From positions 537,080 through 601,079 of the forward strand of contig DASWYC010000002.1 of assembly GCA_036405175.1 (NCBI GenBank): a stretch of DNA of 64,000 nt, read 5' to 3'. The position numbers were made by a program, and so were the translations under genes. Origin of the DNA: Minisyncoccota bacterium (GTDB lineage: Bacteria > Patescibacteriota > Minisyncoccia > Phycocordibacterales > UBA1006). The notes under the pieces are model-generated. The model was not told the origin of the DNA, made no database searches, and was given only the letters and a program-made list of their open reading frames with translations. This document shows, piece by piece, positions 1 through 64,000 of the stretch. Within the stretch, counting starts at the first letter, position 1. Each line of letters opens with the position of its first letter.

Positions 1-67
1 AAATTTTCTTTTTCTATAAAAGCCTTTGATGCTCTCATCAAAGGCTTTTATCTTTTATTTAAATTTA

Positions 68-3000
68 CTAATAACTTAGATTATAGGCACTTGGATCATA
101 ATCCGCAGTTGATTTTGTGGTATAGAACTTAGAACATGAGAATCCTTGGAAATATTTATTTGGTGGATTACGTGCAGTATCTAATTTCCCGCTAATACCA
201 AACTTATCAGTTAGTGCACCCTTAAGATCTCTAAAAGCACCGACAAGGTCACCCAACCCTAACGCATTAGCGGCAACCTGCTGAATACCCATCACGGTGT
301 CAAATATCTTATCAGCCTTTGCAGCCCTTACAAGTTCTGGTGGCGGCTTACCGAATTCAAGACCTGCAATATATGGTGCATTATCACCTGCAAGATACCC
401 AGCAACACAGTAGTAAGATATTTCATTATCTTGTGCCTCATTTGCAATTTGAGTCAAAGAAGCAATATTTAACCCCATAATAGCTTTATCAATAGCACTA
501 TTATCAGTAGTGCGCACTGTTTGATATTCCCCACCAGATGTATAATTTCCAGATACACCTGTAGTTATTGTTCCGCCAGAACCATTAGCATCTCTTATAC
601 CTTCACAATATTGCTGGTTGGCATAAACCTCATTACCATTCCCGTCTGTTTCTTTTCTAAAGAAATAAGCTTTATCGATAGGAGTTGTCTCATCTGCCCA
701 TGGCCAAGGCGCCCCTGCAATAAGCGATCTGCAGGCTTTAGCGTCATTACTTTCAGGGTTTGCTGGAGAAATGGCTGATGCATTGATTGATATTGAATCT
801 TTTGACCCATCAATGAGCTTGCTATCTACCTTGATAGTACCCGCCTTTAATAACTCATTATAATACACCTGAGCATCAATTCCATTTCTTCCATTTCCAT
901 AATATGATTCTAGATACGCAATTTGCTCAGGACTAAACGTAACGTCAGGGATCTCTCCTGGGAGTGGGGCGGTTGGATCAAAATTCAAACGTTTAAGAAT
1001 TTCACGTGAATAGAGTTCTGAGTTTGGATTAATTGCTTTCCATGCTGAATAAATAAGTGCTGACTCGCGACTATTAAGATAGTTGTTCGCATTACGCTGC
1101 TTAATACAATCTTTGTTTGCCTTAATAACACTTGTTAGAAAGTCGAGTGTTTCAGCAAGCTGAGCTTCTGATTCTGCATTAGTTTCTGTATACCCAGAAT
1201 AGGACTCAAGCTCTTGAAGAAGTTTTAAGGTGTATCGAGGACCAATAGGTAAATTAGTTCCTGGCTCAGTACCCTGTTCCCAGATACTCTTAATTTCAAC
1301 CATGCGATCATACACCTTGAGATATCTACTCAACAATCCTTCTGCCTCTTTTTTGCGGGTAAATATGGTATCTGCTTGATCTACAAGACTTTTATACGAT
1401 GATCCACCCCTCACCGACATCATATCGACAGGGTTATTAATTTTCTTTTCTATATATGCGTTAATATCATTAAAACCAGAATCCAGACGTTGTGCATACT
1501 GTTCATAGAGAGGCACTTGGTATGTTCCATCTGCATTTTTTTGAAGTGTTCCACCGCTCGTCTCAGCAATGCGAGCGGTCAAAGCATTTCGTGAAGTAGT
1601 ATATGCTGTTGCAAAGCGACTTTCCCATCCTTTATCTGGACCCGGAATACAGATATCAAGCTTTCTTAGGTATGGAATCGCTTCTCCAATAACACGAGCA
1701 GCAATGTCGAGCTGTTCAATTTGCGTTTTTACAAGAGCAATCTTACTAAAGCCGCAGGTTTGACCAATACTTGCAAGGTCAGCATAGGTTTGTACATTTG
1801 ATGGAGCCAGCTTATACAAATCTCCCAACGTAGCAAAATCACCCGTATTATACTGAACAATATTAGCATTGATTTCATCAATAAATGGCTTAGCCAATCC
1901 AGCCTCTTTGAGACATTTCTCCATTTCTGGTGTCATGGTTGTTTCCAGGTCCTCATCAATAGATTGTCCGCTTAAATAGATCTCATTTGAATCGTATGAT
2001 TCTGGTGCTTCTGCAAGAAGTTTTTTGATTTGCTCTTGGGTAAAGATTTTTGCTCTATCAACCCCCTCCGCAACAGTCTTGCGTGCCCAATTTACTCCAA
2101 GACTAGTACCCTGCTTGGTCAATTCATCTGCAAGGGTTGTCATAGTGCTACTTAAAAGCTCATACCATGTATCAATGTTTTGTGCCTGTTCATTTGGAGT
2201 ATCAGCAGCTTTTTTAAACGCAGACTCTACCAGTGATCCTGGCAATGTAGTTGCATAGACAGCACACTCTTCTGGTTTTGCATATCGTGCATTTGCTATA
2301 GCATTTGGATCAGCAGCATCTTCATTGCTTGGTATTATCGCAAAATTTGGTTTTTGTTGTCCATTTTCATCATATGTATAATCTCCTATTTTAATATCTT
2401 TATTTTTCTTTTTTGAAATTAACCTTAAACATTCTTGCTGACCCTGGAATCCATTATTAAGCTGAAGATTTTTATCAACCACCTGCTGATTAGCAACGAT
2501 GGCCTTATTAATAGACTCTCTTGTTGTAAAGTATTCACCAAATAGATTACCTGAAGGCTTACTGAGTACCTGGTATTTTGACCAGAATCCAGTGAGGTTT
2601 TCTTTGCGAGCTTGAGCAGTAGGATTCCCATATCCCACACCTGTCAAGAATTTTGTCCATTTGGTTTTCTCCTGAATATTATTTCTAATGAAGGCATTGA
2701 TCTTATTAGTACTTGGATTGGTTGACTTCCCCGTATACTCAGAAATAAGCCCTAGAAGTATTTTTTTTGTATACGCACTCGCATATTCAGCAGTTGCATA
2801 TTCTTCAAGCTTCTGACGGAAGACTTTAGATTGTGCATTCTGATAGGTTAATTCCAAGTTCTGTATAAAGCTAGGTTTTCCATCAAAGCCAGTATATGCC
2901 CAAGAAACAACAGATTTAAGATTTTTATTGATGAAGCTCTGTGCAAGATTAAAAGCAATTTTATCAAATACTTTCAAGTCCAAAGAATTGCTTTTCTGCA

Positions 3001-3181
3001 TTGCATTACTTGTATTTGCAAGCGCCGCGATTTGAGGAAGATATTTATCGAGAGAAAGGCTGTTTGAGGTTGATTGAGCAGTTGCAAAGCGCGTACCATT
3101 TATAATACCAATCACAAAAGCAAATAATGTTGTTGTAACAAGAAGAGACGCTATTGTTTTTTTGTAGAATTTATTATTCAT
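68..3181 (-). CDS. Large secreted/cell-surface protein (1037 aa), N-terminal signal/TM anchor, function unknown
   Basis: Long uninterrupted ORF. N-terminus MNNKFYKKTIASLLVTTTLFAFVIGIINGTRFATAQS is a typical signal peptide or anchor. No catalytic motif recognised. Co-oriented downstream of map. Confidence 0.6.
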   Translation of the reverse strand: MNNKFYKKTIASLLVTTTLFAFVIGIINGTRFATAQSTSNSLSLDKYLPQIAALANTSNAMQKSNSLDLKVFDKIAFNLAQSFINKNLKSVVSWAYTGFDGKPSFIQNLELTYQNAQSKVFRQKLEEYATAEYASAYTKKILLGLISEYTGKSTNPSTNKINAFIRNNIQEKTKWTKFLTGVGYGNPTAQARKENLTGFWSKYQVLSKPSGNLFGEYFTTRESINKAIVANQQVVDKNLQLNNGFQGQQECLRLISKKKNKDIKIGDYTYDENGQQKPNFAIIPSNEDAADPNAIANARYAKPEECAVYATTLPGSLVESAFKKAADTPNEQAQNIDTWYELLSSTMTTLADELTKQGTSLGVNWARKTVAEGVDRAKIFTQEQIKKLLAEAPESYDSNEIYLSGQSIDEDLETTMTPEMEKCLKEAGLAKPFIDEINANIVQYNTGDFATLGDLYKLAPSNVQTYADLASIGQTCGFSKIALVKTQIEQLDIAARVIGEAIPYLRKLDICIPGPDKGWESRFATAYTTSRNALTARIAETSGGTLQKNADGTYQVPLYEQYAQRLDSGFNDINAYIEKKINNPVDMMSVRGGSSYKSLVDQADTIFTRKKEAEGLLSRYLKVYDRMVEIKSIWEQGTEPGTNLPIGPRYTLKLLQELESYSGYTETNAESEAQLAETLDFLTSVIKANKDCIKQRNANNYLNSRESALIYSAWKAINPNSELYSREILKRLNFDPTAPLPGEIPDVTFSPEQIAYLESYYGNGRNGIDAQVYYNELLKAGTIKVDSKLIDGSKDSISINASAISPANPESNDAKACRSLIAGAPWPWADETTPIDKAYFFRKETDGNGNEVYANQQYCEGIRDANGSGGTITTGVSGNYTSGGEYQTVRTTDNSAIDKAIMGLNIASLTQIANEAQDNEISYYCVAGYLAGDNAPYIAGLEFGKPPPELVRAAKADKIFDTVMGIQQVAANALGLGDLVGAFRDLKGALTDKFGISGKLDTARNPPNKYFQGFSCSKFYTTKSTADYDPSAYNLSY

Positions 3182-3209
3182 ATGCGTTATTGCTATGCTT
3201 CATTATACG

Positions 3210-4115
3210 CTATTGGGATTCACCCCACGTCTTCATGGCTGTGAGTAATGAAGAATATGCACCATAATATTTAGTAAAGGCCTCATTAATTGTTGCAAGT
3301 GAAGTAATAGAAAGTATTGGATCATTACTTTCTCTAAGAAGATAGTTGAGTTTTGTACGTACATCAACCACTGCGTTAAGCAATGCAAGATGTTGAGATA
3401 CCCACATTTCTGGAGGTGTGCTTCCTACTAGTATTTTTTCTAGACTAAACAAGTTATCACGAACATATGAAAGCTTTTGAGCTGCTACTGCCTCAACAGA
3501 TTCTGAGTTAATTGATTTAAAATCTTCTTGCGAAACAAAAGTAGACTGAAGAAACGGCATTGTAAGATTTATGTACTTATAAAATGATTCTCTGTAGTTA
3601 GATAGGTATCGTATATCAGCTGTTGTGTATACTTTTGAAACTTGTGTTGCTTTAATACTATCAACTAACGCCTCTGCACCGGTCTGAGGGTCTCCAGATA
3701 GTGATGGGTCTTTTGAAATCTTGAAAGTACTCATCGCAAATTCTTCAGTTTTATCAGGTTTGATTCCAATATCAGGTGCACTGTAATCAATAATATTATC
3801 TACAAAAATCTTATCACTTGTGCCTTCTCCAAAGCTTGATTTTGAGTTTGGATCAAGTCCATAAATATTCTCTTGCCAGTCAGGCACCCCGTCGCCATCA
3901 GTATCAAGGGTTTCAAAGTCAATAGAATCAAGCGCTTTCTGAATTTGTTCATCAAGCTTCTTGTCTTCTTCTGCAGAAATTACATCGGGAGTTGTTAATC
4001 CTCCTAAAATTTTTACATTACGCTTTTTGAGTACTAAAAAAACTGCAATTAAGATAATTATCGCAGCAATCCCCAATGTGATGTAGAGGAATTTCCTTGC
4101 AGTCTTTTTATCCAT
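3210..4115 (-). CDS. Membrane-anchored protein with thrombospondin type-3-like Ca-binding motif (DTDGDGVPDWQE)
   Basis: N-terminal TM helix (FLYITLGIAAIIILIAVFLVL) and DxDxDGxxDxxE motif. 29 bp upstream of the 1037-aa ORF on the same strand. Confidence 0.55.
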   Translation of the reverse strand: MDKKTARKFLYITLGIAAIIILIAVFLVLKKRNVKILGGLTTPDVISAEEDKKLDEQIQKALDSIDFETLDTDGDGVPDWQENIYGLDPNSKSSFGEGTSDKIFVDNIIDYSAPDIGIKPDKTEEFAMSTFKISKDPSLSGDPQTGAEALVDSIKATQVSKVYTTADIRYLSNYRESFYKYINLTMPFLQSTFVSQEDFKSINSESVEAVAAQKLSYVRDNLFSLEKILVGSTPPEMWVSQHLALLNAVVDVRTKLNYLLRESNDPILSITSLATINEAFTKYYGAYSSLLTAMKTWGESQ

Positions 4116-4159
4116 GCAATTAGTATATCACCCACTATCTATAAAATTTTCTTTTAAAA

Positions 4160-4933
4160 TTACAAATCCCCAAGTGCGGTCACTATCTCATGTCCTGTTT
4201 CGGTAATGATTACCGTATGTTCAAAGTGTGCCGCGGGTTTTTTATCTCGCGTAATCACGGTGTATTGATCATCTTGAAAGATCACGTCTTCTGTTCCAAG
4301 GGTAAATTGAGGCTCAATAGCAATAACCATGCCAGGTACCAATAATTCTCCACGCTTCTTGCGTCCATAGTTAGGAATATAGGGATCTTCATGAATAAAG
4401 CGCCCAACACCATGCCCTACCAACTCACGCACAATACCAACGCGTTTATCTACAAACTTTTCAATTGCATAACCAATATCCCCCACCGTGTTTCCGGGAA
4501 TCGCTTCAGCAATACCAATCGCTAGTGCATCTTCGGTAATAGCTACTAAATCACGTACTTCTTTAGTTGTTTTTCCAACAATTACCGTGCGAGCATGATC
4601 AGTAAAGGTGTTTTTCCATTTAACGCCACAATCAATTGAAACAACATCCCCTTCTTTAATTACGCGCCCACCGGGAATCCCATGTACAACTTCTTCATTT
4701 ACAGATACACAGAGTGTTTTTGGATAGCTCTTAGAAACACCGCTCGGACGATAACCCTTAAATGCTGGCTCGGCACCATATTTTATGATTTCTGCTTCTG
4801 CCAAGGCATCAAGCTCGTCAGTAGTGATGCCAATTTTCACATTTTGAATCACGTATTCAACAACACGCGCCAAAATCTGCCCTCCTTCACGAATGGCACT
4901 TAGTTCTTCTGGGGTTTTGATGATGATTCCCAT
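4160..4933 (-). CDS. map: Methionine aminopeptidase type I
   Basis: Translation shows the pita-bread fold metal-ligand pattern (…VVHGIPG…DVVSIDCG…HGVGR…AIEP…FEHT). Canonical position after adk in the secY-adk-map arrangement. Confidence 0.9.
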   Translation of the reverse strand: MGIIIKTPEELSAIREGGQILARVVEYVIQNVKIGITTDELDALAEAEIIKYGAEPAFKGYRPSGVSKSYPKTLCVSVNEEVVHGIPGGRVIKEGDVVSIDCGVKWKNTFTDHARTVIVGKTTKEVRDLVAITEDALAIGIAEAIPGNTVGDIGYAIEKFVDKRVGIVRELVGHGVGRFIHEDPYIPNYGRKKRGELLVPGMVIAIEPQFTLGTEDVIFQDDQYTVITRDKKPAAHFEHTVIITETGHEIVTALGDL

Positions 4934-4979
4934 ATTCTACACATCCTACACGATATAAACACAATCTCAAAATATCATT

Positions 4980-5603
4980 CTATTCAGAAAATAAAGCCTC
5001 GCTCATACTTTTAAACACTTCTTCCGGTGTTCCATTTCCATCAATCTCATGAAAATGATAGTTTCTATAGTCTTTTAAGAGCGAAAGTGCGGGCAACGTA
5101 TGCCAATCAAACCATTCAAGACGGGTCATAATTCCTTGTTCAGTATCATCTTTCCGATTCCGCGCCTTCATGCGCTTCATGCAATTTTCTTTTGAGGTAT
5201 TCAAATACACAATATGAATATTAAAGCGTTCAAAGAATTGAAGAGCTTGTTCAGCAATAAGCACCTCTTCTTGGCGACGGCAAAAACCATCTAAAATAAT
5301 GTCTGATTCTTTTTTAGCACTCGTTAAAAGTTTATGAGTCCATGACCAGATAGGCAGACATGCTGGCATAAGGCGGCCATGATCAATATTAAATTTCACC
5401 AGATGTCCTCCATAGGTATCCATTTCAGCTGCTTCACGCAACAATTCTCCAGTTTCAACCTTTACCACATGACGTTTGCGCTTTTCTAGAAACTCTTTTA
5501 AAAGTTTTGCTTGTGTTCCCTTTCCTGCTCCTGATCGTCCAAATAACAAAATTGTAAACGGTTCCTGAGGAGACAACATATCAGATTTATTATAACAAAC
5601 CAT
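4980..5603 (-). CDS. adk: Adenylate kinase (true start possibly the internal Met at MLSPQEP)
   Basis: P-loop LLFGRSGAGKGTQAKLL. Position between secY and map. Otherwise divergent sequence. Confidence 0.8.
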   Translation of the reverse strand: MVCYNKSDMLSPQEPFTILLFGRSGAGKGTQAKLLKEFLEKRKRHVVKVETGELLREAAEMDTYGGHLVKFNIDHGRLMPACLPIWSWTHKLLTSAKKESDIILDGFCRRQEEVLIAEQALQFFERFNIHIVYLNTSKENCMKRMKARNRKDDTEQGIMTRLEWFDWHTLPALSLLKDYRNYHFHEIDGNGTPEEVFKSMSEALFSE

Positions 5604-5640
5604 TTTCCAATAACTGGATTCAGCTCTGATTGTATTGCAT

Positions 5641-5674
5641 GAATAACTAAATTCAAAAGAATCGATTTAGTTAT
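5641..5674. terminator. Hairpin aataactaaat-N12-atttagttatt between adk and repeat copy A
   Basis: 11-bp perfect inverted repeat seen directly in the secY-adk spacer. Confidence 0.4.
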
Positions 5675-5684
5675 TTTGCTTTAG

Positions 5685-5809
5685 GGCTTATATGGTTTCT
5701 GAGTAGTCGCGCAGCGGCTGATAGGGAGCGCTATTGCGCAGCTTTGGCGCGACCATATCAGACCGTGAGCGTAGGCTCGGTAGAGGCCGCTACGAAGAAA
5801 CCATATAAG
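5685..5809. repeat. Structured repeat element copy A (long subtype), in the secY-adk spacer, inserted at the centre of palindrome gcttatatggtttct|agaaaccatataagc
   Basis: Shares conserved core with copies at 10043, 18383, 41624 and 45136: agtcgcgcagcggctgata…gcgcgaccatatcagacc.tgagcgtagg.tcggtagaggccgct. Flanked by a 15-bp perfect inverted repeat unique to this copy. Confidence 0.85.
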
Positions 5810-5874
5810 CTCATAATTCTAAATAATAACAAAAACCCCACTCTTTCGAGTAGGATTTTTTAGTTTCAATACAA

Positions 5875-7149
5875 TTAGAGCTGTCCAAGTTCCAAGTAGG
5901 CATCAACCTTCTTGATAACATCAGTAATCACGTTAACCGCAATCAATACCGAGGTTCCTCCAATAGCAAACAACTGCATGTTGGTTGCGTTTTGGATGAT
6001 AACTGGCAATACTGCAATGAGTCCTAAGAAGATAGAACCAAATACGGTGATGCGAGTAAGGATATTACCAATGTGCTCAGCAGTGTCTTCTCCTGGGCGA
6101 ACGCCTGGAATAAAGGCACCGTTCTTTTGGAGGTTTTCTGACATTGATTCTACATCAACCGTAACAGCGGTATAGAAGAAGGTAAAGATTACCACCAACA
6201 AGAAATATGTGAGCGGATACCAAATATGAGTTTGAGAGAACATTTCAAATGCACGCAATACATTATATGCGGTTCCCGTAGTACTCGTACCTACAATAAG
6301 GCGCAAGATAAACTGTGGGAACAACAAGATTGCTGGTGCAAAGATGATTGGCATCACTCCGGTCATGTTGATACGGAGTGGAATATAGCTTGATACACCA
6401 CCAAACATATTTCCGCTGCGTGTTGACTTAGCATATACAATTGGCACTGGACGTTCAGCCTCAGTTACATACGTAATACCTGCAACAATGATTACCAAGA
6501 GGAGCAAAAGCCCAATGTACATTGGCAACATTTGAGGGGTATATGTGAGCGACGCTTGTGAGACGATACGAGGAATTGATGCCACGATTCCGGCGAACAC
6601 CAGCATTGAGGTTCCATTTCCAATACCGTACTCGGTTAAGAGTTCTCCAATCCACATTGCCAATACTGACCCTGCGGTAATGATGAGCATGTTTGAAAGC
6701 ATGATCATCGGCGTCATATTTGGAATAACTCCTTGCTTAGACAAAAGCAACAAGAATGCGAGTCCCTGGATGAGTGCCAATGGCACGGTCAACCAACGCG
6801 TATAATTGTTGAATTTCTTGCGACCAATACTTCCCTCTTCGTGATACATCTTTTTGAGTGATGGAATCATCACCGTCATAAGCTGCAAAATAATAGAAGC
6901 GGTAATATATGGCCCAATTCCGAGCATTCCAAGAGAAAGGGTTGAAAGTCCTCCTCCTGAGAAGATGTTAATGAGTCCAAGGAACTGATTGGCATTCAAG
7001 AAATTTTGAATCTGAGATGCATCAATTCCAGGGATTGGAATATTTGAGAGCAATCTAAACGCAAAGAAACCAATCAAGATAGCCAAAAACTTTGCAAGAA
7101 TTCGTTTATCGCGGAACATTGCGGCAATTTTAGAGGTGGCTATATTCAT
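5875..7149 (-). CDS. secY: Preprotein translocase subunit SecY
   Basis: 424 aa, 10-TM profile. Conserved SecY segments (GIMPYITASIILQLM-like, plug and hinge regions). Directly downstream of rplO. Confidence 0.9.
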   Translation of the reverse strand: MNIATSKIAAMFRDKRILAKFLAILIGFFAFRLLSNIPIPGIDASQIQNFLNANQFLGLINIFSGGGLSTLSLGMLGIGPYITASIILQLMTVMIPSLKKMYHEEGSIGRKKFNNYTRWLTVPLALIQGLAFLLLLSKQGVIPNMTPMIMLSNMLIITAGSVLAMWIGELLTEYGIGNGTSMLVFAGIVASIPRIVSQASLTYTPQMLPMYIGLLLLLVIIVAGITYVTEAERPVPIVYAKSTRSGNMFGGVSSYIPLRINMTGVMPIIFAPAILLFPQFILRLIVGTSTTGTAYNVLRAFEMFSQTHIWYPLTYFLLVVIFTFFYTAVTVDVESMSENLQKNGAFIPGVRPGEDTAEHIGNILTRITVFGSIFLGLIAVLPVIIQNATNMQLFAIGGTSVLIAVNVITDVIKKVDAYLELGQL

Positions 7150-7165
7150 ATCATTTCTTGGTTAT

Positions 7166-7603
7166 TTATTCTGTAATGATACCAGAAGCGGCGATAATTG
7201 CATCCTTTGCTTTTTGAGAAACCTCAAGTCCTTCAAAGGTAAGCTTTTTGGTAAGGGTTCCAAAAGAAAGAACTTTTACCGGAAGGGTGCGAAGCTCTTT
7301 ATAGCTTACGAGTCCCTTTTCGTAGAGAGTTACCGGATTTACGGTTTCTCCTGCATCAAAGTTCTTATCAATTTTTGAAAGGTTAATACCAAGTGGCTTT
7401 ACGCGGATTGAGTTAAACTTGTATCCACGAAGCTTAGGCAAACGTTTAATGATATCACGCATTTCAGGACGCATACTTGCTCCTGCGCGTGCGGTTTGTC
7501 CTTTACCACCACGTCCCGAGGTTTTACCTCGCTTTCCTCCGCGTCCGATACGCTTAGAATCGGTTTGAGAGTTCTGTTGTGATCGAGTGAGTGTGTGCAA
7601 CAT
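7166..7603 (-). CDS. rplO: 50S ribosomal protein L15
   Basis: Gly/Arg-rich N-terminus (GRGGKRGKTSGRGGKGQ) typical of L15. Placed between rpsE and secY. Confidence 0.9.
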   Translation of the reverse strand: MLHTLTRSQQNSQTDSKRIGRGGKRGKTSGRGGKGQTARAGASMRPEMRDIIKRLPKLRGYKFNSIRVKPLGINLSKIDKNFDAGETVNPVTLYEKGLVSYKELRTLPVKVLSFGTLTKKLTFEGLEVSQKAKDAIIAASGIITE

Positions 7604-7612
7604 ACTTTCACT

Positions 7613-8311
7613 TTATTGGTTATCACCGCGTGGGCGGCGAGGTGCGGCTGACTTATCATCATCTCCTTCTGTGTAGGCAGTCATCTTTGGTGCACCGCGA
7701 CTAATTACAAAAGGTTCAAGAGCCTTAATGGTTGCGCGAGCAATGTTGAGGCTGTTCTTTGATGGTGAGATAACTTTTCCTGAAACATCCTGGATTCCAG
7801 CAAATTCCATAACGGTACGAAGTGATGATCCTGCCACCAATCCGCGTCCGTAGTTTGGACGAAGCTCAACGCGTGCTGAGTTTGCTTTTGCTGATACAGA
7901 GTGTTCGATTGAGAAGTCATTCGTAAGCTTAAGGTTGATCATGTTCTTGCGAGCATCGTTATATGCCTTATCAATTGCAAGAGCTGTATCTTGTCCTTTT
8001 CCTACTCCTACTCCTACAGATCCACGCTTGTTTCCAATAATAAGCACGATTGAGAAACTAAAGCGGCGTCCTCCTTTTACCACACGGGTAACGCGACGAG
8101 CTGAAATCATTTTCTGATCAAAGTCCGGCTTTACCTTTTCGCGCGCAACTTTACCACGTGGTCCGCGTCGGTCACCATCTTTTCCAAGACGTGCGCGTCC
8201 GCCACGAGGAGCTCCTCCTTGTGGACGTCGTCCACCGCGAGCTGGTCCACCTTGTTGAGGTGCTGCTGCTGGGGTTACTGGAGCTACTGGGGTTGTTTGT
8301 TGTTCTTCCAT
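7613..8311 (-). CDS. rpsE: 30S ribosomal protein S5 with ~60-aa Pro/Gly/Arg-rich N-terminal extension (start taken at MEEQQTT, not the upstream Met that overlaps rplR)
   Basis: S5 dsRBD and C-terminal domain motifs (VVKGGRRFSF…GVGKG…). Only 9 bp separate it from rplO, so there is no room for rpmD (L30). Confidence 0.85.
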   Translation of the reverse strand: MEEQQTTPVAPVTPAAAPQQGGPARGGRRPQGGAPRGGRARLGKDGDRRGPRGKVAREKVKPDFDQKMISARRVTRVVKGGRRFSFSIVLIIGNKRGSVGVGVGKGQDTALAIDKAYNDARKNMINLKLTNDFSIEHSVSAKANSARVELRPNYGRGLVAGSSLRTVMEFAGIQDVSGKVISPSKNSLNIARATIKALEPFVISRGAPKMTAYTEGDDDKSAAPRRPRGDNQ

Positions 8312-8315
8312 ATAT

Positions 8316-8669
8316 TTAGAATTGAAGACCGTTTTCACGAGCTTTTTCAGCGAGTGAAGCGATTCGACCGGTATATTTAAATCCACCACGATCAAATGAA
8401 ACAGTAGTGATCTTTGCTTTCTTTGCTGCATCAGCAATAAGCTTTCCTACCATTTCTGCACGTGCGGTTTTAGTAAGGGTTTCTTTTACTCCCATATCAT
8501 TAGCTGCTGCAAGGGTTACTCCTTTGGCATCATCAATGATTTGAGCGTAAATAAATTTATTAGAGCGAAATACAGAAAGACGTGGGCGTGCTTCTGTCCC
8601 AGTTACCTGTGAACGGATACGCTTGTGGCGTCGTACTCGCTTCTCGGTTTTACTATTGTTGAGTTTCAT
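8316..8669 (-). CDS. rplR: 50S ribosomal protein L18
   Basis: 117 aa. Basic N-terminus RRHKRIR, typical L18 length, order L6-L18-S5. Confidence 0.9.
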   Translation of the reverse strand: MKLNNSKTEKRVRRHKRIRSQVTGTEARPRLSVFRSNKFIYAQIIDDAKGVTLAAANDMGVKETLTKTARAEMVGKLIADAAKKAKITTVSFDRGGFKYTGRIASLAEKARENGLQF

Positions 8670-8691
8670 ACATTAGATTTACGAGAGAAGA

Positions 8692-9228
8692 CTATACGTT
8701 CTTCTTTCCTTGCTTACGTCTAATAATTTCTCCGTCATAGTGGAATCCCTTACCTTTGTATGGTTCAGGTTTCTTAAGAGCGCGAATTGAAGCAGCAAAC
8801 TGTCCAACTGCGGCCTTATCGATTCCAGTAATAGTGAGGTTGTTCTTTTCGGTTGCGGCAGTAATTCCTGCAGGGATTGGAACTGATACTGGATGTGAAA
8901 ATCCAAGTGCCATATCTACATTTTTCCCTACGACATTTACCTTGTATCCGATTCCATCAAGAATAAGTTTTTTGGTGTAGCCTTTGGTTACTCCCTCAAT
9001 CATATTGCGCACGAGCGCAGCATAGGTTCCAAGAAGTGCTCGTCCAAAAACAGTATTTTTGTTGAGCGTAAACACAACACCTTCTGCATTGGTTTCTACT
9101 GAAACTTCATTATGAATGAAAATTTGTTTGAGTTCTCCAAGAGGACCTTTTACCGTAATAGTTTTATCAGCAAGAGTTGCTGTTACTCCGGCAGGAAGTG
9201 CCATTGGCTTTTTTGCAAGACGTGACAT
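8692..9228 (-). CDS. rplF: 50S ribosomal protein L6 (start at internal MSRLAKKP)
   Basis: MSRLAKKP…GVT…TVKGPLGEL matches the L6 N-terminus. Two-domain length of ~179 aa. Confidence 0.85.
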   Translation of the reverse strand: MSRLAKKPMALPAGVTATLADKTITVKGPLGELKQIFIHNEVSVETNAEGVVFTLNKNTVFGRALLGTYAALVRNMIEGVTKGYTKKLILDGIGYKVNVVGKNVDMALGFSHPVSVPIPAGITAATEKNNLTITGIDKAAVGQFAASIRALKKPEPYKGKGFHYDGEIIRRKQGKKNV

Positions 9229-9232
9229 AGGC

Positions 9233-9625
9233 TTACCAAATTTCAAACAAGATTTCACCTCCAACGTGTTCAGCTCGCGCTTGATCACCGGTCATTACAC
9301 CTTTTGGAGTTGAGAGGATCACACGACCATATCCTTCTTTAATAGTTACAATATCTTTCACACCTGCATACAAGCGACGTGAAAGCTTTGAAATACGACG
9401 AACATCGTGAATCTTGTGATTTCCGCGATCATCGTATGCGAGAGTTACCTCAAGAACATCTCCTCCTTTTTTACGAGTTTTCTTCTCGTATGCTGAAATG
9501 TATCCAGCATCAAGGAGTGTCTTCATGATATCTTTCATGAAGTTGGTATAAGGAAGCAAAACAGTACCCTTCTTCGCAACACCTCCGTTCTTGAGCGTGA
9601 TGATTGCATTAGCAATTTTATCCAT
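9233..9625 (-). CDS. rpsH: 30S ribosomal protein S8
   Basis: 130 aa. MDKIANAIITLKNG… and C-terminal …GGEILFEIW are typical of S8. Confidence 0.9.
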   Translation of the reverse strand: MDKIANAIITLKNGGVAKKGTVLLPYTNFMKDIMKTLLDAGYISAYEKKTRKKGGDVLEVTLAYDDRGNHKIHDVRRISKLSRRLYAGVKDIVTIKEGYGRVILSTPKGVMTGDQARAEHVGGEILFEIW

Positions 9626-9648
9626 ACGCTATTAATTGGTCAGAGAGT

Positions 9649-9834
9649 CTACCATGATGACTTTCGTACTCCTGGAAGCATTCCTTCGTTCGCGAGTTCG
9701 CGGAAACAAATGCGACAAAGATCGAAATCACGCATGTATCCTCTACCACGTCCACAACGGAAGCAACGACTCTTCTGACGAGTAGAGAACTTTGCCTTCT
9801 TAAGAGAACGTACAAATACTGACGTTTTTGCCAT
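9649..9834 (-). CDS. rpsZ: 30S ribosomal protein S14 type Z (zinc-binding)
   Basis: 61 aa. CxxC…CxxC ([10 protein letters not shown]…CRICFRE) zinc ribbon characteristic of S14 type Z. Confidence 0.85.
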
Positions 9835-10042
9835 AATTATATATAAAGCGACCGCACCCCTACTGTGCGTAGTGGCGCATTAATTGATAACAGAGACGAT
9901 ATCTTCGTGATAATTGAGAACTATTCAAGTGTTTCTGCGTGAAATCTTGAGTGAGTTTTCATGTGCCACGGATCCTTCTCTAGGGAAAATACTAACAAAT
10001 TTAAGTGGTTTTGTCAAAAAGTTAGTCATGAGCCAACTTCTC

Positions 10043-10167
10043 AACCCTAGCCATGAGAGCAGTCGCGGAAACTGCCGATAGGGAGCGCTGTTGCGTAGCT
10101 TCGGCGCGACCATATCGGACAGTTGAGCGGAGGGCCGGTAGAGCCCGCTGCGATCATGGCCAGGGTT
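10043..10167. repeat. Structured repeat element copy B (long subtype, most diverged), between the rpsZ start and the divergent dsbA-like gene
   Basis: Core is homologous to copies A and E, with compensating changes (ccgata…tatcgg versus ctgata…tatcag). Flanked by near-perfect inverted repeat aaccctagccatga / tcatggccagggtt. Confidence 0.8.
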
Positions 10168-10193
10168 AAATTTGCTCATGATATACTTTCCTC

Positions 10194-10922
10194 ATGAAAG
10201 CACATCATAAGGAAAATACGATTTATACCACCATTTTAATAATAGTCCTTGGAATTATCGCTGTTTTTGCAGTTTCAGCATCAAAAACCCTTGATAGTAT
10301 TAATACCCCCCGAATTGGTAATTGGAGCCTCCTACCGCAGGTTATCAATGTGCCACTTTCAAAGGTTGGCGTGCGCGAAAAAGACCTTGCTCCATGTCTT
10401 GATAATCCAGAAACTCAACAAATTATTGCTCGCGATGCTGAAGAGGCTGGCCCTACCGGAACACCTCTCTTCTATATTTTCTCAAAGGATCACACTTATC
10501 GTATGGTTGGAGCAATTCCTGCAGCCATGCTCACTCAAATGATTGACACCCTTCAAGCTGGTCGTCCTATTGCTACCCCAGCAGAAGCCGAAGGTAATTT
10601 TCAAGAAATTTCTGCCGATGCTCCAGAAATGGCATATCTCAATCTTCGCCCTACCGATGCGCGCTTAAATGCAACACTTACAAACCCATCAGTAACAATC
10701 ATTGAGTACGGCGATCTTTCATGCCCTGCATGTAAATATGCGCACCAAGAACTCAAAAAGGCTCTTTCAAAAGAAACTACTGTGCAGTATATATATCGCC
10801 ATCACCCACTTACCAGCATTCACCCTGACGCACAAAAGCAAGCAGAAGTTGCCGTATGTGTGCAGCAACTTAAAGGATACAAGGCATTCTGGGACTTTGT
10901 AGATTACACCTACAAACAATAA
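10194..10922 (+). CDS. Membrane-anchored DsbA-like thiol:disulfide oxidoreductase with apparently permuted motif order
   Basis: N-terminal TM helix. The C-terminal half has …VTIIEYGDLSCPACKYAH…HHPL…FWDFVDY (the DsbA CxxC N-subdomain). The N-terminal half has …CLDNPETQQI…GPTGTPLFYIF… (normally the C-terminal DsbA subdomain). Confidence 0.65.
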   Translation: MKAHHKENTIYTTILIIVLGIIAVFAVSASKTLDSINTPRIGNWSLLPQVINVPLSKVGVREKDLAPCLDNPETQQIIARDAEEAGPTGTPLFYIFSKDHTYRMVGAIPAAMLTQMIDTLQAGRPIATPAEAEGNFQEISADAPEMAYLNLRPTDARLNATLTNPSVTIIEYGDLSCPACKYAHQELKKALSKETTVQYIYRHHPLTSIHPDAQKQAEVAVCVQQLKGYKAFWDFVDYTYKQ

Positions 10923-10926
10923 TCAC

Positions 10927-10957
10927 TAAAAAATCCCTCACTAGTGAGGGATTTTTT
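10927..10957. terminator. Bidirectional rho-independent terminator aaaaaatccctc-actagt-gagggatttttt
   Basis: Perfect 12-bp stem flanked by A and T runs. Lies downstream of both the dsbA-like gene (+) and rplE (-). Confidence 0.75.
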
Positions 10958-10973
10958 AGTGTGTCTGCAAATA

Positions 10974-11540
10974 TTATTTCTTCTTTGACTCCTCTTCTTT
11001 TTTGAATGGGAATCCAAGATAGGTAAAGAAGTCAGTTGCTTCCTTCTTGTTCTTTGCGGTTGAAACAACCGTAATAGACATTCCAAAAACATTTACCAAA
11101 TCTTCTTCAACAGTTTCTGGGAATACGTTGTGCTCTTTGAGTCCAACGGTAAGATTTCCCATTTTATCAACCGTAGTTTTTGAGATTCCACGGAAGTCTT
11201 TGGTGCGAGGGAATGCAATGTGTACCAACTTATCAAAGAAAGCATACATCTTATCTCCGCGAAGTGTTACTGCATATCCAACGGTGTCTCCTTGGCGGAG
11301 TTTGAAACCTGCGATAGACATACGTGCTGAACGCTTGGTAGGTTTCTGTCCGGTGATCCTTGCAATACGATCTTCAACGATTGCTTGAATCTGAGGATAG
11401 GTTCGCGCGCGGCGTCCTGTTCCTACATTCAATACAATCTTTACGAGCTTAGGTGCCTGCATCTTATTTTTATACCCTTGTGATTCTTTAAGAGCATCAT
11501 ATGCATCGGCTACTTTTTGTTTCGTTTGTGTAATACTCAT
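10974..11540 (-). CDS. rplE: 50S ribosomal protein L5
   Basis: 188 aa. …LNVGTGRRARTYP… and order L24-L5. C-terminal Lys/Glu-rich tail. Confidence 0.9.
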   Translation of the reverse strand: MSITQTKQKVADAYDALKESQGYKNKMQAPKLVKIVLNVGTGRRARTYPQIQAIVEDRIARITGQKPTKRSARMSIAGFKLRQGDTVGYAVTLRGDKMYAFFDKLVHIAFPRTKDFRGISKTTVDKMGNLTVGLKEHNVFPETVEEDLVNVFGMSITVVSTAKNKKEATDFFTYLGFPFKKEEESKKK

Positions 11541-11544
11541 AGGC

Positions 11545-11850
11545 TTACTTGATTTCAGCTCCAGACTTAGCTACGCGAGTTTTCTTTCCGTCTTTTACTA
11601 CGGTTTTAACACGAGTAGGCTTATCAGTCTTAGGATCCTTAATCATAACATTAGAAACATGGAGTGAACCTTCAACCTTTTTGAGTTCACCTTTTTCTCC
11701 TTCGGTGCGAGACTTTACGCTTTTAGTTTTGAGATTAATCCCAGAAACTACTACGCGCTCATTTACTCGATCTACCTTGGTCACCATTCCGCTCTTTCCT
11801 TTTTCTGATCCTGCAGTTACTACTACAGTATCTCCTTTTTTGATCTTCAT
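11545..11850 (-). CDS. rplX: 50S ribosomal protein L24
   Basis: MKIKKGDTVVVTAGSEKGKSG… is the KOW motif typical of L24. Confidence 0.9.
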   Translation of the reverse strand: MKIKKGDTVVVTAGSEKGKSGMVTKVDRVNERVVVSGINLKTKSVKSRTEGEKGELKKVEGSLHVSNVMIKDPKTDKPTRVKTVVKDGKKTRVAKSGAEIK

Positions 11851-11869
11851 ATAATTCTTTTACAATTAT

Positions 11870-12238
11870 TTAGAGAACCTCAGGAGCCAATGACGCAATT
11901 TTTTGGAAACCACGTTCTTGAACTTCGCGAGGAATAGGACCGAAGATGCGACCACCGATTGGCTCATTCTTCTTATCAATAATTACGACTGCGTTTTCAT
12001 CAAAACGAATGTATGATCCATCCGCGCGACGATACGCATTTTTTTGGCGTACAATTACTCCTCGTGTAACTTGTTTTTTCTTTACGGTCTTACGAGGTTC
12101 TGCCTTTTTAATAGAAAGCACAACGATATCTCCGAGTCCGGCGTAACGGCGCTTAGATCCACCAAGGATCTTGAACACCTTTCCTTCCTTTGCTCCAGAG
12201 TTATCGGCAATTGCAACGTTTGTTCCAGCTTGAATCAT
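11870..12238 (-). CDS. rplN: 50S ribosomal protein L14
   Basis: [17 protein letters not shown]… is the canonical L14 N-terminus. 122 aa. Confidence 0.9.
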
Positions 12239-12241
12239 AGG

Positions 12242-12487
12242 CTATGCTTTTGCAATTACTACAAATGACTTATCTTTAGAAATTGGCTTTGATTCCTGAA
12301 TAGAAACCGCGTCGCCAACTGCGTATTCATTTGCTTCATCATGCGCTTTATACTTCTTCGACTTCTTGAAGTATTTCTTGTACTTAGGGTGTTTAACGAA
12401 TCGCTCAACGAGAACAACTACCGTCTTATCCATTTTATCAGACACCACGGTGCCTTTAAGGATTCGTTTTCCGAGTGTTGTAGTCAT
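12242..12487 (-). CDS. rpsQ: 30S ribosomal protein S17
   Basis: 81 aa. …[28 protein letters not shown]… is S17-like. Confidence 0.9.
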
Positions 12488-12490
12488 ATA

Positions 12491-12649
12491 TTAATTTTTC
12501 ACTGACAACGAACGGGCAATAGATTTCTTGAGGGCACGCATTTGATTTGCTTTTGTCTGAGCATCAACAAACCCTACGCGCAATTTTGCCAACTCAATTT
12601 TCTTTGCGTTCATTTCGTCTTTGGTGAATTTTACAATTTCTTTCTTCAT
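12491..12649 (-). CDS. rpmC: 50S ribosomal protein L29 (start at MKKEIVKFT)
   Basis: Short helical protein …EMNAKKIELAKLR… between rplP and rpsQ. Confidence 0.8.
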   Translation of the reverse strand: MKKEIVKFTKDEMNAKKIELAKLRVGFVDAQTKANQMRALKKSIARSLSVKN

Positions 12650-12653
12650 ACGA

Positions 12654-13079
12654 TTACATGTCAAGTGATGACACAATCTTTACGGTTACTGGAAGTTTAG
12701 TTCCAGCCTTACGAAGTGCCTCCCGAGCGACCGCAGGAGTTGCGTTTGCTACCTCAAAAAGGATGCGTCCCGGAAGTACTTCAAAACAGTATCCTTCTGG
12801 GTTTCCCTTACCCTTTCCCATTCCTACCTGGTCGGCTTTCTTGGTAATTGGACGATCTGGGAATACGCGAATCCAGTAACGACCCGTCTTTCCAATCGTT
12901 CGAGAAACAACTTTACGAGCTGACTCGATTTGATTTGAACGGATACGTGCTGATGAGGTTGCTTTAAGACCGAATGTTCCAAACTGAAGATCTACTCCGC
13001 GAGTATCAACCACATCTTTTGAAAGGTTGCGACGCGCTGTTTGCCATCGGCGATGTTTAACTTTTTTAGGAAACAACAT
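12654..13079 (-). CDS. rplP: 50S ribosomal protein L16
   Basis: MLFPKKVKHRRWQ…GRYWIRVFPD… is typical of L16. 141 aa. Confidence 0.9.
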   Translation of the reverse strand: MLFPKKVKHRRWQTARRNLSKDVVDTRGVDLQFGTFGLKATSSARIRSNQIESARKVVSRTIGKTGRYWIRVFPDRPITKKADQVGMGKGKGNPEGYCFEVLPGRILFEVANATPAVAREALRKAGTKLPVTVKIVSSLDM

Positions 13080-13084
13080 ACAGA

Positions 13085-13777
13085 TTATGCATTCTTGTTA
13101 GCAGGTGTTTGCTGAGGTGCCTGTGTAAGTGAATCACCTTTGTAGATCCAAACCTTGATTCCAATTACTCCGTAACTCATATTTGCACGCTCACGAGCGA
13201 AATCAATATCAGCACGAATAAATTGAAGTGGGATTGAGCCTTTGTGAATTTCTTCAACACGAGACATATCTGCTCCACCAAGTCGACCAGAAAGAACAAT
13301 GCGAACTCCCTTAACTCCACGCGCTTGCATAACCTTTTCGGCCATTTGCTTCATTACGCGACGGAAGGTCATGCGCTTTTCAAGCATTTCAGCAATAGTT
13401 TGTCCAACGATTGCAGCATCAGCTTCTGGATTTTGTACTTCAACAATGTCGAGTACGATTTCCTTAGCTTCAGGGAGCTTTTGCTTGCGAATAAAGGTTG
13501 CAATGTCCTGACGGATCTTTTGGATTCCATCTCCACCGCGACCAATAATTGCACCGGGCTTACCGGTTTTGATAATAAGTTTAGTTTGCTTTTGAGAACG
13601 TTCAAACTCAAGTGACGCAACTTGCATACCCTTCATTCTCTTTTGGAGGAATTGGCGTACAAGTACATCGATTTTGAGAAGTTTGGTGTACTCTTTGCGA
13701 TCTTGTCCAAACCAGCGTGACTTCCAGTCACGGAGTTCTACAAGACGATGAGCATAAGGATGAACAGAATGTGACAT
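13085..13777 (-). CDS. rpsC: 30S ribosomal protein S3
   Basis: KH domain and …GAIIGRGG…GVKGVRIVLSGRLGGADMSR… typical of S3. 230 aa. Confidence 0.9.
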   Translation of the reverse strand: MSHSVHPYAHRLVELRDWKSRWFGQDRKEYTKLLKIDVLVRQFLQKRMKGMQVASLEFERSQKQTKLIIKTGKPGAIIGRGGDGIQKIRQDIATFIRKQKLPEAKEIVLDIVEVQNPEADAAIVGQTIAEMLEKRMTFRRVMKQMAEKVMQARGVKGVRIVLSGRLGGADMSRVEEIHKGSIPLQFIRADIDFARERANMSYGVIGIKVWIYKGDSLTQAPQQTPANKNA

Positions 13778-13781
13778 ACAA

Positions 13782-14111
13782 TTATTCCTTAATTCCTAGC
13801 TCAAGGTTAACTTGAGAGGTTCTCTTGTTAATACGAGCTCCACGACCGAATGCACGTGCTCGGAATCGTTTAAGGGTTGGACCCTTATCAACGGTTACTG
13901 ATTTTACAAAAAGCTGATCAGTTGAAGCTTTAAAGTTATGAGAAGCATTTGCAACAGCAGAATCAAGGAGCTTTTCGAGTGGAAGAGCTGAACGCTTGAT
14001 TACTTGGTGCAACACTACTTTTGCTTGCGCCACAGATTTTCCTCTGATTGCATCAGCTACGATGCGCACTTTGCGAGGAGATTGGCGATAGTTAGTAAGA
14101 GACGCTTTCAT
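13782..14111 (-). CDS. rplV: 50S ribosomal protein L22
   Basis: 109 aa. …RQSPRKVRIVADAIRGK… is L22-like. Confidence 0.9.
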   Translation of the reverse strand: MKASLTNYRQSPRKVRIVADAIRGKSVAQAKVVLHQVIKRSALPLEKLLDSAVANASHNFKASTDQLFVKSVTVDKGPTLKRFRARAFGRGARINKRTSQVNLELGIKE

Positions 14112-14113
14112 AC

Positions 14114-14470
14114 TTATTTCTTAGCAGGCGCTTTTGCGGTGCTGGTAGTTGCCTTAGCAGCTTTTGCGGCTGCGATTTCAGCATCTTTTCTCTTTTGATC
14201 AAGTTCCTTTTGCATCTTTCCTCCGTGACGGCTGAACGTACGTGTTGGTGAGAATTCACCAAGACGGTGTCCAATCATGTCTTCGGTAACAAGCACATTG
14301 ATGTGCTTCTTACCATTGTGAACGGCAAAGGTGAACCCAACCATCTCAGGAGAAATCTGAGAGGCGCGCGCCCAAGTTTTGATGGGTGCGGTATCTGCTG
14401 CTTTGCGACCCTCAACTTTCTTGAGAAGACGCTCATCAACATACGGACCTTTCTTTGTTGATCGTGACAT
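14114..14470 (-). CDS. rpsS: 30S ribosomal protein S19 with Lys/Ala-rich C-terminal tail
   Basis: [19 protein letters not shown]…[13 protein letters not shown] is canonical S19. Extra ~25-aa [16 protein letters not shown] tail. Confidence 0.9.
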
Positions 14471-14687
14471 ATTTTAAGTGATAGCTTTGTGGCTGCGAGT
14501 GTAAAAGAAACGCAGAAAACTATCAAAACAAGAGACAGCTACTGTGATGCGAGTGAGAGCTCGCCAGCAGTGTCTAAAAATTAATAATATTTGCCAGAGA
14601 CACACTCTTTTTAGGCTTACAGGAGTAAGCTATTTGGCTTATGAATAATAGCGAATTTTTAGGAAATAGTCAAATTTAGTAATAGAA

Positions 14688-14716
14688 AAACCCATCTAAA
14701 ATTAGATGGGAGTTCC
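14688..14716 (-). terminator. Terminator hairpin aaaaacccatctaaaattagatgggagtt downstream of the 224-aa membrane-protein gene
   Basis: 8-bp stem cccatcta/tagatggg. Sits between gene end 14740 and the rpsS promoter region. Confidence 0.5.
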
Positions 14717-14739
14717 AATTGTAAAAACGTTCTTCTCTT

Positions 14740-15414
14740 TTACGGTTGAATGAGCACTGGTAGCTGATTTTTTAGAAGCTCTAAGTGAAACTTCAATAGC
14801 CCACCGGCGTTCAAATTATTAATGAAATACCAAACAGACATCCTACTGCCAGAGTTGGGAGTCGGCATCATGCCGCTATCTTCCTTCTCAAATTTTTCCC
14901 GGTTACGAAGCCAGAAACCTGCGGATTCTGTCATGTCTTTAATCCTTCCAAGAAAGATATTATCCAGTGTTACCTCTTGCCCAGGCTGTGTGCGATTCAT
15001 GCCGTTTCTCCCAGCATACTTTATTACGCAATCTACTTCTTTTAAAGCCGCAATTATAGGAGCGATGCTTTCTTCTGAGCCAGTTGTTTTTATATAGGCA
15101 GTAACTTTATCAACAAAGCCTTTATCTTGCCACTTACTGGCGAATCTACAGAAATGAAGCAGTCTTTGAAGATTATTTCCGCTTTGGTCCTCTTCCAGAG
15201 CTTTTATTGTGGCTTGTGCCTCCTGCACAAATGTCTCCACAAGTTCATATAGCTGCTGTTCTCTTTCTGAGTCTTTGTAGGCATTATTAATGATTACAAG
15301 CATGGCAATAACTATTACCAACAGAACAGGCCCACCCATAGCAATTCCTATTTTTATTAGAACATACATACCAATTAGGAAGAAGGCGATACTTGGTTTT
15401 GAAGGTTTTTTCAT
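14740..15414 (-). CDS. Hypothetical membrane protein (two N-terminal TM helices) occupying the position where rplB is expected upstream of rpsS
   Basis: ORF with hydrophobic N-terminus (IAFFLIGMYVLIKIGIAMGGPVLLVIVIAMLVII). No recognisable domain. Confidence 0.5.
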   Translation of the reverse strand: MKKPSKPSIAFFLIGMYVLIKIGIAMGGPVLLVIVIAMLVIINNAYKDSEREQQLYELVETFVQEAQATIKALEEDQSGNNLQRLLHFCRFASKWQDKGFVDKVTAYIKTTGSEESIAPIIAALKEVDCVIKYAGRNGMNRTQPGQEVTLDNIFLGRIKDMTESAGFWLRNREKFEKEDSGMMPTPNSGSRMSVWYFINNLNAGGLLKFHLELLKNQLPVLIQP

Positions 15415-15522
15415 TGTTTTATAAAATTTGAGGCTTTTTAGGCCGTTTTTTGTGAATATTTGATTGTTAATTTAACAGGTATATTATAACATCTTTAATA
15501 TATTTTGTCAAATTACTACAAT

Positions 15523-16257
15523 TTACTTCAAATTTGCCTTAGTCCATCGATCTTCTTCGTCCTGAGTACTCACTTTTTTAAATTTTGCCAACTTCCCTTT
15601 TACACGCGCTTCGCACTCTGTCCAAGTAGTGTGTTTTTCAAGCTTTCCATCAACAATTGAAAGATACCAACCACCTGCAGATCCAGATTTCTTGGCGGTT
15701 TTTTTTGACGTAGTCTCTGCCTTTACCATAAGCTGCTCAACCGTAAGGGAGTACTTACCGAGTGGTCCTTCATACAGGTCTACATTCTTTCCTTGTGCAT
15801 ATCCTTGAGCAATATCATTTACGCGTTCATTTCCGAGTACACCCACGTGACCATTCACATGAATATACTCAATAGGAAGTTTTTTAAAGAGTTGTAGCTC
15901 ATCATTAAGAGCCATCCAGAGCTCTTTGTTTTTTACAGCCTCACCAGTACTCGTTATCCAATCATTTCTGATCCATCCTTTCATCCAGCTCATTACTCCG
16001 TTGCGAACATATTGAGAGTCTAAATATACATATATATGTACATCCTTATTAATTTTAAGATCACTTAATTTGCGAAGGCCTTCCAAGAGTGCCATCAATT
16101 CAGTTTCGTTATTGGTCGTTCGAGCAAGCTTATCACCAAGTTCATATACTTTTTCTTTTTGCACATCAACCACTAAAGTACCCCATCCCCCAGGACCAGG
16201 ATTTCCTGATGATGCTCCGTCGGTATAGATAATGATTGATTGTTCGCTAGGCTTCAT
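15523..16257 (-). CDS. rnhA: Ribonuclease HI with C-terminal hybrid-binding-domain-like extension
   Basis: RNase H motifs IIIYTDGAS…ETTNNETELMAL…YLDSQYV…HVNGHVG. C-terminal ~80 aa has GWYLSIVDGKLEKHTTWTECEARVKG…, similar to the RNase H1 hybrid-binding domain. Start taken at MKPSEQS, just after the recJ stop. Confidence 0.8.
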   Translation of the reverse strand: MKPSEQSIIIYTDGASSGNPGPGGWGTLVVDVQKEKVYELGDKLARTTNNETELMALLEGLRKLSDLKINKDVHIYVYLDSQYVRNGVMSWMKGWIRNDWITSTGEAVKNKELWMALNDELQLFKKLPIEYIHVNGHVGVLGNERVNDIAQGYAQGKNVDLYEGPLGKYSLTVEQLMVKAETTSKKTAKKSGSAGGWYLSIVDGKLEKHTTWTECEARVKGKLAKFKKVSTQDEEDRWTKANLK

Positions 16258-17899
16258 CATAAGGTATGATATCACGAATAAATAAAACGTACTCGTTACG
16301 GAAACTATCAAACTCTGCACTCCCCACCGCCTGTACGCGCTTTCCTATTTCAATTTTATTCTCGTCACCATAAAACCAAACTCCTCTGAGTGTTTCGGTT
16401 TCACCTTCCAGCGACACTTCATAGTGACTACCGTCTGAACCAAATGATTTAGTGCGCGCAATCGTAAACGGAATTGTTCCAATGAATGGCAACTTAAAGT
16501 CTTGCCCACACGGCTCAATTGCCTTAATTACTTCTACTAACTTTTGAATGTGATGCTTTTTTGCGATAAGAAAATCCACCTCCTCCGTGAGTTCTTCTGA
16601 AACTTTTTGTGACGGAAATGACTCAACTGCTTCAATCCATGGAATAAGATTCTTTTTATCGAGCGCGAATCCACCCGCCTGATGATGTCCTCCATAGGTG
16701 AGTAAATATTGTTTGGTGTATTCAAAAATATCAATCACACTTACTCGTGAGTGAGAGCGACACGATCCGCGCACAACCCCTTCCTCATCTACCGACCACA
16801 CAAACACCGGCACCTCAAACATATCCAAAAGTTTTCCGGCAATAATTCCAACTACTCCTAAATGCCATTTCTTATCTCCGATCACAATAATATTTTTTTG
16901 GAGCAAAACATCTTTTTTCTTTTCTGTCGATCTCACAACTTTTGCAGTTTCAAGTTTGCGTGCTTGGTTGAGTGCCACCAACTTTCGTGCAAGCACATCC
17001 GCATCATCAGAGTTTTTTGCAAGAAATAAATTGATTGCAACATGTGCATGGTCCATACGTGATGCACTGTTAATGAGCGGCACCAACGTGAATGAGATGT
17101 CGCTATATGAAATGTTTTTTATCTTTGCATAAAAAAGAAGTGATGTGAGTCCGATGAGTTTTGTTTTTTGGAGCACGCGCATGCCGTACTGCGCCAAAAT
17201 TCTATTTTGATTTTTGAGCGGCACCTGATCACCAAGTGTTGCAATGCACACCAAGTCAAGAAACCACTTCTCGCATCCTTCAATGAGTTGAGTGTTACCT
17301 CTCTCACGAAGTGTCTGATACAACGCACGACCAAGTTGCCATGCTACGGCTGCGCCACAGATCATGGTGTCACCCGTTCCGAGTTTTGGATTCACAATTG
17401 TGTATGCATCAGGCAGCGTGTCAGCTGGTTCGTGATGATCGGTAACAATCACATCAATTCCTTTCTCTTTCGCGTACGCAACCGTTGCATGTTCCTTGAT
17501 TCCAACATCAACGGTGATGATGAGCGACACCCCATTCTCAATTGCCTCATCAACAGCGCGTGTATGAAATCCGTAGCCTTGAGTGTGACGATTCGGGATC
17601 GCAACATCCGGCTCAATATTGATATCTCTAAAAAATCTCAAAAGTGTTACGGTTGAGCACACACCGTCACAATCATAATCACCGGCAATCATAATGCGCT
17701 CTTTGTGATCGATCGCTTCAATAATACGTGTCACCGCCTTCTCGACACCACCCATCACATATGGTGACTCCAAATCATCATAGGTAAGATCAAGATGTTT
17801 TTTTGCAGGATCAATACTTCGCGTCTTAAGGAGGTGAACAATAATTTCTTCAGGAGTTTGATCGATGATATTCTGTTCTGGAAATTGATACCGCTTCAT
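16247..17899 (-). CDS. recJ: Single-stranded-DNA-specific exonuclease RecJ (DHH/DHHA1)
   Basis: DHH motifs IAGDYDCDGV…, DHHEP, and DHHA1 GGHHQAGG. 550 aa. Confidence 0.85.
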   Translation of the reverse strand: MKRYQFPEQNIIDQTPEEIIVHLLKTRSIDPAKKHLDLTYDDLESPYVMGGVEKAVTRIIEAIDHKERIMIAGDYDCDGVCSTVTLLRFFRDINIEPDVAIPNRHTQGYGFHTRAVDEAIENGVSLIITVDVGIKEHATVAYAKEKGIDVIVTDHHEPADTLPDAYTIVNPKLGTGDTMICGAAVAWQLGRALYQTLRERGNTQLIEGCEKWFLDLVCIATLGDQVPLKNQNRILAQYGMRVLQKTKLIGLTSLLFYAKIKNISYSDISFTLVPLINSASRMDHAHVAINLFLAKNSDDADVLARKLVALNQARKLETAKVVRSTEKKKDVLLQKNIIVIGDKKWHLGVVGIIAGKLLDMFEVPVFVWSVDEEGVVRGSCRSHSRVSVIDIFEYTKQYLLTYGGHHQAGGFALDKKNLIPWIEAVESFPSQKVSEELTEEVDFLIAKKHHIQKLVEVIKAIEPCGQDFKLPFIGTIPFTIARTKSFGSDGSHYEVSLEGETETLRGVWFYGDENKIEIGKRVQAVGSAEFDSFRNEYVLFIRDIIPYDEA

Positions 17900-17990
17900 G
17901 GTTCAAGTATACCTGTGTTCATCCTGATTTTCCTTGACTCAATGACTAACAATTTTGTTATGAACATCTCTGGGAGTATTATAGAAATAT

Positions 17991-18350
17991 ATGACACTTT
18001 TTGAGAAAATTATTGCACGAGAAATCCCCGCACATATTGTGTACGAGGATGATCACCACATTGCCTTTTTAGATATTTTCCCTGACGCACCTGGGCACAC
18101 ATTGCTTGTTCCTAAAAAGGTTACACGCTGGTTTTATGAAATGTCCGAGGAAGAATTTGCAACCCTCATGACAACCGGACATAAACTCACCAAACACCTT
18201 AACGAGAAGTTGGGATCAGAGTCAGTGAAACTTTTAATCTATGGTGAGAAAGTTCCGCACACCCACCTTCACCTTATTCCTCTCTACCCAGAAGGTTATC
18301 CATTACCAACCGACACGCTTGAGCAAATGACGGAGCGGCTCAAGGTATAA
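17991..18350 (+). CDS. HIT-family (histidine triad) hydrolase
   Basis: HTHLHLIP histidine triad. 119 aa. Confidence 0.8.
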   Translation: MTLFEKIIAREIPAHIVYEDDHHIAFLDIFPDAPGHTLLVPKKVTRWFYEMSEEEFATLMTTGHKLTKHLNEKLGSESVKLLIYGEKVPHTHLHLIPLYPEGYPLPTDTLEQMTERLKV

Positions 18351-18382
18351 CCATCCCACAACTTGGTTAGCGAAACAGTGTT

Positions 18383-18499
18383 AACAAAAACCACTTTGTA
18401 GCAGTCGCGCAGACGGCTGATAATGAGCACGTTGTGCGAATATATCAGACCGCGAGCGTAGGGCCGATAGAGCCCGCTGCGTACAAAGTGGTTTTTGTT
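18383..18499. repeat. Structured repeat element copy C (short subtype), between convergent HIT and pgk genes, inserted at the centre of the 36-bp palindrome aacaaaaaccactttgta|tacaaagtggtttttgtt
   Basis: Conserved core gcagtcgcgcagacggctgataatgagcacgttgtgcgaatatatcagaccgcgagcgtagggccgatagagcccgctgcg. Flanked by a perfect 18-bp inverted repeat that resembles a split bidirectional terminator. Confidence 0.85.
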
Positions 18500-18515
18500 A
18501 TTTAAGAATGTTTCA

Positions 18516-19640
18516 CTATCTCAGCCCCTCAATCCCTACCAGTGTTCCGGTGCCAAGATAATCAAGCAATGCACCACCACCTGTTGAGACAAAAATATTT
18601 TTATGGTTCACAATCTCATCAGACAAGAATACCAGCGTATCACCTCCTCCCATCACCACCTTCTTATCAAGATTCATGAGAAGTTTCACCAACATATGAG
18701 TTGCTATACTATCCCCCTTCCCAAGTTGTCCATTCCAAAAAATCTTCTCAACATTTTTAAAACGTTCCACAAGAACAACCTCAAGTGTTTTCGGATCTGC
18801 ATCCCAGATCATTTCACCGGCTCGAATCTCTTTTACTGACACCGCATGATCCGTTGCAAGATTAGTGCGCACCAGCTCCGGTGCAAACATGCGAGTGTCG
18901 TGCGGAATGTCGGCAAGTTTAATATTCTTATCGGTGAGTGAATCACCAATTGAATACCCAAGTGATTCATAGTACGGATGAGCAAGTGCACCACCAAGCA
19001 TCAAAAACTGCAACAATGGATTTTCCAAAAATCCTTTCACAAGGGGCAGTTTGGTTGAAAGTTTATCTCCACCAATAATCACCCCAAGTGTTTCATCGCT
19101 CATAATGAAACTATCAATGGTGTGAAGTTCAAGAACCATTCCTTCTCCCAAATAGGCTGGTAACTTTTTTGCAATCCCCGAAACACTTGCGTGATCTCGA
19201 TGTGAAACAGAAAACGCCTCATTCACAAACACCTCACCGAGTGATGTGTATAAATCAACAACCGCTGGATCATTGGTAGTTTCACCAGTAAGCGTGCGTA
19301 CATTTTGAAGCAACAACACCTCACCATCTTCAAGGTTATTCACCACCTCTTTCAAACCTTCATCAAAACTTCCGTAGAAACTTGGATAAATGTTATAGAG
19401 TTCAAACAATGGAATAAGTGTCTCGGTGCTACGCGCACCATCGTCACCCAAGTGTGTCATCAAGATTACGCGTGCACCGGCTTCTGACAACTTATGAATA
19501 GTGTCCCGCGCACGCTCCAAACGAAGCAGTGAGATTCCTTTCTCTCCACGCTCCACAACTTCTTCTGGAATATTCCCATCAAAGCGCACAAGCACGCGCT
19601 TACCCTTACAATTTTTATAAAGATCGTGAATATTATTCAT
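18516..19640 (-). CDS. pgk: Phosphoglycerate kinase
   Basis: 374 aa. N-terminal …VLVRFDGNIP… and hinge/C-domain …GGGDT… are PGK-like. Adjacent to tpiA. Confidence 0.8.
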   Translation of the reverse strand: MNNIHDLYKNCKGKRVLVRFDGNIPEEVVERGEKGISLLRLERARDTIHKLSEAGARVILMTHLGDDGARSTETLIPLFELYNIYPSFYGSFDEGLKEVVNNLEDGEVLLLQNVRTLTGETTNDPAVVDLYTSLGEVFVNEAFSVSHRDHASVSGIAKKLPAYLGEGMVLELHTIDSFIMSDETLGVIIGGDKLSTKLPLVKGFLENPLLQFLMLGGALAHPYYESLGYSIGDSLTDKNIKLADIPHDTRMFAPELVRTNLATDHAVSVKEIRAGEMIWDADPKTLEVVLVERFKNVEKIFWNGQLGKGDSIATHMLVKLLMNLDKKVVMGGGDTLVFLSDEIVNHKNIFVSTGGGALLDYLGTGTLVGIEGLR

Positions 19641-19643
19641 ATA

Positions 19644-20363
19644 TTATTTGAGTGAATTAATAAACTGAGCGAGCTCGTCCGGCTTGCGTGACAGTGATCC
19701 GATCAAGAACCCATCTACATTAAACTGCGAAAGTTCTTCTGCCGAAAAATCTGATACTGATCCACCGTAAAGCACCTGATCAAATCCAAGACTTCTAATA
19801 TGTTCGATCGTGCGGATACAGTGTGTAACTACTTCCTCATGTATCATGCCAAACATATCATCTTTATTTGTTGAGATAAGCCACTGCGGTTCATATGCGA
19901 CAAAAATCACAAAATTTTTTGTTATTTTTAGTCTATGCAAATTCTCTAATTCCTGATAGAGGGTCTCCATAATGTCTGATGTTGGCGTTGCCTCTCCAAC
20001 GCAAACTACCAACGTTATTGTGTCTGGTGCAGCAGCAAGAATACGTTCAACTTCTTCTGCGGTCATTCCTGCGCGGCGTTCATCCGAATGACCCACCAAT
20101 CCGTACTTAACGCCAAATTGTGAAATAAACTGAGGATCAGTCGAGCCGGTACCGCCTCCCTCACTCAAACGTACACCTTGCACACCAACCCCGACCTTTC
20201 CCAAAACCTCTACCCCAAGATTGGCAACCTTCTCAACAAATACTGGTGGTACAAACATCACCACCTCCTGCTGAATACCCGAATACCCAGCAACCAACTC
20301 CTTGTACTCCTCGACCGACTTCAACGCATTCTTTGGATTCAAAAAAATATGGTATGGTTTCAT
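19644..20363 (-). CDS. tpiA: Triosephosphate isomerase
   Basis: …VAYEPQWLI…, …GHSDERR…, …YGGSV… TIM signature segments. 239 aa. Confidence 0.85.
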   Translation of the reverse strand: MKPYHIFLNPKNALKSVEEYKELVAGYSGIQQEVVMFVPPVFVEKVANLGVEVLGKVGVGVQGVRLSEGGGTGSTDPQFISQFGVKYGLVGHSDERRAGMTAEEVERILAAAPDTITLVVCVGEATPTSDIMETLYQELENLHRLKITKNFVIFVAYEPQWLISTNKDDMFGMIHEEVVTHCIRTIEHIRSLGFDQVLYGGSVSDFSAEELSQFNVDGFLIGSLSRKPDELAQFINSLK

Positions 20364-20532
20364 AACTCAAGTATACCCCCTTCTCTTTAAAATACCGATT
20401 CGCCCCAATCCAAAAATATGGTATGCTGAAATTGCGTCATGGTAGTCAACCGTGATTATTACAAAAATTAAAACAGGGCTCGTGCCGTCACTTGGCAACA
20501 TACAATTTATTGCACGGACGCCTCAACTAAAT

Positions 20533-21771
20533 ATGATCGATCTTAAAGCATTAAAGGCAACACTCGAACTGCTTGAAACCGAGAAAAATATTCCTCGCGA
20601 GAAAGTTATCGAAGCCATCGAATTTGCACTCGCTGCAGCATTCAAAAAGGATTACGGAAAGAAGGGTCAGGTTATCCGCTGTACCTTCAATCAGGAAACT
20701 GGCGAGATGGACTTTGTTCAAGTTAAGACTGTGGTTAATGACACCACGGTTCGCCCAGCGCTCACCGCTGCAGATCTCGAAGCAATGAAAGAAGGAACGT
20801 TTGTTGAAGATGAGCCATCCGAGGATGGCGTAGAACCACTTCCCCGCTTCGATCAGGAAAAACACATTAACATAGCTGATGCTAAAAAAATTAAAGGAGG
20901 TGTTGAGCTTGAAGACGAAATTGTCTTCCCACTTGAAACCCCGGATGGATTTGGACGCATCGCAGCACAAACCGCAAAACAGGTTATCATCTCTCGCATC
21001 AAAGATGCAGAACGTGAGACCGTTGCACATGAGTATCGTGAAAAGATTGGAAACATTCTTCACGGAGTAATTACTAAGTATGATCGCGGAACGGTGTACA
21101 TTGAATTCCCTCGCGCACTCGGAATTCTTGCTCGTGACGAACAGATTCCTGGAGAATTTTACAAACCAGGTCAACGCATCAAAGCATACCTTCAGGATGT
21201 TGAGAACAGCTACAAGGGAGTACTCCTTAAGCTCTCTCGCTCACACCCACTCTTTGTTGAATCACTCTTCACTCTTGAGTCTCCAGAAGTTGCCGGCGGC
21301 ATTGTTGAAATTAAATCAATCGCCCGTGAACCAGGATCACGCTCAAAGATTGCCGTGTCATCAAATGATCCAGCAATCGATCCAGTTGGATCATGTATTG
21401 GTCAACGTGGAAGCCGCGTAAGCTCAATCACCACAGAATTGAATGGCGAGAAAATCGACATCATTCCATGGTCAGCAGATGCAACCGAGTTTATTGCAAA
21501 CTCATTGGCACCGGCTCAAGTACTTTCTGTAACTATTGAAGAAGAGAATCACTTGGCGCACATTGATGTTGCTGAAGATCAACTCTCACTCGCAATTGGT
21601 AAAGGAGGACAAAATGTTCGCCTTGCAGTAAAGCTCACCGGATGGAGAATTGATATCAACGGAATCACTCCTGATGATAACTCAATCACCGAATTGGTTG
21701 ACTCACTTATTAAAACCGATGATTCAGAAGAAGCAGAAGCTGCTGACGACGAATCTGAAGACGATAAATAA
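20533..21771 (+). CDS. nusA: Transcription termination/antitermination factor NusA (start at MIDLKALKA)
   Basis: N-terminal domain …NIPREKVIEAIEFALAAAFKK…, S1 and tandem KH regions (…GKGGQNVRLAVKLTGWRIDI…), acidic tail. Confidence 0.85.
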   Translation: MIDLKALKATLELLETEKNIPREKVIEAIEFALAAAFKKDYGKKGQVIRCTFNQETGEMDFVQVKTVVNDTTVRPALTAADLEAMKEGTFVEDEPSEDGVEPLPRFDQEKHINIADAKKIKGGVELEDEIVFPLETPDGFGRIAAQTAKQVIISRIKDAERETVAHEYREKIGNILHGVITKYDRGTVYIEFPRALGILARDEQIPGEFYKPGQRIKAYLQDVENSYKGVLLKLSRSHPLFVESLFTLESPEVAGGIVEIKSIAREPGSRSKIAVSSNDPAIDPVGSCIGQRGSRVSSITTELNGEKIDIIPWSADATEFIANSLAPAQVLSVTIEEENHLAHIDVAEDQLSLAIGKGGQNVRLAVKLTGWRIDINGITPDDNSITELVDSLIKTDDSEEAEAADDESEDDK

Positions 21772-21776
21772 TTATA

Positions 21777-22315
21777 TGAATCTTTGGCATGACGTTACGC
21801 GAGGAGATAACTTCCCTCAAGAACTTAACACCATTATTGAGATCCAAGCAGGTTCACCTAATAAGTACGAGATTGATAAAGATACCGGACTTATTAAATT
21901 GGATCGTGCTAATTACTCAAGCGCTCCCTATCCATTTGATTACGGATTTGTTCCGCAAACATTATGGGATGATGGCGATGCGCTTGATGTGGTAGTGCTT
22001 ACCACCTACCCACTTTTCCCAGGAGTACTCGTGAATGTTCGTCCGGTTGCGATTATGGAAATGATCGACAGCGGCGAATCTGATCACAAGATCCTTGGAG
22101 TTCCGGTAGATGATAAGCGCTGGGATGATGTGCATGATCTTAAAGATCTCAACAAGCACACCCTCAAAGAAATCTCTCACTTTTTTGAAACCTATAAGGA
22201 ACTCAAGAAAGGCAAAAAAGGAGAAATTGAAATCGGGGAGTTTAAAGGAAAAGACGATGCACTTGCTGCGATCGAAAAATCTAAAAAGCTCTACGAAGAA
22301 AAGTTTGGGAAGTAA
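21777..22315 (+). CDS. ppa: Inorganic pyrophosphatase with short Lys-rich C-terminal tail
   Basis: …IEIQAGSPNKYEIDKDTG…DYGFVPQTLWDDGDALDVVVL… are family I PPase motifs. Start at MNLWHD. Confidence 0.85.
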
Positions 22316-22328
22316 TTTCCAGAACCAC

Positions 22329-22358
22329 AAAACCCCACATCAATTGATGTGGGGTTTT
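22329..22358. terminator. Bidirectional terminator aaaaccccacatcaattgatgtggggtttt
   Basis: Perfect 12-bp stem, flanked by A and T runs. Lies between ppa (+) and the Thr-rich ORF (-). Confidence 0.75.
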
Positions 22359-22438
22359 GCATATTTAGATGCTATAGAGAAAACCACCCTTTCGGGTGGT
22401 TTTCGATGTGCGATATATATGTGCGCGCACGAACGAGA

Positions 22439-22705
22439 CTATTTCTTTACTGGTGCTGCTGTTGTAGTAGCAGGTGCAGCTGGAACTACTGGAGTTTCTA
22501 CGGTAGTATTGGTTTCCGTAGTAGTGGTTGTAGTTTCTGCAGGAACTCCTTCAACTGGAGTTGTAGTAGTTTCTGTAGTTGTAGTTTCAGTAGTAGTCTC
22601 AGTTCCTTTCTTTGATGAACGGATTACGAATACAAGGATTACCACGATCGCGATCACGATAATTACTGCGAGTACTGCGCTTCCTTTTGCTGATTTATTG
22701 ATCAT
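22439..22705 (-). CDS. Small TM-anchored Thr/Pro-rich (mucin-like) protein
   Basis: N-terminal TM helix AVLAVIIVIAIVVILVFVI followed by TETTTETTTTETTTTP… low-complexity region. Terminator downstream. The plus-strand mirror ORFs are judged spurious. Confidence 0.4.
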   Translation of the reverse strand: MINKSAKGSAVLAVIIVIAIVVILVFVIRSSKKGTETTTETTTTETTTTPVEGVPAETTTTTTETNTTVETPVVPAAPATTTAAPVKK

Positions 22706-22856
22706 ATTTGAACTTTAATCTAGTGTACAAAGAGAACCGATGTTCTTTTATAATTACACATCGACCGTGTACCATCCTAGTATACAATGCTTATTTACAA
22801 GGTCAATTTACTTTCCACATAACACCACACAATTATTACTCAATAAAGTCTTCATG

Positions 22857-22883
22857 TTGAGTCGCGCCTGCGGCGCGACTCAA
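22857..22883. other. GC-rich perfect hairpin ttgagtcgcgcc-tgc-ggcgcgactcaa in the tig upstream region
   Basis: 12-bp stem seen directly. Shares the gagtcgcgc / ggcgcgac motifs with the 5-copy repeat family. Confidence 0.5.
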
Positions 22884-22946
22884 CCATATCCCATCTTTAC
22901 ATTTATAGGTTTTATCGGTACACTTCCGTAACTAATAACTATATAT

Positions 22947-24032
22947 ATGTCTATGAAATTCACCTCATCAAAAGCCGACAGCGCTACCCCATCACGTGTT
23001 GTACTTACGGTATCTATTCCCTGGAACGAGCTTGAATCGCTTCGTCCAGCAGCAATTAAAACCCTTGGTGCTCAAGTGCAGATGGACGGATTCCGTGCAG
23101 GACATGTTCCAGAAGAGATGCTCCTCAAAAAAATCCCGGCTCATCATATTTTGGGCGAAATGGCTGACAGTGCAATTCAAGCAGTCTATATTGATCTCAT
23201 TAAAGAAAATAATATTACCCCGATTGGAAAGCCCGACATTAATCTTAAAAAACTCGCAGAAGGAAATGAATTTGAATTTACCGTTGAAACTGATGTTCTT
23301 CCAGAAATCACCCTTCCAAAAGACCTTGAAGCACAAGCAAAGAAGTTCTTGTCTCCAGAAATTAATGTTGAGGTTTCAGATGATGAGGTGACCCAGGCAC
23401 TCAAAGAAATCCAAACGATGCGCTATCAACGTGACGGCCACGATGTTCCTGAAGAACTTCCCGAGCTTGATGACGCATTTGCTCAAACCCTTGGAAAGTT
23501 TCAAACGTTGGCAGAAGTGCGCGAGGTAATCAAAGACAATATTGAACACGAAAAAATGCACCATGAAATTGATAAACGCCACGGAGAATTCTATGACGCA
23601 ATTGCAGATGCAGTAACCACAGATATGCCGCAAAGCATTGTTCAATTTGAAATCGACAAGCGCATTTCCCAGCTTGAATACGATGCTGCAATGGGAGGCT
23701 CAACGCTCGATGAGTATCTTGCATCTATTGAGAAGACCCGTGAGACATTACTTGAAGAAATGACTCCCGTTGCCACCAAGTCTGCAAAGCTCGAACTTAT
23801 CTTTAACGAAATCGCCAACCAGAATAACTTAATACCCGATGAAAAGATGATTGAAGAAGAAGTACAAGCGGCCACAACTCGCTATAAAGATTCAAAAGAT
23901 TTTGATGTTAACCGCGCTCGCGACTACTTCTATACCGTATACAAAAATCGCATGGTAGTGCACCACCTTGATGTTCTTGGAGGACTCCCTCACATTCATC
24001 ATGATGAACATGACCACCATCACCACGACTAA
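22947..24032 (+). CDS. tig: Trigger factor lacking the PPIase domain, with His-rich C-terminal tail
   Basis: N-domain …AQVQMDGFRAGHVPEEMLLKK… and C-domain pattern. No FKBP-type GDxVxIDF segment. Tail HIHHDEHDHHHHD. Canonical tig-clpP adjacency. Confidence 0.75.
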   Translation: MSMKFTSSKADSATPSRVVLTVSIPWNELESLRPAAIKTLGAQVQMDGFRAGHVPEEMLLKKIPAHHILGEMADSAIQAVYIDLIKENNITPIGKPDINLKKLAEGNEFEFTVETDVLPEITLPKDLEAQAKKFLSPEINVEVSDDEVTQALKEIQTMRYQRDGHDVPEELPELDDAFAQTLGKFQTLAEVREVIKDNIEHEKMHHEIDKRHGEFYDAIADAVTTDMPQSIVQFEIDKRISQLEYDAAMGGSTLDEYLASIEKTRETLLEEMTPVATKSAKLELIFNEIANQNNLIPDEKMIEEEVQAATTRYKDSKDFDVNRARDYFYTVYKNRMVVHHLDVLGGLPHIHHDEHDHHHHD

Positions 24033-24061
24033 TTATTAGGATATAATTGAGATACATATAT

Positions 24062-24646
24062 ATGTTAATCCCAACCGTACTTGAAAAAACAGCTAATGGA
24101 GAACGCGCGTATGATATTTACTCTCGCCTTCTCCGCGATCGCATTATCTTTTTAGGAGATGCCGTTGATGATCATTCAGCAAGCTTGCTGGTTGCTCAAA
24201 TGCTTTTCCTTGAAGCAGAAGATCCGAAGAAAGATATTCACCTCTATGTAAACTCACCTGGAGGAAGCATCTCTGCCATGCTTGCGATCATTGACACCAT
24301 GAACCACATCAAACCGGATGTTTCTACGATTTGTGTAGGAATGGCGGCATCTGCAGGGGCATGGATCCTTTCAGCAGGCGCAAAAGGAAAACGATTTGCG
24401 CTCCCTAACTCAACCGTTATGCTTCACCAACCTCTTGGAGGAGCACAAGGACAAGCATCTGATATTGAAATTACCGCAAAAAATATTCTTAAGATTCGCG
24501 ACTTGATGGTAAAAATGATGGTAAAAAATACCGGAAAATCAGCCGAGCAAGTCCGCAAAGATATTGACCGCGATTACTGGCTTGATGCCGAAGAGGCTAA
24601 AAAGTACGGTATCGTAGATGAGATTTTAAAATCAAAACAGAAATAA
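24062..24646 (+). CDS. clpP: ATP-dependent Clp protease proteolytic subunit
   Basis: …[14 protein letters not shown]…; catalytic Ser context [11 protein letters not shown]; …MLHQPLGG…. Confidence 0.9.
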
Positions 24647-24660
24647 TTGGCAAAACAATT

Positions 24661-24692
24661 AAAGCCCGACGAGCTTCACTCGTCGGGCTTTA
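24661..24692 (+). terminator. Terminator aaagcccgacgagcttcactcgtcgggcttt after clpP
   Basis: 11-bp stem plus T-run. Confidence 0.7.
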
Positions 24693-24790
24693 ATCTTATC
24701 TTCATTTGTCGTCACAACAAAATCTGTTATGATCAAGATGAGGACCTTCCGTCACGACTGATCCTCATTACTCAATAATCATTTCCGCAT

Positions 24791-26308
24791 ATGCCCACCC
24801 TACAGATTCTTGGTGGTGTGGTGGCAGGTATTGGAATTGGATACATCATTTGGTATATCCGCCACCAGCTTGCAGCAAAAAATGTCGATTTTGACATCAA
24901 AGCAAAAACCCTGAAAGCCAAGGAAGAAATTCAAACCATGATGGACGAGGCTAAAGAAAAAGCCGAGAAAATCATTACCGAGGCACGCGACAAGCATGAC
25001 ATCCGTGAAAAAGAGCTCATAACGCTCCAGGAAAAGTTCCTCCAAAAAGAAGAATTGCTCGAAGCGCGCCGCAATGACATTACCAATCACGAGCAGCTCC
25101 TTAAAACCAAGATTGAAGAGATCGAAGCGCTCAAGGTTGAGGCTCGTCAAAAACTTGATGAACGTGCAAAAAAGATTGAAGATCTTGCCAAGCTTACCAA
25201 AGATGAGGCACTCGACCTTCTTAAGCATGAAGTCGCCAAAGATCATCAAGATGATCTCGCAAAGCTCATGGCAACATTTGAGCTTCAAAAAAAAGAAGAG
25301 CTTGGAAAACGAGCTCAAGATATTCTGGTTTCAACTATTCACCGTCTTGCTTCATCGACTGCATCAGAGATTACCGTAACCACGGTACAAATCCCGTCTG
25401 ATGAAATCAAAGGAAAAGTGATCGGACGCGAAGGACGCAATATTCGTACGTTTGAACGCGTGCTGGGCGTAGAGCTTTTGGTGGACGATACTCCAGGAGC
25501 AATAATTATCTCATCATTTGATCCGGTACGTCGCCAGATTGCCCGCGTTGCACTTGAGAACTTGATTAGCGACGGTCGCATTCAGCCCGCCAAGATTGAA
25601 GAGTTTGCCGAAAAAGCAAAGTCTGAAATCCATGAAATCATTAAACAACAAGGAGAAGCCGCTTGTTTAGAGCTTGGCATCTACAACTTTGATCCACGCC
25701 TCGTTGCTCTTGTTGGTCGTCTTCATTTTAGAACCAGTTACGGCCAAAATGTATTAAACCATTCAATTGAAATGGCGCACCTTGCAGCCATGCTTGCAGA
25801 AGAACTTGGCGCCGATGTATACATTTCAAAAGCAGCCGCACTCGTGCATGATATTGGAAAAGCACTTGATCACGAATTCCAAGGCTCACACATTGAAATT
25901 GGCATTAAAGTGCTTCGCAAATACGGCGTTGATGAGCGCATCATAACCGCCATGAAATCTCATCATGATGATTATCCTCATGAAACGATTGAAGCAGTTA
26001 TTATTCAAACCTGCGATATGATTTCTGGAGCGCGCCCCGGTGCTCGCCGTGATACCGTTGAGAATTACATTAAGCGACTCACTGATCTTGAAAATATTGC
26101 AAACAATATGGAGGGTATTGAAAAAGCATATGCCCTCTCTGCTGGTCGTGAGATTAGAGTATTTGTGAATCCACACGATATTACTGACATGGATGCATAC
26201 AAACTCGCTCGTGAACTTGCCCAGAAGATTGAATCTTCATTAAGTTATCCGGGTGAAATTAAAATCACCTTGATACGCGAATCACGCATTATTGATTTTG
26301 CGAGATAA
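24791..26308 (+). CDS. rny: Ribonuclease Y
   Basis: N-terminal TM helix, coiled coil, KH domain (…GREGRNIRTFE…), and HD domain (…HSIEMAHLAAMLAEELG…HDIGK…). Confidence 0.9.
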   Translation: MPTLQILGGVVAGIGIGYIIWYIRHQLAAKNVDFDIKAKTLKAKEEIQTMMDEAKEKAEKIITEARDKHDIREKELITLQEKFLQKEELLEARRNDITNHEQLLKTKIEEIEALKVEARQKLDERAKKIEDLAKLTKDEALDLLKHEVAKDHQDDLAKLMATFELQKKEELGKRAQDILVSTIHRLASSTASEITVTTVQIPSDEIKGKVIGREGRNIRTFERVLGVELLVDDTPGAIIISSFDPVRRQIARVALENLISDGRIQPAKIEEFAEKAKSEIHEIIKQQGEAACLELGIYNFDPRLVALVGRLHFRTSYGQNVLNHSIEMAHLAAMLAEELGADVYISKAAALVHDIGKALDHEFQGSHIEIGIKVLRKYGVDERIITAMKSHHDDYPHETIEAVIIQTCDMISGARPGARRDTVENYIKRLTDLENIANNMEGIEKAYALSAGREIRVFVNPHDITDMDAYKLARELAQKIESSLSYPGEIKITLIRESRIIDFAR

Positions 26309-26320
26309 TCAAATCATAGT

Positions 26321-26352
26321 AAATGCCTCTCATTAAAAATGAGAGGCATTTC
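26321..26352. terminator. Bidirectional terminator aaatgcctctcattaaaaatgagaggcattt
   Basis: 11-bp stem. Lies downstream of rny (+) and of the frameshifted membrane-protein gene (-). Confidence 0.7.
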
Positions 26353-26353
26353 T

Positions 26354-26720
26354 TTATTCGCCCAAAATCAAACCCCTTATCATGCCCACAACAACGAACT
26401 CTGCACCTACTAAGAGGGCAAGGAAAAGAATGATAGCAAAATTATTAAAACCCTTAGAGTATCCATATTTATATGTAAACCAGTGTCTTTTAACTCCTTC
26501 CCAAGATATCATAGCCACCACAGCAACATTCAACACAAGTAGCATGCTCAATATAGGCCACATATATTTTGTGTAATATATCTCAATATCTTCAGGTGTA
26601 CTCTCAAAATAAAGTATTGGAATAGCTTCTAAAAAGACTTGGACCCCAATAAATACTGCAATTATAGCGATCTTTAGCCAATAGCGCTCTCCGAGCCAAT
26701 AATGAAGTTGTTTTTTTCAT
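26354..26720 (-). pseudogene. Small multi-TM membrane protein gene interrupted by a +1 frameshift in an A7 tract immediately after the ATG (possible phase-variable or slippage site, or sequencing error)
   Basis: An ATG at 26718-26720 (minus strand) is followed by A7. Removing one A gives a continuous 121-aa ORF MKKQLHYWLGERYWLKIAIIAVFIGVQVFLEAIPILYF…MWPILSMLLVL…, which joins the 69-aa ORF called in the track. Confidence 0.45.
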
Positions 26721-26867
26721 TTCAGTTTTCTTTTAAATTAAGGATTATTTAAAAAACACTATACCAATCCACACAAATAAGTCAATACCACTTTTCAAAA
26801 ACCCTTAGTTTATAATATATCTAGCACGCATCGATGTGCTTAAGCATAATTACCAAACTATCTAAGT

Positions 26868-27140
26868 ATGAAGAAACAAGACATCATCAACATGTTCGCT
26901 GAGATGCTCGACATCACCAAGGTTAAAGCAACCGAAGTTGTTGAAGCACTCTTTGAAACCATTTCTAAAGAAATGAAGAAAGGAGGAAGTGTTGATATTG
27001 CAGGATTTGGTAGCTTCCTAGCTGCACCTGTAAAAGCTTCAGTAAAGCGCAACCCAAAGACCGGAGCATCAGTAAATGTTCCTGCGCACAAGAAGCCAAA
27101 ATTCCGTCCTGCAAAGGCACTCAAGGAATTGGTGTACTAA
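26868..27140 (+). CDS. hup: DNA-binding protein HU
   Basis: 90 aa. …GGSVDIAGFGSF…RNPKTGASVNVPAHKKPKFRPAKALKE is the HU arm motif. Confidence 0.85.
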   Translation: MKKQDIINMFAEMLDITKVKATEVVEALFETISKEMKKGGSVDIAGFGSFLAAPVKASVKRNPKTGASVNVPAHKKPKFRPAKALKELVY

Positions 27141-27220
27141 TTTGAGTCATCGACTCCCCTGCGGTCAACAGGGTCCTCTATATTTCTGGTGTAGTATCCG
27201 CAATACATATTACCCGCATT

Positions 27221-27244
27221 AAAATCCCTCGAATGAGGGATTTT
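27221..27244 (+). terminator. Terminator aaaatccctcgaatgagggatttt after hup
   Basis: 10-bp stem. Same stem sequence as the terminator at 10927 with a different loop. Confidence 0.65.
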
Positions 27245-27333
27245 AATGTACTCTATAATTTTAAGAGTTTGATATGGATTATTTAAGGAAGGACGAGCAA
27301 TAAATAAAACCTCATTTGAGGCTTTATTTTCTG

Positions 27334-27404
27334 TGCGGGTGAAGGGAATCGAACCCTTGTCTTCTGCTTGGAAGGCAGACATTCTACCACTAGACCACAC
27401 CCGC
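27334..27404 (-). tRNA. tRNA-Gly (anticodon UCC)
   Basis: Cloverleaf: acceptor gcgggtg/cacccgc; anticodon stem tctgc/gcaga with loop cttccaa; T-arm aaggg-ttcgatt-ccctt. Confidence 0.85.
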
Positions 27405-27451
27405 GTTGTTTCATATCATAGCAAAAAATGAACAAAAAGAAAAGAGCCTGT

Positions 27452-28078
27452 TTATGTAACAGCCTCTTGTTCTACTTGCAAAACAAACTCCTTCTCTAAG
27501 ATTGGCCTCACCTGACCCCAGAGCCCTTCTCGGGTTGTCTCCTTGTTGTTATAAACAACATAGTCAGCTATTTTTTCTCCAAGATCAATTTCAAATAAAG
27601 CTCTTTTGAGTCGTTCATCAATTGTCTCTTCTGAAGTGTCTTGTCTTTTTACAAGACGATCTCTTAACGTCTCAAGAACATTCTTTTGTAGAGAAATGAA
27701 AATCACAATTACCTTGTCTTTATATCTTTGTTTCAGGTTTTCTGCCCCCTTTACATCAATATCAAGAATAGGAGTAGCTCCGCTTTCAAGGGTTTTATTA
27801 ATTGCCTCAACGGAAGTGCCGTAAAAAACACCTTCGTAAACCATTTGCCACTCTAAAAAGAACTTCTTATGAACCATTTCAAAAAAAGTATTATAGTCAC
27901 AAAAGTTGTATGTTGTACCTGCTATATCTTTTTTACGAGGCGATCTTGTGGTTGTTGAGACAGAAAACGTAAAAAGACTTTTGAAAAACTTAAATATCAG
28001 AGTAACCAATGTCGACTTTCCTCCTCCCGAGGGTCCACAGATTACAAGGATTTTGCCTGTTAATTCTGTTTTTTCCAC
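27452..28078 (-). CDS. gmk: Guanylate kinase
   Basis: P-loop ICGPSGGGKSTLV and STTTRSPRKKDIAGTTYNF. Confidence 0.85.
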   Translation of the reverse strand: MEKTELTGKILVICGPSGGGKSTLVTLIFKFFKSLFTFSVSTTTRSPRKKDIAGTTYNFCDYNTFFEMVHKKFFLEWQMVYEGVFYGTSVEAINKTLESGATPILDIDVKGAENLKQRYKDKVIVIFISLQKNVLETLRDRLVKRQDTSEETIDERLKRALFEIDLGEKIADYVVYNNKETTREGLWGQVRPILEKEFVLQVEQEAVT

Positions 28079-28136
28079 TGTGTTATTAAAAGGTTTAGTT
28101 TGAAAAAAATTTCACCAACTATACCACACCTACGCA

Positions 28137-28162
28137 AAAACACCAGCTTTCACTGGTGTTTT
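28137..28162 (-). terminator. Terminator aaacaccagctttcactggtgttt downstream of gmk
   Basis: 8-bp stem caccag…ctggtg flanked by A and T runs. Confidence 0.55.
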
Positions 28163-28219
28163 AGATATCAACCACAAATCAATCCTCATTAAAAAGATAT
28201 CGTGGTTTATGAAACACTA

Positions 28220-28588
28220 TTACGCTTTTTTCTTATCAAGCCTATCGAGGCCCAACCCTTTAAATACAAAATACACAACGGCGGCAATAATGGCAAAGTC
28301 TACCATCGTTGCGATAAAGCTTCCATACTTAAGCGTTGTGCCACCAATATTAATAACAAGCTCCTTAAGATCTCCTGCTCCCCCCAAGATAAGTCCAATG
28401 AGTGGATTAATCACATCATCAACCAATGAAGCAACGATCTTTGAAACAGCACCTCCCAAAATAAATCCAACCGCAAGTCCCACTACCCCCTGTTCTCTAA
28501 TAAAAGTGACAAATCCCTCAACACGTGATTTTGTTTCGTGTGAAACTTCAATGATTTCTTCTTTAAGCTCTTGTTTAAATTCTTCCAT
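28220..28588 (-). CDS. mscL: Large-conductance mechanosensitive channel MscL (with N-terminal extension)
   Basis: …GVVGLAVGFILGGAVSKIVASLVDDVINPLIGLILGG… matches the MscL TM1 and periplasmic loop pattern. 122 aa. Confidence 0.8.
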   Translation of the reverse strand: MEEFKQELKEEIIEVSHETKSRVEGFVTFIREQGVVGLAVGFILGGAVSKIVASLVDDVINPLIGLILGGAGDLKELVINIGGTTLKYGSFIATMVDFAIIAAVVYFVFKGLGLDRLDKKKA

Positions 28589-28686
28589 AACAATTCACGA
28601 TGACTGATATATCTCTAGTATATAAGAAAAATTTGGCGTTTGGGGCTTTCCTATTCCCTGCTTGTATGCTATTCTTGGAATACCTA

Positions 28687-28759
28687 CGGGGTGTGGTGTA
28701 ACGGCTAACATGCTGGTTTTGGGTACCAGTGACTCCGGGTTCGAATCCCGGCACCCCGA
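28687..28759 (+). tRNA. tRNA-Pro (anticodon UGG)
   Basis: Acceptor cggggtg/caccccg; anticodon stem ctggt/accag with loop tttgggt (G37); T-arm ccggg-ttcgaat-cccgg. Confidence 0.85.
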
Positions 28760-28854
28760 CACGTAAAAGATTCAGTTGAAAAACTGGGTTTTTTAATTTC
28801 TCAATAAAATAGCCCCCATCCTCTTGCTAAAAAGCCACAGTCCATAGTTCAATT

Positions 28855-29208
28855 TTAGAGAATCTCAACAAAGTCTATCTCCGGTATACTGTTAATGATC
28901 TTTACACGAGCCGCCACAAACCTAACAGGGATACTAGGATATTGAGGAAAAACCTTTTGATAGTAGACGTGACGCATGCGTTCTACTTTTTGTGGATTAA
29001 CTGCAAAAAACGGATCATAGTCCATACTTCTCTCTTGGACAAGATGAGACTTCACCTCATACACATATATGTAGCGCCCCTTACGGCTCACAATGTCCAA
29101 TTCCCCACCTTTCCCGTAGATATTCCGGCCAATAATAACGTGTCCATTAGAGGTAAGTTCTTGAGCCACAACCTCTTCCGCATATTGTCCTTTATCACGC
29201 GTACTCAT
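28855..29208 (-). CDS. YraN/UPF0102-family endonuclease-like protein
   Basis: …GQYAEEVVAQELTSNGHVIIGRNIYGKGGELDIVSRKGRYIYVYEVK… matches the UPF0102 core. C-terminal extension. Confidence 0.6.
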   Translation of the reverse strand: MSTRDKGQYAEEVVAQELTSNGHVIIGRNIYGKGGELDIVSRKGRYIYVYEVKSHLVQERSMDYDPFFAVNPQKVERMRHVYYQKVFPQYPSIPVRFVAARVKIINSIPEIDFVEIL

Positions 29209-29347
29209 GTTTATATACTAGACTCTGTCCTTTTGAGAGTCTAATACTTTCTAACGAACATTTTTGTCATCCATATAGGACATATTGGTCATATTCTTAA
29301 AGGACATCTTAAAAGTTATCCCCAGTTTAGTATGGTTATACACTCAC

Positions 29348-29403
29348 TTATCCACACCACTTTCTCACTTTACCCTAAAAGTGGTGGATAAGTCTGTGGA
29401 TAG
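29348..29403. promoter_or_regulatory. Cluster of three DnaA-box-like 9-mers (ttatccaca; gtggataag; tgtggatag) ~29 kb from dnaA
   Basis: One perfect TTATCCACA and two 8/9 matches on alternating strands within 56 bp, in the yraN–tRNA-Gly spacer. Confidence 0.55.
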
Positions 29404-29515
29404 TGTGATTTTATCGGACAAAGAGGTGGTTTTAAAGGACATAAAAAGTGCTCGGGGGGTTCAAAAGAAAATGAGCTTTATTTTTTATAGCAAATAGCGT
29501 ATACTATTCTGCGTT

Positions 29516-29586
29516 GCGGGTATGGTCTAGTGGTAGAATGCGTCCTTGCCAAGGACGAGACAGGAGTTCGATTCTCCTTACCCGCA
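29516..29586 (+). tRNA. tRNA-Gly (anticodon GCC)
   Basis: Acceptor gcgggta/tacccgc; anticodon stem cgtcc/ggacg with loop ttgccaa; T-arm aggag-ttcgatt-ctcct. Confidence 0.9.
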
Positions 29587-29613
29587 CATTGAAAATAACA
29601 ATATTTTCAATAG

Positions 29614-29685
29614 GCACTTATGGTGAAATGGATATCACGACTGACTTCGGATCAGTTATTCTAGGTTCGAATCCTGGTAAGTGCA
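29614..29685 (+). tRNA. tRNA-Arg (anticodon UCG)
   Basis: Acceptor gcactta/taagtgc; D-arm gtga…tcac; anticodon stem actga/tcagt with loop cttcgga (G37); T-arm ctagg-ttcgaat-cctgg. Confidence 0.7.
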
Positions 29686-29744
29686 CCTGATTTACAATTA
29701 TCAACAGACTAAATCTTATTCCTATATACTCTAGGAAGAACACT

Positions 29745-31217
29745 ATGTTTACCCTTCCTCAAAAAATCAAAGAGCTTGCTCTCCTCTTTCATGCTCATAA
29801 TTATGAGCTTTTTCTCGTTGGTGGTTCAATCCGTGACCTTCTTATGGGTAAACAGCCTAAAGATTGGGACTTTACCACCAATATTTCACCTGAAATACTC
29901 TTAGAATTGGCAGAATCAGTAGGTATTCGAGCGGTTTACACCAACACCTTCGGTACTGTTTCGTACGTTTTTGAAGACGAAGCGCTTGATTCTCCTCTCC
30001 GCGAGCTTCAGATTACCCCATTCCGCTCAGAGTCTGGCTATAAAGATGGTCGTCACCCTACCCAAGTTTCATGGGCACAAACCGTAGAACAAGACCTTTC
30101 ACGTCGTGACTTCACCATTAACGCTATTGCCTATAATATTGCCGATGATACTTTAGTGGATCCATTTGGTGGACAAGCGGACATCAACGCTGGAATTCTT
30201 CGCACTGTCGGTAATCCAAAAGATCGTTTTACCGAGGATTACTTGCGTATCCTCCGCCTATTCCGCTTTAGCGCTACCCTATCATTCACCATTTCACGTG
30301 AAACATATGACGCCGTGGTGCCACTTGTGCCCAATATTGCTCAATTATCTCAAGAACGTATTCGTGATGAGTTCTTTAAAATCATTATGAGCCCTACCCC
30401 AGAGAAAGTGTTACACGAATTGCATGAAACAGGCATTCTCCAAATTTTCCTTCCCGAGCTTTCTGAGGGGTATGGATGTAGCCAATCACGCAGTCATATA
30501 TATGATGTGTTTACCCATAACATAAAAGCTCTGCAAAACGCTGCGGATAACAATTTTGTGTTACACGTGCGACTTGCCGCCTTATTCCACGATATTGGAA
30601 AACCTCGTACTAAGCGGTTTGATCAAGCTCAAAACCTTTATACTTTTTATGGACACGAAGTGGTGGGTGCTAAAATGTCCAATAAGATCCTTGTACGCCT
30701 TAAAGCGCCCTTAGATCTAACGGACACCGTAACCAAACTTGTTCGTTATCATATGTTTCTATCGGACACGGAAAAGGTAACTCATAGTGCAGCACGCCGC
30801 CTTGTCCGTAATGTAGGGAAGGAGCTTGTCTGGGATCTTATTGATGTCCGCAAGTGTGATCGCAAGGGAATGGGGAAGAGTGAAGAACCGGTGCGTCTCC
30901 GCCAGTTTGAAGTACTTATTGAAGAGGTGATTAGAGATCCAATTTCTGTAGCTCAGTTGGTTATTGGCGGTGATGACCTTATGAATACCCTTAAAATGAA
31001 GCCTGGTAAGCGTTTTGGATGGATTCTTCATGGACTTTTGGAGGAGGTGATTGAAGATCCGGCTCGCAATACTAAAGAATACCTTCTGCAAAGAGCAGGG
31101 GAGATGGAGCAATTATCAGACACCGAGCTCCAAAAAATAGGGGAGCAGGGCAAGGAAACCAAGGAAATAGCTGATCAGAAAGAGCGAGATATCATTAAAG
31201 AAAGCTATCGAGTATAA
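29745..31217 (+). CDS. cca: CCA-adding tRNA nucleotidyltransferase / poly(A) polymerase family protein with HD domain
   Basis: Pol-beta nucleotidyltransferase motif LVGGSIRDLLMGKQPKDWDFTT. HD segment …LFHDIGKP…. Confidence 0.85.
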   Translation: MFTLPQKIKELALLFHAHNYELFLVGGSIRDLLMGKQPKDWDFTTNISPEILLELAESVGIRAVYTNTFGTVSYVFEDEALDSPLRELQITPFRSESGYKDGRHPTQVSWAQTVEQDLSRRDFTINAIAYNIADDTLVDPFGGQADINAGILRTVGNPKDRFTEDYLRILRLFRFSATLSFTISRETYDAVVPLVPNIAQLSQERIRDEFFKIIMSPTPEKVLHELHETGILQIFLPELSEGYGCSQSRSHIYDVFTHNIKALQNAADNNFVLHVRLAALFHDIGKPRTKRFDQAQNLYTFYGHEVVGAKMSNKILVRLKAPLDLTDTVTKLVRYHMFLSDTEKVTHSAARRLVRNVGKELVWDLIDVRKCDRKGMGKSEEPVRLRQFEVLIEEVIRDPISVAQLVIGGDDLMNTLKMKPGKRFGWILHGLLEEVIEDPARNTKEYLLQRAGEMEQLSDTELQKIGEQGKETKEIADQKERDIIKESYRV

Positions 31218-31244
31218 GAAAAAGCCATATTTATATGCCTTTTT

Positions 31245-32033
31245 CTATGCTTTAAAGGTGATTTTGACGGGGCAATGGTCGGAACCCATGATGTCTGTTA
31301 GATGCTCACAGGCAATCACAGAAGGGAAGAGGCCTTGTGAAGCCAAGGCGTAATCAATGCGCCAACCCACGTTACGGGCTCGGGCAAAAGTTTTTTGATC
31401 CCAATAGGTGTAGGCGTCTAATTGTTCCTTGTGTAACACTCTAAAACAGTCCATATAACCAGTAGCCAACAGTGCATCAATCTTAGCTCGCTCAACAGGC
31501 AAGAACCCAACATTCTTTTCATTTTCTTTGGGACGCGCCAAGTCAATCTCGGTATGAGCAATATTTAAATCCCCCATGATTAAGCTTTTTGGATGTTCCA
31601 CAAGAAACTTTTTTTGCCATTCAATAAAAGCATCGTAAAAATCTAGTTTATACTGGAGTTTTTCAGGAACACCACCGCCTCCATTAGGGAAGTAGCCGTT
31701 AATCAATGAAAAGTCTTTGGTGTGAACCGTTAATAAACGCCCTTGTTCATCTAATGCCTGATGCGGAGCGGGGAATGACACTTCAGATAAGACAATAGGA
31801 ATTTTGCTATAAATTGCGGTTCCACTATAGCCTTTTTTATGAAGTGGACTATGGAATAATGCTGTATATCCTTCTCTTTGAAGAATCTCTGCAGTTAATT
31901 GTTCTTTATGAGCTTTAGTTTCTTGAATCAGCAATAAATCTGGTTGCTCATGAAACACCACATCAAGCGCACCTTTTGTTTGTGAAGCACGAATCCCATT
32001 CACATTCCACGAAATAATCGTATATTCTTTCAT
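31245..32033 (-). CDS. xth: Exodeoxyribonuclease III / AP endonuclease
   Basis: MKEYTIISWNVNGIRA…LLIQETK…MGDLNIAHTEIDL…SDHCPV are EEP-family motifs. Confidence 0.85.
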   Translation of the reverse strand: MKEYTIISWNVNGIRASQTKGALDVVFHEQPDLLLIQETKAHKEQLTAEILQREGYTALFHSPLHKKGYSGTAIYSKIPIVLSEVSFPAPHQALDEQGRLLTVHTKDFSLINGYFPNGGGGVPEKLQYKLDFYDAFIEWQKKFLVEHPKSLIMGDLNIAHTEIDLARPKENEKNVGFLPVERAKIDALLATGYMDCFRVLHKEQLDAYTYWDQKTFARARNVGWRIDYALASQGLFPSVIACEHLTDIMGSDHCPVKITFKA

Positions 32034-32069
32034 AGGTCTATCATACTATGAACATTCAATAATCTCACC

Positions 32070-32106
32070 TTGTACAAAAGCGCCTGACCGTACGGTCAGG
32101 CGCTTT
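32070..32106 (-). terminator. Terminator acaaaagcgcctgaccgtacggtcaggcgcttttgt
   Basis: 15-bp GC-rich stem flanked by A/T runs. Downstream of the methyltransferase gene. Confidence 0.7.
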
Positions 32107-32123
32107 TGTATCACGTGTACCAT

Positions 32124-32777
32124 TTACTTTCTCTGATATCCAATAAAATTTAACACCAATTGTTCGCCGGGATCAGTGCGTGAATCATAGGTTCGTTCCT
32201 CATGAAACACCTGATCAAAATGTTTTAAGAATCGATTTTTCAGGAAATGCTCAGAAAAGATTCTATGAGGCACACCAAATTTAATAAATTCTTGTGATTG
32301 CAATTCATCTTTGCGCGGACGATATCCATACAAACTCGTTGTTTTAATTGAATATCCAATATGCAAAAAGAATCCATTTGGTTTTATTACACGCTCAACC
32401 TCTTTAACAACTCTAAAAATTTCTTCATCACTTAAATACGTAAAAATACCACCATCACTTACGAGGTCAAAAGCTTCGTCAGTAAAAGGAATTTCGTCAG
32501 CAGATGCCTCAACAACACCAATATTCTTAATCTTTTCTTTCCTGATCTGTTCTTTGGTTTCACGAATAACTTGAGGATTTGTATCAATACCAAATAATTT
32601 ATGACGTGTATTCTTAAGCGGTAATAATGAAAGCGCGCGCCCAACACCTAATTCAAGAATATATGGATGTTCTCCCGGCATTGAATCAATATACTGTGCA
32701 ATTTCTTGATGATAGGGAATATGACTCCAGACATCTGATCCAGTTCTGTATACGTTTTCAAAATACGTACGTGACAT
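32124..32777 (-). CDS. Class I SAM-dependent methyltransferase (start probably the internal MSRTYFEN)
   Basis: Motif I LELGVGRALS and overall Rossmann MTase pattern. Confidence 0.6.
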   Translation of the reverse strand: MSRTYFENVYRTGSDVWSHIPYHQEIAQYIDSMPGEHPYILELGVGRALSLLPLKNTRHKLFGIDTNPQVIRETKEQIRKEKIKNIGVVEASADEIPFTDEAFDLVSDGGIFTYLSDEEIFRVVKEVERVIKPNGFFLHIGYSIKTTSLYGYRPRKDELQSQEFIKFGVPHRIFSEHFLKNRFLKHFDQVFHEERTYDSRTDPGEQLVLNFIGYQRK

Positions 32778-32900
32778 GATTCTATTGTACCTTACGTAAT
32801 ATATGATGTTACACATATATTCATCACACAAAAATCGCACCGTATTTTCTATATATAGTGCGATTTCTTTATATAATTCGTATACGTGTCATGTGAAACG

Positions 32901-33815
32901 TTACCGAGAGTGGAATTTTTTATGAATATCCATCAAATGTTTATCCGTAACGTGCGTATAAATTTGTGTTGTTCCAATATGCGCATGACCAAGCATCGCC
33001 TGTACACTTCTAAGATCCGCACCGTTCTCTAATAAGTTGGTTGCAAATGAATGTCTAAATACGTGCGGTGTTACGCGCTTTGAAATTCCTGCCTTCACGG
33101 CATAAAATGCAACGAGTCGCTCGATAGAACGTGGAGTTAATCGTCCTTCAATGGTTTTATTAAGTGTTCTATGTGAAACGTCTCTAAATAAGGGCTCGGC
33201 CATATCTTTGCGAGCTTTCAAATAGTTTTGAATCGCAGTACGCGCTTCATCAGACACAAATACCACTCTAATTTTTTCTCCTTTTCCTCTGATTGAAAAT
33301 TCTGAACGAGATAAATCCAAATCTCTGTTTAATGAACATAATTCTGAAACACGAAGGCCGGTAGAGTAGAGAAGTTCCAAAAGCGCACGATCACGTAACC
33401 CCTTTTCTTCTGAAAGATCTGGCGCATCCAAGATACGGGTTAATTCTTGAAAGGTAAGAAAATCAATATCACGCTCACCAACCTTAGCTAATTCAATCAT
33501 TTCAGGGCGCGCGGCAGAAATACCACGTTTCATAAGAAATTTGAGCAGCATTCTCAAGGCAATTAAATAGTAGTTTTGGGTCTTTTTCTTCATCGTATCC
33601 TGTGTTTGACCCTTTCTTGAAGCACCTTTTTTACGATTTAAAATCCCACGGAATGCACGAATCGATTCCTCGGTAATATCTTTGGTATTTTTAATATTCA
33701 TCGTAGCAATATATTCACGCAAATAGCGTTCATAGTTTTCAAGAGTTTTCAGGCTGCGACCCTTTTCGATCTCCAAATATTCAAGAAAACTGCGCAAAGC
33801 TTGATTAATATCCAT
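32901..33815 (-). CDS. Tyrosine site-specific recombinase XerC/XerD family
   Basis: C-terminal catalytic box …HVFRHSFATNLLENGADLRSVQAMLGHAHIGTTQIYTHV. 304 aa. Confidence 0.85.
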   Translation of the reverse strand: MDINQALRSFLEYLEIEKGRSLKTLENYERYLREYIATMNIKNTKDITEESIRAFRGILNRKKGASRKGQTQDTMKKKTQNYYLIALRMLLKFLMKRGISAARPEMIELAKVGERDIDFLTFQELTRILDAPDLSEEKGLRDRALLELLYSTGLRVSELCSLNRDLDLSRSEFSIRGKGEKIRVVFVSDEARTAIQNYLKARKDMAEPLFRDVSHRTLNKTIEGRLTPRSIERLVAFYAVKAGISKRVTPHVFRHSFATNLLENGADLRSVQAMLGHAHIGTTQIYTHVTDKHLMDIHKKFHSR

Positions 33816-33903
33816 ATTGGTAAGTATATCGTATTGTGCGACGTTCCTTATTTTGAGATTTTTCCCTTATTTCGTAAGGCTTTTACGGCTCCACAGAATT
33901 ACT

Positions 33904-33932
33904 TGACAAGCATATCTCAATATGCTATATTA
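33904..33932 (+). promoter_or_regulatory. Sigma-70-like promoter TTGACA-N17-TATATT upstream of rpsO
   Basis: Consensus -35 and near-consensus -10 with 17-bp spacer, read directly. Followed by a ~200-nt structured leader. Confidence 0.6.
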
Positions 33933-33939
33933 TATACGG

Positions 33940-34133
33940 CATGCACGGCTTAGGCGGAAGGTGGGAGTGCCTTCTAGAGTCTGTGCGCTATGTATACGAA
34001 ACCCTTGATCATAGAGATTGAGGGTTTTATTTATAACACCCTCTTATTATTAAGATCCTAAAGAATAATATCTGTTCCCATATTTATATTAACGGGCTTG
34101 CTTTTTTTTCAAGAATATGGTAGTATACTGGAT
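33940..34133 (+). promoter_or_regulatory. rpsO 5' leader with GC-rich hairpin (gcacgg…gaagg-tgggagtg-ccttc…ctgtgc) and terminator-like hairpin plus U-tract (aaaccct-N14-agggttt tattt)
   Basis: Inverted repeats seen directly. Located between the promoter and the rpsO ATG. Confidence 0.4.
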
Positions 34134-34400
34134 ATGCTAACTAAGCGAGTTAAGTCACAAGTAATCAAGAAATTCCAGGTTCATGACGCTGATACTGGTT
34201 CTGCAAAGTCACAAATTGGACTTTTGAGCCGCCGTATTGATGAACTTGCTCTTCACCTCAAGAAGCACGCTAAGGATCTTCACTCTCGAAGAGGACTTAT
34301 CGGACTTGTTGCCGACCGAAGAAAACATTTGAAATATCTTGAAAAAACCGATAAAAAAGGGTACGTAGCTCTCACTAAAGAACTCGGACTCAAAAAATAA
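34134..34400 (+). CDS. rpsO: 30S ribosomal protein S15 (start at MLTKRVK)
   Basis: …TGSAKSQIGLLSRRIDELALHLKKHAKDLHSRRGLIGLVADRRKHLKYL… is canonical S15. Confidence 0.9.
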   Translation: MLTKRVKSQVIKKFQVHDADTGSAKSQIGLLSRRIDELALHLKKHAKDLHSRRGLIGLVADRRKHLKYLEKTDKKGYVALTKELGLKK

Positions 34401-34425
34401 TACTCGCTCAGCGAGTATTATTTAT
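34397..34425 (+). terminator. Terminator aataatactcgctcagcgagtattatt after rpsO
   Basis: Perfect stem tactcgct/agcgagta with A/T flanks. Confidence 0.65.
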
Positions 34426-34556
34426 TAATCATATTTTTGAGGGACACGCGCACAACCGAGCGTTCATATTTACGCATCACAAATTTTGCGTTTCATATTT
34501 TCATCAGCCCTCACACAGACAATAAACCTTGTCTGATATACTTTTAACTAGTATTT

Positions 34557-35210
34557 ATGCTACAAACTCATGAACGCGTCGTTTTCTTAATTGACGCACA
34601 AAACTGTTATCACACAACTCAAAATCTCTATCATCGTAATCCAAACTTTTTGGGAATCATTAAAGAAATTCTTGGTGATCGCCATCTTTTACGTGCACTT
34701 GCATATGTAATTGCAACGGAAAAGGGGGACGAAACCGCATTTCTTGAAGCACTTTCTTCAAACGGTATTGAGCTCCGTAAAAAAGATCTTCAAGTCTTTT
34801 ACGACGGCGCCAAAAAAGGTGATTGGGATGTTGGAATGGCTATTGATGCGGTTATTCTTGCCGAAAAAGCTGACACTATTGTGTTGGTTACGGGAGATGG
34901 AGACTTCGTTCCACTCGTGGATTATCTTCGTCATAAAGGTGTTCGCGTTGAAATTGCATCATTTGTACAGCGCACCTCGCAAAAACTTGTTGATGCGTCG
35001 CACCGATTCTTTAATCTTTCAGAAGCACCATCAAAATTTGTGATTGGAGGATTGGGCAATAACGGCCGTAAACATGCCGCAAAACGCCCACGTGCAAAAG
35101 CAAACAATGCTAATAGTAATAGTGCAACAGGAAATACCACTCCGGCAGCACCAAAAAAGCAACAAGCGCCTGAACAGGTGAAGCTTACCAAAGCGAATAG
35201 TGTTAACTAA
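34557..35210 (+). CDS. NYN/LabA-like (PIN-related) domain protein with basic C-terminal tail
   Basis: …VFLIDAQN…DVGMAIDAVILAEKADTIVLVTGDGDFVPLVDYLRHKGVRV… matches the NYN/DUF88 core. Confidence 0.7.
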   Translation: MLQTHERVVFLIDAQNCYHTTQNLYHRNPNFLGIIKEILGDRHLLRALAYVIATEKGDETAFLEALSSNGIELRKKDLQVFYDGAKKGDWDVGMAIDAVILAEKADTIVLVTGDGDFVPLVDYLRHKGVRVEIASFVQRTSQKLVDASHRFFNLSEAPSKFVIGGLGNNGRKHAAKRPRAKANNANSNSATGNTTPAAPKKQQAPEQVKLTKANSVN

Positions 35211-35213
35211 TAT

Positions 35214-35241
35214 AAAAATCGCAGAGCAATCTGCGATTTTT
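35214..35241. terminator. Bidirectional terminator aaaaatcgcagagcaatctgcgattttt
   Basis: 9-bp stem with A/T flanks, between convergent genes. Confidence 0.7.
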
Positions 35242-35249
35242 ATATATTT

Positions 35250-36041
35250 CTAAAGAATAAAATCTTTTGAAAACTTTTTTGTATAGGCTTCAGCTTTTTT
35301 AATATTCCGTGAAATTCTTAGTTTGACTTTGTGATTTCCATTAACCAACTCTGTTACACGAGCAACCAATTCTTTTTCTGTATCCGATGTTTCATAAATG
35401 CCGTCCAAGTCTTCAGCAAAACCAACCGTAAATTGAGCTTCAAAAACATAATCACCCAACACATTCACATATTCATATGTAGGAATTTTATAATCAAGGC
35501 CCGTATTAATAGAAATAAAATCTGATCGATACTTCTTTGCAAACAACAAATCATTTTCTGTATCTTTTGCAACACTTACACATAACCTACGCTTATCTTG
35601 ATTAAATTTATTAAATACAGCCTCTTCACTTTCTTTATGGGCCACCATAAACCACTCGTGGGGATCGTAAATAAAAACTGGTCCGTTTGTTTCTGAATAT
35701 GCCTGCAAAAAGTAATGCGCCCAGATTCTGTCTGTCTCCAAAGGATTAAAGAACGAAAGTGCAATAGAATCACCCTCTTCAAGATGGTTTGGAAGAATAT
35801 TTGACGGAGAGAGGGAAGCAATGAGCTTTTCTTTCCATAAGTTATTTATAAGGAATTGGGTACCCTGTTTAAGCACCACCTTTTCTTCAATCAGATTGTT
35901 GAGGGATTTATACATTCCTTGTTTTGAGTATTTAGCTTGTTTATTTATTGAACCTAAAAGATCTTTTCCTGATTGAGGGGATATTTGAAGAAGCGTATCA
36001 ATAATAAGTTCTTTTAAATGTTCTGAGCGAAAGAGATTCAT
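35250..36041 (-). CDS. Putative wHTH transcriptional regulator (TrmB/MarR-like N-terminus + ~200-aa C-terminal domain), paralog 1
   Basis: N-terminal …SPQSGKDLLGSINKQAKYSKQGMYKSLNNLIEEKVV… Colinear similarity to ORF 37694-38491 over the full length, for example …KVKLRISRNIKK… versus …KFTLRIYKNSQK…. Confidence 0.5.
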   Translation of the reverse strand: MNLFRSEHLKELIIDTLLQISPQSGKDLLGSINKQAKYSKQGMYKSLNNLIEEKVVLKQGTQFLINNLWKEKLIASLSPSNILPNHLEEGDSIALSFFNPLETDRIWAHYFLQAYSETNGPVFIYDPHEWFMVAHKESEEAVFNKFNQDKRRLCVSVAKDTENDLLFAKKYRSDFISINTGLDYKIPTYEYVNVLGDYVFEAQFTVGFAEDLDGIYETSDTEKELVARVTELVNGNHKVKLRISRNIKKAEAYTKKFSKDFIL

Positions 36042-36146
36042 ATGTTATTAATAGTATAAACCAATGGTTTACTATTTTTATATTCACTACTCTTACTAAG
36101 CAGATCTACACATTTTTAAACTTTTTCTTTACAAAGTGACCAATAT

Positions 36147-36172
36147 TTGACTATTTACTGAAAGTATTGCAA
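36147..36172 (+). promoter_or_regulatory. Operator/promoter-like motif TTGACT-atttaCTGAAAGTATTGcaa upstream of the 36264 gene (copy 1 of 2)
   Basis: Near-identical motif at 38617-38643. Both lie in the divergent spacer next to a paralogous wHTH regulator. Confidence 0.55.
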
Positions 36173-36263
36173 ATATCAGATACAGTATCCTAGAAATCAT
36201 TTAAAAAACCTGTTTACTGGTTACCCTAAAATGGAAAACCTATGCTCATCCTACGCTTAAGAA

Positions 36264-36731
36264 ATGGATAGTAAACATAAACCATATACGAACATGTCAC
36301 TATTAATGTTTATCATTATCGCAGCCGTTATTCTTATCATTAGCGCATATTTCATTATTGGACAAATGTCTATGATGCCAAAGATCTACCCTGAGGCTAT
36401 TGCTAAGCATGGCGATATTGAGCAGCTCAACATCAAAAAGGACAGAATGGCAAGGATATTTTTTATCATAAGTATTATCTTTTTTATAATAGGCTTACCC
36501 ACGTACTTCTTGTTTGAAACTTTTGGTGCAATGGTACGCTCAGAAGCAGGGAGGGCTTCTCTTCTTGCACTAGAAGCATTGGGTTTTTCTATGTTCTACC
36601 TTATGGTTTACTTAAAAAATCTCCACGATGACGAAAAAGTCCTTACGAATGAGCCCGTTGATCTGAGCCAGATTCCCAATACTGCACCAGATTTTATAGA
36701 GGCTATTCCAGGGGCTTCTAACCTCACATAG
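36264..36731 (+). CDS. Hypothetical membrane protein (3 TM helices)
   Basis: Hydrophobic segments LLMFIIIAAVILIISAYFIIG, IFFIISIIFFIIGLPTYFLF, LLALEALGFSMFYLMVYL. Confidence 0.5.
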   Translation: MDSKHKPYTNMSLLMFIIIAAVILIISAYFIIGQMSMMPKIYPEAIAKHGDIEQLNIKKDRMARIFFIISIIFFIIGLPTYFLFETFGAMVRSEAGRASLLALEALGFSMFYLMVYLKNLHDDEKVLTNEPVDLSQIPNTAPDFIEAIPGASNLT

Positions 36732-36909
36732 AAGTCTTTAGCGTTTTTCACAATAAGAGTAATTATAATAATTACTCTTATTTTTTTATCCACCTTGGTA
36801 AACCTTTACTTTACAATCTATTAATTATTTACATATTTTAAGCAATTTTGTCAATAATCTACTAGAATGGTTCTTGAAGCAACTACCTGTTTCATTCAAA
36901 CCAAAAACT

Positions 36910-37680
36910 ATGAAAAAAGAACTTATCATCATTGTCGGAGCAAACGGAGAAATCGGAACTGAATATATCAACTCCTTAAAAACCAATTTGAATATTGAAA
37001 TACTTGCTGTTACACTTTCAAAACCTTATCACGATCCTTCAATTAACAATATTAGAGTTGACGTGCGAGATTATGAGGCGATTGAGCAGGCACTTGCTCA
37101 CATTAATTTACAAGACTACTTACGCGTTATTTATCTTCACTCTATTGGAACAGACGTATTTGAGTGGACTAACTACCCTCAAAAGCTTTATCGAAAAACT
37201 ATTCCGGAAAGCGTTTATGATTCAAACGTAAACACCTTTAAATATCTTTTACGATATTTATCAGAAAAGCTAAAGCGCACCAATACTGAACTTAAGGTGG
37301 TACAAATTGCCGGAGTTGCTGATAAATATGGATTTATGGTGATTGAATCGTTTCATGAGTGTAAAAAAATCACGAGAGCCTATGCGCGAGACCTTTGTGA
37401 TCTATATCCAAACATTTCAGGGCTTACAATTAATATCACCTCTTGTATCACCAAATCAGCATTGGAAGTGCGTCCTTTTGCGGATACTTCAAAGGGATGG
37501 CTTACACCTCAGGAAGTTGTATCTGAAAGTATTTCTTCAATACTAAGTAGCGAATGTGGATATCAAGAAATAAATATTCTCAAGCCGCTTCCCAGCTTTA
37601 ATCCTCAGGAATATTACGAGAATCAAGATCGTATATATGAAAAGTGGGCTAAAGAAATTGGAATCAAAAAAGCCATGTAA
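36910..37680 (+). CDS. NAD(P)-binding Rossmann-fold protein (SDR/epimerase-like)
   Basis: N-terminal IIIVGANGEIGTEY glycine-rich dinucleotide-binding motif. Confidence 0.5.
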   Translation: MKKELIIIVGANGEIGTEYINSLKTNLNIEILAVTLSKPYHDPSINNIRVDVRDYEAIEQALAHINLQDYLRVIYLHSIGTDVFEWTNYPQKLYRKTIPESVYDSNVNTFKYLLRYLSEKLKRTNTELKVVQIAGVADKYGFMVIESFHECKKITRAYARDLCDLYPNISGLTINITSCITKSALEVRPFADTSKGWLTPQEVVSESISSILSSECGYQEINILKPLPSFNPQEYYENQDRIYEKWAKEIGIKKAM

Positions 37681-37697
37681 TTTCATGGCTTTTTTAT
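37666..37697. terminator. Bidirectional terminator aaaaaagccatgtaatttcatggctttttt
   Basis: Stem gccatg…catggc with A/T flanks, between convergent genes. Confidence 0.65.
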
Positions 37698-38491
37698 ATA
37701 ATTTCTTTTTTAATTCTTTTCCAAATTTTCTGTTGTTTTTGAGAGTTTTTGTAAATACGGAGCGTAAACTTTGAAGGATTATCAATTACCCTATTAACAA
37801 TATCTCTTGGTGTACCAGATTCAAAAAAATCAGTCATCATATCCATCCACTGTGAATCATATGTAGTCTCAATCATATAATCATCAAACAAGTTAAACCC
37901 TACATATTTATCAAGCTTTTCGTCAAACACCACCTGCACACCCAGAGATCTAATTTCCGAGATATCAGCCATCATGGTGTCATTAATAGCAGGAAGAGAG
38001 ACCCAAACGATCGAGTATCCAAAACTTTGCAAGTGCTTGATAAAAAGTGTTGCCTGTTCTTTTGAGTACCGGAAATACATTGAATACGGCTCAAACAAAC
38101 AATAATATCGCTTTTCTTTCTGAGACTTTTTTAAAAGGAAAGCTGCATTGTCCCAAAAGTTATTAAGATCCTTAAAAGTTTCAAATACGAATGACACCTT
38201 GGAGGTGTCTTTAATTTCCGGTAAAAACGCAAGAGTAGCATCATCCTTATAATAAGTTTTAGTGAGTGCTAGGTAATATTCTCGAATACGAGCAATAAAT
38301 AATGCAGAAATAGCTAATATTTTTGCATTTTCGATAATTACTTCTTTATCCTTAAGCTTATTAATAATCTTATAAACACCCTGAGGAGTCATGGAAAGCT
38401 TTTTTGAAATATCAGAAATAAGTTTCTTTTTTATAATTGGTCCTTTTTCGAGTAGCTCAATTACTTCTTTTTCTGGAGAATCAAACACCAT
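37694..38491 (-). CDS. Putative wHTH transcriptional regulator, paralog 2
   Basis: N-terminal …ISKKLSMTPQGVYKIINKLKDKEVI… Colinear similarity to ORF 35250-36041. Confidence 0.5.
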   Translation of the reverse strand: MVFDSPEKEVIELLEKGPIIKKKLISDISKKLSMTPQGVYKIINKLKDKEVIIENAKILAISALFIARIREYYLALTKTYYKDDATLAFLPEIKDTSKVSFVFETFKDLNNFWDNAAFLLKKSQKEKRYYCLFEPYSMYFRYSKEQATLFIKHLQSFGYSIVWVSLPAINDTMMADISEIRSLGVQVVFDEKLDKYVGFNLFDDYMIETTYDSQWMDMMTDFFESGTPRDIVNRVIDNPSKFTLRIYKNSQKQQKIWKRIKKEII

Positions 38492-38616
38492 ATTGAAATT
38501 AGTGTATCATATTTTAAACTCAATGTTTATTTTTTTAATTAAAACTACCCCATACACCACATTAAATGCAAAATTTGTTTATTTTTAAACTATTTATTTA
38601 AAATGGTGCTGTATTA

Positions 38617-38643
38617 TTGACTTTTTCTGAAAGTATTGTGACT
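38617..38643 (+). promoter_or_regulatory. Operator/promoter-like motif TTGACT-ttttCTGAAAGTATTGtga upstream of the 38698 gene (copy 2 of 2)
   Basis: Matches 36147-36172. Followed by tatact -10-like hexamer at 38651. Confidence 0.55.
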
Positions 38644-38697
38644 TTAAACTATACTGTTCTCAGATAAATTATTTACAAACCAAAAACATTTAAAAAT

Positions 38698-39168
38698 ATG
38701 AAAAATATATTAGTATACGGACAAAGAAACAGCTTCATTGAAAATGACCTTAATACAGGCTGGACTATATATGGCAATGTATCAGTTTTTGCAGCCTACA
38801 AAGGCATGCATCTATCAGAAGAAGGTGGCTTTGGTGAGAATGAAGTACAAATAGAGTTCTCTCAAAAAATGTCATCACACCTCTCGCTATCATTATTGAT
38901 CATGCTTCAAGAATATTCTCATTTATTCGACAAAGTATATGTTTATCTTGATGGGGTAAGGTATACAACACTCATTGATGAGTTACAATTCCGCAATATC
39001 CCAGCAGATAAAGTTATATTCTTTATTATGCCCGACAAACAGTCTACACTTAAGAAAGAACAGTATCTGGAGGAGCGTGGGTATGGAAAGTCTGAAATAA
39101 TTGATTGTGACTCGTGTGCGGTGGAAGAAATAGGAATACTTATAAACAATTTTAAAAAGGAGGTATAA
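38698..39168 (+). CDS. Hypothetical protein (156 aa)
   Basis: Clean ORF. Operator motif upstream, strong terminator downstream. No recognisable motif. Confidence 0.5.
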   Translation: MKNILVYGQRNSFIENDLNTGWTIYGNVSVFAAYKGMHLSEEGGFGENEVQIEFSQKMSSHLSLSLLIMLQEYSHLFDKVYVYLDGVRYTTLIDELQFRNIPADKVIFFIMPDKQSTLKKEQYLEERGYGKSEIIDCDSCAVEEIGILINNFKKEV

Positions 39169-39186
39169 AATGAGAAATTTTATTAG

Positions 39187-39213
39187 AGGACAACCCTGGT
39201 TGTCCTTTTTTTA
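39187..39213 (+). terminator. Terminator aggacaaccctggttgtccttttttt
   Basis: Stem ggacaacc/ggttgtcc plus T7. Confidence 0.75.
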
Positions 39214-39338
39214 TACCCTAACCTCAAATATGATATAGTGCACTCATACAAGTAATGATTGTCTTTTCACGGAATTTGCTTTGGCCTCATAATCATATGA
39301 ACCAGCCGAGTGCGTACGTGAGGAGATAATCTATAAAT

Positions 39339-41549
39339 ATGAAAGAAACTGTGTACACATTTACACATCCGCTCTTGGGCACATCGCCTTTGACGGTAAC
39401 GTTTACGGATCTTGCCAATCAGGCAGATTCAAACATTCTTATCAGCCATAACGACACCGTGCTTCACGTTGCCGTTTGTACTGGTGATGATGCAGAAAAA
39501 AACCCAGGATACCTTAACTTAACCGTTGAATATCAGGAGCGCTACTATGCAGCTGGGAAAATTCTTGGAGCTCGCTACACCCGTAGAGAAGGAGCACCTT
39601 CAACACGATCAATTATCGTTTCACGTATTATTGATCGCACCATTCGTCCGCTCATTCCATCACATATTAAAAACTCAATGCAGCTGGTAATTACCGCGCT
39701 TTCACTTGGTGAAACCGACCCAAGTATTTTAGGAGTTATTGGAGCATCAATTGCGCTTACGCACAGTAGTATTCCATTTAATGGTCCCGTATCTGCGCTT
39801 TCAATGATTCAAACAGCACCCGATGCACCAAAAATATATTTTGCGCGCAAACCAGAAGGAACCGATGCATGGCATATTGATAGTATTATCTGCGGTAACG
39901 AGCAGGGAATTGATATGATCGAGGCGTCATTCAAAGAACTTACCGAGAAAGAAGTTGCCGCAATTATTACCGAATCTGAAAAATTCATTGAAGAGCTTAA
40001 TAAGTGGCAACTCACGCTTCCTAATTTGTCTCAAAAAATGAAGTTTGCAGAAGCGCCAACCGATGAACGCATCACCAAATTCTTTGAAGATCAAGGACGC
40101 ACCATGATTGTTGAACATTTATTTGCCAACTTTGAACTCACCACCAAAGCACGTATTAAAAATCTCACCAAAGAAGTCCTTGCAGCATTTGAAGAATCTG
40201 TTGGTGTTGAAGAATTTCCACTTCTTAAACGTTCATTCTTAGACGTTTTGGATACCGAGATGGATGTTGCGCTTCATGAACAGGGAATCAATAATAAGAA
40301 GCGTTCTGATGGCCGCAATCTTAATACGGTGCGCCCACTCTTTGCCAAAGCAGGAGCAGGATTGCCACGCGTTCATGGATCAGGAATTTTTTACCGAGGA
40401 GAAACGCATGTGCTTGCAACAGCAACGCTTGCTGGACCAGAAGGATATTTGTTTGAAGAGCACATGGAGCAGCAACAAGATAAACGATTCTTTTTGCACT
40501 ACAATTTCCCACCATTTTCTGTTGGAGAAACAGGACGCATGGGAGGAATTAACCGCCGCAGTACCGGACACGGAATGCTTGCAGAAAAAGCATTGTTGGC
40601 AGTTATTCCAACTGAGCTTGAATTCCCATACACCATCCGTGTTGTGAGTGAATGCTTGGCATCAAATGGTTCAACTTCACAAGGAACTATTTGTGCAGGA
40701 ACCTTGGCACTTATGGATGCGGGAGTTCCTATCTCTGCACCAGTAGTTGGAATTTCTATTGGACTCTTGTATGAAAATCCTAACAAATATGTTTTGTTAA
40801 CCGATATTCAAGGACCAGAAGATCATCACGGAGATATGGATTTTAAAATTGCGGGAACCAAAAATGGAATTACCGCAATCCAACTTGATATTAAATTGTC
40901 TGGAATTTCTTCAAAAATCTTGATTGAAGCATTGAGTGAATCACGCACCGCACATACAACGCTTCTTAAATCAATTACCGATGTGATTTCTGAGCCACGT
41001 GCACAGCTTTCTGAGTACGCACCACGTATTGAAGTGCTTCAGGTTGCTGAGGAAAAGATTGGTAAGGTTATTGGTCCAAAGGGAGAAACTATTCAAAATC
41101 TTCAAAAAGAAACTCAAACTATTATTACCGTCAAAGACGATGGAACGGTAATTATTTCTGGTTCACAAGATGGGGCAAAAGCCGCGCGTAGTTTTATTGA
41201 AACGCTTACCAAAGAATGGAAGATTGGTGATAGAACTGAAGGAGTTATTGTGAAAATCCTTGATGAAATTGGTGCGATTGTTGAATTTGCTAAGGGAGTT
41301 GATGGAATGGTGCACATTTCTGAAATTGGAAACTTCCGCGTTCGTGCTGTATCTGATGTGCTTAAGCAGGGGATGACGGTGCCGGTAACCATTATTAATA
41401 TTGATAGAGAACGTGGCAAAATCTCACTCTCAATTAAAAAAGATAATCCTGAATTCATTAAAATCAGCGAGGTTCCACAAGCTGCACAAGCACCTCGCAA
41501 TGCACCCCAAAAACCAACTCAACGAGAACGCTTGCAAGAAGAAGAATAG
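39339..41549 (+). CDS. pnp: Polyribonucleotide nucleotidyltransferase (PNPase)
   Basis: Two RNase PH domains, KH (…GKVIGPKGETIQNLQ…) and S1 (…GTVVKI…FGAFVEF-like EGVIVKILDEIGAIVEF) domains. 736 aa. Confidence 0.9.
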   Translation: MKETVYTFTHPLLGTSPLTVTFTDLANQADSNILISHNDTVLHVAVCTGDDAEKNPGYLNLTVEYQERYYAAGKILGARYTRREGAPSTRSIIVSRIIDRTIRPLIPSHIKNSMQLVITALSLGETDPSILGVIGASIALTHSSIPFNGPVSALSMIQTAPDAPKIYFARKPEGTDAWHIDSIICGNEQGIDMIEASFKELTEKEVAAIITESEKFIEELNKWQLTLPNLSQKMKFAEAPTDERITKFFEDQGRTMIVEHLFANFELTTKARIKNLTKEVLAAFEESVGVEEFPLLKRSFLDVLDTEMDVALHEQGINNKKRSDGRNLNTVRPLFAKAGAGLPRVHGSGIFYRGETHVLATATLAGPEGYLFEEHMEQQQDKRFFLHYNFPPFSVGETGRMGGINRRSTGHGMLAEKALLAVIPTELEFPYTIRVVSECLASNGSTSQGTICAGTLALMDAGVPISAPVVGISIGLLYENPNKYVLLTDIQGPEDHHGDMDFKIAGTKNGITAIQLDIKLSGISSKILIEALSESRTAHTTLLKSITDVISEPRAQLSEYAPRIEVLQVAEEKIGKVIGPKGETIQNLQKETQTIITVKDDGTVIISGSQDGAKAARSFIETLTKEWKIGDRTEGVIVKILDEIGAIVEFAKGVDGMVHISEIGNFRVRAVSDVLKQGMTVPVTIINIDRERGKISLSIKKDNPEFIKISEVPQAAQAPRNAPQKPTQRERLQEEE

Positions 41550-41554
41550 ATTTA

Positions 41555-41582
41555 TTAAAGCTCCACATATGTGGAGCTTTAA
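41555..41582 (+). terminator. Terminator ttaaagctccacatatgtggagctttaa after pnp
   Basis: 11-bp stem. Confidence 0.7.
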
Positions 41583-41623
41583 TTTTCTAAACAGATTATT
41601 GCAAGTGCTTTTAAGGTCTTCTC

Positions 41624-41734
41624 AAATCTCTATCATCAAGCAGTCGCGCAGCGGCTGATAATGAGCACATGGTGCGAATATATCAGACCGCGAGCGTAGG
41701 CCCGGTAGAGGCCGCTGCGCGATGATAGAGATTT
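41624..41734. repeat. Structured repeat element copy D (short subtype), downstream of the pnp terminator, at the centre of palindrome aaatctctatcatc|gatgatagagattt
   Basis: Core cagtcgcgcagcggctgataatgagcacatggtgcgaatatatcagaccgcgagcgtaggcccggtagaggccgctgcgc. Inner 10-bp stem gcgcagcggc/gccgctgcgc. Outer stem 14 bp. Confidence 0.85.
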
Positions 41735-41757
41735 AATATGAGCTATAATAAAACCAC

Positions 41758-43113
41758 ATGTTGATCAAACAAGTTTTTATTGTCACCGAATGCAATACTA
41801 CCAAAGCAGAGGATCTTTGGTATCAAGATGTTGCTCGTCATCTTCAGGCGATTTTTGACATTAAATCTTTTTTGATTGATCTTACCCAGGTAAAAACAGA
41901 AGATGATCTTAAAAAACAACAACAAGAATTTGAACTCATCACTCGTTCAATGCGCGATCCGTTTTTAATCATTTCTCACGGCATTGGATCACGCATGGTA
42001 ACGCAATCACAGATACTTACCCGCATGCCACATATTATGGTGGCGCCGTATTTGTATCACAGCTCTAATCATGAGTACGAAGCAATCGCGCAACCATTTA
42101 ATTTTCTTCCATTTGGATGGCCAGAGCTTGAAAAATTTACCGATACGTTTCTTATTGAACTTGGTGGCGATACCTTAATTGACAAAATTTCACACAAGGA
42201 AGCAGGAACGTTGCGCCAACTTCACTTTCATTACGTGCCATATGATGGACACGGTGCAATAACTGGTTCACACAATGAGCAAATTCCTGATATCACCGCA
42301 GAAGTTATGCGTATTATGGTGCAACGTGGTTACGCATTAGAAAATGAAAAGTTTTTGCAATTCAAAAAAGAACTCACCGTGCATCCGCTCCATATCACAC
42401 CAGCTATTGAAATTGAAACACTCAGTCGCGAGCTTGCGTTAGCAACATCAGAAACAAGCCCTGCAGCAATTTCTGCGTTGTTGCGTGAAGCGCGTGAAAA
42501 AGAAGCTTTCTATGCAAAAGTGACTCATGCTCGTAAAGATAAATTTGATAAGCAAATTGCAATCCTTGTGCTTATCTTTGGTATTTTTGCACTCATCATT
42601 ATTTTATTAAACGACACAATCTCATTTACTGCACCAAAACCAGTCACTACTCAAACCGGAATCTATATACAGACGCCATATATTAAAAACGTACTCGCAT
42701 CAAACGACACTGTTTTGTTTGAAACTTCAAAAAATTCACAAGAGATTTTTAATCGCAAAACATATTTAATTGATAAAGGAATAAGTGAAGCAATTCTTGT
42801 AACATCTGGGTTTGAAGATGTATACCTCATAGAAGCTCCAAAATCGCCTCGTACGATTCTTTTTGAGATAAATGACACAACTGCATATCTTTCTCAACAA
42901 GATGATCTTATGCGTGCTTTCTTGCGTGTACCGATGACTGAGAAATTAGATGTTGAGTTTAACCTTGAGCAACAACTCTATTCAATTACCTACAAAGACA
43001 TAACCCTCTACTCAACCTGTGTTTCAGGAACCATATGTGGAATGTCTACCAACAAAGATTTACTCTTAAAAATGAAGTCTGAAATATTTAGCAGCGACAC
43101 GATTAAAAAATAA
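41758..43113 (+). CDS. Hypothetical bitopic membrane protein: ~250-aa cytoplasmic domain, one TM helix, ~160-aa extracytoplasmic domain
   Basis: TM helix IAILVLIFGIFALIIILL. N-terminal domain contains …LIISHGIGSRM… (possible hydrolase-like elbow). No confident family assignment. Confidence 0.5.
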   Translation: MLIKQVFIVTECNTTKAEDLWYQDVARHLQAIFDIKSFLIDLTQVKTEDDLKKQQQEFELITRSMRDPFLIISHGIGSRMVTQSQILTRMPHIMVAPYLYHSSNHEYEAIAQPFNFLPFGWPELEKFTDTFLIELGGDTLIDKISHKEAGTLRQLHFHYVPYDGHGAITGSHNEQIPDITAEVMRIMVQRGYALENEKFLQFKKELTVHPLHITPAIEIETLSRELALATSETSPAAISALLREAREKEAFYAKVTHARKDKFDKQIAILVLIFGIFALIIILLNDTISFTAPKPVTTQTGIYIQTPYIKNVLASNDTVLFETSKNSQEIFNRKTYLIDKGISEAILVTSGFEDVYLIEAPKSPRTILFEINDTTAYLSQQDDLMRAFLRVPMTEKLDVEFNLEQQLYSITYKDITLYSTCVSGTICGMSTNKDLLLKMKSEIFSSDTIKK

Positions 43114-43136
43114 CCAAAAAATTGGTTATTTTTTAC
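43107..43136 (+). terminator. Terminator aaaataaccaaaaaattggttatttttt
   Basis: Stem taaccaa/ttggtta with T-run. Confidence 0.55.
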
Positions 43137-43239
43137 TTTACGTGGATTATTATTGAGCGCTAAGCTGTATCTGGAATCAGTTATTGGTCCACCATGTTTC
43201 CACTTGACTTACCGTCCTAGGTTGCTACAATCACCCCTA

Positions 43240-43542
43240 ATGACAGCTAAACCAAACCCTAAGGGTACTCAAGGAAAAATGACTCGAGAAGAGTTTTTTC
43301 AACGACTTTTAAAGGAAAAAAAGGAGATTGAGGCCTTGATGGCACATTATGGACACAAGACTGATGGGGGAGAATGGGTAAGCAATGTTACTGAAGAAAA
43401 CAGTGGATCTGAGGGTGATGATGCCGATCAAGCTGACCAGTTTGAAACTGAGGCAAAAAATGCGACCATTCTTGCAACCCTTGAGGAACGCCTTGTGCAA
43501 GTTAACGCAAAAATCAAGGAGTTTGAATCATCCGCTAAATAA
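43240..43542 (+). CDS. Small acidic coiled-coil protein (DksA-like tip motif DDADQAD, no zinc finger), hypothetical
   Basis: ORF immediately upstream of the comM-like gene. Helical, acidic. Start at MTAKPN (alternatively MTREEF). Confidence 0.4.
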   Translation: MTAKPNPKGTQGKMTREEFFQRLLKEKKEIEALMAHYGHKTDGGEWVSNVTEENSGSEGDDADQADQFETEAKNATILATLEERLVQVNAKIKEFESSAK

Positions 43543-43545
43543 TTA

Positions 43546-45078
43546 ATGACCGATAAAATTTCATATGCACGATGCTACACCATTCAACCAAGCTTGAGGG
43601 GTGGTAGTTTAGTGTGTGTAGAAGCTGACGTTACCAGAAACTTATTCAATTACACCGTTGTTGGACTCCCGGATAAAGGAGTTCAAGAATCCAGTGAGCG
43701 CATTCATGGTGCACTTAAAAATAGTGGACTTCCGTCACCAAAGCAGGGATCACTTAAAACAACTATTTCATTATCACCGAGCAATCTTAAAAAAGAGGGT
43801 TCGCATTATGATGCACCGATTGCACTAGCATTTTTATCTGCATTGGAAGGATTTCCAATTCCTGGTGATTGTTTAATTGGTGGTGAACTTACGTTGTTTG
43901 GTGAAGTATTGCCTATTCAAGGTGTACTTTCGTTTGCCTATGCAGCATTGCGAGAAGGGAAAACAAGGTTATTTGTACCTACTCAACATGTTGAGATTCT
44001 AAGCATGTTTAATGATTTAGAGATTTATGGATTTTCAACGATTCGTGAATTGGTGAATCATTTTAAAGAGATTGAAGTTATTCTGCCAGCGCACCCTACT
44101 ATATTTAATCAAACAAATAATTCTATTCTCTATGAATTAGGAGATGTTGTTGGACAAGATCATGCATTGCGTAGTTGCTTAATTGCAGCATGTGGTCACC
44201 ATAATTGCAGTTTTTATGGACCACCGGGAACCGGCAAAACCATGCTTGCCCGAGCACTTGCTGATTTGTTGCCGCCACTTTCATATACTGAAGCACTCGA
44301 GACCTATGAGATTTACTCCTATACTCATGAATCTTTTTCTCAATTACCAACAAAAGCTCCTTTTAGAACTCCTCATCATACTTCGAGTTATGTAGCACTA
44401 CTAGGTGGAGGATCATCAGTTCAGCCTGGTGAAATCTCTTTAGCACACAATGGCGTATTGTTTATGGATGAATTTCCTGAATTTGAAACACGTGTTTTAG
44501 AAGCGTTGCGTCAACCGCTTGAAGATAAACAGATTGTAGTAGCACGCGTGAAACAAACCATAGTATTGCCAGCACGTTTCTTACTCATAACTGCATTGAA
44601 TCCGTGCCCGTGTGGCTATAGATTTTCTGATCACAAAGTCTGCACCTGTACGCAACAACAGCTTTTAAAATATAGAAAGAAGTTGAGTGGTCCTATTATG
44701 GATAGAATTGATATGTGGATTCCGGTGCTTCATACATCGCTTCAAAATATTAGCACCGCAAAGGGGGCACCAAAAACTGCTGAATATCGGAATAGTATTC
44801 AAAAAACTCAAGAAGCAATTAAAGAGCGCTCTTTAAATCTCTTTAAAAAAGAACTTCACAATAGTGAACTTTCGCTTAAACAACTACAAATGCTGCCGAT
44901 TTCTGACCGTGCTCGCCAAATTCTGATTGGTTCATGTGAAAAGTTAGGGTTATCGCCCCGCGTATTCTTAAAGATTTATAAACTCGCCCGAACCATTGCC
45001 GACATTGAACAATCAGCATCTATTCAAGAAAACCATGTTTTGGAAGCGCTCCAACAACGCAAGCCACCCCAACTTTAA
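43546..45078 (+). CDS. YifB/ComM-family Mg-chelatase-like AAA+ ATPase
   Basis: N-terminal Lon-protease-like domain. Walker A GPPGTGKTMLA. …LFMDEFPEF… sensor/arginine finger. C-terminal domain. 510 aa. Confidence 0.85.
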   Translation: MTDKISYARCYTIQPSLRGGSLVCVEADVTRNLFNYTVVGLPDKGVQESSERIHGALKNSGLPSPKQGSLKTTISLSPSNLKKEGSHYDAPIALAFLSALEGFPIPGDCLIGGELTLFGEVLPIQGVLSFAYAALREGKTRLFVPTQHVEILSMFNDLEIYGFSTIRELVNHFKEIEVILPAHPTIFNQTNNSILYELGDVVGQDHALRSCLIAACGHHNCSFYGPPGTGKTMLARALADLLPPLSYTEALETYEIYSYTHESFSQLPTKAPFRTPHHTSSYVALLGGGSSVQPGEISLAHNGVLFMDEFPEFETRVLEALRQPLEDKQIVVARVKQTIVLPARFLLITALNPCPCGYRFSDHKVCTCTQQQLLKYRKKLSGPIMDRIDMWIPVLHTSLQNISTAKGAPKTAEYRNSIQKTQEAIKERSLNLFKKELHNSELSLKQLQMLPISDRARQILIGSCEKLGLSPRVFLKIYKLARTIADIEQSASIQENHVLEALQQRKPPQL

Positions 45079-45103
45079 CGTGAGTAATTTTTGATTAAAA
45101 AAT

Positions 45104-45130
45104 ATAGCCAGAATTATTCTGGCTTTTTAT
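45104..45130 (+). terminator. Terminator atagccagaattattctggctttttat after comM-like gene
   Basis: Stem agccagaat/attctggct plus T-run. Confidence 0.7.
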
Positions 45131-45135
45131 ATTCC

Positions 45136-45254
45136 AAACACTTCTTGTGGAGCAGTCGCGCAGTGGCTGATACGAGCGCCATTGCGTAGCTTTGGCGCGA
45201 CCATATCAGACCACGAGCGTAGGGTCGTAGCCCGCTGCGACACAAGAAGTGTTT
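45136..45254. repeat. Structured repeat element copy E (long subtype), between convergent comM-like and M23 peptidase genes, at the centre of palindrome aaacacttcttgtg|cacaagaagtgttt
   Basis: Core gagcagtcgcgcagtggctgatacgagcgccattgcgtagctttggcgcgaccatatcagaccacgagcgtagggtcgtagcccgctgcga. Outer stem is a perfect 14-bp inverted repeat. Confidence 0.85.
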
Positions 45255-45255
45255 A

Positions 45256-46266
45256 TTAACACGCTGTCATCCCAAATGATACACATGGAATTGGTGGACC
45301 GTTACGAATTTCAAAATGAAGGTGAGGACCAGTTGATTGCCCGGTATTTCCTGATTCTCCAATCACCGTTCCTTGTGAAACATACTCACCAACTGATACA
45401 AAGTTTTTTGAATGGTGTGCATACAATGTCTGTGATCCGTTTGCGTGCTCAATAACAATATAGGTTCCATATCCACCACCCCATCCACCTGATGAAGCAA
45501 TGATTACCGTTCCACTCATTGAGGCAACTACAGGAGTTCCAACAGGTGCGCCAATATCGATTGCGCGGAAACGTCCATGATATCCTTGTGTTTTTACTCC
45601 TTTACCAGCAAGCGGATGTTTATACGATGAACTTCCAGCGCCAGAGCTACTTGTTGCTTTTTCTTTCTTAGCAATCTTTTCAAGCACTTTTGGTGTTTGT
45701 TTTGGCTTTACGGGTGTTGCAACCACAAGAGGTTCTGCTCCTGGAACAATGATTTTATCGCCAACCTTAATCGTTCCTTCACCGTCAATACTGTTAAAAT
45801 CACGAATTTCAGATTCTTGTGCTTTATATAATTGTGCAATTTTAGAAATAGTTTCTCCTGATTTCACGACGTGGGTCACTCCATCAACTGGCAAAATTAC
45901 CAATTGCTGCCCAACTTTAAGTGCATCTTTAGCATTTAAACCATTTTGCCATCGAATAGTGTTTACGGTTACGCCAAATTTCTGTGAAAGAGAAGAAAGA
46001 GTATCGCCAGTTTGAACCGTATAGGTGGTAATATCTCCGTATTCTTCATCATCAGGATCAACAATTCCTTCTTCAGAAATTGATTCAAATCCGCGAGAAC
46101 TCAAAATGAGTGGCATCTCGGTTGGTGTTGGCATGGTATCTGCCGTTAAACTTTGTTTTGAAAGTAAATCAACGTGATCATTCACCACAGCATCTTGAGC
46201 CTGTGCCTTACTTGAATGAATTAAAATACTGATTCCAGCAAGCAATAAACACCCCACCCCAAGCAC
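45256..46266 (-). CDS. Secreted M23-family metallopeptidase with two LysM domains
   Basis: Signal peptide. LysM segments (…YTVQTGDTLSSLSQKFGVTVNTIRWQN…; …HVVKSGETISKIAQLYKAQESEIRDFN…). M23 core …HLHFEI… with HxxxD/HxH pattern. Confidence 0.8.
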   Translation of the reverse strand: MLGVGCLLLAGISILIHSSKAQAQDAVVNDHVDLLSKQSLTADTMPTPTEMPLILSSRGFESISEEGIVDPDDEEYGDITTYTVQTGDTLSSLSQKFGVTVNTIRWQNGLNAKDALKVGQQLVILPVDGVTHVVKSGETISKIAQLYKAQESEIRDFNSIDGEGTIKVGDKIIVPGAEPLVVATPVKPKQTPKVLEKIAKKEKATSSSGAGSSSYKHPLAGKGVKTQGYHGRFRAIDIGAPVGTPVVASMSGTVIIASSGGWGGGYGTYIVIEHANGSQTLYAHHSKNFVSVGEYVSQGTVIGESGNTGQSTGPHLHFEIRNGPPIPCVSFGMTAC

Positions 46267-46585
46267 AAGGCGTAGGGAGAAGGTTTTTTTGAAGGTCCGC
46301 CTAGGCGGTACACGATCTTGAGGTGGTTGGAATAAAATAAGCCGTAAATAAGGAAATGTGTGTCACAATACACTCCTTAGCGATTCAGATGGTCGGTCAT
46401 GACGGTCAAGCAGAGAGTTCTGAAAATAGCTCATTTAGCATACCATGCGCGTATTAGCGCACACATCTTTACCCGGCAATTTTTCTATGGTGTAACCGTA
46501 TTTTCATGAATTTTTTCTTCATTTATAAGGATTATCAAAAATAACTGATTTTCTTGTGATGGGTCTGTCTGGTACCATAGATATC

Positions 46586-48523
46586 ATGACTCATTTCCTA
46601 GAAACACTTAACAACGAACAACGAGACGCTGTAATGACTACTGACGGAGCCCTCCTTATTGTGGCTGGAGCAGGAACCGGTAAAACCAAGACCTTAACCT
46701 CACGAATAGCGTATTTAATAGAGCAGGGGGTTGACCCAAAATCAATCCTCGCAGTCACCTTTACCAATAAAGCAGCCAAGGAAATGCGAGAGCGTATTGC
46801 TCACTTAACAAATCTTGAATACTATAACTCACCCCTCCTGTTAACATTTCACTCGCTTGGTGTATATATTTTACGTAATTTTGGGCAACCATTTGGGGTG
46901 CCAAAGAATTTCCGCATCATAGATATTGATGATTGTGAGGATTTAATCAAAGAAGCACTTACCAAGCTTGGATACAACACCAAACAATACGATCCGCGCA
47001 CCATTCAGAAATATATTTCTAAAATTCGTAATGAAAACAAGAATCCCGGAGAAATGGATGAGCAACGCTACGGCGGCCGGCCGCTGGATAGTATTGTTAA
47101 AAAAGTCTATCCACTTTATGAGGAATATAAAAAACGCGATAAATCATATGACTTTGACGATTTACTGGTGGTGACCCGCGATTTGATTAAGAAAAATAAA
47201 GATCTTCAGCAACAACTTAGTACTACCTGGAAATATGTTCATATTGATGAGTATCAGGATACCAACGAGCTTCAATATGAATTAGCTGACTTATTAGTAC
47301 AAGGCCATGGAAATATTTGCGTAGTAGGAGATGGGGATCAGACTATTTATTCATGGCGTGGAGCAACTATTCGTAATATTCTCCAATTTAGCCAAGACTT
47401 TCCTGGAGCTAAGCAGGTGATACTTAAATACAACTACCGTTCAACCAAAAGTATTCTTGATGCGGCTCATGCTGTGGTGTCAAAAAATGTGGCTCGTATT
47501 GATAAGGAGCTCCTTTCAACCAAAGAAGACGGTAAAAAGATTCAACTTGCCATGTATCGCACTGACAAAGAAGAAGCAGAAGCAGTGCTCAGAAGTATTA
47601 AGGATTTACTCAATAGTGGAATTTCTGAACACGAAATTGCGGTGCTATACCGCACCAACGCACAGTCACGCGCCCTCGAAGAAGCAGCGATTCATGCCGG
47701 TATTAATTACTCAATTACCGGGGTTCGCTTCTTTGATCGTAAAGAAATTAAGGATATTGTTGGTTACTTGCGATTATTGCTTGAACCAACCAGTCTGGTT
47801 GATATTAAACGCGTAGTAAATGTGCCTACGCGCGGTATTGGTCCGGCATCGGTTGCAAAAATTATTTCCGGCGACATTAATGGTCTTTCTCCAAAAGCAC
47901 GCGCATCATATGAAGAATTTAGCAATGTAATTCTTCATTCAAAAAAGTTCTTGCAAACCAACACCCTTCACGAAACAATTCTTGAATTGTTAAAGAAAGC
48001 AAAATTCCTTGAACAATACAGCGAATCAAATCCTGAAGATTTAGAACGCCTTCAGAACATTGACGAATTAATTAACTACGCATCACAGTTTGGCAATCTT
48101 CCTGGAGAAGAAGCACTCATTTTGATGCTTGATGAAGTTATGTTGATGTCTGGAACCGAGCAGTCACGCAAGAGTGATTCTTCTGAGCAAATTAAAAGTG
48201 TTAGCTTTATGACCATTCACAGCGCAAAAGGTCTTGAATTTAATGCGGTGTTTATTGTTGGACTTGAAGAGGGAATTTTTCCAAGCATGCGCGCAGAAAC
48301 AAAAGAATTGGAAGAGGAGCGTCGGCTTATGTATGTCGCAATTACGCGAGCAAAAGAAGAACTCTTTCTTTCTTATTGTTCTATGCGCCGTATTTATGGG
48401 CAGCTCACATTTTCACTCCCATCTCAATTCATTAATGATATTCCTCACACACTTATTGAATCTCAATTACCAAGTAAACAAAATGATAAATCACTGCCAA
48501 CCATTTATTTTGATGATTTTTAA
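46586..48523 (+). CDS. uvrD: ATP-dependent DNA helicase UvrD/PcrA family
   Basis: Walker A VAGAGTGKT; motifs …TFHSLG…, …VDEYQDTN…, …YRS…, …VTRAKEEL…. Confidence 0.85.
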   Translation: MTHFLETLNNEQRDAVMTTDGALLIVAGAGTGKTKTLTSRIAYLIEQGVDPKSILAVTFTNKAAKEMRERIAHLTNLEYYNSPLLLTFHSLGVYILRNFGQPFGVPKNFRIIDIDDCEDLIKEALTKLGYNTKQYDPRTIQKYISKIRNENKNPGEMDEQRYGGRPLDSIVKKVYPLYEEYKKRDKSYDFDDLLVVTRDLIKKNKDLQQQLSTTWKYVHIDEYQDTNELQYELADLLVQGHGNICVVGDGDQTIYSWRGATIRNILQFSQDFPGAKQVILKYNYRSTKSILDAAHAVVSKNVARIDKELLSTKEDGKKIQLAMYRTDKEEAEAVLRSIKDLLNSGISEHEIAVLYRTNAQSRALEEAAIHAGINYSITGVRFFDRKEIKDIVGYLRLLLEPTSLVDIKRVVNVPTRGIGPASVAKIISGDINGLSPKARASYEEFSNVILHSKKFLQTNTLHETILELLKKAKFLEQYSESNPEDLERLQNIDELINYASQFGNLPGEEALILMLDEVMLMSGTEQSRKSDSSEQIKSVSFMTIHSAKGLEFNAVFIVGLEEGIFPSMRAETKELEEERRLMYVAITRAKEELFLSYCSMRRIYGQLTFSLPSQFINDIPHTLIESQLPSKQNDKSLPTIYFDDF

Positions 48524-48752
48524 TAAAAGTATCCTAGAGAAAAACCCCAGAAACAAGGCTCCTGGGATTTCTTTAATCTATTTTATTTTGTAATAATCTA
48601 TCTTTTGAGATTACTCTTGTTTTTTCTTTCGTCAAGTTAATAAAAAGAAGTGCTAGAAACTCTCTAACACTTCCATAATCAAACTCAAAACACCTATTGT
48701 TATTCTTCCTTTCTTTCTAATTTGTAATTTAATTATAGTTTTATAAAAATTT

Positions 48753-50927
48753 TTGTCAAAAATATTTTTAACATGCGATATACTAATACGTATGGATGAT
48801 CAGCACGATGACAAATTAGCATATTCACTTCCACGTCGTGACACGATTGCAGATGAAGAATTAGATCTTAAAAAACTTCAGGAAGAAGAGTTGCTCAAAT
48901 CTCAAGCACCTCTTTTGGGTTTCACGTACATCAATCTTAAAATTACTCCGCTCACCAACGATGCGCTTGGTGCAATTGCAGAAGATAGAGCTCGCAAAGC
49001 ATTCTGTGCTGGATTTAAACTTATCAACAAAGATCTCCACATTGCTATTCGCTATCCATCATCAGATGAATGGAAAAATCTTTTAACTGAATTACAAAAA
49101 ACTTATACGGTTCATCTGTATCTTGCTTCACTTGAAAGCCTCAACTTTGCATGGTCACACTATGAAGATATTTCACGTGCAACACGCTCACGAGAGTCTT
49201 TGATTGATCTTTCAGAAACCAGTATTCAAGAAATTGAATCAAAGATTTCTACCAATGCAGATATTATTGCACTCTTTAAAACTATTTCTGAACAAGATAC
49301 TCAGCGTGTTACCCGCATGATTGAAATCTTGATGGGAAGTGCCATTGCAACAAAATCTTCAGATATTCACGCAGAGCCTACAGAAACTAATGTCCGCATT
49401 CGCTATCGCCAAGATGGTGTTTTACAGGATGTTTTAACCCTTACTCACGAAACGTACAAACAAGTTTTATCTCGTATCAAAGTGCTTTCTGGACTTAAAA
49501 TTACTCGCACCAAAGAAGCACAAGATGGACGATTTTCTATTAAGTCTCACGACAAAGATGTTGAAGTACGTGTTTCTACCGTTCCAAGTGCATACGGAGA
49601 AAGTTTAGTAATGCGTGTACTTGACCCTGATGGACTTCAGGTTGATCTTACTGAACTCGGATTCAACGAGACTCTGCTTCCTATTATTCAACAGGAAATT
49701 ATTCGTCCTGATGGTCTTATTTTAACCTGTGGACCAACCGGATCAGGAAAAACCACCACCCTCTATTCATTCTTAAAGCAAGTATATAGCCCTGATTCAA
49801 AAATCATTACTATTGAAGATCCAATTGAATATCACCTTGATGGTATTGAGCAAACTCAAGTTGAAACAGAAAAAGGATATACATTCTTGCTTGGACTTCG
49901 ATCAGCGCTTCGCCAGGATCCAGATATCATCATGGTGGGAGAAATTCGTGACGGAGAAACAGCACAAACTGCCATTAATGCATCATTGGCAGGGCACATG
50001 GTGTTCTCAACGCTTCACACCAACTCAGCAGCAGGAGCAATTCCACGCCTTTTGGATTTGAAAGTTTCAGGAGGAACCCTCAGATCGTCGCTTCAAACTA
50101 TTTTGGCACAGCGATTGGTGCGTAAATTGTGTCCGCATTGCAAAGAAGCGTATAAAGCATCGGAGCATGAAATGGATATTCTTAAAAAAATCATCACTAA
50201 TGCATCACCAGCTAAAAATTTAAGTTCATACCTCACACAAACTGAAGAACCTTTTACACTTTATAAACATGTTGGCTGTCCGCAATGTGATGGAACAGGA
50301 TATAAAGGTCGTATTGGAATCTTTGAAGGTATTCAAATGACACATGAGATTGAAAATCTTCTTGAGAATAACAATATTCCAAGTGAACGTGACGTATGGT
50401 ATGCCGCTCGCAATCAAGGAATTCTTACGATGGGTGAGGATGGAGTCGTAAAACTCTTAAACGGAGTAACATCATACGATGAAGTGGAGCGTGTTGTTGA
50501 TCTTACTGGATATGGAACCATTTATGATTCAACTATTGGTCAACCAATCGCATCAGCAACTGCTTCACCAACATTTGCACAGATGGAACATCACATTGAA
50601 GTATCACCGGATGTACCAACAATTACTGAAACTTCAACACCATTTGCGTTACTCTTAAATTATCTTGAACTTCTTATTACAGAACAAACAAAAAACCCAA
50701 CAAAGAATGCAACACATCAAATTGAGTTGGTAAAAAAAGCTCTTGGCGAGCTTCAACAACAAAATAGTTTTACACCACGGCACAATGATGCATCGGGTGC
50801 ACAAGAACTTAGTAAAATTTTAAATTTCCTTGATGCACTTTCAAATCATCAACAGCAAAATCCACATATTGGCGTAGAACAAGAACTCGAAAATGTAAAG
50901 TTGCATTTATCTGACTTACAAAAGTAA
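48753..50927 (+). CDS. Type II secretion / type IV pilus assembly ATPase (GspE/PilB family) with ~170-aa unique C-terminal extension
   Basis: Walker A LTCGPTGSGKTTT, Asp box …DPDIIMVGEIRD…, His box …GHMVFSTLHTNSA…, tetra-Cys CPHC…CPQCDGTGY. The C-terminal tail (…QQQNSFTPRHN…HQQQNPHIG…) has no counterpart in canonical PilB. Confidence 0.8.
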   Translation: MSKIFLTCDILIRMDDQHDDKLAYSLPRRDTIADEELDLKKLQEEELLKSQAPLLGFTYINLKITPLTNDALGAIAEDRARKAFCAGFKLINKDLHIAIRYPSSDEWKNLLTELQKTYTVHLYLASLESLNFAWSHYEDISRATRSRESLIDLSETSIQEIESKISTNADIIALFKTISEQDTQRVTRMIEILMGSAIATKSSDIHAEPTETNVRIRYRQDGVLQDVLTLTHETYKQVLSRIKVLSGLKITRTKEAQDGRFSIKSHDKDVEVRVSTVPSAYGESLVMRVLDPDGLQVDLTELGFNETLLPIIQQEIIRPDGLILTCGPTGSGKTTTLYSFLKQVYSPDSKIITIEDPIEYHLDGIEQTQVETEKGYTFLLGLRSALRQDPDIIMVGEIRDGETAQTAINASLAGHMVFSTLHTNSAAGAIPRLLDLKVSGGTLRSSLQTILAQRLVRKLCPHCKEAYKASEHEMDILKKIITNASPAKNLSSYLTQTEEPFTLYKHVGCPQCDGTGYKGRIGIFEGIQMTHEIENLLENNNIPSERDVWYAARNQGILTMGEDGVVKLLNGVTSYDEVERVVDLTGYGTIYDSTIGQPIASATASPTFAQMEHHIEVSPDVPTITETSTPFALLLNYLELLITEQTKNPTKNATHQIELVKKALGELQQQNSFTPRHNDASGAQELSKILNFLDALSNHQQQNPHIGVEQELENVKLHLSDLQK

Positions 50928-50964
50928 TCTACGACAAGAGCGTGAGCTAAAAACTCTGATATAC

Positions 50965-51140
50965 TTAATCACGTACAGCTTTGTACGCACACAAAAACCC
51001 ACACACAAGTTTCTTGGCTACCCTACCCCTGAAGAGGTATTGAGAAAGTAGATGAGGATAACCACAGCCTAGGCCATGATGTCCTTTCTAAGAACTCAGA
51101 CTTGCGCCGGTAACCAAGAAACTTATACGTGGGTTGTAAG
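50965..51140 (+). ncRNA. Candidate structured RNA / structured 5' region in the 430-bp pilB–ruvB spacer
   Basis: Hairpin cgtaca-gctt-tgtacg (50971-50988). Long-range complementarity 50993-51020 (aaacccacacacaagtttcttggctacc) versus 51109-51135 (ggtaaccaagaaacttatacgtgggtt), ~25 bp with G·U pairs, enclosing ~90 nt. Strand not determined. Confidence 0.25.
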
Positions 51141-51360
51141 TGCGTCTCCTAAAGATATAAAAAATCACATCTCATATTTTGAGACGACTACACCGCTATT
51201 CAAATTACAAAAATCTATCAAATGATCCTTAATTTGCTAACACTACTATCTTAGCATATTTTATTTCATTTGTCAAATAATCTATAAAAAGAGCTTTTCT
51301 GTCAATAACTTATACCACACGCCGTTTGGCGGTTTTTTTATTTGCTCGTATACTATCATC

Positions 51361-52326
51361 ATGACTCATCTTAAAGATGTTACAAAAATTTCTGATCATG
51401 ATTTACGCCCAACTACGTGGAATGATTACATTGGACAAGACATGATTAAAAAAAATCTCCTTATTTTACTTGAAGCCGCACAATCACGATCAGTTTCTCC
51501 TGATCATATTCTTCTCTATGGACAACCAGGACTTGGTAAAACAACATTAGCTCATTTAATTGCAAAACATTTAGGAACCAACTTAATTCAAACAACGGGA
51601 CCGGTCATTGAAAAGGCGAGTGATCTTACCAGCACATTATCTTCTTTGTCTGCAGGTGATGTGTTGTTTATTGATGAAATTCATCGTCTTCCAAAAAGTG
51701 TTGAGGAAATTTTATATCCTGCAATGGAATCTGGAACGCTCGATATTATGATTGGAAAAGGTCCATCAGCACGCACGGTGCATATTGATTTGCAACCTTT
51801 TACCTTAATTGGTGCAACAACACGCTTATCTGAGCTTTCATCACCACTCAGAAGCCGATTTTCTGGAGGAATTTTTAAGCTTGAACCATATTCAAATAAC
51901 GATTTACATAATATCCTCAAGCGAACCGCTCGATTATTGGACATTAATCATGATGAAGATGTTTTACTTCATATTGCTGAGCGTTCACGCCGCACACCAC
52001 GCACCGCTAACTATTATTTACGTCGCGCCAGTGATTTGGCGCACATTCGCAATTCACAATTAACAGAATTACTGATCAAAGAAGCACTTACCTTGCTTGG
52101 AATTTCTCCGGAAGGACTTAGTTATACTGACCAGGAATACATAAAAGCATTACGCGATACGTTTAGCGGGGGACCAGTAGGGGTAAAAACTATTGCCGCA
52201 GCTATTGGAGAAGAGTCAAAAACGGTTGAAGATGTGATTGAACCCTACCTTTTATATGAGGGAATTATTGAAAAAACTCCTCAAGGACGTAAATTAACCA
52301 CGCGCGGCTACACTCTGCAGTTTTAA
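51361..52326 (+). CDS. ruvB: Holliday junction branch-migration helicase RuvB
   Basis: …LRPTTWNDYIGQD…; Walker A GQPGLGKTTLA; …LFIDEIHRL…; sensor and winged-helix domains. Confidence 0.9.
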   Translation: MTHLKDVTKISDHDLRPTTWNDYIGQDMIKKNLLILLEAAQSRSVSPDHILLYGQPGLGKTTLAHLIAKHLGTNLIQTTGPVIEKASDLTSTLSSLSAGDVLFIDEIHRLPKSVEEILYPAMESGTLDIMIGKGPSARTVHIDLQPFTLIGATTRLSELSSPLRSRFSGGIFKLEPYSNNDLHNILKRTARLLDINHDEDVLLHIAERSRRTPRTANYYLRRASDLAHIRNSQLTELLIKEALTLLGISPEGLSYTDQEYIKALRDTFSGGPVGVKTIAAAIGEESKTVEDVIEPYLLYEGIIEKTPQGRKLTTRGYTLQF

Positions 52327-52327
52327 T

Positions 52328-52807
52328 ATGAAAATCTTAGGTATTGATCCGGGCTATGATCGATTAGGAATTGCAATTATTGAATCACAATCACGTATTC
52401 AGGCTCATTATCTGAGTTCTGAATGTTTTACCACCAATAATACACTTGAATTTAATGAGCGCTTAGCACTCATTGTTGGACATATTGATGAAGTTTTCAA
52501 ACAAGAACAGCCAAATGCGCTTGTTTTGGAACTTTTATATATAAATAGCAACCAAAAAACCGTTATGTTTGTGGCCGAAGTCCGCGGAGCACTTAAAACA
52601 TTGGCTCATATTCACCGTATACCTATATATGAGATGAACCCACTTCAGATAAAATCAGCCATTACAGGACACGGACAGGCCTCAAAAAGCTCAGTAGCCT
52701 TTATGATTCCTAAGCTAATCACGCTTCCTACGCGTAAAATGATTGATGATGAAGTAGATGCTATTGGAATTGCCTTAGCCGGTGTGGCCCATTTTTCACT
52801 ATTTTAA
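52328..52807 (+). CDS. ruvC: Crossover junction endodeoxyribonuclease RuvC
   Basis: MKILGIDPGYDRLGIAIIE… (RNase H-like fold, catalytic Asp) …DAIGIALAG… Directly follows ruvB. Confidence 0.85.
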   Translation: MKILGIDPGYDRLGIAIIESQSRIQAHYLSSECFTTNNTLEFNERLALIVGHIDEVFKQEQPNALVLELLYINSNQKTVMFVAEVRGALKTLAHIHRIPIYEMNPLQIKSAITGHGQASKSSVAFMIPKLITLPTRKMIDDEVDAIGIALAGVAHFSLF

Positions 52808-52934
52808 TTAAAACTTAATGATTTTTGTAATAAGATCCATATACTACCGTCTTTATTGGGACTGTTTACATTTTCTGTATTCTGTTCTACATTTCCATGA
52901 TACGATTAGAAAGAGAAATATTTCTTTTATTTAT

Positions 52935-55460
52935 ATGAATCAAACGCCAATCCACAAAAAAGTTCTCGTTCGCAAAAAGAAGCCAAATCCGTTTCTTAAA
53001 TTCCTCGAATCGCTTGTAATTGCAGGGGTTTCTGGAGTATTTATCCTTGCGGGAGTGCTCTTTTTATGGATTTCTCTTCTCCAGGTGCCACCACTTGAAG
53101 GATTTCATGAGCGTATTGTTTCAAACTCAACCAAAATCTATGATCGCACCGGGAAAGTAGTACTCTATGATATTTACGAAAATGCACAACGCACCCTTGT
53201 TCCTCTTAAGGATATTTCTCCTTTAATCCTTAAAGCGGTTGTTTCTACCGAGGACAAAAGCTTTTATCAGCACCACGGAATTGACATTAAATCAACTACG
53301 CGTGCAATTACTTATACCGCACTCAACAAACTAGGAATCAACAAAAAGCTTGAAGTACAGGGAGGTTCTACTATTACTCAACAGGTTCTTAAGAATACTG
53401 TTCTTACGAGCGATAAAACCCTTACCCGTAAACTTAAAGAGTGGTTCTTAGCGGTTCGCCTTGAACAAAAACTCTCAAAAGATGAAATCATTGAACACTA
53501 TTTGAATGAAATCCCATTTGGAGGATCACTGTACGGTATTGAAGAAGCATCTCAGACCTTCTTTGGTAAAAAATCAAGCGAGGTAACCACCGCAGAAGCA
53601 GCGTATCTTGCAGCTATCATTAACCTTCCAACCTATTATTCTCCATATGGAAATAATCGCGTTAAGCTTGATGCTCGCAAAAACTTTGTACTTTCAAACA
53701 TGTTAAATGAGGGTTATATCACCAAAGACGAATATAATAAAGCAAAAGCAGAAGTAATCACCTTTCAGCCACTCTCAGAAACTCAATCAAAAGCTATTCA
53801 CTTTGTACTTTCAGTACGTGAATACCTTGAAAATAAATATGGAAAAGATATGGTTGAAAACCAGGGACTTAAAGTAACCACGACACTTGATTGGGAGCTT
53901 CAAGAAAAAGCAGAAGAAATTGTAAAAAAGAATGCCGAAGCAAATGAAGCAGCCTGGAACGCAAAAAATCAAGCGCTCATCGCAATTCAGCCAAAGACTG
54001 GGCAAATCCTTGCCATGGTTGGATCACGTGATTACAACAACGACGAAGTTGATGGAAAATTCAATATCACCACATCAGCACTTCGTCAGCCAGGATCATC
54101 ATTCAAGCCGTTTATTTACGCAGCCTCATTTGAAAAAGGCTATACCGACAAATCAATTCTCTTTGATGTCCCAACGCAATTTACCCAAAGCTGTGATGTA
54201 AATCAGTTTACGCAAAAGGACGGATGTTATTCACCTAATAATTACGACGGCAAGTATCGTGGAGCAATGAGTGTTCGCAACGCACTTGCGCAATCTATTA
54301 ACGTTCCGGCGGTGAAAATGCTCTATTTGGTTGGAGTTCCTGAATCACTCACCATGGCTAAACGTCTTGGAATCACCACCCTTAAAGATGCAAACCAGTA
54401 CGGACTTACCTTGGTGCTTGGAGGTGGAGAAGTAACACTTCTTCAAATGACGAGCGCGTATGGAGTATTTGCAAACGATGGGGTTCGCAACGCACCAACT
54501 CAAATCCTGAAGGTTGAAACCTTTGATGGAAAAGTTCTTGAATCATATACACCAAAAGAAGAAAAAGTACTTGCACCACAAGTTGCACGCATGATTACCG
54601 ATATTCTTGCTGACAACGTAGCACGTACACCACTCTTTGGATCAAATTCATTCCTTTACTTTGGATCAGGAGTGAATGTTGCAGGAAAAACAGGAACCAC
54701 CAATAACAATAAAGATGCATGGTTGATTGGGTATACTCCGGAAATAGCGATTGGTGTTTGGAGTGGAAACAACAACAACACCGCCATGAAAAAAGGTTCT
54801 GCAATTTCTGGACCAACTTTTAAAGAGGTTATGAATGAAGCAATTAAGCTCTATGGTGTAACCAACTTTATGCCACCAGAACAAATTATTACCGGCAAAC
54901 CTATTCTGGATGGTCTTTGGCAAGGAGATACCGTTGATTCACGCCAAATTGGAACCGATGCTAATGGAAATCCTATTAAAGAAACCGTAGTACAACCAAA
55001 TCTTCACTCAGAACTTTACTGGATTAACCGCACCGATCCAACAGGACCACGTCCCGCCAACCCAAGCGCTGCAAGTTCACTCTTTGCTCACTTTGAAGCT
55101 GGAATAATTAAATACTTTGGTTATAGCGGCGAACAAGGAGATGCTGTAGTACTTGGTGGCAGCGGAGCTCCTAAAAAGAATGGGAAAGCATATCTCTTGC
55201 TTGAAACTGAAAATAAGATATCTCGTTCAAAGCCAACCACTATTTCATTTGAAAAGGCTGAACCAGAAACTGAAATTGAATACGTAGAATTTACTGTTGG
55301 CTCAAAAGTAATCGGACGCATCACTAATGGCTCATACAGAATAACTGTTGATCCTGCTGATGTCCAAAATCTTGGAGAAACGAGCACTCTTACCGTCACT
55401 ACCAAGCTTAAAAATGGAGAACTTTCTAACTTTGAGTATAAAGTAACCATTGTAAACTAA
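52935..55460 (+). CDS. Class A penicillin-binding protein (GT51 transglycosylase + transpeptidase) with ~180-aa C-terminal extension; start at MNQTPIHKK
   Basis: N-terminal TM helix. GT51 motifs …EDKSFYQHHGID… and …GGSTITQQ… Transpeptidase SxxK-context …GSSFKP…, …SxN (SIN)…, KTGT. Confidence 0.85.
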   Translation: MNQTPIHKKVLVRKKKPNPFLKFLESLVIAGVSGVFILAGVLFLWISLLQVPPLEGFHERIVSNSTKIYDRTGKVVLYDIYENAQRTLVPLKDISPLILKAVVSTEDKSFYQHHGIDIKSTTRAITYTALNKLGINKKLEVQGGSTITQQVLKNTVLTSDKTLTRKLKEWFLAVRLEQKLSKDEIIEHYLNEIPFGGSLYGIEEASQTFFGKKSSEVTTAEAAYLAAIINLPTYYSPYGNNRVKLDARKNFVLSNMLNEGYITKDEYNKAKAEVITFQPLSETQSKAIHFVLSVREYLENKYGKDMVENQGLKVTTTLDWELQEKAEEIVKKNAEANEAAWNAKNQALIAIQPKTGQILAMVGSRDYNNDEVDGKFNITTSALRQPGSSFKPFIYAASFEKGYTDKSILFDVPTQFTQSCDVNQFTQKDGCYSPNNYDGKYRGAMSVRNALAQSINVPAVKMLYLVGVPESLTMAKRLGITTLKDANQYGLTLVLGGGEVTLLQMTSAYGVFANDGVRNAPTQILKVETFDGKVLESYTPKEEKVLAPQVARMITDILADNVARTPLFGSNSFLYFGSGVNVAGKTGTTNNNKDAWLIGYTPEIAIGVWSGNNNNTAMKKGSAISGPTFKEVMNEAIKLYGVTNFMPPEQIITGKPILDGLWQGDTVDSRQIGTDANGNPIKETVVQPNLHSELYWINRTDPTGPRPANPSAASSLFAHFEAGIIKYFGYSGEQGDAVVLGGSGAPKKNGKAYLLLETENKISRSKPTTISFEKAEPETEIEYVEFTVGSKVIGRITNGSYRITVDPADVQNLGETSTLTVTTKLKNGELSNFEYKVTIVN

Positions 55461-55463
55461 GAT

Positions 55464-55489
55464 AAAAGCCTCAATTTCTTGAGGCTTTT
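55464..55489. terminator. Bidirectional terminator aaaagcctcaatttcttgaggctttt
   Basis: 9-bp stem gcctcaa…ttgaggc with A/T flanks, between convergent genes. Confidence 0.7.
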
Positions 55490-55739
55490 ATCGTATATGA
55501 GTAATATAAATTTGTTGTTTTCTTAGAGATTCGATAATTTCTTCAGTATGAGCAAGAAGATTTTGTTTTTGAGAGGGAAGAAGCTTAATAGTGAGTGCTG
55601 CGTGACCTTTTTTAACATGAGCTTGTGTGAAAGGCACATCAATATACTGCTGCAATGCTTCAAAAATCACCAATTCTTCTGGCTTTTTTATTGAAAAGTG
55701 CTGAAGGAGCTGAGGAATCTGTGCAGTAATATGATTCAT
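55488..55739 (-). CDS. Small protein downstream of dnaN, possibly DUF721/DciA-like
   Basis: 83-aa ORF. …TQAHVKKGHAALTIKLLPSQKQNLLAHTEEIIESL… loosely fits the DUF721 pattern. Conserved position after dnaN. Confidence 0.35.
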   Translation of the reverse strand: MNHITAQIPQLLQHFSIKKPEELVIFEALQQYIDVPFTQAHVKKGHAALTIKLLPSQKQNLLAHTEEIIESLRKQQIYITHIR

Positions 55740-55864
55740 GAATTAAGTATACGCCAACCAACCACCTGTTCATGAATAGCGATATACACATCTTGACGGG
55801 TTATTGAGTAAGTTTTTTAAGTTAAAAGCACATTACTGTGCTTTTAAGATCGCAAGGTATACCA

Positions 55865-56971
55865 CTATGCTTGCATTGGCATGATTAAGTAGGTGAAATC
55901 TGGAGTATCTTTACCTCTAATGGTAAGCGGCTTCTTAGGAGAAATAGTAAATATCAACACATCGCTGTGGATTTTTGAAATTCCTTCAATTAAATACTGT
56001 TCATTTAAGGCGAAGGTGTATTCTTCACCTTCAAGTGCACCTTTAATAACTCCTTCTATTGAACCTTTTTCATCATTTTCTGTTTTCACCACCATTCCAA
56101 CTTCACTATTGAGCGAAACAGTAAGCTTGCGCACTGAATTTGAAACCACGGAAGACAATTTAAGAATATCTTCAACATCGCTTTTTAGGCAGGTAACCTT
56201 TGAGACTGTTTCTTGAGGAATAATACGCTGATAATCAGGGAACGCTCCATCAATATGACGCACCATAAGCGTAGTTTTTGGTAGTGAAACACGTAACAAG
56301 TGCTCAGACACACCACATTCGCAGCTTTCTTCTGGTGTAAAATTGCTTAAAATCTTAACCATATCCACCACGTTCTTAATAGGGATTAAAATTTTTGGAA
56401 ATCCTTGTGGAACGTTAATTTTCTTTTTAAGCTCTGCAAGACGAAATGAATCTGTTGCTACAGAAACTAATGTTTCATCAGTTTCATTTCTCCATAAACA
56501 TACTGCAGCAATTTCAGGTTTAATATCCGATGAAGATGCAGCAAACTCCACCATCTTAAGCAGCTCACTAAATTGACCAACAGGAAGCGAAAAGGTGAAA
56601 GTGTCACTTGGTAATGGAGTTGATGGAAATTCTTCTGATGAGACAATTTTGAGCGTCACAGATACATCAGGAGATATAACTTTCATTATTCCTTTTTGAA
56701 CATCAAGAGTAATAGTAGATTGTTTTGAAATTTTACTAATAAGTGCCGTAAGAAGCCCACCATCAACACATACTGATCCGGAAACTTCTACTTTTGCAGG
56801 CAATGCAACTTCAAGGGCGCAATTAAGATTGTTTGCGCGAATTGTACATCCGTCTTCATTGCATTCAATAAGATAGTTTGTAAGTAGTGGTGTCAAACTT
56901 TGCTTAATTGAAATTCCTGAGAGGATTCTCAAACTTCGTTCAAGGTCTTCCTGGGTAAAACTGGCTTTCAT
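55865..56971 (-). CDS. dnaN: DNA polymerase III beta sliding clamp
   Basis: 368 aa, three-domain length. Immediately downstream of dnaA. N-terminal MKASFTQEDL…L pattern typical of beta-clamp. Confidence 0.85.
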   Translation of the reverse strand: MKASFTQEDLERSLRILSGISIKQSLTPLLTNYLIECNEDGCTIRANNLNCALEVALPAKVEVSGSVCVDGGLLTALISKISKQSTITLDVQKGIMKVISPDVSVTLKIVSSEEFPSTPLPSDTFTFSLPVGQFSELLKMVEFAASSSDIKPEIAAVCLWRNETDETLVSVATDSFRLAELKKKINVPQGFPKILIPIKNVVDMVKILSNFTPEESCECGVSEHLLRVSLPKTTLMVRHIDGAFPDYQRIIPQETVSKVTCLKSDVEDILKLSSVVSNSVRKLTVSLNSEVGMVVKTENDEKGSIEGVIKGALEGEEYTFALNEQYLIEGISKIHSDVLIFTISPKKPLTIRGKDTPDFTYLIMPMQA

Positions 56972-57295
56972 AGTTGTATATTACTGCTTTTTAAAAATAA
57001 ATAAAAGTAATAGCAATAGATAACAGTAAGGTTTGTGGATTTTGTGAATAACTCGAAAAGTGCCTTAAATTTAAGGAAGTTTGATGACTTTTGACTGGGG
57101 AAATGCAAGGAATAACTCGGGGAATTATTATAGGAAAACATGGGGAGAATATGTGAATAGTATACCCGTGGGGGAAAACCGAACGTTATCCTGGGGTTAT
57201 TGATAGGTTATCCTGAAGGAAATCCACGCATAATCCCCAGTTATTTGGGGAAACTGGGGATGAGACACTTGAATAAGTGTATATGAATATATGTA
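56972..57295. promoter_or_regulatory. dnaA–dnaN intergenic region with DnaA-box-like sites and ≥7 iterated TGGGGA(A) motifs: candidate oriC module
   Basis: tgtggattt, atccacgc, ttatcctgg, ttatcctga. G4 tracts at ~57097, 57118, 57142, 57170, 57193, 57247, 57256 on one strand plus one inverted copy (taatcccca). Confidence 0.55.
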
Positions 57296-58681
57296 TTACC
57301 GAGTAGCTAGGTGTCCACGAATGGTTTCAAGGTCGTGAATCATTTGCGCATCATTTTGAGAAAGATCTTTTACTTTTTCTACCGAGTGGATTACGGTTGT
57401 GTGATCACGTCCTCCAAATTCCTTACCAATATTAGGGAATGAAATATTATAGTCCTCGCGAAGAATATACATTGCTACTTGGCGCACATGCACTACTTCT
57501 TTCCTGCGCGTTTTATCAAAGAGTTCTTCTGGTGATTGATTGAAGTAGTTGGCAACAATCTTTACAATATCTTCAATTGAAACTGATTTATGGGCTTTTT
57601 GGCTGTTTTTAAGAAGATTTCCCACAAATGCTGGCGTTACTACTTCTGGCCGGGTCTTCATGGTGGTAATCACTAAATTACACATTCCTTCAAGTTCACG
57701 AATATTTCCCTCCAATGCTTCAGCAATAGCAGAAATAATCTCTTCTGGAAGCACTACGCCTTCTTTTTCAGCCTTTCGTTTAATGATTACATAGCGAGAT
57801 TCATAATCCGGAAGACTTACATCAACCGTCATTCCTTGTTGGAATCGTGATGTCATGCGAGATTCAAATCCCTGCAAGAGTGATGGGTGCTTATCTGATG
57901 AGAAAATAATTTGTTTTCCTTCGTTGTGAAGTTCGTTAAAGATATTAAAGAGAATTTCCTGCACTTTTTCTTTTCCTCCCACAAACTGAATATCATCAAC
58001 AATAAAAACATCATATTTTGTATAGCGATTTTTAAGATTGTTAATACTATTAGTGATGTTTGGATTCACAAATGAATTAATGATATCAGTGATAAATTTA
58101 TCAGAACTTGTATAAAACACTGATAATTCAGGATGTTTTTCACGAAATGCATTTCCAGTTGCCTGAATAAGATGCGTTTTTCCAATCCCGGTAGGTCCAA
58201 AAATAAAGAGCGGATTGTATTTTCCTGGTTCATTTACCGTTGCAACAGCAGTGTGATATGCAATTTCATTAAACGTACCTAAAATATAGTTATCAAAGGT
58301 GTAGCGTGTATTGAGATTGCTGAGTTTGTTTACATACAGGTCAGAAATAGGTAATTCATTGCCAAGTTGTTGATGAATAGGTTTCTTTTCTGATTTTGGT
58401 TTGTCAGTAATGGGGTTTTTGCGTGAAACGGTAAATTCAATAGCACGAATTGAGTCATTAATTTCTCGTAAAATGCGGAGCAAGGTTTTTTGGAATTTAG
58501 TAGCAAGCCATTCTTTTACAAATTCATTCGGTGTTCCAAGATAAACGGTACCCTCATGATCAACTGAATCAATAAACGTTCCTTTAAACCATGTTTGAAA
58601 TGCTGCTGGTGAAATTTCTGTTTGGAGTTTCGTCAATGATTCTTCCCATAATGATTGTGTATCAAGTGATGAAATTTCCAT
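57296..58681 (-). CDS. dnaA: Chromosomal replication initiator DnaA
   Basis: AAA+ Walker A GPTGIGKTHL; Walker B …VFIVDDIQF…; C-terminal DNA-binding domain …LIGKEFGGRDHTTVIHS…. Confidence 0.9.
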   Translation of the reverse strand: MEISSLDTQSLWEESLTKLQTEISPAAFQTWFKGTFIDSVDHEGTVYLGTPNEFVKEWLATKFQKTLLRILREINDSIRAIEFTVSRKNPITDKPKSEKKPIHQQLGNELPISDLYVNKLSNLNTRYTFDNYILGTFNEIAYHTAVATVNEPGKYNPLFIFGPTGIGKTHLIQATGNAFREKHPELSVFYTSSDKFITDIINSFVNPNITNSINNLKNRYTKYDVFIVDDIQFVGGKEKVQEILFNIFNELHNEGKQIIFSSDKHPSLLQGFESRMTSRFQQGMTVDVSLPDYESRYVIIKRKAEKEGVVLPEEIISAIAEALEGNIRELEGMCNLVITTMKTRPEVVTPAFVGNLLKNSQKAHKSVSIEDIVKIVANYFNQSPEELFDKTRRKEVVHVRQVAMYILREDYNISFPNIGKEFGGRDHTTVIHSVEKVKDLSQNDAQMIHDLETIRGHLATR

Positions 58682-58896
58682 AGTTGAATACTATTATACG
58701 TGGATACAATTTTGTGCAAAACCAACAACCATACTACAGGTTATCCACAAAAAGTTGTAAAGACTGTGGAGAAATAGGAAAATAAGGGGAAAGACCTGTG
58801 GATTAGTGTGGATAACTTTGGGGATTAGATGTTGAATAGATGAAGGTCCTAAAAACTCTTGCAAAATAGGCCGAACTTTGATAGTATTTCTGTACT
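58682..58896. promoter_or_regulatory. dnaA upstream / rpmH upstream region with DnaA-box cluster (2 perfect + 3 imperfect) and candidate rpmH promoter TTGCAA-N17-TAGTAT
   Basis: ttatccaca at 58741-58749 and tgtggataa at 58807-58815 are perfect. cgtggatac, ctgtggaga and tgtggatta are imperfect. -35/-10-like hexamers at 58859-58887. Confidence 0.6.
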
Positions 58897-59031
58897 ATGT
58901 CAATTACGTATCACCCACGAAAAAAGAAAAGAAAGACTACTCACGGATTCTTGGTACGCATGAAAACCGCGAATGGACGTTCTGTAATCCGTCGCCGTCG
59001 TGCCCAAGGACGAAAATCATTGAGCGTGTAA
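58897..59031 (+). CDS. rpmH: 50S ribosomal protein L34
   Basis: [44 protein letters not shown] is canonical L34 (44 aa). Missed by the longest-ORF track because an overlapping frame was reported instead. Confidence 0.9.
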
Positions 59032-59048
59032 TACGCTATAGTAGGCAT

Positions 59049-59396
59049 ATGATACCTAAATCATGCCGACTCAGTTATCAAGACATTTTGATAGTAAAAA
59101 AACAGGGTATTAGAACACGGATTTCGTGGATTTTAGTGCAGTCTATGCCTGTGCCGCAAGGTAATTCAGCTAAATTAGGAGTGGTAGTAAGTAAGAAAAT
59201 TGCATCAAGCTCAGTAGCTCGTCACCGGATAAAACGTATTTTATTGGATGAACTTTTTTCTACGGCTCTTACAACAAATAAATATATATTAGTGAGTATT
59301 CAACAACTTCCTGAGGGTGTGGGAAGTTTAAGAACAGTTGCGGAGCGGCGTGTTTTTAGAGAGGAAATTGGAAGAATCGCTGAAAAGCTTATATAA
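59049..59396 (+). CDS. rnpA: Ribonuclease P protein component
   Basis: 115-aa basic protein directly after rpmH, …LGVVVSKKIASSSVARHRIKRILLD…. Confidence 0.85.
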   Translation: MIPKSCRLSYQDILIVKKQGIRTRISWILVQSMPVPQGNSAKLGVVVSKKIASSSVARHRIKRILLDELFSTALTTNKYILVSIQQLPEGVGSLRTVAERRVFREEIGRIAEKLI

Positions 59397-59399
59397 AGT

Positions 59400-59606
59400 A
59401 TGGGAGTTCTTAAATCAACTTATAAATTTATTCGTATTATTACCCAAACAGATTATGTGGGGGAATGCCGCTTTCACCCTACCTGTAGTGAATATTGTGC
59501 TGAATGCTACAAAAAATATGATCCATTTAAGGCTACAGTAAAGTCTGCGTGGCGATTATTACGATGTAATCCATGGAATAAATCATATGGAGTTGATGTG
59601 CCGTAA
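59400..59606 (+). CDS. yidD: Membrane protein insertion efficiency factor YidD
   Basis: …CRFHPTCSEYCAECYKKYDP… has the conserved Cys pattern. 68 aa. Confidence 0.85.
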   Translation: MGVLKSTYKFIRIITQTDYVGECRFHPTCSEYCAECYKKYDPFKATVKSAWRLLRCNPWNKSYGVDVP

Positions 59607-59617
59607 TGTAGATTAAT

Positions 59618-59655
59618 AAAAACAGCCCGATCAGCGAAGCTGATCGGGCTGTTTT
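59618..59655 (+). terminator. Palindromic terminator aaaacagcccgatcagc-gaag-gctgatcgggctgtttt
   Basis: 16-bp perfect stem with GATC-containing core ccgatcagc/gctgatcgg. Core recurs at 60948-60990 in inverted orientation. Confidence 0.7.
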
Positions 59656-59727
59656 ACTGTAAATTTAGACCACAGATAAATATAACGATTACTTGGTAAA
59701 AACGGAATTTCGTTTATACTAGAATCC

Positions 59728-60459
59728 ATGTTTAAGACAATTTTTGTTGCACCGCTTTATAACGCCTTTATTTTTATTACCTCACATGTAGGAAATTCTG
59801 CAATTCTTGGGCTTATTATTATCACTTTGATAATCAAACTTATTTTGCTCTACTTTACCTACAAAACCACCATCTCTCAGTGGTATCAAAAACTCCTTGA
59901 GCCAGAAGTTGAAGCTATTAAAAAGAATGTTCTAGATACAATTGAACAAAATAAACAAGTTTTTGCACTGTATGGGCGCTACAATATTAATCCATTTTCA
60001 GGATGTCTCCCTATTTTGATTCAATTACCAATCATTATTGCGCTTTATCAGATTTTTTATCGAGGAATTGATGCCTATAAAGAACTTTTATATGTGCCAT
60101 TTGATTTAACTACGATTTCATACACAATCGCTGGGCTTGATTTCTCTCATTCGGTACCACTGTTTGCAATTCTTGCTGGAGTTGTGCAATTCTTGTATGG
60201 ATATTTGAGTCAAAAGCGCCTTGATACTATTCAGAAAAAAGTAAACCAAGGAATTGTTAAAGAAGTAAATCCAGAAAATCCTCTTGATATGTCGAATATT
60301 CTTAAGAAGCAAATGCTCTATTTGGCACCAGCGATGATTATTGGATTTGGATTGTATTTGCCAGGGGCAGTAGCAATCTATTGGATTATTTCTACTGGAT
60401 TTAGTATGCTACAAGAAGCAGTGATGTGGCGCCGCTGGAAGCGTAAACATCTCGCCTAA
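59728..60459 (+). CDS. yidC: Membrane protein insertase YidC (short form)
   Basis: 5-TM 60-kDa-inner-membrane-protein core (…PFSGCLPILIQLPIIIALYQ…), 243 aa. Position after yidD. Confidence 0.85.
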   Translation: MFKTIFVAPLYNAFIFITSHVGNSAILGLIIITLIIKLILLYFTYKTTISQWYQKLLEPEVEAIKKNVLDTIEQNKQVFALYGRYNINPFSGCLPILIQLPIIIALYQIFYRGIDAYKELLYVPFDLTTISYTIAGLDFSHSVPLFAILAGVVQFLYGYLSQKRLDTIQKKVNQGIVKEVNPENPLDMSNILKKQMLYLAPAMIIGFGLYLPGAVAIYWIISTGFSMLQEAVMWRRWKRKHLA

Positions 60460-60463
60460 TGGT

Positions 60464-60934
60464 ATGAATACTGAACACCACAAAGAAATTGCTCAAAAAA
60501 TACTCGCATATTGTGGTGAAGAAGTACTTGCGGTAGAAACAACCATACGAAGCGATCTTGGGGTAACCTTAATTAATTTCCGCCTCACCGACGGTAAGAA
60601 ATTCATCTATAATCAAGGTGAAGCATTGCGTGCGTTCAATACGGTTATTCGCTCAATTGTTGAAAAAAATGTTGGAACACTTAAAGAGACTGCGTGGCTG
60701 ATAGATATTAATAATTTTTATTTTCATTATATTGAGGATATTCAGCAAGGAACACGGCACATTATTGAAAAAGTAAAAAAGACCGGAAAACCTCATGACC
60801 TGCCACCTCAAAATCCGTTTGATCGACGTATTGTGCATCATACGGTGCAGAGTGATGGTCACGTAATTTCCACCTCAGAAGGAGAAGGGTTTGAACGACA
60901 CATTGTTATTTCTTTGAAGGAAAGCGGTGAATAA
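60464..60934 (+). CDS. Jag/KhpB-like R3H-domain RNA-binding protein
   Basis: C-terminal R3H region …FDRRIVHHTVQSDGHVISTSEGEGFERHIVI… Conserved position after yidC. Confidence 0.75.
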   Translation: MNTEHHKEIAQKILAYCGEEVLAVETTIRSDLGVTLINFRLTDGKKFIYNQGEALRAFNTVIRSIVEKNVGTLKETAWLIDINNFYFHYIEDIQQGTRHIIEKVKKTGKPHDLPPQNPFDRRIVHHTVQSDGHVISTSEGEGFERHIVISLKESGE

Positions 60935-60947
60935 AAAAGTGGGAGGA

Positions 60948-60990
60948 TTGATAAGAGTCCGATCAGCTTCGCTGATCGGACTCTTATCAA
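60948..60990 (+). terminator. Palindromic terminator ttgataagagtccgatcagc-ttcg-gctgatcggactcttatcaa
   Basis: 19-bp perfect stem. Same core as 59618-59655 with different outer stem. Confidence 0.7.
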
Positions 60991-61001
60991 ATTGGATAGT
61001 T

Positions 61002-62555
61002 TTACTTCACAAAATCAACCAACGATACCATCCAAGGTTCCATAGTTAAGCGATTAATGAATCCAAAGTATTTATTTTCCGAACTAACCACTCCCTTAAA
61101 TACATCTACTTCTTCTGTAGGTTGAGGAAGACTAATTAGAATATTATCTATGATGCTATACGCCTTAATTTCATCATTCGTACTATAGCCCTTAAGCCAC
61201 TCGTCGGGACTTAATCCACCATCAGCAGGTATTCCGCAAATAATATATTTTGAATCATGGGTCCAAGCGCATTTATCAGGAAGGGTAACAAATGGAACTT
61301 GTATAGAAATGAACGTTGAATTATTAAGGATATAAAGTGTTTGGTGATCGTCACTTTCTGAATAGAGGGTGTAATTCCCATCAGGGCTTACTAATGTCAT
61401 AAGTCCGGGAATATTTTCTAATAATGTAGTGCGAGCGCCAGTTTTTACATTAAATTTATATGAAACACCGTCATATCCTGTTGCGGGGCGGGCTGTTAGT
61501 ATTAAGGTCTCTGAGTTTGGAAATTCATGATTAAAATCAGTGAATGGTGATGTAAAAATTTGATTATAGGTTGCTGGTTTTGATACATCACTTATAACTC
61601 CAAAGGAAATAGAGTCGTTATTAAGCAAAAGAATGCTTCCCTTAGTGTCTGTGGGTGACAATAACATATCATTTACAGTATTGCTTTGGAGTTGATATGT
61701 AAGGAGATATTCTGGTATTTCTTCACCACTTGCTCTTTTTTCTTCCTTGATGATGTCTGAGCACGTATTTGAAAGAAGATTTAATGTAGTTTGGTCAAGT
61801 AAGCCTGTTGGTTTTTTAGAAAGACTTTTTTGTGTTTGAAATACCTGAATAAGACTTTGAACATTTGTCTTGTAGTCTGTAAAAGGAGGAAAACTTGCTG
61901 GAATTATAGAGTTAACTTGAAGTAGTCCGTATATTTGCTCGAGTTCTTCCTGATTATAAATATTTTTTTTATTAATTACCAGAGAATAAGGGCAATAATT
62001 AGTATTATTTTTAGTAAGATAGCCAACACGATGACTCAAGCTGGTAAGTGTTCGCGAACGGGCAATAATAGTTGAGAGATTATTTCCAAAACTCGCATCA
62101 AACAGCTCTGGCGTATCACCGCTCGCAAAAAGCGTTTCTTGAGGCTGGGCATTTTTAAAAGCTATGCGTTTAATAGTTCCATTTTCTTCTGTAATTAAAC
62201 GTGGAAATGGAAGAAATTGCGGAAGATCTGGAGAGCTTGAGACTATAGATTCCTCAGGGACGCTAATTCCCACAGTAGGGGTGGTAGTTAATTTAACTAC
62301 ATTTGGAATACCTTGTGAATCATTATTAAAATCTTTAAGACTATTAGGAATTATTTTTTTTGTTTGTTCTCCAAGATATTCCGTAACGGTATCAACGGTT
62401 TCGCGTGTAAGATTTTTAATACCTTCAAAAAGAGTAGGATTTCCCTCGCTAGTCTTAGGTTCTCTGCTTTTGAGCGCTGTAACCACAATAATGATTACAA
62501 TTAAAATACCACCAACAATAAGAAATAACTTTCCGCGAGACTGTCCTGAATTCAT
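61002..62555 (-). CDS. Membrane-anchored extracytoplasmic protein with probable beta-propeller (PD40/TolB-like) C-terminal region
   Basis: N-terminal TM helix LFLIVGGILIVIIIVVTAL. Repeated …DG.Y… strand-like segments (SPDGNYTLYSESDD…, DGVSYKFNVKTG…). Confidence 0.5.
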   Translation of the reverse strand: MNSGQSRGKLFLIVGGILIVIIIVVTALKSREPKTSEGNPTLFEGIKNLTRETVDTVTEYLGEQTKKIIPNSLKDFNNDSQGIPNVVKLTTTPTVGISVPEESIVSSSPDLPQFLPFPRLITEENGTIKRIAFKNAQPQETLFASGDTPELFDASFGNNLSTIIARSRTLTSLSHRVGYLTKNNTNYCPYSLVINKKNIYNQEELEQIYGLLQVNSIIPASFPPFTDYKTNVQSLIQVFQTQKSLSKKPTGLLDQTTLNLLSNTCSDIIKEEKRASGEEIPEYLLTYQLQSNTVNDMLLSPTDTKGSILLLNNDSISFGVISDVSKPATYNQIFTSPFTDFNHEFPNSETLILTARPATGYDGVSYKFNVKTGARTTLLENIPGLMTLVSPDGNYTLYSESDDHQTLYILNNSTFISIQVPFVTLPDKCAWTHDSKYIICGIPADGGLSPDEWLKGYSTNDEIKAYSIIDNILISLPQPTEEVDVFKGVVSSENKYFGFINRLTMEPWMVSLVDFVK

Positions 62556-62620
62556 AGAACTAGTATAGCAATATAATTTAGCTAATTTATACGTAAAACC
62601 GGCTTATGGCCGGTTTTAAT

Positions 62621-64000
62621 TTATTTATTTTGACTTTCAAGCATAAGTTTAATATCTGCTTCTGCTTGTTTTGCTTTTTTAACCACTGCATCTCCATAAA
62701 ATTCATTTGGTGGATTTCTACCCGGAGTACATGGGCTACCAGAATAATATTTACAAGCAGCATCTCTTAGTGAATCATAAGAAGTATTTGCGCCATTTAG
62801 CATATAAAGTATCGATGCTCCAAATATTGCCTGTCGCATATCCCAAGGGTCGGTTATAGAAATACCAAGTTTTGAAGCAGCTTTGGTTACCGATAACCAC
62901 GTTGTTGGTATAAATTGCAGAGGTCCCATTGCTCCTCCGCGTCCGCCGCCAGATGGACAAGAGAGGGGTTGGTTTTCTTTCTTGCGATGAAGAATGTTAT
63001 CCATTATTTCTATATAAGCTTTTTGATCGGCTTGTCCATTAGTGCTATTTCCCATAATTGTTTGCCAATTAGGTGTTCCAGCAACATTACATTTTCCAAT
63101 ATTTCCCCCAAGTGCACTTTCTTGTTGAAGGGTTGCCATGATAAAAGCTGCAGGTATCTTTGTTATACCCTCTGCTTCTTTTGCAATTTTATATGCGTCA
63201 GCAAATGCAATCGTTTGTTTTTTTCCGGTTACTGGGTCAAATGATGTATTAAACTCAATATCAGGGAATCCTTGCTCGCTCAAATTGAAGTTTGTTATTC
63301 CAAAGTCAACATCAGTAAGTTTTGGGTCAATAATTGAAAGAATGAGGTATGAACCCAATAGAATAGCAATGGCAATAAATACACGCGAAAGCCATTCCTT
63401 AAGAACTTTAAGTTTTTCAGAATTATCTCTATTTGATGCAATTGCAATACCAATGTAGATAAGGACTGCTACTGAGATAAGACCAAAAATCCCCATAAAT
63501 AACTTAAAAAGATAGGTAACAAAGTGTCCGATATAAAATCTTCCCACAATTACCGTCTTGAAGATTCCTGGAATAACTTTTCCGTTCTTATCTCGTGCTT
63601 CTAAATATCCGACTTGATCAGATACGGGGTCTGTAGCATTAAACTTAATAGGAAGACCTGAAAGAAGGGTGTAGCATTCATCTTTACCTGCAGCTATTTG
63701 TTCGGGCTTTAAATCTTTAATTTGTGTTTGTTTTGGATTTTTAAGGTCTAAATATGTCACCATTTTTTGAGTTTCAGGATCATAGCAAGGATCCCAAGAA
63801 AATCCTTCTTTAATTGTCGTTGATCCAAAACTTCCCAAATCTGTTCCAGGTACGTCCGATCTAATAATAACTGCAGGAATTTTATCAAGCTCTTTATTTA
63901 TCGGAATGCGAACTTTATAGGGATAGAAATCTCCCTGTTTGAGTATGTTTCCCGTAGTGCTCTTTGCAAACACTGCAAGGCTACAATTATAAACTCTATA
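62621..64000 (-). CDS. Membrane protein with C-terminal lytic-transglycosylase/lysozyme-like domain; 5' end extends beyond the window
   Basis: Two TM helices (IGHFVTYLFKLFMGIFGLISVAVLIYIGIAIA; VFIAIAILLGSYLILSII). SLT-like motifs …ATLQQESALGGN… and …GAMGPLQFIPTTW… Frame stays open to the window edge. Confidence 0.6.
   Translation of the reverse strand, partial: YRVYNCSLAVFAKSTTGNILKQGDFYPYKVRIPINKELDKIPAVIIRSDVPGTDLGSFGSTTIKEGFSWDPCYDPETQKMVTYLDLKNPKQTQIKDLKPEQIAAGKDECYTLLSGLPIKFNATDPVSDQVGYLEARDKNGKVIPGIFKTVIVGRFYIGHFVTYLFKLFMGIFGLISVAVLIYIGIAIASNRDNSEKLKVLKEWLSRVFIAIAILLGSYLILSIIDPKLTDVDFGITNFNLSEQGFPDIEFNTSFDPVTGKKQTIAFADAYKIAKEAEGITKIPAAFIMATLQQESALGGNIGKCNVAGTPNWQTIMGNSTNGQADQKAYIEIMDNILHRKKENQPLSCPSGGGRGGAMGPLQFIPTTWLSVTKAASKLGISITDPWDMRQAIFGASILYMLNGANTSYDSLRDAACKYYSGSPCTPGRNPPNEFYGDAVVKKAKQAEADIKLMLESQNK

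Follow-up and report, generated by a model that had tools for sequence, protein, structure and literature searches.

A family of small structured repeats at the tips of locus-specific hairpins in a Paceibacterota genome

Copies of the element and their neighborhood

The window, by which the whole 64-kb stretch of analyzed DNA is meant, contains exactly five copies of a structured element, designated A to E, all of them intergenic and all on the + strand (Table 1). They were located by scanning with the covariance model R1, seeded from four of the copies. The five copies scored 104-129 bits whereas the next-best matches in the window, ordinary hairpins, reached at most 18.6 bits, and the reverse strand of each copy scored merely 9-16 bits. 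The 3' box pattern has four matches in the window compared with 0.00 expected. The copies align with long invariant blocks, are GC-richer than the genome and fold far better than shuffled sequences in all five cases (z -6.0 to -8.7 per copy). Each copy is single, with a spacing of 3-23 kb between copies. No further copy is present in the 6.4 kb to the left of the window, and to the right the contig ends after about 3.8 kb, inside a sixth, truncated copy. The structured repeat family is real and well supported. The five copies, their shared 5' and 3' boxes and their division into a long and a short subtype had been recognized in a first-pass annotation and were recovered at the same positions, although the extents then given include a 14-19 bp outer stem that had not been described.

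Table 1. The five copies, their parts and adjoining features, in coordinates of the window
Feature	Position	Strand	R1 score (bits)	Folding	Remarks
adk	4980-5603	-
Copy A	5684-5812	+	129	MFE -74.3 kcal/mol, z -8.67	long subtype; between adk and secY, antisense to both
A outer arms	5684-5700, 5796-5812				15-17 bp, GGGCTTATATGGTTTCT / AGAAACCATATAAGCTC; 15-bp perfect arms
A core	5701-5795				parts listed below from alignment A6
A core, GA	5701-5702, 5794-5795
A core, P2	5703-5707/5789-5793
A core, P3a	5708-5710/5769-5771
A core, P3	5714-5766
A core, P4	5774-5788
secY	5875-7149	-
Copy B	10043-10167	+	126.6	z -7.83	long subtype; divergent spacer between rpsN/S14 (-) and the DsbA-like gene
B outer arms	10043-10056, 10154-10167				14 bp, one mismatch (A.C)
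B core	10057-10153
DsbA-like gene	10194-10922	+			ATG 27 nt downstream of the 3' end of copy B
HIT gene	17991-18350	+			convergent with PGK
Copy C	18382-18500	+	105	z -8.35	short subtype; between HIT and PGK
C outer arms	18382-18400, 18482-18500				19 bp, perfect, terminator-like, AACAAAAACC...GGTTTTTGTT
C core	18401-18481				81-nt 'loop'
PGK gene	18516-19640	-
PNPase gene terminator	41554-41583				the gene's own terminator hairpin
Copy D	41624-41734	+	109.5		short subtype; between the PNPase terminator and the 451-aa gene
D outer arms	41624-41637, 41721-41734				14 bp
D core	41638-41720
Promoter-like site	41722-41749				ATGATA-16-TATAAT; overlapped by the 3' arm of copy D
451-aa gene	41758				position of the ATG
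comM terminator-like hairpin	45106-45124
Copy E	45136-45254	+	104.3	z -7.33	long subtype; between the comM hairpin and the LysM/M23 stop codon; deletions of 3 nt in the P4 loop and 1 nt at the tandem GA loop
E outer arms	45136-45149, 45241-45254				14 bp
E core	45150-45240
LysM/M23 gene	45256-46266	-			convergent

Core fold and covariation

The conserved portion of the element consists of the 80-97 nt between the arms of the outer stem. Its minimum-free-energy structure has the same architecture in all copies, a three-way junction composed of P2, P3a, a long P3 and P4. The core typically reads 5'-GA-GCAGUC...GCUGC-GA-3'. A 2x2 GA/GA loop usually lies between the outer stem and P2, the closing helix GCAGU/GCUGC, which ends in an invariant U.G pair. 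P3a provides 3 bp at the three-way junction, and P3 continues through P3b, P3c (CUGAUA/UAUCAG), 2 bp and a tandem G.A loop to P3e, which bears the short or the long tip. P4 (GGGC/GCCC) carries a conserved 7-nt loop, CGRUAGA. Unpaired purines of the core are conserved. A K-turn reading of the GA loops was rejected because the tandem G.A pairs are not accompanied by an adjacent 3-nt bulge.

For the covariation analysis the five window copies were aligned with four copies, A' to D', from a sister strain (see below), and pairs were counted on the core alone. Of 280 core pair cells, 98.9% are paired, compared with 89.6% in shuffled alignments and 24-40% in slid registers. Two-sided, i.e., compensatory, changes occur in 16 of the 33 core pairs (shuffles 6.5 +/- 1.5, with 0 of 500 reaching 16; slid registers 0-2), counts that come from an alignment fitted to the model and from two genomes whose related copies exchange segments, so that the independent events are few, fewer than the cells, and partly common through conversion between copies. 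Examples are P3e, which is AUGUG/CACAU in C' and GCAC/GUGC in C, and P3b of C', which is ACGA/UCGU. A four-pair register of P3a is broken in B, A' and C' and was replaced by the 3-bp helix C20-G88/G21-C87/C22-G86. Among the nine copies there are 19 G.U cells but a single A.C cell, and the + strand folds more stably than the - strand in all five window copies; together these observations indicate that one defined strand is under structural selection. The junctions between the core and its surroundings vary (GA/GA, AA/GC, UC/GA or none): a GA...GA dinucleotide, absent from D, D' and A', surrounds five of the nine copies, and a GTA trinucleotide surrounds C.

The first-pass annotation had already proposed that selection acts on the secondary structure of RNA or single-stranded DNA, and it had named covariation among more copies as a check beforehand; the strong covariation across nine copies supports the proposal. 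Two of its helices stand unchanged, the ctgata/tatcag pairing with the compensatory ccgata/tatcgg in copy B, and gcac/gtgc of the short subtype. Its gcgcagcggc/gccgctgcgc helix, by contrast, is a 12-bp helix in copy D alone; across the nine copies it is 70% paired with no compensatory changes, the same as shuffles, and it is incompatible with the fold supported by covariation. Nor is the GCGC pairing proposed for the long subtype confirmed: the first GCGC pairs with the third rather than with the second and a small GC/GC hairpin lies between them; this pairing bears compensatory changes at pairs 45-62, 46-61 and 49-58. An alternative pairing of the extra segment of the long subtype with the 5' gtcgcgc (87% paired, no compensatory pairs) does not differ from shuffles and was dropped.

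Outer stems and empty hairpins

Each core in the window is enclosed by an essentially perfect outer stem of 14-19 bp, the sequence of which is specific to the copy. When the sister strain is included, eight of nine copies are closed by such copy-specific stems (12-19 bp), B' being without one. As a rule, then, the core occupies precisely the tip of a locus-specific hairpin whose stem is a long and perfect palindrome. Copies A, D and E each adjoin a separate, ordinary terminator, to which their outer stems are additional hairpins.

Hairpins of the same style but devoid of a core are abundant, and they populate the intergenic spacers of the genome in the manner of terminators. More than 20 of these empty hairpins are present in the window, with stems of 10-20 bp (mostly 14-20) and loops of 0-12 nt (mostly 0-5), commonly preceded by a run of A and followed by a run of T. 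The weak secondary matches of R1 are these empty hairpins, and A...T flanks are likewise present on five of seven outer stems. Non-coding DNA amounts to about 9.3 kb of the window, of which hairpin apices account for an estimated 1-2%, judged from loop lengths. The location of eight of nine copies at an apex requires either that tips are targeted or that the arms are created upon insertion.

The empty hairpins evolve rapidly between strains and yet remain perfect. The PNPase terminator differs from that of the sister strain by three compensatory double substitutions, and the hairpin at 10924-10961 is replaced at the same place by a wholly different stem. In view of this rapid turnover, divergent arms at sites A and C do not alone prove independent insertions. 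A GC-rich hairpin at 22856-22884 was considered as a relic of the element and rejected, because the hairpin has an ortholog of its own in which the pairing is kept by compensatory changes; the 8-mer that it shares with the element is expected about 0.7 times by chance, as estimated from base composition. Also rejected was a role of the D arm (41624-41637) as a guide against an NYN-domain gene. Its exact recurrence inside that gene, at 34622-34635, is probably a coincidence and shows no co-evolution in the sister strain.

Turnover of copies between strains

The window is a piece of the chromosome of a Candidatus Paceibacterota (CPR) MAG, and its SecY is identical to an NCBI protein encoded on a contig of 668 kb. 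Two relatives of the window genome were found through proteins flanking the copies. In the sister strain (loci L136 and L146-L151), SecY is 96.5% and ComM 91% identical, and divergence at four-fold degenerate sites is 35%. In a more distant relative (L132, L133, L138 and L139) the corresponding identities are 83% and 67%. Scanning of about 43 kb of the distant relative revealed no copy, not even when the filters were switched off, and its secY-adk spacer measures 80 nt with one ordinary hairpin, compared with 271 nt in the window. No orthologous site that lacks a core yet keeps its hairpin intact was found there, the spacers being too diverged to align, nor was an empty site found in the sister strain, where all four comparable spacers are occupied; L151, a candidate for such a site, was rejected since the contig ends inside A'. 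The family is thus seen in two genomes, that of the window and that of the sister strain.

The four occupied sites differ in what has happened to them. At site A, A' lies in the same spacer in the same orientation, with different arms and a core of the B type (B and A' differ at 6 of 93 positions, A and A' at 20 of 93); the identity of B and A' also continues for 3-4 nt past either end of the core. At site B the sister strain retains only a remnant, consisting of the 3' end of the core and the 3' arm, by the promoter region of the DsbA-like gene, and B' is a full copy without an outer stem that lies about 170 nt from the remnant in the opposite orientation. At site C, the orientation of C' with respect to the neighboring genes is reversed; its stem is different in the inner half, and its core has diverged strongly. 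D' (L136, 8014-8132), by contrast, is a true ortholog of D, with the same arms, the same unusual AA...GC junction and the same downstream sequence. The tip of D' is long and that of D is short and C-like: the D and D' tips differ at 20 of 32 positions, the C and D tips at only 2 of 20, and the C and D cores at 6 of 80. In P4 of D' a C-G pair has become G-C, a compensatory flip, and P4 alleles are shuffled among copies. Cores cluster by type, not by site. The comparison of the sister strains is direct evidence that copies change place, turn around, decay or disappear, and convert each other.

If the swapped tip is left aside, 4 of 91 positions distinguish D from D', and two of the four constitute the P4 flip. 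Copy D is conserved beyond neutral expectation, less dramatically than the genome-wide four-fold figure of 35% implies, because identity is about 94% as well in the 240 nt of adjoining coding sequence (about 6% diverged, third positions 16% and then 38%). Continuing conversion from other copies could contribute to this conservation.

The origin of replication lies at about 58.8 kb, as marked by dnaA, dnaN, DnaA boxes and the GC-skew minimum. In the window genome, six of six copies have the same polarity relative to oriC: five to its left are on the + strand, and the truncated copy to its right (seen in L142 and L143) is on the - strand. In the five copies left of oriC, the folded + strand serves as template for the leading strand. 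A strict replication-strand rule was nevertheless rejected, since B' and C' break the polarity in the sister strain.

Database searches

In an Rfam 15 scan of the window at gathering thresholds, four tRNAs alone were found. In E-value mode, copies A and D produced nothing above noise: the best scores were 12-25 bits, where the cut-offs are 43-88. The noise included a match to the Transposase-2 RNA (12 bits, E=5). No Rfam family scores for copies A and D even at E<=10, all known self-cleaving ribozymes included; the families covered comprise hammerhead, twister, twister-sister, hatchet, pistol, hairpin, HDV-like, Y RNA, 6S and riboswitches. The earlier view of the element as something other than a neutral repeat gains support, and no Rfam family matches it. 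Among IMG/VR viral contigs there were three chance matches, none scoring with R1. In JGI metagenomes the 3' core pattern (about 24 specified bases) had no matches and the 5' core pattern had one (L135), which was rejected as a high-GC chance match. A blastn search of annotated plasmids and phages with copy A returned nothing. A loose pattern of 16 specified bases matched at least 120 loci in 596 Gb of genome contigs; of these, 100 were tested (L101-L120 were left out) and none scored with model R2, so that they are regarded as chance matches.

No candidate for a transposase, recombinase or reverse transcriptase was seen in about 75 kb of the approximately 668-kb genome, and no Y1_Tnp domain was found in a Pfam scan of 20 window ORFs or in the precomputed Pfam calls for the fetched loci.

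A probable non-autonomous mobile repeat and its alternatives

The reading that we favor, with a probability of roughly 0.55, is that of an undescribed family of small, non-autonomous, structured mobile repeats that is specific to one narrow Paceibacterota lineage. Copies are gained, are lost by deletion, can face either way in a given spacer and replace segments of each other, and this turnover between strains argues for a mobile, non-autonomous repeat. The core would enter pre-existing hairpin tips and would not make its own arms; tip targeting is favored over arm creation by the abundance of empty hairpins of the same style, the A...T flanks of the outer stems and the armless B'. Selection on one strand, together with the conserved loop and junction bases, suggests that the folded strand is recognized by a trans-acting factor. 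The fold may be the handle by which this factor, encoded elsewhere, recognizes the element as single-stranded DNA or as a transcript, which would explain why pairing is maintained by compensatory changes on one strand alone. The host hairpin would re-zip around the compact insert at its apex, such that copies are tolerated in a very compact genome, and flips could result from recombination or template switching between the inverted arms. Against the mobile reading stand the lack of a candidate for a mobilizing gene in about 75 kb, the failure to find an intact empty hairpin at an orthologous site, the ordinary terminators that A, D and E have besides their outer stems, and the missing outer stem of B'. 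In addition, D and D' are less diverged (4 of 91 positions outside the tip) than synonymous sites nearby (16-38%), which could mean that the element has a function at the level of the host.

Such a function is the substance of the main alternative, in which the element is a structured RNA module, of whatever origin, whose fold is kept by host-level selection. It might be a small RNA cut from the outer stem as an RNase III-type substrate, an insert that stabilizes 3' ends or serves as a fail-safe terminator, or a protein-binding or catalytic RNA. The strong covariation and the 19:1 ratio of G.U to A.C on one strand are typical of RNA; the conserved unpaired purines, the invariant U.G at the junction, the tandem G.A loop and the 7-nt P4 loop fit equally, as does the conservation of D and D' beyond local synonymous divergence, and C, D and E are in sense orientation downstream of + strand genes. 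However, A and A' lie antisense to the operon of secY and adk, the orientation of B' and C' is opposite to that of B and C, and B has decayed in the sister strain. There is no common promoter or terminator, conservation ends where the fold ends, shuffled sequences contain promoter-like matches at least as often as the surroundings of the copies do, and copies A and D resemble no Rfam family. A conventional small-RNA gene is further disfavored by the position of A, D and E, each of which has the terminator of a gene on one side and the promoter that comes next on the other. The small-RNA-gene reading of the first-pass annotation is weakened by the same features and by the inconsistent relation of the copies to their neighbors, and we regard an RNA module as unlikely, although it deserves serious consideration.

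It is improbable, but conceivable, that the core itself is the active principle of an undescribed bacterial mobility mechanism, one that would recognize any long hairpin of DNA or RNA purely by its structure and invade its tip, with the help of a host enzyme or by means of a catalytic or self-priming fold, and would flip in place. In a weaker variant, the locus-specific arms might act as antisense guides.

Another possibility dispenses with a dedicated enzyme. The core would spread and be homogenized passively between hairpins, by template switching during replication or by gene conversion at palindromes, and a compact fold would be selected solely because the host hairpin can still close. The patchy exchange among copies (D with the tip of C, the shuffled P4 alleles, the B-type core of A'), the variable junctions and the 3-4 nt that B and A' share past the core on each side are readily accommodated. 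Empty hairpins that are quickly renewed and yet perfect point to templated correction at palindromes, and orientation flips are the expected product of arm-to-arm switching. Passive spread leaves unexplained, however, the conserved loop and junction nucleotides, the one-strand asymmetry of G.U pairs and the arrival of a core at a hairpin that is not homologous to the donor, and B' lies outside any hairpin. We consider this explanation distinctly improbable.

Comparison with known systems

The element works most like REPINs and PATEs but fails the defining features that could be tested for each family; membership of the IS200/IS605-PATE, REPIN or MITE families is not supported. Of the first-pass assignment, a non-autonomous mobile element remains, supported by the turnover between strains, and the filing as IS200/IS605-PATE-like or REP-like does not, for the element lacks a pair of similar subterminal hairpins, its 5' flanks have no target word in common and REP doublets are missing.

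PATEs of the IS200/IS605 group possess a similar subterminal imperfect hairpin at each end, bound by the same TnpA, and insert 3' of a conserved tetra- or pentanucleotide without duplication of the target. They share with the present element a structure specific to a single strand, small size, lack of autonomy and an orientation that may relate to replication. Here, however, P3 (CUGAUA...UAUCAG) and P4 (GGGCC...GCCC) are unrelated, the termini pair with each other as P2, and the 5' flanks vary among the nine copies (...TTTCT, ...CATGA, ...TTTGTA, ...CATC, ...TTGTG, ...TATGG, ...GTGC, ...GACTT). In IS608 the active folded strand is expected on the lagging-strand template, the opposite of the leading-strand template found here, and no TnpA or TnpB was seen in about 75 kb. 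REPINs and the element are both small (about 90-110 nt), GC-richer than the genome, intergenic and multi-copy (PMC3337134). A REPIN consists of two conserved, inverted REP units that flank a variable, paired spacer, whereas here a conserved three-way-junction center is bordered by variable paired ends, the inverse anatomy (PMC3337134); a REP doublet is absent from the element and no RAYT gene was seen in about 75 kb. That the element is a strict PATE or REPIN, derived from an IS200/IS605 element or a REP doublet and dependent for its movement as single-stranded DNA on a Y1 HUH transposase (TnpA or RAYT) whose gene lies at another place in the genome, is consistent with its strand-specific structure, the uniform polarity of the six window-genome copies and a size, intergenic location and hairpin-based anatomy reminiscent of REPINs (PMC3337134), but is highly improbable given the differences just listed, the polarity-breaking B' and C' and the lack of a Y1 gene in about 75 kb.

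Extragenic palindromes are a known niche of insertion sequences. IS1397, ISKpn1, IS621 and ISPpu9/10 insert inside pre-existing extragenic palindromes (REP), which serve as a safe haven (PMC1525189), and the element resembles them in the use of this niche (PMC1525189, PMC3333891). These insertion sequences, however, are full-length, encode proteins and recognize the repeated REP sequence, whereas the core is non-coding and about 90 nt in length. The hairpins that host the core have no sequence in common, which suggests that structure rather than sequence is recognized.

MITEs and the ERIC, Correia, RUP and BOX elements are similarly short, intergenic, non-coding, foldable and dispersed in many copies (PMC3184786). 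The ends of the present element, in contrast to MITEs, are related by the 5-bp P2 alone, and its flanks are inverted repeats unique to each locus. MITEs are characterized by conserved terminal inverted repeats and direct target-site duplications; the sole candidate duplication here is the 2-nt GA of some copies. Integron attC sites, of a similar length range, are also selected for the structure of one strand over sequence. Their hairpins have a variable tip and, at the base, the conserved R''/L''...L'/R' boxes, and they follow gene cassettes in arrays, whereas here it is the tip that is conserved and the base that varies, with the copies scattered among housekeeping genes (secY/adk, S14, PGK, PNPase, comM). 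The TIGR (tandem interspaced guide RNA) arrays of CPR bacteria consist of short repeat-spacer units in tandem beside a Tas gene (PMC12045711). The element differs in that its copies are single and 3-23 kb apart, and no Nop-domain gene was found among the Pfam-scanned window proteins.

Implications

Genomes of CPR bacteria (Patescibacteria) are tiny and are regarded as poor in mobile DNA. Five copies nested in hairpin tips within 64 kb bear on how selfish or semi-domesticated DNA persists in such genomes. Should a dedicated enzyme exist, it would recognize a three-way-junction fold and target apices irrespective of their sequence, a new targeting logic; should the element be an RNA, it would represent a new class of structured RNA with good covariation support.

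Of practical consequence is that the element breaks short-read assemblies of these organisms. Five contigs (L130, L142, L143, L148 and L151) break inside copies, as is expected of a genome-wide repeat; L142 and L143 break in the same copy, so that four different copies are involved. The element also gives rise to spurious ORF calls, for example at 9925-10179 in the window and as a 31-aa 'gene' in L151.

Structured spacers and palindromic hairpins

Long perfect palindromic hairpins are dense in the genome to which the window belongs, with stems mostly of 14-20 bp and loops mostly of 0-5 nt; several of those in the window have a loop of 0 nt. They are usually flanked by an A-run and a T-run and resemble bidirectional terminators (examples in the table). 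A comparison of the window with the sister strain revealed that the sequence of these hairpins shifts fast while perfect pairing is kept. The PNPase terminator differs between the two by three compensatory double substitutions, and the stem of the hairpin at 10924-10961 is entirely different in the sister strain. Such fast turnover with the pairing kept perfect suggests strong selection on the palindromes or their templated self-correction.

At 22856-22884 a 13-bp GC-rich hairpin, GTTGAGTCGCGCC-TGC-GGCGCGACTCAAC, lies within an AT-rich spacer. Its interpretation as a relic of the element was rejected since the sister strain contains its own counterpart at the matching position (L146), GGTGAGCCGCGCC-TGC-GGCGCGGCTCACC, with compensatory changes, by which the hairpin is judged to be a structure conserved in its own right. 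The distant relative (L132) has a similar hairpin, GAGTCGTAGC-GCA-GCTGCGACTC, in its S14/DsbA spacer.

The gene of a T2SSE/PilB-like protein is separated from ruvB by an unusually long spacer of about 430 nt (50927-51361), in which an 11-bp stem (51007-51017 with 51114-51124) encloses 96 nt. A search of this spacer against Rfam yielded no matches even at E<=1. The spacer may be a further unannotated non-coding RNA. The only gathering-level Rfam matches in the window were the four tRNA genes.

Positions of hairpins, tRNA genes, DnaA boxes and reading frames across element copies
Feature	Position	Strand	Sequence
Palindromic hairpin	16-51		window
Palindromic hairpin	10924-10961		window
Palindromic hairpin	22328-22359		window
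Palindromic hairpin	24658-24694		window
Palindromic hairpin	32073-32110		window
Palindromic hairpin	35210-35245		window
Palindromic hairpin	41554-41583		window
Palindromic hairpin	59619-59655		window
Palindromic hairpin	60948-60990		window
tRNA gene	27334-27404		window
tRNA gene	28687-28759		window
tRNA gene	29516-29586		window
tRNA gene	29614-29685		window
DnaA box	58741		window, dnaA-rnpA interval
DnaA box	58807		window, dnaA-rnpA interval
84-aa ORF across copy B	9925-10179	-	window
31-aa 'gene' across A'	4281-4373		L151 (Logan contig)

Element copies and their surroundings

A truncated copy of the element is located at the end of contig L142 of the same genome (1-45), approximately 3.8 kb to the right of where the window ends. 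Its strand is the opposite of that of the five window copies, and it adjoins a TraG/VirD4-like P-loop gene (L142 47-1873) at the stop codon. ORFs and gene calls within element copies, among them those across window copy B and A' of the sister strain, are artefacts of the GC-rich repeat.

The 451-aa gene has a TATAAT 8 nt upstream of its ATG (41744-41758), and the DsbA-like gene an extended -10-like site, TGATATACT, 7 nt upstream (10178-10194). For both genes, the -35 position lies in one of the element copies, within its 3' arm. The short distance of 7-8 nt between the -10-like sites and the ATG suggests that the mRNAs would be leaderless or near-leaderless.

The 5' arm of copy D (AAATCTCTATCATC, 41624-41637) recurs exactly within the NYN-domain gene (34622-34635), for which about 0.001 occurrences per arm are expected by chance, as estimated from base composition. 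In the sister strain the match is not kept (two mismatches), and it is therefore probably a coincidence.

Gene content and orientation

Between the NYN-domain gene and pnp lies a block of five ORFs (35250-39168). None of the three scanned matched Pfam, and none of the five carries a precomputed Pfam call. Its gene content varies across three genomes, that of the window, that of the sister strain (L136) and that of the distant relative (L138), which makes it a variable region.

oriC is situated within 58681-58878, between dnaA (57296-58681, - strand) and rnpA (58878-59396, + strand). Left of dnaN, over about 35 kb (20000-55500), the genes are mostly on the + strand; the replication fork would meet them head-on, which is unusual among bacteria.

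Follow-up and report, generated by a model that had tools for sequence, protein, structure and literature searches.

A gene of 242 codons, encoding a DsbA-like protein, is embedded antisense in a minus-strand ribosomal protein operon, between rpsN and rplE (Table 1), in the window, by which we mean the whole stretch of 64,000 nucleotides analysed here. On the longer contigs, the same antisense slot between the genes of S14/S8 and L5 is occupied in the orthologs of 83 and 49% identity and in the copy at locus L011. A perfect hairpin flanked by A and T runs separates the convergent stop codons of this gene and rplE and looks like a bidirectional terminator. Scanning for -35/-10 elements revealed a promoter with a TG motif upstream of rpsN, lying in an intergenic block that is among the few still conserved in the ortholog of 49% identity. 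Given the hairpin between the convergent stops and the rpsN promoter, the spc-type operon seems to have been divided by the insertion into two separately transcribed units. The dsbA-like gene itself is preceded by an extended -10-like element, TGATATACT, which is kept in the ortholog of 83% identity (L001), and a further ortholog (L004) carries TGTTAAAAT at the same distance from its ATG. The -35/-10 scan did not call the TGATATACT element; its position suggests an mRNA that is leaderless or nearly so. A search of the upstream intergenic region with Rfam returned nothing, either at gathering thresholds or at E values up to 1.

Table 1. Features of the dsbA-like gene and its surroundings (positions are those of the window).
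Feature	Position	Strand	Basis
rpsN (S14)	9649-9834	-	ORF list
Promoter TTGACA-17-TAGTAT with TG motif, upstream of rpsN	10017-9989	-	-35/-10 scan
Extended -10-like element TGATATACT, last base 6 nt upstream of the ATG	10179..10187	+	sequence; kept in L001
Circularly permuted DsbA-like gene, whole (242 aa plus stop)	10194..10922	+	ORF list, sequence, full-length orthologs
N-terminal hydrophobic helix, residues 9-31 (IYTTILIIVLGIIAVFAVSAS...)	10218..10286	+	AlphaFold2 helix; comparable segment in nearly all family members
N-terminal half, residues about 44-121, equivalent to the C-terminal part of a conventional DsbA domain	10323..10556	+	DSBA 125-189/191; profile matches; predicted secondary structure
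Cys68 codon, partner of Cys222 in the probable structural disulfide	10395..10397	+	aligns with PaDsbA2 Cys157
Gly89-Thr90-Pro91, putative cis-Pro loop, upstream of CxxC	10458..10466	+	GTP in 78/78 permuted members
Linker from old C-terminus (a7) to old N-terminus (b1), residues 122-165 (~45 aa)	10557..10688	+	contiguous BLASTP alignment; length variable in the family
C-terminal half, equivalent to the N-terminal part of a conventional DsbA domain	10689..10919	+	Thioredoxin_4 14-89/165; predicted secondary structure
Active site Cys177-Pro-Ala-Cys180	10722..10733	+	sequence; CxxC invariant in the family
Cys222 codon, second cysteine of the probable disulfide	10857..10859	+	aligns with PaDsbA2 Cys111
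Perfect hairpin with A-run/T-run flanks between convergent stops (permuted gene, rplE)	10924..10961		terminator scan, sequence
rplE (L5)	10974-11540	-	ORF list

The peptide strings from which the earlier note had read a DsbA-like protein with its halves in swapped order are all present exactly in this open reading frame. Both the sequence and the AlphaFold2 model show a hydrophobic helix at residues 9-31 with Lys and His residues in front of it, and this helix is predicted to be a signal anchor or a signal peptide that would place the domain outside the cytoplasm. The N-terminal half that follows contains helices a4, a5 and a6 of the DsbA helical insertion, then b4, b5 and a7. Beyond the linker, the C-terminal half contains b2, the active-site helix a1, b3 and the remaining two helices of the insertion, a2 and a3; the chain stops 9 residues past an FW motif.

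Exploring the C-terminal half with Pfam, we found that residues 166-241 match positions 14-89 of the 165 of Thioredoxin_4 (PF13462; E 1.9e-9, 38.4 bits, gathering cut-off 23.2) and that residues 168-227 match positions 1-65 of the 191 of DSBA (PF01323; 31.3 bits, gathering cut-off 25.6). Both models score above their gathering cut-offs, with an uninterrupted match only to the first half of each: the matches lie in the early part of the models and the protein stops mid-model, in agreement with the proposal that this half is the beginning of a DsbA domain. The N-terminal half by itself gave a weak DSBA match at positions 125-189 of 191 (E 0.024-0.1). With a family profile built from 32 members and compared with solved structures, profile positions about 45-133 matched the C-terminal parts of 3gl5 (2.8e-9), FrnE 5cp1 (3.5e-9) and 3hd5 (7.6e-7), so that the assignment of this half to the end of a DsbA domain becomes significant and the case that it is unrelated to DsbA, which the earlier note had named as refuting, did not arise. 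All solved relatives that the 32-member profile matched in two stretches showed these stretches in the order inverse to that of the query, and none of the solved natural relatives has the permuted order. In DsbA2 of Pseudomonas aeruginosa (PaDsbA2, 4N30), for example, profile positions 151-238 correspond to residues 43-130 of the chain and positions 64-127 to residues 149-215. Only about 18 residues of 4N30 (131-148) lie between the two stretches, and they are equivalent to residues about 44-63 of the query, indicating that no part of the domain is missing. Furthermore, a de-permuted construct, in which the C-terminal half was placed in front of the N-terminal half, matched both models in a single stretch (DSBA 1-188/191, Thioredoxin_4 14-145/165). 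The significance of the N-terminal half with the profile, the inverted order and the single-stretch match of the de-permuted construct together indicate that both inverted partial matches are real and beyond chance.

Pfam, the family profile and the de-permuted construct thus agree on what the earlier note had put forward: both halves derive from DsbA, their order is swapped as in a circular permutant, and the Thr-Pro loop (G89-T90-P91) precedes the CxxC motif (C177-C180) in sequence. The canonical order b1-b2-a1-b3-[a2-a5]-a6-b4-b5-a7 is not that of the window protein, which reads [a4-a6]-b4-b5-a7-linker-b1-b2-a1-b3-[a2-a3]. The break falls inside the helical insertion, in the a3/a4 loop, and not between the "subdomains" of the thioredoxin core. 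The matches place the window protein, by homology, in the DsbA/Thioredoxin_4 superfamily, on the branch resembling PaDsbA2, but with a permuted topology. Neither Pfam nor NCBIfam holds a model that covers the permutant in one piece.

The site of the gene is odd, antisense within a ribosomal protein operon and beside a repeated element, and the Pfam matches cover their models only in part; both would suit a defunct relic of a DsbA gene that was rearranged or in tandem, or a conventional DsbA masked by a frameshift or an assembly error. To weigh this explanation we compared independent copies of the gene. The identical protein was called on six contigs, assembled independently. Three further clusters, at 83, 59 and 49% identity, consist of proteins of 243 aa that align end to end with the window protein and have a common start (MK[AP]HHKEN) and a common C-terminal ending, so that reading frame and both ends are retained down to 49% identity. 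Comparison with the ortholog of 83% identity gave a dN/dS of 0.10, and the ratio was low in both parts of the protein (0.12 for the transmembrane segment plus the N-terminal half, 0.08 for the linker plus the C-terminal half), indicating purifying selection. Catalytic and structural residues are invariant over at least 78 clusters of permuted proteins (see below), and the terminator hairpin directly follows the stop codon. A tblastn alignment that runs past the stop turned out to be a short low-complexity extension into the terminator region and not a frameshift. The six identical contigs, the orthologs with the same ends and the dN/dS of 0.10 exclude a frameshift, a misassembly and a decaying fragment; the refuting case of a hidden conventional DsbA did not occur, and an artefact or a remnant, which we regard as extremely improbable, is effectively refuted already.

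To see whether a complete DsbA fold closes, as the earlier note had asked, we modelled the protein with AlphaFold2 on an alignment of 32 sequences. The prediction reached a mean pLDDT of 89.1 and a pTM of 0.78, with pLDDT above 90 over most of residues 50-242. In the N-terminal part the model contains the transmembrane helix (9-31), helices at 49-57, 62-69 and 72-85, strands at 92-96 and 101-105 and a helix at 110-121; the linker contributes one short strand and one short helix; in the C-terminal part follow a strand at 167-173, a helix at 178-191, a strand at 197-203 and helices at 213-227 and 229-241. Taken in order, the predicted elements trace the DsbA topology, beginning at helix a4 and coming round to helix a3. 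The same order was obtained when a Komeilibacteria member (P0104, 26% identical in alignment A5) was modelled (pLDDT 86.9). The fold thus closes with high confidence in prediction. In the model of the window protein C177-P-A-C180 lies at the N-terminus of helix a1, ahead of helix 178-191, and the helical insertion is complete, with a2-a3 at 213-241 and a4-a6 at 49-85, split by the new termini. G89-T90-P91 stands directly ahead of strand b4 (92-96), its cis state and its proximity to C177 being presumed from homology. According to this model the chain would enter from the transmembrane anchor in the middle of the helical insertion, pass through a4-a5-a6 and through b4-b5-a7 with the Thr-Pro loop, cross the linker of ~45 residues, and continue through b1-b2, the CPAC motif at the start of a1, b3, a2 and a3 to end at the a3/a4 loop; the normal three-dimensional fold would then yield a normal CxxC/cis-Pro active site.

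Foldseek comparison with the PDB returned a single match at E below 1e-3, 1UN2, deposited as "circularly permuted CPDSBA_Q100T99", and this entry was the best structural match for both models. 1UN2 is E. coli DsbA rearranged as [100-189]-linker-[1-99]; the engineered protein reportedly has activity both in vivo and in vitro, with a stability somewhat below that of the wild type. To our knowledge it is the only known circular permutant of DsbA at the a3/a4 loop. As cited in PMC3281007 and PMC13552848, cpDsbA(Q100T99) goes back to the work of Hennecke, Sebbel and Glockshuber (1999) on random circular permutation. When the profile of the de-permuted family was aligned with E. coli DsbA, the natural C-terminus fell at about residue 96 and the junction at 96-100; the alignment, anchored mainly by the CxxC and Pro-loop motifs, has low statistical support. 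On this placement the natural break falls in the a3/a4 loop too, within a few residues of the engineered one. In both proteins the old termini are joined and the new ones lie in this loop, with the fold preserved, in the natural protein as predicted. The engineered protein differs in being man-made from a class-I DsbA, with a CPHC active site, a Val before the cis-Pro, no second disulfide and a linker of 5 residues of GGGTG type. The natural permutants are only 11-17% identical to it, belong to the Thioredoxin_4/PaDsbA2-like branch, have a linker of 40-70 residues, are anchored by a transmembrane segment and carry a pair of cysteines, one on either side of the break. The natural and the engineered permutation are analogous events and not homologous ones.

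A permutant derived from a tandem repeat could in principle complement in trans, its half-domains pairing between chains by three-dimensional domain swapping, and such a protein would exist only as a dimer or oligomer and would function more in the manner of a dimeric isomerase of the DsbC/ScsC kind than of a monomeric oxidase. The linker is long and variable (68-105 residues from GTP to CxxC across the permuted family), and ScsC and DsbC are among the weaker structural matches, which cover only the thioredoxin half. We consider this arrangement highly unlikely: in the AlphaFold2 monomers of two divergent members the fold is closed within the one chain, pLDDT exceeding 90 throughout both halves, and the engineered cpDsbA, whose linker has only 5 residues, matches as a single chain. 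Moreover, the model contains no N-terminal dimerisation or trimerisation domain of DsbC, DsbG or ScsC type, the N-terminus consisting of the transmembrane helix and a short low-confidence segment only.

To determine whether the same permutation occurs in other CPR genomes, a check that the earlier note had called for, we ran an exhaustive HMMER search with a four-sequence profile, which gave 12,107 matches, and classified the best 150 of the 12,107 (representatives at 50% clustering). Among these best 150, about 100 were proteins of more than 300 aa, most of 400-1200 aa and most of them tandem DsbAs, in which a transmembrane segment is followed by 2-8 conventional domains (CxxC...GTP, repeated) and the chain ends about 30 residues past the last GTP. 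A second kind comprised conventional single-domain proteins, which matched in two inverted stretches. The third kind, 34 proteins of 180-274 aa, matched in one stretch over nearly the whole query; in these permuted proteins GTP stands ahead of CxxC and the chain ends about 63 residues past CxxC. Searching again, now with the family alignment, brought in 46 more permuted clusters, and a length filter of 200-300 aa left 78 in all, which is a lower bound. A scan of GTDB genomes with the alignment of close relatives (A1) found a single locus, L011, at 49% identity.

The permuted proteins have a median length of 251 aa (n=78) and all 78 carry GTP; the active-site motif is CPFC in 50, CPYC in 24 and CPAC in 4, the last being the clade of the window, and 61 of the 78 end 8-10 residues past the FW motif. 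Residues G89, T90, P91, C177, P178, C180, R202, H203, P205, H210 and W233 are invariant in the family, and the family alignment lists C68 and C222 as invariant as well. An organism name was attached to seven permutants, and all seven are from Patescibacteria (Paceibacterota, "Pacebacteria", Komeilibacteria, Moraniibacteriota and "Patescibacteria group"), so that the taxonomy of the family rests on seven source names. The named permutants are annotated only as "thioredoxin domain-containing", "hypothetical" or "protein-disulfide isomerase"; with annotations so vague and Pfam matches of half length, linear profile methods under-describe permutants. The homologs looked for thus exist in number: judged from its sequence, the window protein belongs to a large permuted family of at least 78 clusters, conserved in Patescibacteria, and is not a one-off.

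The tandem proteins bear on the origin of this architecture. With the multi-domain protein P0006, BLASTP gave one unbroken alignment (33% identity, E 3e-20) that pairs residues 59-240 of the window protein with residues 260-447 of P0006. This region of P0006 comprises the latter half of one domain, the linker to the following domain and the first half of the latter, and many other tandem proteins align with the permutant likewise. Alignment in one piece across an inter-domain linker is what a permutant cut out of a tandem duplication should show, and it fits the route of duplication followed by trimming of the ends that the earlier note had suggested. By this alignment, the linker at residues 122-165 is the putative counterpart of the inter-domain linker of tandem DsbAs, and a tandem two-domain DsbA is the most likely source of the permuted architecture. 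Two changes would suffice: an in-frame loss of the first half of domain 1, behind the transmembrane anchor, and a stop after helix a3 of domain 2. A candidate for an intermediate with one full and one half domain is P0115, whose gene may, however, be truncated at a contig end. The tandem DsbAs, which come from metagenomes, share the domain type (Thioredoxin_4) with the permutants; their domains are CxxC-first, and they are arrays of conventional domains, not of permuted ones. One match of this tandem kind carries the name "uncultured archaeon". In a neighbour-joining tree of de-permuted and conventional sequences (100 bootstraps, distances partly saturated) the permutants did not form one clade, and the largest pure permutant clade held about 43 of the 78. 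Such a tree is compatible with one or with several permutation events and does not show a single origin; likewise, shared ancestry and a strong structural constraint would each account for the constant end point.

The closest solved relative in sequence is PaDsbA2 (4N30, E 1.1e-28), and C222 and C68 of the window protein align with its Cys111 and Cys157 in the profile alignment. In the 1.3 Å structure of PaDsbA2, Cys111 and Cys157 form a disulfide that lies about 20 Å from the active site and connects one helix of the helical domain to another, and residues 131-151, between the two cysteines, are coil; mutation of the pair shifted the redox potential from -67.5 to -118 mV (PMC3870256). The cut point of the permutant is the equivalent of this coil. 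Judging from the alignment, C68 and C222 probably form a structural disulfide that bridges the new termini; if formed, it ties the C-terminal segment, C222 lying 20 residues from the end, to the N-terminal segment, and the new ends would be held together by an inherited bond. The pair was counted in 77 of 78 permutants and in 70 of 70 of the nearest conventional relatives. The latter count rules out the pair as a special adaptation of the permutants, and we call it a pre-adaptation, inherited from the PaDsbA2-like parent subfamily. In addition to this pair (C222-C68 for C111-C157) the window protein has further features of the PaDsbA2/alpha-DsbA "subgroup 2" (e.g. Wolbachia alpha-DsbA1, 3F4R): a CP[FYA]C active site, a Thr before the cis-Pro and an RH.PL motif. 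PaDsbA2 and the alpha-DsbAs differ from it in their conventional linear order, whereas in the permutant the ends are re-joined through the linker.

The hydrophobic helix, the intact CxxC and Thr-Pro motifs and the kinship with the strongly oxidising PaDsbA2 indicate a thiol:disulfide oxidoreductase of the cell surface. The product would be an extracytoplasmic, membrane-tethered enzyme of DsbA/BdbD (Thioredoxin_4) type, consisting of a single circularly permuted domain, and would oxidise, and possibly also shuffle, cysteines in exported proteins, being re-oxidised by a quinone reductase of VKOR type. In BdbD of Bacillus subtilis and in membrane-anchored Thioredoxin_4 proteins, whose partners are BdbC or VKOR, the elements follow the usual order; the permutant differs in that its anchor leads into the domain via the helical insertion and not via b1. 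Evidence on the partner comes from the Komeilibacteria relative P0104, in which the gene order is permuted DsbA, conventional DsbA, VKOR; this adjacency links the permuted family to a quinone-dependent pathway of disulfide formation. In the clade resembling Moraniibacteriota, the genes conserved beside the permuted one are DUF4446, infB and a divergent gene resembling FAD/NAD-binding reductases, and no VKOR is adjacent. Searching the 64-kb window by tblastn with the relative's VKOR and conventional DsbA found no VKOR, DsbB or second DsbA.

A correctly folded permuted DsbA-like protein may also have become a specialised reductase or isomerase, a redox sensor of the CcmG/ScsC kind, or an enzyme that works with a partner other than VKOR or DsbB. 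The CPAC motif of the window clade is rare in the family, and its redox character could differ; the CPxS sites of some family members (P0184, P0206, P0221) cannot act as oxidases. Besides the lack of a VKOR in the window, a membrane protein of DsbD_2 type is encoded about 5 kb from the relative L007, and in Komeilibacteria a conventional DsbA already stands beside VKOR, so that the permuted paralogue may have another job. Set against these observations are the genetic linkage to VKOR in one clade and the closest solved relative, PaDsbA2, whose oxidising power is very high and which shares the Thr-Pro loop and the cysteines of the extra disulfide. A specialised role is the main functional rival, and we consider it unlikely. 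Oxidation of exported proteins in partnership with VKOR is the most likely reading of the function, one that we favour with some reserve. For the interpretation as a whole, a membrane-tethered, permuted DsbA oxidoreductase of tandem origin that belongs to a family of Patescibacteria, our confidence is good.

The permutation might itself be adaptive, giving rise in Patescibacteria to a functionally distinct class of cell-surface oxidoreductases. Anchored through the helical insertion, with the catalytic half the last to leave the translocon, such enzymes would have a different orientation at the membrane and a different set of partners and substrates; the permutation would possibly have been fixed repeatedly from tandem-DsbA precursors at one tolerant loop, and the disulfide would clasp the fold covalently and thereby make its integrity subject to redox switching. 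We mention this scenario as a distinctly doubtful one.

Regarding novelty, our survey of the literature for a natural permuted DsbA or thioredoxin-fold oxidoreductase returned only the engineered cpDsbA and general papers on the detection of permutations; coverage of literature and databases being incomplete, our statement that no earlier description of a natural permuted DsbA family was found is provisional. DsbA is a classic test protein for experimental circular permutation. The family described here overturns no concept and provides a natural counterpart to that classic protein-engineering experiment: nature apparently made the same cut in the a3/a4 loop as the engineers did, and kept it under purifying selection across a family of Patescibacteria. 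Tandem-domain DsbAs, the precursor predicted by duplication followed by trimming, are abundant among the metagenomic matches, and the family is a clean natural case for how permutations arise, in which a pre-existing disulfide may stabilise the new termini. It also offers a test case for vectorial, translocon-ordered folding in oxidoreductases and adds to the scant knowledge of how ultra-small episymbiotic bacteria fold proteins oxidatively at their surface.

The circularly permuted dsbA gene lies antisense within a spc-type ribosomal protein operon, which it interrupts at the junction of rpsN and rplE (window 9600-11100), and this interrupted arrangement is kept across lineages down to 49% protein identity. 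The start of the gene carries an extended -10-like element (TGATATACT) ending 6 nt upstream of the ATG and no Shine-Dalgarno sequence, and the spacing of the element to the ATG is identical in the orthologs. This points to a possibly leaderless mRNA of the permuted dsbA. In a Moraniibacteriota-like clade (loci L007, L008 and L012-L015) the neighbours of the permuted gene are conserved: upstream is a divergently transcribed gene encoding a FAD/NAD-binding, ferredoxin-reductase-like protein of 234-237 aa, and downstream are DUF4446 and then infB. About 5 kb from the permuted gene, L007 additionally encodes a membrane protein of the DsbD_2/HMA type and a regulator of the MerR type.

Directly upstream of the permuted gene in the window we found a copy of a dispersed, GC-rich and strongly structured element of ~110 nt. 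The window contains five copies of it, each located between genes and in plus orientation. Folding of the element as RNA gave -64.8 kcal/mol (z -5.6); comparison of the copies revealed compensatory changes at 13 of the 33 consensus pairs, and the G-U pairs favour the plus strand. At the ortholog locus of 83% protein identity (L001) the adk-secY copy has retained its orientation, but the one preceding dsbA is turned round. The 49% orthologs carry no such element at the site upstream of dsbA. The element has no match in Rfam and could be a repeat of the REP/MITE type or a small RNA encoded in multiple copies.

Putative transcription signals and copies of the dispersed element
Feature	Sequence	Positions	Strand	Remark
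Extended -10-like element and start	window	10179-10196	+	permuted dsbA
Bidirectional terminator hairpin	window	10924-10961	both	
Promoter TTGACA-17-TAGTAT	window	10017-9989	-	conserved; ahead of rpsN
Repeat copy	window	10045-10170	+	directly 5' of permuted dsbA
Repeat copy	window	5690-5808	+	intergenic
Repeat copy	window	18388-18499	+	intergenic
Repeat copy	window	41627-41736	+	intergenic
Repeat copy	window	45139-45256	+	intergenic
Repeat copy	L001	1362-1485	+	
Repeat copy	L001	5712-5831	-	

Among the best 150 of 12,107 profile matches, membrane-anchored proteins with 2-8 tandem conventional DsbA/Thioredoxin_4 domains are very numerous (cluster representatives P0006-P0154). These proteins reach ~1200 aa and their domains are regularly spaced, with ~112-125 residues from CxxC to GTP and a repeat unit of ~200; the only source name found among them is 'uncultured archaeon' (one protein). 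P0115 (348 aa) consists of a transmembrane segment, a full conventional domain and a linker, followed by a second domain of which only the first half is present; the protein stops 43 residues past the second CxxC. It represents either an evolutionary intermediate toward the permutation or a gene cut by the end of a contig.

Three members of the permuted family (P0184, P0206 and P0221), which have the N-terminus KYKTHWHSFWFGF in common, carry a single cysteine in the active site (CPYS or CPFS), all else being conserved. Judged from these motifs, the three proteins would be unable to act as simple oxidases.

What the first reader, a model, noticed from the sequence alone, without database searches (positions are those of the whole stretch)
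18383..18499. Each repeat copy sits exactly at the symmetry centre of a different perfect palindrome (split terminator-like hairpins)
Removing each conserved core joins two arms that form a perfect or near-perfect palindrome unique to that locus:
- A: gcttatatggtttct | agaaaccatataagc
- B: aaccctagccatga | tcatggccagggtt (one mismatch)
- C: aacaaaaaccactttgta | tacaaagtggtttttgtt
- D: aaatctctatcatc | gatgatagagattt
- E: aaacacttcttgtg | cacaagaagtgttt

The arms share no sequence between copies. Several carry A-run/T-run flanks like bidirectional rho-independent terminators, and copies C and E lie between convergent genes. Direct target-site duplications would give direct repeats, not inverted ones. 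This pattern is instead what is expected if:
- (a) an element integrates precisely at palindrome centres or hairpin loops, as IS1397/ISKpn1 do into palindromic units, IS110-family into REP, and class C group II introns into terminator stems; or
- (b) a mechanism extends palindromes outward from a conserved core.

Either way the inserts sit in places with consequences for transcription. Copy A splits secY from adk-map, copy B sits between rpsZ and rplE, and copy D follows the pnp terminator.
Basis: partly seen in the sequence, partly recalled or inferred. Interest (0 to 1): 0.7.

Follow-up and report, generated by a model that had tools for sequence, protein, structure and literature searches.

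The report
Structured repeat capping unique hairpin palindromes

Summary
The window (a Candidatus Paceibacterota MAG) holds exactly five copies of an 81-97-nt GC-rich core. All lie on the + strand, and each is bracketed by locus-specific inverted arms of 14-19 nt (four perfect, one with a single mismatch).

- **The core:** it is a strand-specifically folded three-way junction, with 96.8% of cells paired and 15 of 32 pairs compensatory across nine copies. It matches no Rfam family above threshold.
- **The arms:** they are not part of the element. They look like the genome's own hairpins: the window has 25 native perfect hairpins with stems of 10-20 bp, mostly A-run/T-run bidirectional terminators.
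- **A sister lineage (~87% nt identity):**
  - Sites A-D are all occupied.
  - Core subtypes are shuffled between sites.
  - The core is inverted at site C, and also at the rearranged, arm-less site B.
  - Arm changes are mirrored, so the arms stay perfect at C and nearly so at A and D. Native terminators there evolve the same way.
- **A more distant relative:** no copies in about 53 kb.

Best reading: a dispersed structured element living at hairpin apices. Replication template switching keeps the arms symmetrical, and the cores are exchanged between sites. Targeted insertion versus post-insertion arm growth is unresolved, because no alignable empty site was found. No transposase was found in the window.

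The parts
5686..5700 (+). Copy A left arm GCTTATATGGTTTCT
   Evidence: Perfect complement of 5796-5810
5701..5795 (+). Copy A core (long type, GA...GA junctions included)
   Evidence: CM R1 109.6 bits; folds as a three-way junction
5796..5810 (+). Copy A right arm AGAAACCATATAAGC
10043..10056 (+). Copy B left arm AACCCTAGCCATGA
   Evidence: Complement of 10154-10167 with one mismatch
10057..10153 (+). Copy B core (long 'B-type', GGAAACTGCCGATA...)
   Evidence: CM R1 106.6 bits
10154..10167 (+). Copy B right arm TCATGGCCAGGGTT
18382..18400 (+). Copy C left arm TAACAAAAACCACTTTGTA (A-run + stem, terminator-like)
   Evidence: 19-bp perfect complement of 18482-18500; I saw no other hairpin in the HIT-pgk gap
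18401..18481 (+). Copy C core (short type)
   Evidence: CM R1 83.9 bits; fold
18482..18500 (+). Copy C right arm TACAAAGTGGTTTTTGTTA (stem + T-run)
41624..41637 (+). Copy D left arm AAATCTCTATCATC
   Evidence: 14-bp perfect complement of 41721-41734; orthologous arm in L129 differs at one base
41638..41720 (+). Copy D core (short type; junctions AA...GC)
   Evidence: CM R1 88 bits; the L129 ortholog has a long-type core in the same arms
41721..41734 (+). Copy D right arm GATGATAGAGATTT
45136..45149 (+). Copy E left arm AAACACTTCTTGTG
   Evidence: 14-bp perfect complement of 45241-45254
45150..45240 (+). Copy E core (long type, 3-nt shorter P4 loop)
   Evidence: CM R1 91.4 bits
45241..45254 (+). 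Copy E right arm CACAAGAAGTGTTT
41554..41583 (.). Native zero-loop perfect palindrome (pnp terminator) just upstream of copy D. It is an example of the native hairpin class that the arms resemble.
   Evidence: the ortholog in L129 is diverged but still almost perfectly symmetrical

Best explanation
The repeat is a small (81-97 nt), non-coding, GC-rich element that folds on one strand into a compact three-way junction with its 5' and 3' ends paired (GCAGU/GCUGC, usually flanked by tandem G.A). It resides at the apex of hairpin-forming, AT-rich palindromes that belong to the host locus, not to the element.

**Most likely history (inferred)**
- The element enters, by copy-paste or exchange, at the dyad centre or apical loop of palindromes of the same class as this genome's native bidirectional terminators.
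- This position is tolerated because the element's own fold brings the two arms back together, so the host hairpin still forms.

**Shown here**
- The arms are locus-specific and are inherited with the locus.
- Cores are shuffled between loci (gene conversion or re-insertion) and can flip orientation.
- The arms stay perfectly complementary while diverging between lineages, exactly as native terminators do. This is the known signature of replication template switching between inverted repeats.

**Not shown**
- The mobilising activity is unknown and is not encoded recognisably in the window.
- Whether the functional single strand is DNA or RNA is undecided. Several copies lie where the sense strand is unlikely to be transcribed, which favours DNA.
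For: - **Copies and arms:** five copies, each with unique arms of 14-19 bp.
- **Core structure:** 96.8% of cells paired, 15/32 pairs with double changes, 0/500 shuffles as good, and slid controls at 23-40% paired. All 26 G.U cells lie on the same strand.
- **Whole-unit fold:** arms plus core fold as one extended hairpin, z = -7 to -9, and the sense strand is more stable.
- **Native hairpins:** 25 perfect hairpins (stem 10-20 bp, loop 0-12) in 64 kb. Four are zero-loop palindromes of 15-19 bp. Most have A-run/T-run ends like arms C, D and E.
- **Site D:** the sister lineage keeps the same arms (13/14) and flank but has a long-type core where the window has a short-type core.
- **Core identity matrix:** non-orthologous pairs are the closest (W_B-L_A 93.6%, W_C-W_D 93.8%), against orthologous pairs at 80-86%.
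- **Site C:** the core is inverted in the sister lineage. The arms are at the same position, differ at several positions, and are still 15/15 perfect.
- **Native terminators** at orthologous positions are likewise diverged, and the clearest ones (rplE|dsbA, pnp) keep long symmetrical stems.
- **Distribution:** absent from about 53 kb of a more distant relative.
- **Literature:** template switching homogenises arms, expands them and inverts spacers (PMC8604942 read; PMC13100816 and PMC8794818 abstracts).
Against: - No orthologous empty site with an intact palindrome was found. Every site comparable between the two element-bearing lineages is filled in both.
- In the element-free relative the secY-adk spacer is 80 nt with one unrelated hairpin, and the yifB-M23 spacer is 10 nt. 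The arms are therefore not demonstrably older than the core.
- Copies A, D and E sit beside a separate canonical terminator, and B lies between divergent genes, so the 'target' would have to be an extra hairpin.
- At site A the arm sequences differ between lineages and their alignment is ambiguous.
- One sister-lineage copy (L127 7000-7094) has no arms.
- No candidate integrase or transposase was found.
- The family was found in only two closely related lineages (n = 9 copies).
Confidence: 0.42

Rival explanations
1. Arms are made after insertion. The core lands anywhere in intergenic DNA by some unrelated route. Because it is a strong hairpin nucleus, replication template switching (quasipalindrome 'correction') then copies one flank, reverse-complemented, onto the other side, growing a perfect palindrome outward.
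For: - Mirrored arm divergence and core (spacer) inversion between lineages.
- In L127 site A the GA/GA junction has been converted to a paired TC/GA, so the palindrome has grown inward.
- A second hairpin pair (59619-59655 and 60948-60990) shares an identical inner stem with inverted loops (gaa/ttc) and unique outer arms.
- The element-free relative lacks arm-like palindromes at sites A and E.
- Copies A, D and E lie beside, not in, the canonical terminator.
- The mechanism is documented.
Against: - It does not explain how the core disperses.
- The tandem GA/GA mismatch between core and arms persists in five of nine copies, although fold-back priming would be expected to erase it.
- Arms C, D and E carry the outer A-run/T-run signature of native bidirectional terminators, and C is the only terminator candidate for two convergent genes.
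- Arm boundaries are abrupt, with no graded quasi-palindrome except at B.
Confidence: 0.3
2. The unit (arms plus core) is a functional host RNA module. Examples would be a structured cap on terminator or 3'-end hairpins that stabilises transcripts, or a protein- or RNase-binding site. Only pairing of the closing stem matters, so the arms drift freely.
For: - Strong covariation with conserved unpaired bases and strand-specific G.U pairs.
- Retained at four orthologous sites across about 13% genome divergence.
- C sits in 3' UTRs of convergent genes, and after inversion in the sister lineage it is still sense to one of them.
Against: - The sense strand is antisense to the ribosomal-protein operon at A and to M23 at E.
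- A and D lie between a terminator and what I read by eye as the next gene's -10 box, where little transcription is expected.
- Orientation flips between lineages.
- Arms of near-identical cores (W_C/W_D, 93.8%) are unrelated, so cores move independently of arms.
- Template switching alone can maintain stems without selection (PMC8794818).
- No Rfam match.
Confidence: 0.15
3. It is an ordinary MITE or IS-derived element with terminal inverted repeats and target-site duplications, or a REP/REPIN mobilised by a RAYT.
For: It is small, non-coding, multi-copy and intergenic. The 5' end G(C/T)AG is reminiscent of REP GTAG heads (a resemblance from memory only).
Against: - The only shared terminal complementarity is 4-5 nt.
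- The flanking repeats are inverted, unique to each locus, and 14-19 nt long.
- There are no direct duplications.
- No transposase or Y1 gene was found in the window.
Confidence: 0.03

Closest known systems
Palindrome/REP-targeting insertion sequences (IS1397 and ISKpn1 of the IS3 family; IS621, ISPpu9 and ISPpu10 of the IS110 family)
   Same: These are mobile DNAs found specifically inside hairpin-forming extragenic palindromes (PMC1525189; PMC12288879).
   Different: - They are autonomous kilobase ISs with a transposase.
- They target one conserved repeated sequence (REP/PU).
- Here the element is under 100 nt and non-coding, and each host palindrome has a different sequence. Recognition, if any, would have to be of structure or symmetry.
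Template-switch (quasipalindrome) mutation of inverted repeats
   Same: It produces arm homogenisation, arm expansion and spacer inversion (PMC8604942; PMC13100816 and PMC8794818). This matches the mirrored arm changes and the inverted core at site C.
   Different: It is a mutational process, not an element. Documented spacers are a few bases, whereas here the 'spacer' is a conserved 81-97-nt structured repeat present at many loci.
Bacterial small structured repeats / MITEs (ERIC, RUP, BOX, Correia, RPE; reviewed in PMC3184786 and PMC2229807)
   Same: They are short, non-coding, multi-copy, intergenic, strongly folded, and co-transcribed with neighbours.
   Different: Those have conserved termini (TIRs) and usually short direct target duplications. 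None is described as sitting at the centre of locus-specific palindromes.
Class C group II introns
   Same: They use terminator stem-loops as landmarks for insertion, avoiding harm to genes (from my own knowledge, not tested here).
   Different: They are 600 nt or longer, are ribozymes with an RT, and insert downstream of the hairpin, not at its apex. No intron features are present here.
Insertion hotspot at the centre of the human Xq27.1 palindrome
   Same: Foreign DNA is repeatedly inserted at the centre of a palindrome (PMC9233990, abstract). Replication- or breakage-based repair as the cause is from my own knowledge.
   Different: It is eukaryotic, involves one locus, and the inserts are large and unrelated rather than a repeat family.

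Membership tests
MITE (non-autonomous DDE-transposon derivative) | Terminal inverted repeats conserved among copies | tested here: not met
   Only GCAG/CTGC (4-5 nt) is shared. The 14-19-nt inverted flanks differ at every locus.
MITE (non-autonomous DDE-transposon derivative) | Direct target-site duplication | tested here: not met
   Flanks are inverted, not direct.
MITE (non-autonomous DDE-transposon derivative) | Cognate autonomous IS with the same ends | tested here: inconclusive
   None in the 64-kb window or about 110 kb of relatives (Pfam; gene tables).
REP / REPIN with RAYT | 20-40-nt imperfect palindrome with a conserved sequence, in high copy number, plus a RAYT (Y1) gene | tested here: not met
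   The conserved part is an 81-97-nt three-way junction, not a simple REP hairpin. No Y1_Tnp hit was found among window ORFs.
IS200/IS605-derived PATE | No TIR or TSD; subterminal hairpins; strand-specific | tested here: met
   No TIR or TSD. There are two internal hairpins and strand-specific G.T pairs. All five window copies are on one strand of one replichore.
IS200/IS605-derived PATE | Insertion 3' of a fixed tetra- or pentanucleotide; TnpA present | tested here: not met
   The 5' flanks (TTTCT, CATGA, TTGTA, CATC, TGTG) share no motif. No TnpA was found in the window.
Intrinsic (bidirectional) terminator - applies to the arms only | Stem flanked by an upstream A-run and a downstream T-run at gene 3' ends | tested here: inconclusive
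   - Met for C (AACAAAAACC...GGTTTTTGTT between convergent genes).
- Weakly met for D and E (AAA...TTT).
- Not met for A and B.
- Termination itself was not measured.
Any Rfam 15 RNA family | Score at or above the gathering threshold | tested here: not met
   No hit at gathering. The only hits at E<=10 are RF03015 Transposase-2 at 12.3 bits against 42.7 (E = 3.2), with its structure not matched, and RF01128 sR43 at 10.1 bits against 45 (E = 2.2).
Group IIC intron | Ribozyme domains I-VI, >600 nt, inserted after a terminator hairpin | tested here: not met
   The size is 81-97 nt, the location is at the hairpin centre, and there is no Rfam intron hit.
Inverted repeat shaped by template switching | Arm homogenisation with mirrored multi-nucleotide changes, and spacer inversion between relatives | tested here: met
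   At site C the arms are diverged but perfect in both lineages and the core is inverted. Native hairpins behave alike. Loops gaa/ttc are inverted in the 59.6-kb and 60.9-kb hairpin pair.

The most novel reading that the evidence does not exclude
A new class of non-autonomous mobile element whose integration is directed by DNA structure or dyad symmetry (the apex or centre of any hairpin-forming palindrome) rather than by sequence. It would be mobilised in trans by an unidentified enzyme, or by breakage and repair at palindrome centres. Its compact fold would preserve the host hairpin, for example a terminator.
Probability: 0.3. Interest if true: 0.8.

Novelty: new variant of a known kind. Interest (0 to 1): 0.55.

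Why it matters
- **If insertion is structure-directed:** this would be a sequence-independent, hairpin-apex targeting mode not described for bacterial repeats. It would also be a natural example of a 'safe-harbour' strategy in an extremely compact (~0.67 Mb) CPR genome.
- **If the arms are grown by template switching:** the family is a clean natural reporter of that process, because identical cores with different arms at many loci let arm birth, homogenisation and spacer inversion be dated.
- **Practical point:** the element breaks short-read assemblies of these organisms. Contigs L137 and L138 end inside it.

Tried and rejected
- **Genome-contig scan:** the pattern had only 17 specified bases and returned 120 chance loci. 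A CM search of L001-L100 gave nothing below E = 0.49, and a regex check of all 120 loci was also negative.
- **Other collection scans:** two metagenome scans and one viral scan with 24-25-base patterns gave 0 hits. BLASTN against plasmids and phages gave no match.
- **Rfam:** nothing at gathering. The weak Transposase-2 hit (12.3 bits, E = 3.2) is rejected as chance, because its helices are not matched.
- **Hammerhead reading of CUGAUA...GA:** rejected by eye, because GAA is not conserved in long-type copies.
- **Arms as part of the element:** rejected. W_C and W_D cores are 93.8% identical with unrelated arms, while W_D and L_D share arms but not core type.
- **Pfam on 30 window ORFs:** no transposase, RT or HUH protein. 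The only recombinase is a Xer-like tyrosine recombinase (32901-33815), which is also present in the element-free relative.
- **Right-edge protein look-up:** failed.
- **L137 and L138:** they looked like empty secY-adk sites from the gene table (70-nt gap), but are contigs truncated inside the element.
- **Orientation bias:** 5/5 in the window is not significant alone (p about 0.06), and two of four sister-lineage copies are inverted.

Full report
**Observation**

At 18382-18500 the + strand reads TAACAAAAACCACTTTGTA | GCAGTCGCG...CCGCTGCG | TACAAAGTGGTTTTTGTTA. Repeat finding and pattern searches give four more copies of the GC-rich core, at about 5.7, 10.1, 41.6 and 45.2 kb. A covariance model built from the copies and run with filters off finds exactly five full-length copies, all on the + strand, and no fragments.

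A script that extends complementarity outward from each core gives perfect arms of 15 (A), 19 (C), 14 (D) and 14 (E) bp, and 14 bp with one mismatch for B. The arms are unrelated between copies. Between arm and core there are usually two bases on each side (5'-GA...GA-3' in A, B and E). These can form tandem G.A pairs. D has AA...GC and C has only a 3' G.

**Organism and context**

SecY and PGK are identical to proteins that NCBI names as from a 'MAG TPA: Candidatus Paceibacterota bacterium', and the longest contig on record for those proteins is 667,975 bp. The window contains dnaN, dnaA, rnpA, yidC and jag at 55.9-60.9 kb, and the cumulative GC-skew minimum lies at about 56-58 kb. The origin is therefore in the window, and all five copies lie on one replichore with their sense strand on the C-rich strand.

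Gene context from Pfam:
- A lies between secY and adk. Both are on the minus strand, so the core is antisense to the operon.
- B lies between rpsZ (minus) and a divergent DsbA-like gene that interrupts the rplE-rpsZ interval.
- C lies between convergent HIT and pgk.
- D lies after pnp.
- E lies between convergent yifB-like and M23/LysM genes.

A, D and E each have a separate canonical terminator hairpin right beside them (about 5831-5862, 41554-41583 and 45106-45128). Only at C are the arms the sole terminator candidate, as read from the sequence.

**The core**

Nine distinct copies (five from the window, four from a sister lineage) align over 99 columns. The structure I specified has three parts:
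- a closing helix GCAGU/GCUGC;
- a long bulged hairpin containing an internal tandem G.A motif;
- a 4-bp hairpin with a 7-nt loop.

For this structure 96.8% of cells are paired, and 15 of 32 pairs carry changes on both sides. None of 500 shuffles matches it, and slid controls fall to 23-40% paired. All 26 wobble cells are G.U on the strand written GCAGTCGCG..., so one strand is the folded one.

Two size classes differ by 10-12 nt at the tip of the long hairpin. With their arms, the units fold into one extended hairpin as RNA or DNA (z = -5 to -9), and the sense strand is more stable (A: -74.3 versus -55.7 kcal/mol as RNA).

Rfam 15 has no match at gathering. The only sub-threshold hits are RF03015 at 12.3 bits (E = 3.2), whose helices are not reproduced, and RF01128 at 10.1 bits (E = 2.2).

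**The arms resemble native hairpins**

A census of the window finds 25 perfect hairpins with stems of 10-20 bp and loops of 0-12 nt. Most have an outer A-run and T-run, typical of bidirectional terminators in this AT-rich genome. Four are zero-loop perfect palindromes of 15-19 bp: 10924-10961, 22328-22359, 32073-32110 and 41554-41583. In length, composition and perfection, the arms of the five copies are indistinguishable from these.

**Comparative evidence**

Three groups of related sequence were retrieved through SecY, YifB and PGK homologues.

- *Same strain.* Independent Logan assemblies carry identical copies A and B.
- *Sister lineage 'L'.* This comprises ENA ERZ27336854/56 and Logan SRR18156190/93, at 80-95% nucleotide identity.
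- *More distant relative.* This is ENA scaffold_113 / GCA_043771175.1, with SecY 83%, YifB 67% and PGK 54% identity.

The model finds no copy in about 53 kb of the distant relative. There, the secY-adk spacer is 80 nt with one intact hairpin, AAAACAAAAAACACC-TAAAT-GGTGTTTTTTGTTT. The yifB-M23 spacer is 10 nt, and the other sites are rearranged.

In lineage L, sites A, B, C and D are all occupied:

| Site | What L shows |
|---|---|
| D | The arms are the same (AAATCTCTAGCATC / GATGATAGAGATTT, one new mismatch) and the right flank is nearly identical. The core is long-type, where the window has short-type. |
| A | L carries a B-type core (93.6% identical to window B, 80.4% to window A). The arms are different, and the GA/GA junction has become fully paired. 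|
| C | The core is orthologous in type but inverted. The arms sit at the same position between HIT and pgk. They differ from the window's at several positions and are still 15/15 complementary. |
| B | The site is rearranged: left arm, a 7-nt core stub, 130 nt of other sequence, then an inverted full core without arms. |

The identity matrix shows that the closest core pairs are mostly non-orthologous. Cores therefore move or are converted independently of the arms, and the arms belong to the locus.

Native terminators at orthologous positions in the two lineages are also strongly diverged. The clearest cases keep long symmetrical stems in both. For example, after rplE the window has TCACTAAAAAATCCCTCACT|AGTGAGGG... 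and L has ACACAATAAAACCACCG-tttc-CGGTGG.... The pnp terminator behaves the same way. Rapid, mirrored evolution of perfect palindromes is thus a genome-wide property, not something peculiar to the element.

**Mechanism**

The mirrored arm changes, arm perfection and inversion of the intervening segment are what replication template switching between inverted repeats produces (PMC8604942, read; PMC13100816 and PMC8794818). I regard this part as well supported by inference.

What remains open is how the core comes to be at the centre.

- *Hypothesis (a), confidence 0.42.* The core enters pre-existing hairpins at their dyad centre. In favour:
  - native targets are abundant;
  - arms C, D and E carry a terminator-like signature;
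  - C is the only terminator candidate for its two genes;
  - different core types occupy the same arms at D.
- *Hypothesis (b), confidence 0.30.* The arms are grown afterwards by template switching from a strongly folding nucleus. In favour:
  - arm-like palindromes are absent in the element-free relative;
  - A, D and E sit beside, rather than in, the canonical terminator;
  - B lies between divergent genes;
  - a second hairpin pair (59619-59655 and 60948-60990) shares an identical inner stem, has inverted loops and has unique outer arms.
- *A functional RNA module, confidence 0.15.* This is weakened by the copies whose sense strand is unlikely to be transcribed and by orientation flips.
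- *A classical MITE or REP.* This is excluded by the arm sequences.

No transposase, RT or HUH protein is recognisable among the 30 window ORFs I scanned. The single Xer-like recombinase is shared with the element-free relative.

**Comparison with known systems**

The closest known behaviours are:
- IS elements that insert into REP/PU palindromes (PMC1525189). Those are autonomous and target one conserved sequence.
- Small structured repeats and MITEs, which have conserved ends and direct duplications.
- Group IIC introns, which insert after terminators.
- Template-switch mutation itself.

None combines a conserved sub-100-nt structured core with unique, perfectly symmetrical host arms. My literature searches found no description of such a family, in CPR bacteria or elsewhere. 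Pattern scans of JGI metagenomes and IMG/VR found no further members, and BLAST of plasmids and phages found none either. The family appears narrow in distribution.

**Verdict**

This is a real, reproducible and unusual arrangement: a new variant of the small structured-repeat theme. Template switching is shown to act on these arms, while targeted insertion is plausible but unproven. Interest is moderate to high (0.55). It is limited by the small sample (nine copies, two lineages) and by the lack of an empty-site allele or a mobilising enzyme.

Noticed in passing
window 59619-59655 and 60948-60990: Two hairpins flank yidC-jag. They share an identical inner 9-bp stem (CCGATCAGC/GCTGATCGG), their 3-nt loops are reverse complements (gaa versus ttc), and their outer arms are different. 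This is a second 'conserved centre, unique arms' case and a textbook spacer inversion (2 matches versus 0 of 100 shuffles).
   Followed up: partly
window 22856-22884; L134 ortholog: A GC-rich hairpin, GTTGAGTCGCGCC-tgc-GGCGCGACTCAAC, lies upstream of the ORF at 22947-24032 (likely trigger factor, judged from the gene table of the orthologous locus L134). It is conserved in the sister lineage with two mirrored changes. It shares the strings AGTCGCGC and GGCGCGAC with the element core. It could be a collapsed derivative or an unrelated regulatory hairpin.
   Followed up: partly
window 55865-60934: The chromosomal origin region (dnaN, dnaA on the minus strand; rnpA, yidC, jag on the plus strand) lies inside the window. 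The cumulative GC-skew minimum is at about 56-58 kb.
   Followed up: partly
window 10194-10922 (+): A DsbA-like thioredoxin-fold gene is inserted on the opposite strand inside the ribosomal-protein operon, between rplE and rpsZ. It is conserved in both relatives. A TTGACA-type promoter for rpsZ is conserved at about 10010-10017 (minus strand).
   Followed up: partly
window 10924-10961, 22328-22359, 32073-32110, 41554-41583: These are zero-spacer perfect palindromes of 15-19 bp per arm, used as terminators. They are unusually long and perfect for intrinsic terminators, and they diverge quickly between lineages while keeping long symmetrical stems.
   Followed up: partly
L122 about 7213-7240 and L133 about 7195-7222: The element-free relative has its own short repeat, GGATCCCGTTAT(A/T)CAACGGGATGACG (a CCCGTT/AACGGG hairpin), at two unrelated intergenic sites.
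   Followed up: no
L127 6866-6999: At site B of the sister lineage, a 7-nt stub of the core (TCGCAGC) abuts the left arm. It is followed by about 130 nt of unrelated sequence and then an inverted, arm-less full core. This is the footprint of an imprecise rearrangement.
   Followed up: partly
L137 (ends 1 and 4375), L138 (end 2294): Short-read contigs of the sister lineage begin or end inside the element, which shows that it acts as an assembly-breaking repeat there.
   Followed up: yes
L129 7509-7985 and 11497-13964 versus window 41550-41623 and 45079-45255: The two lineages differ in gene content next to copies D and E. The sister lineage has an extra GNAT acetyltransferase gene after pnp and four extra genes between yifB and M23.
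   Followed up: no
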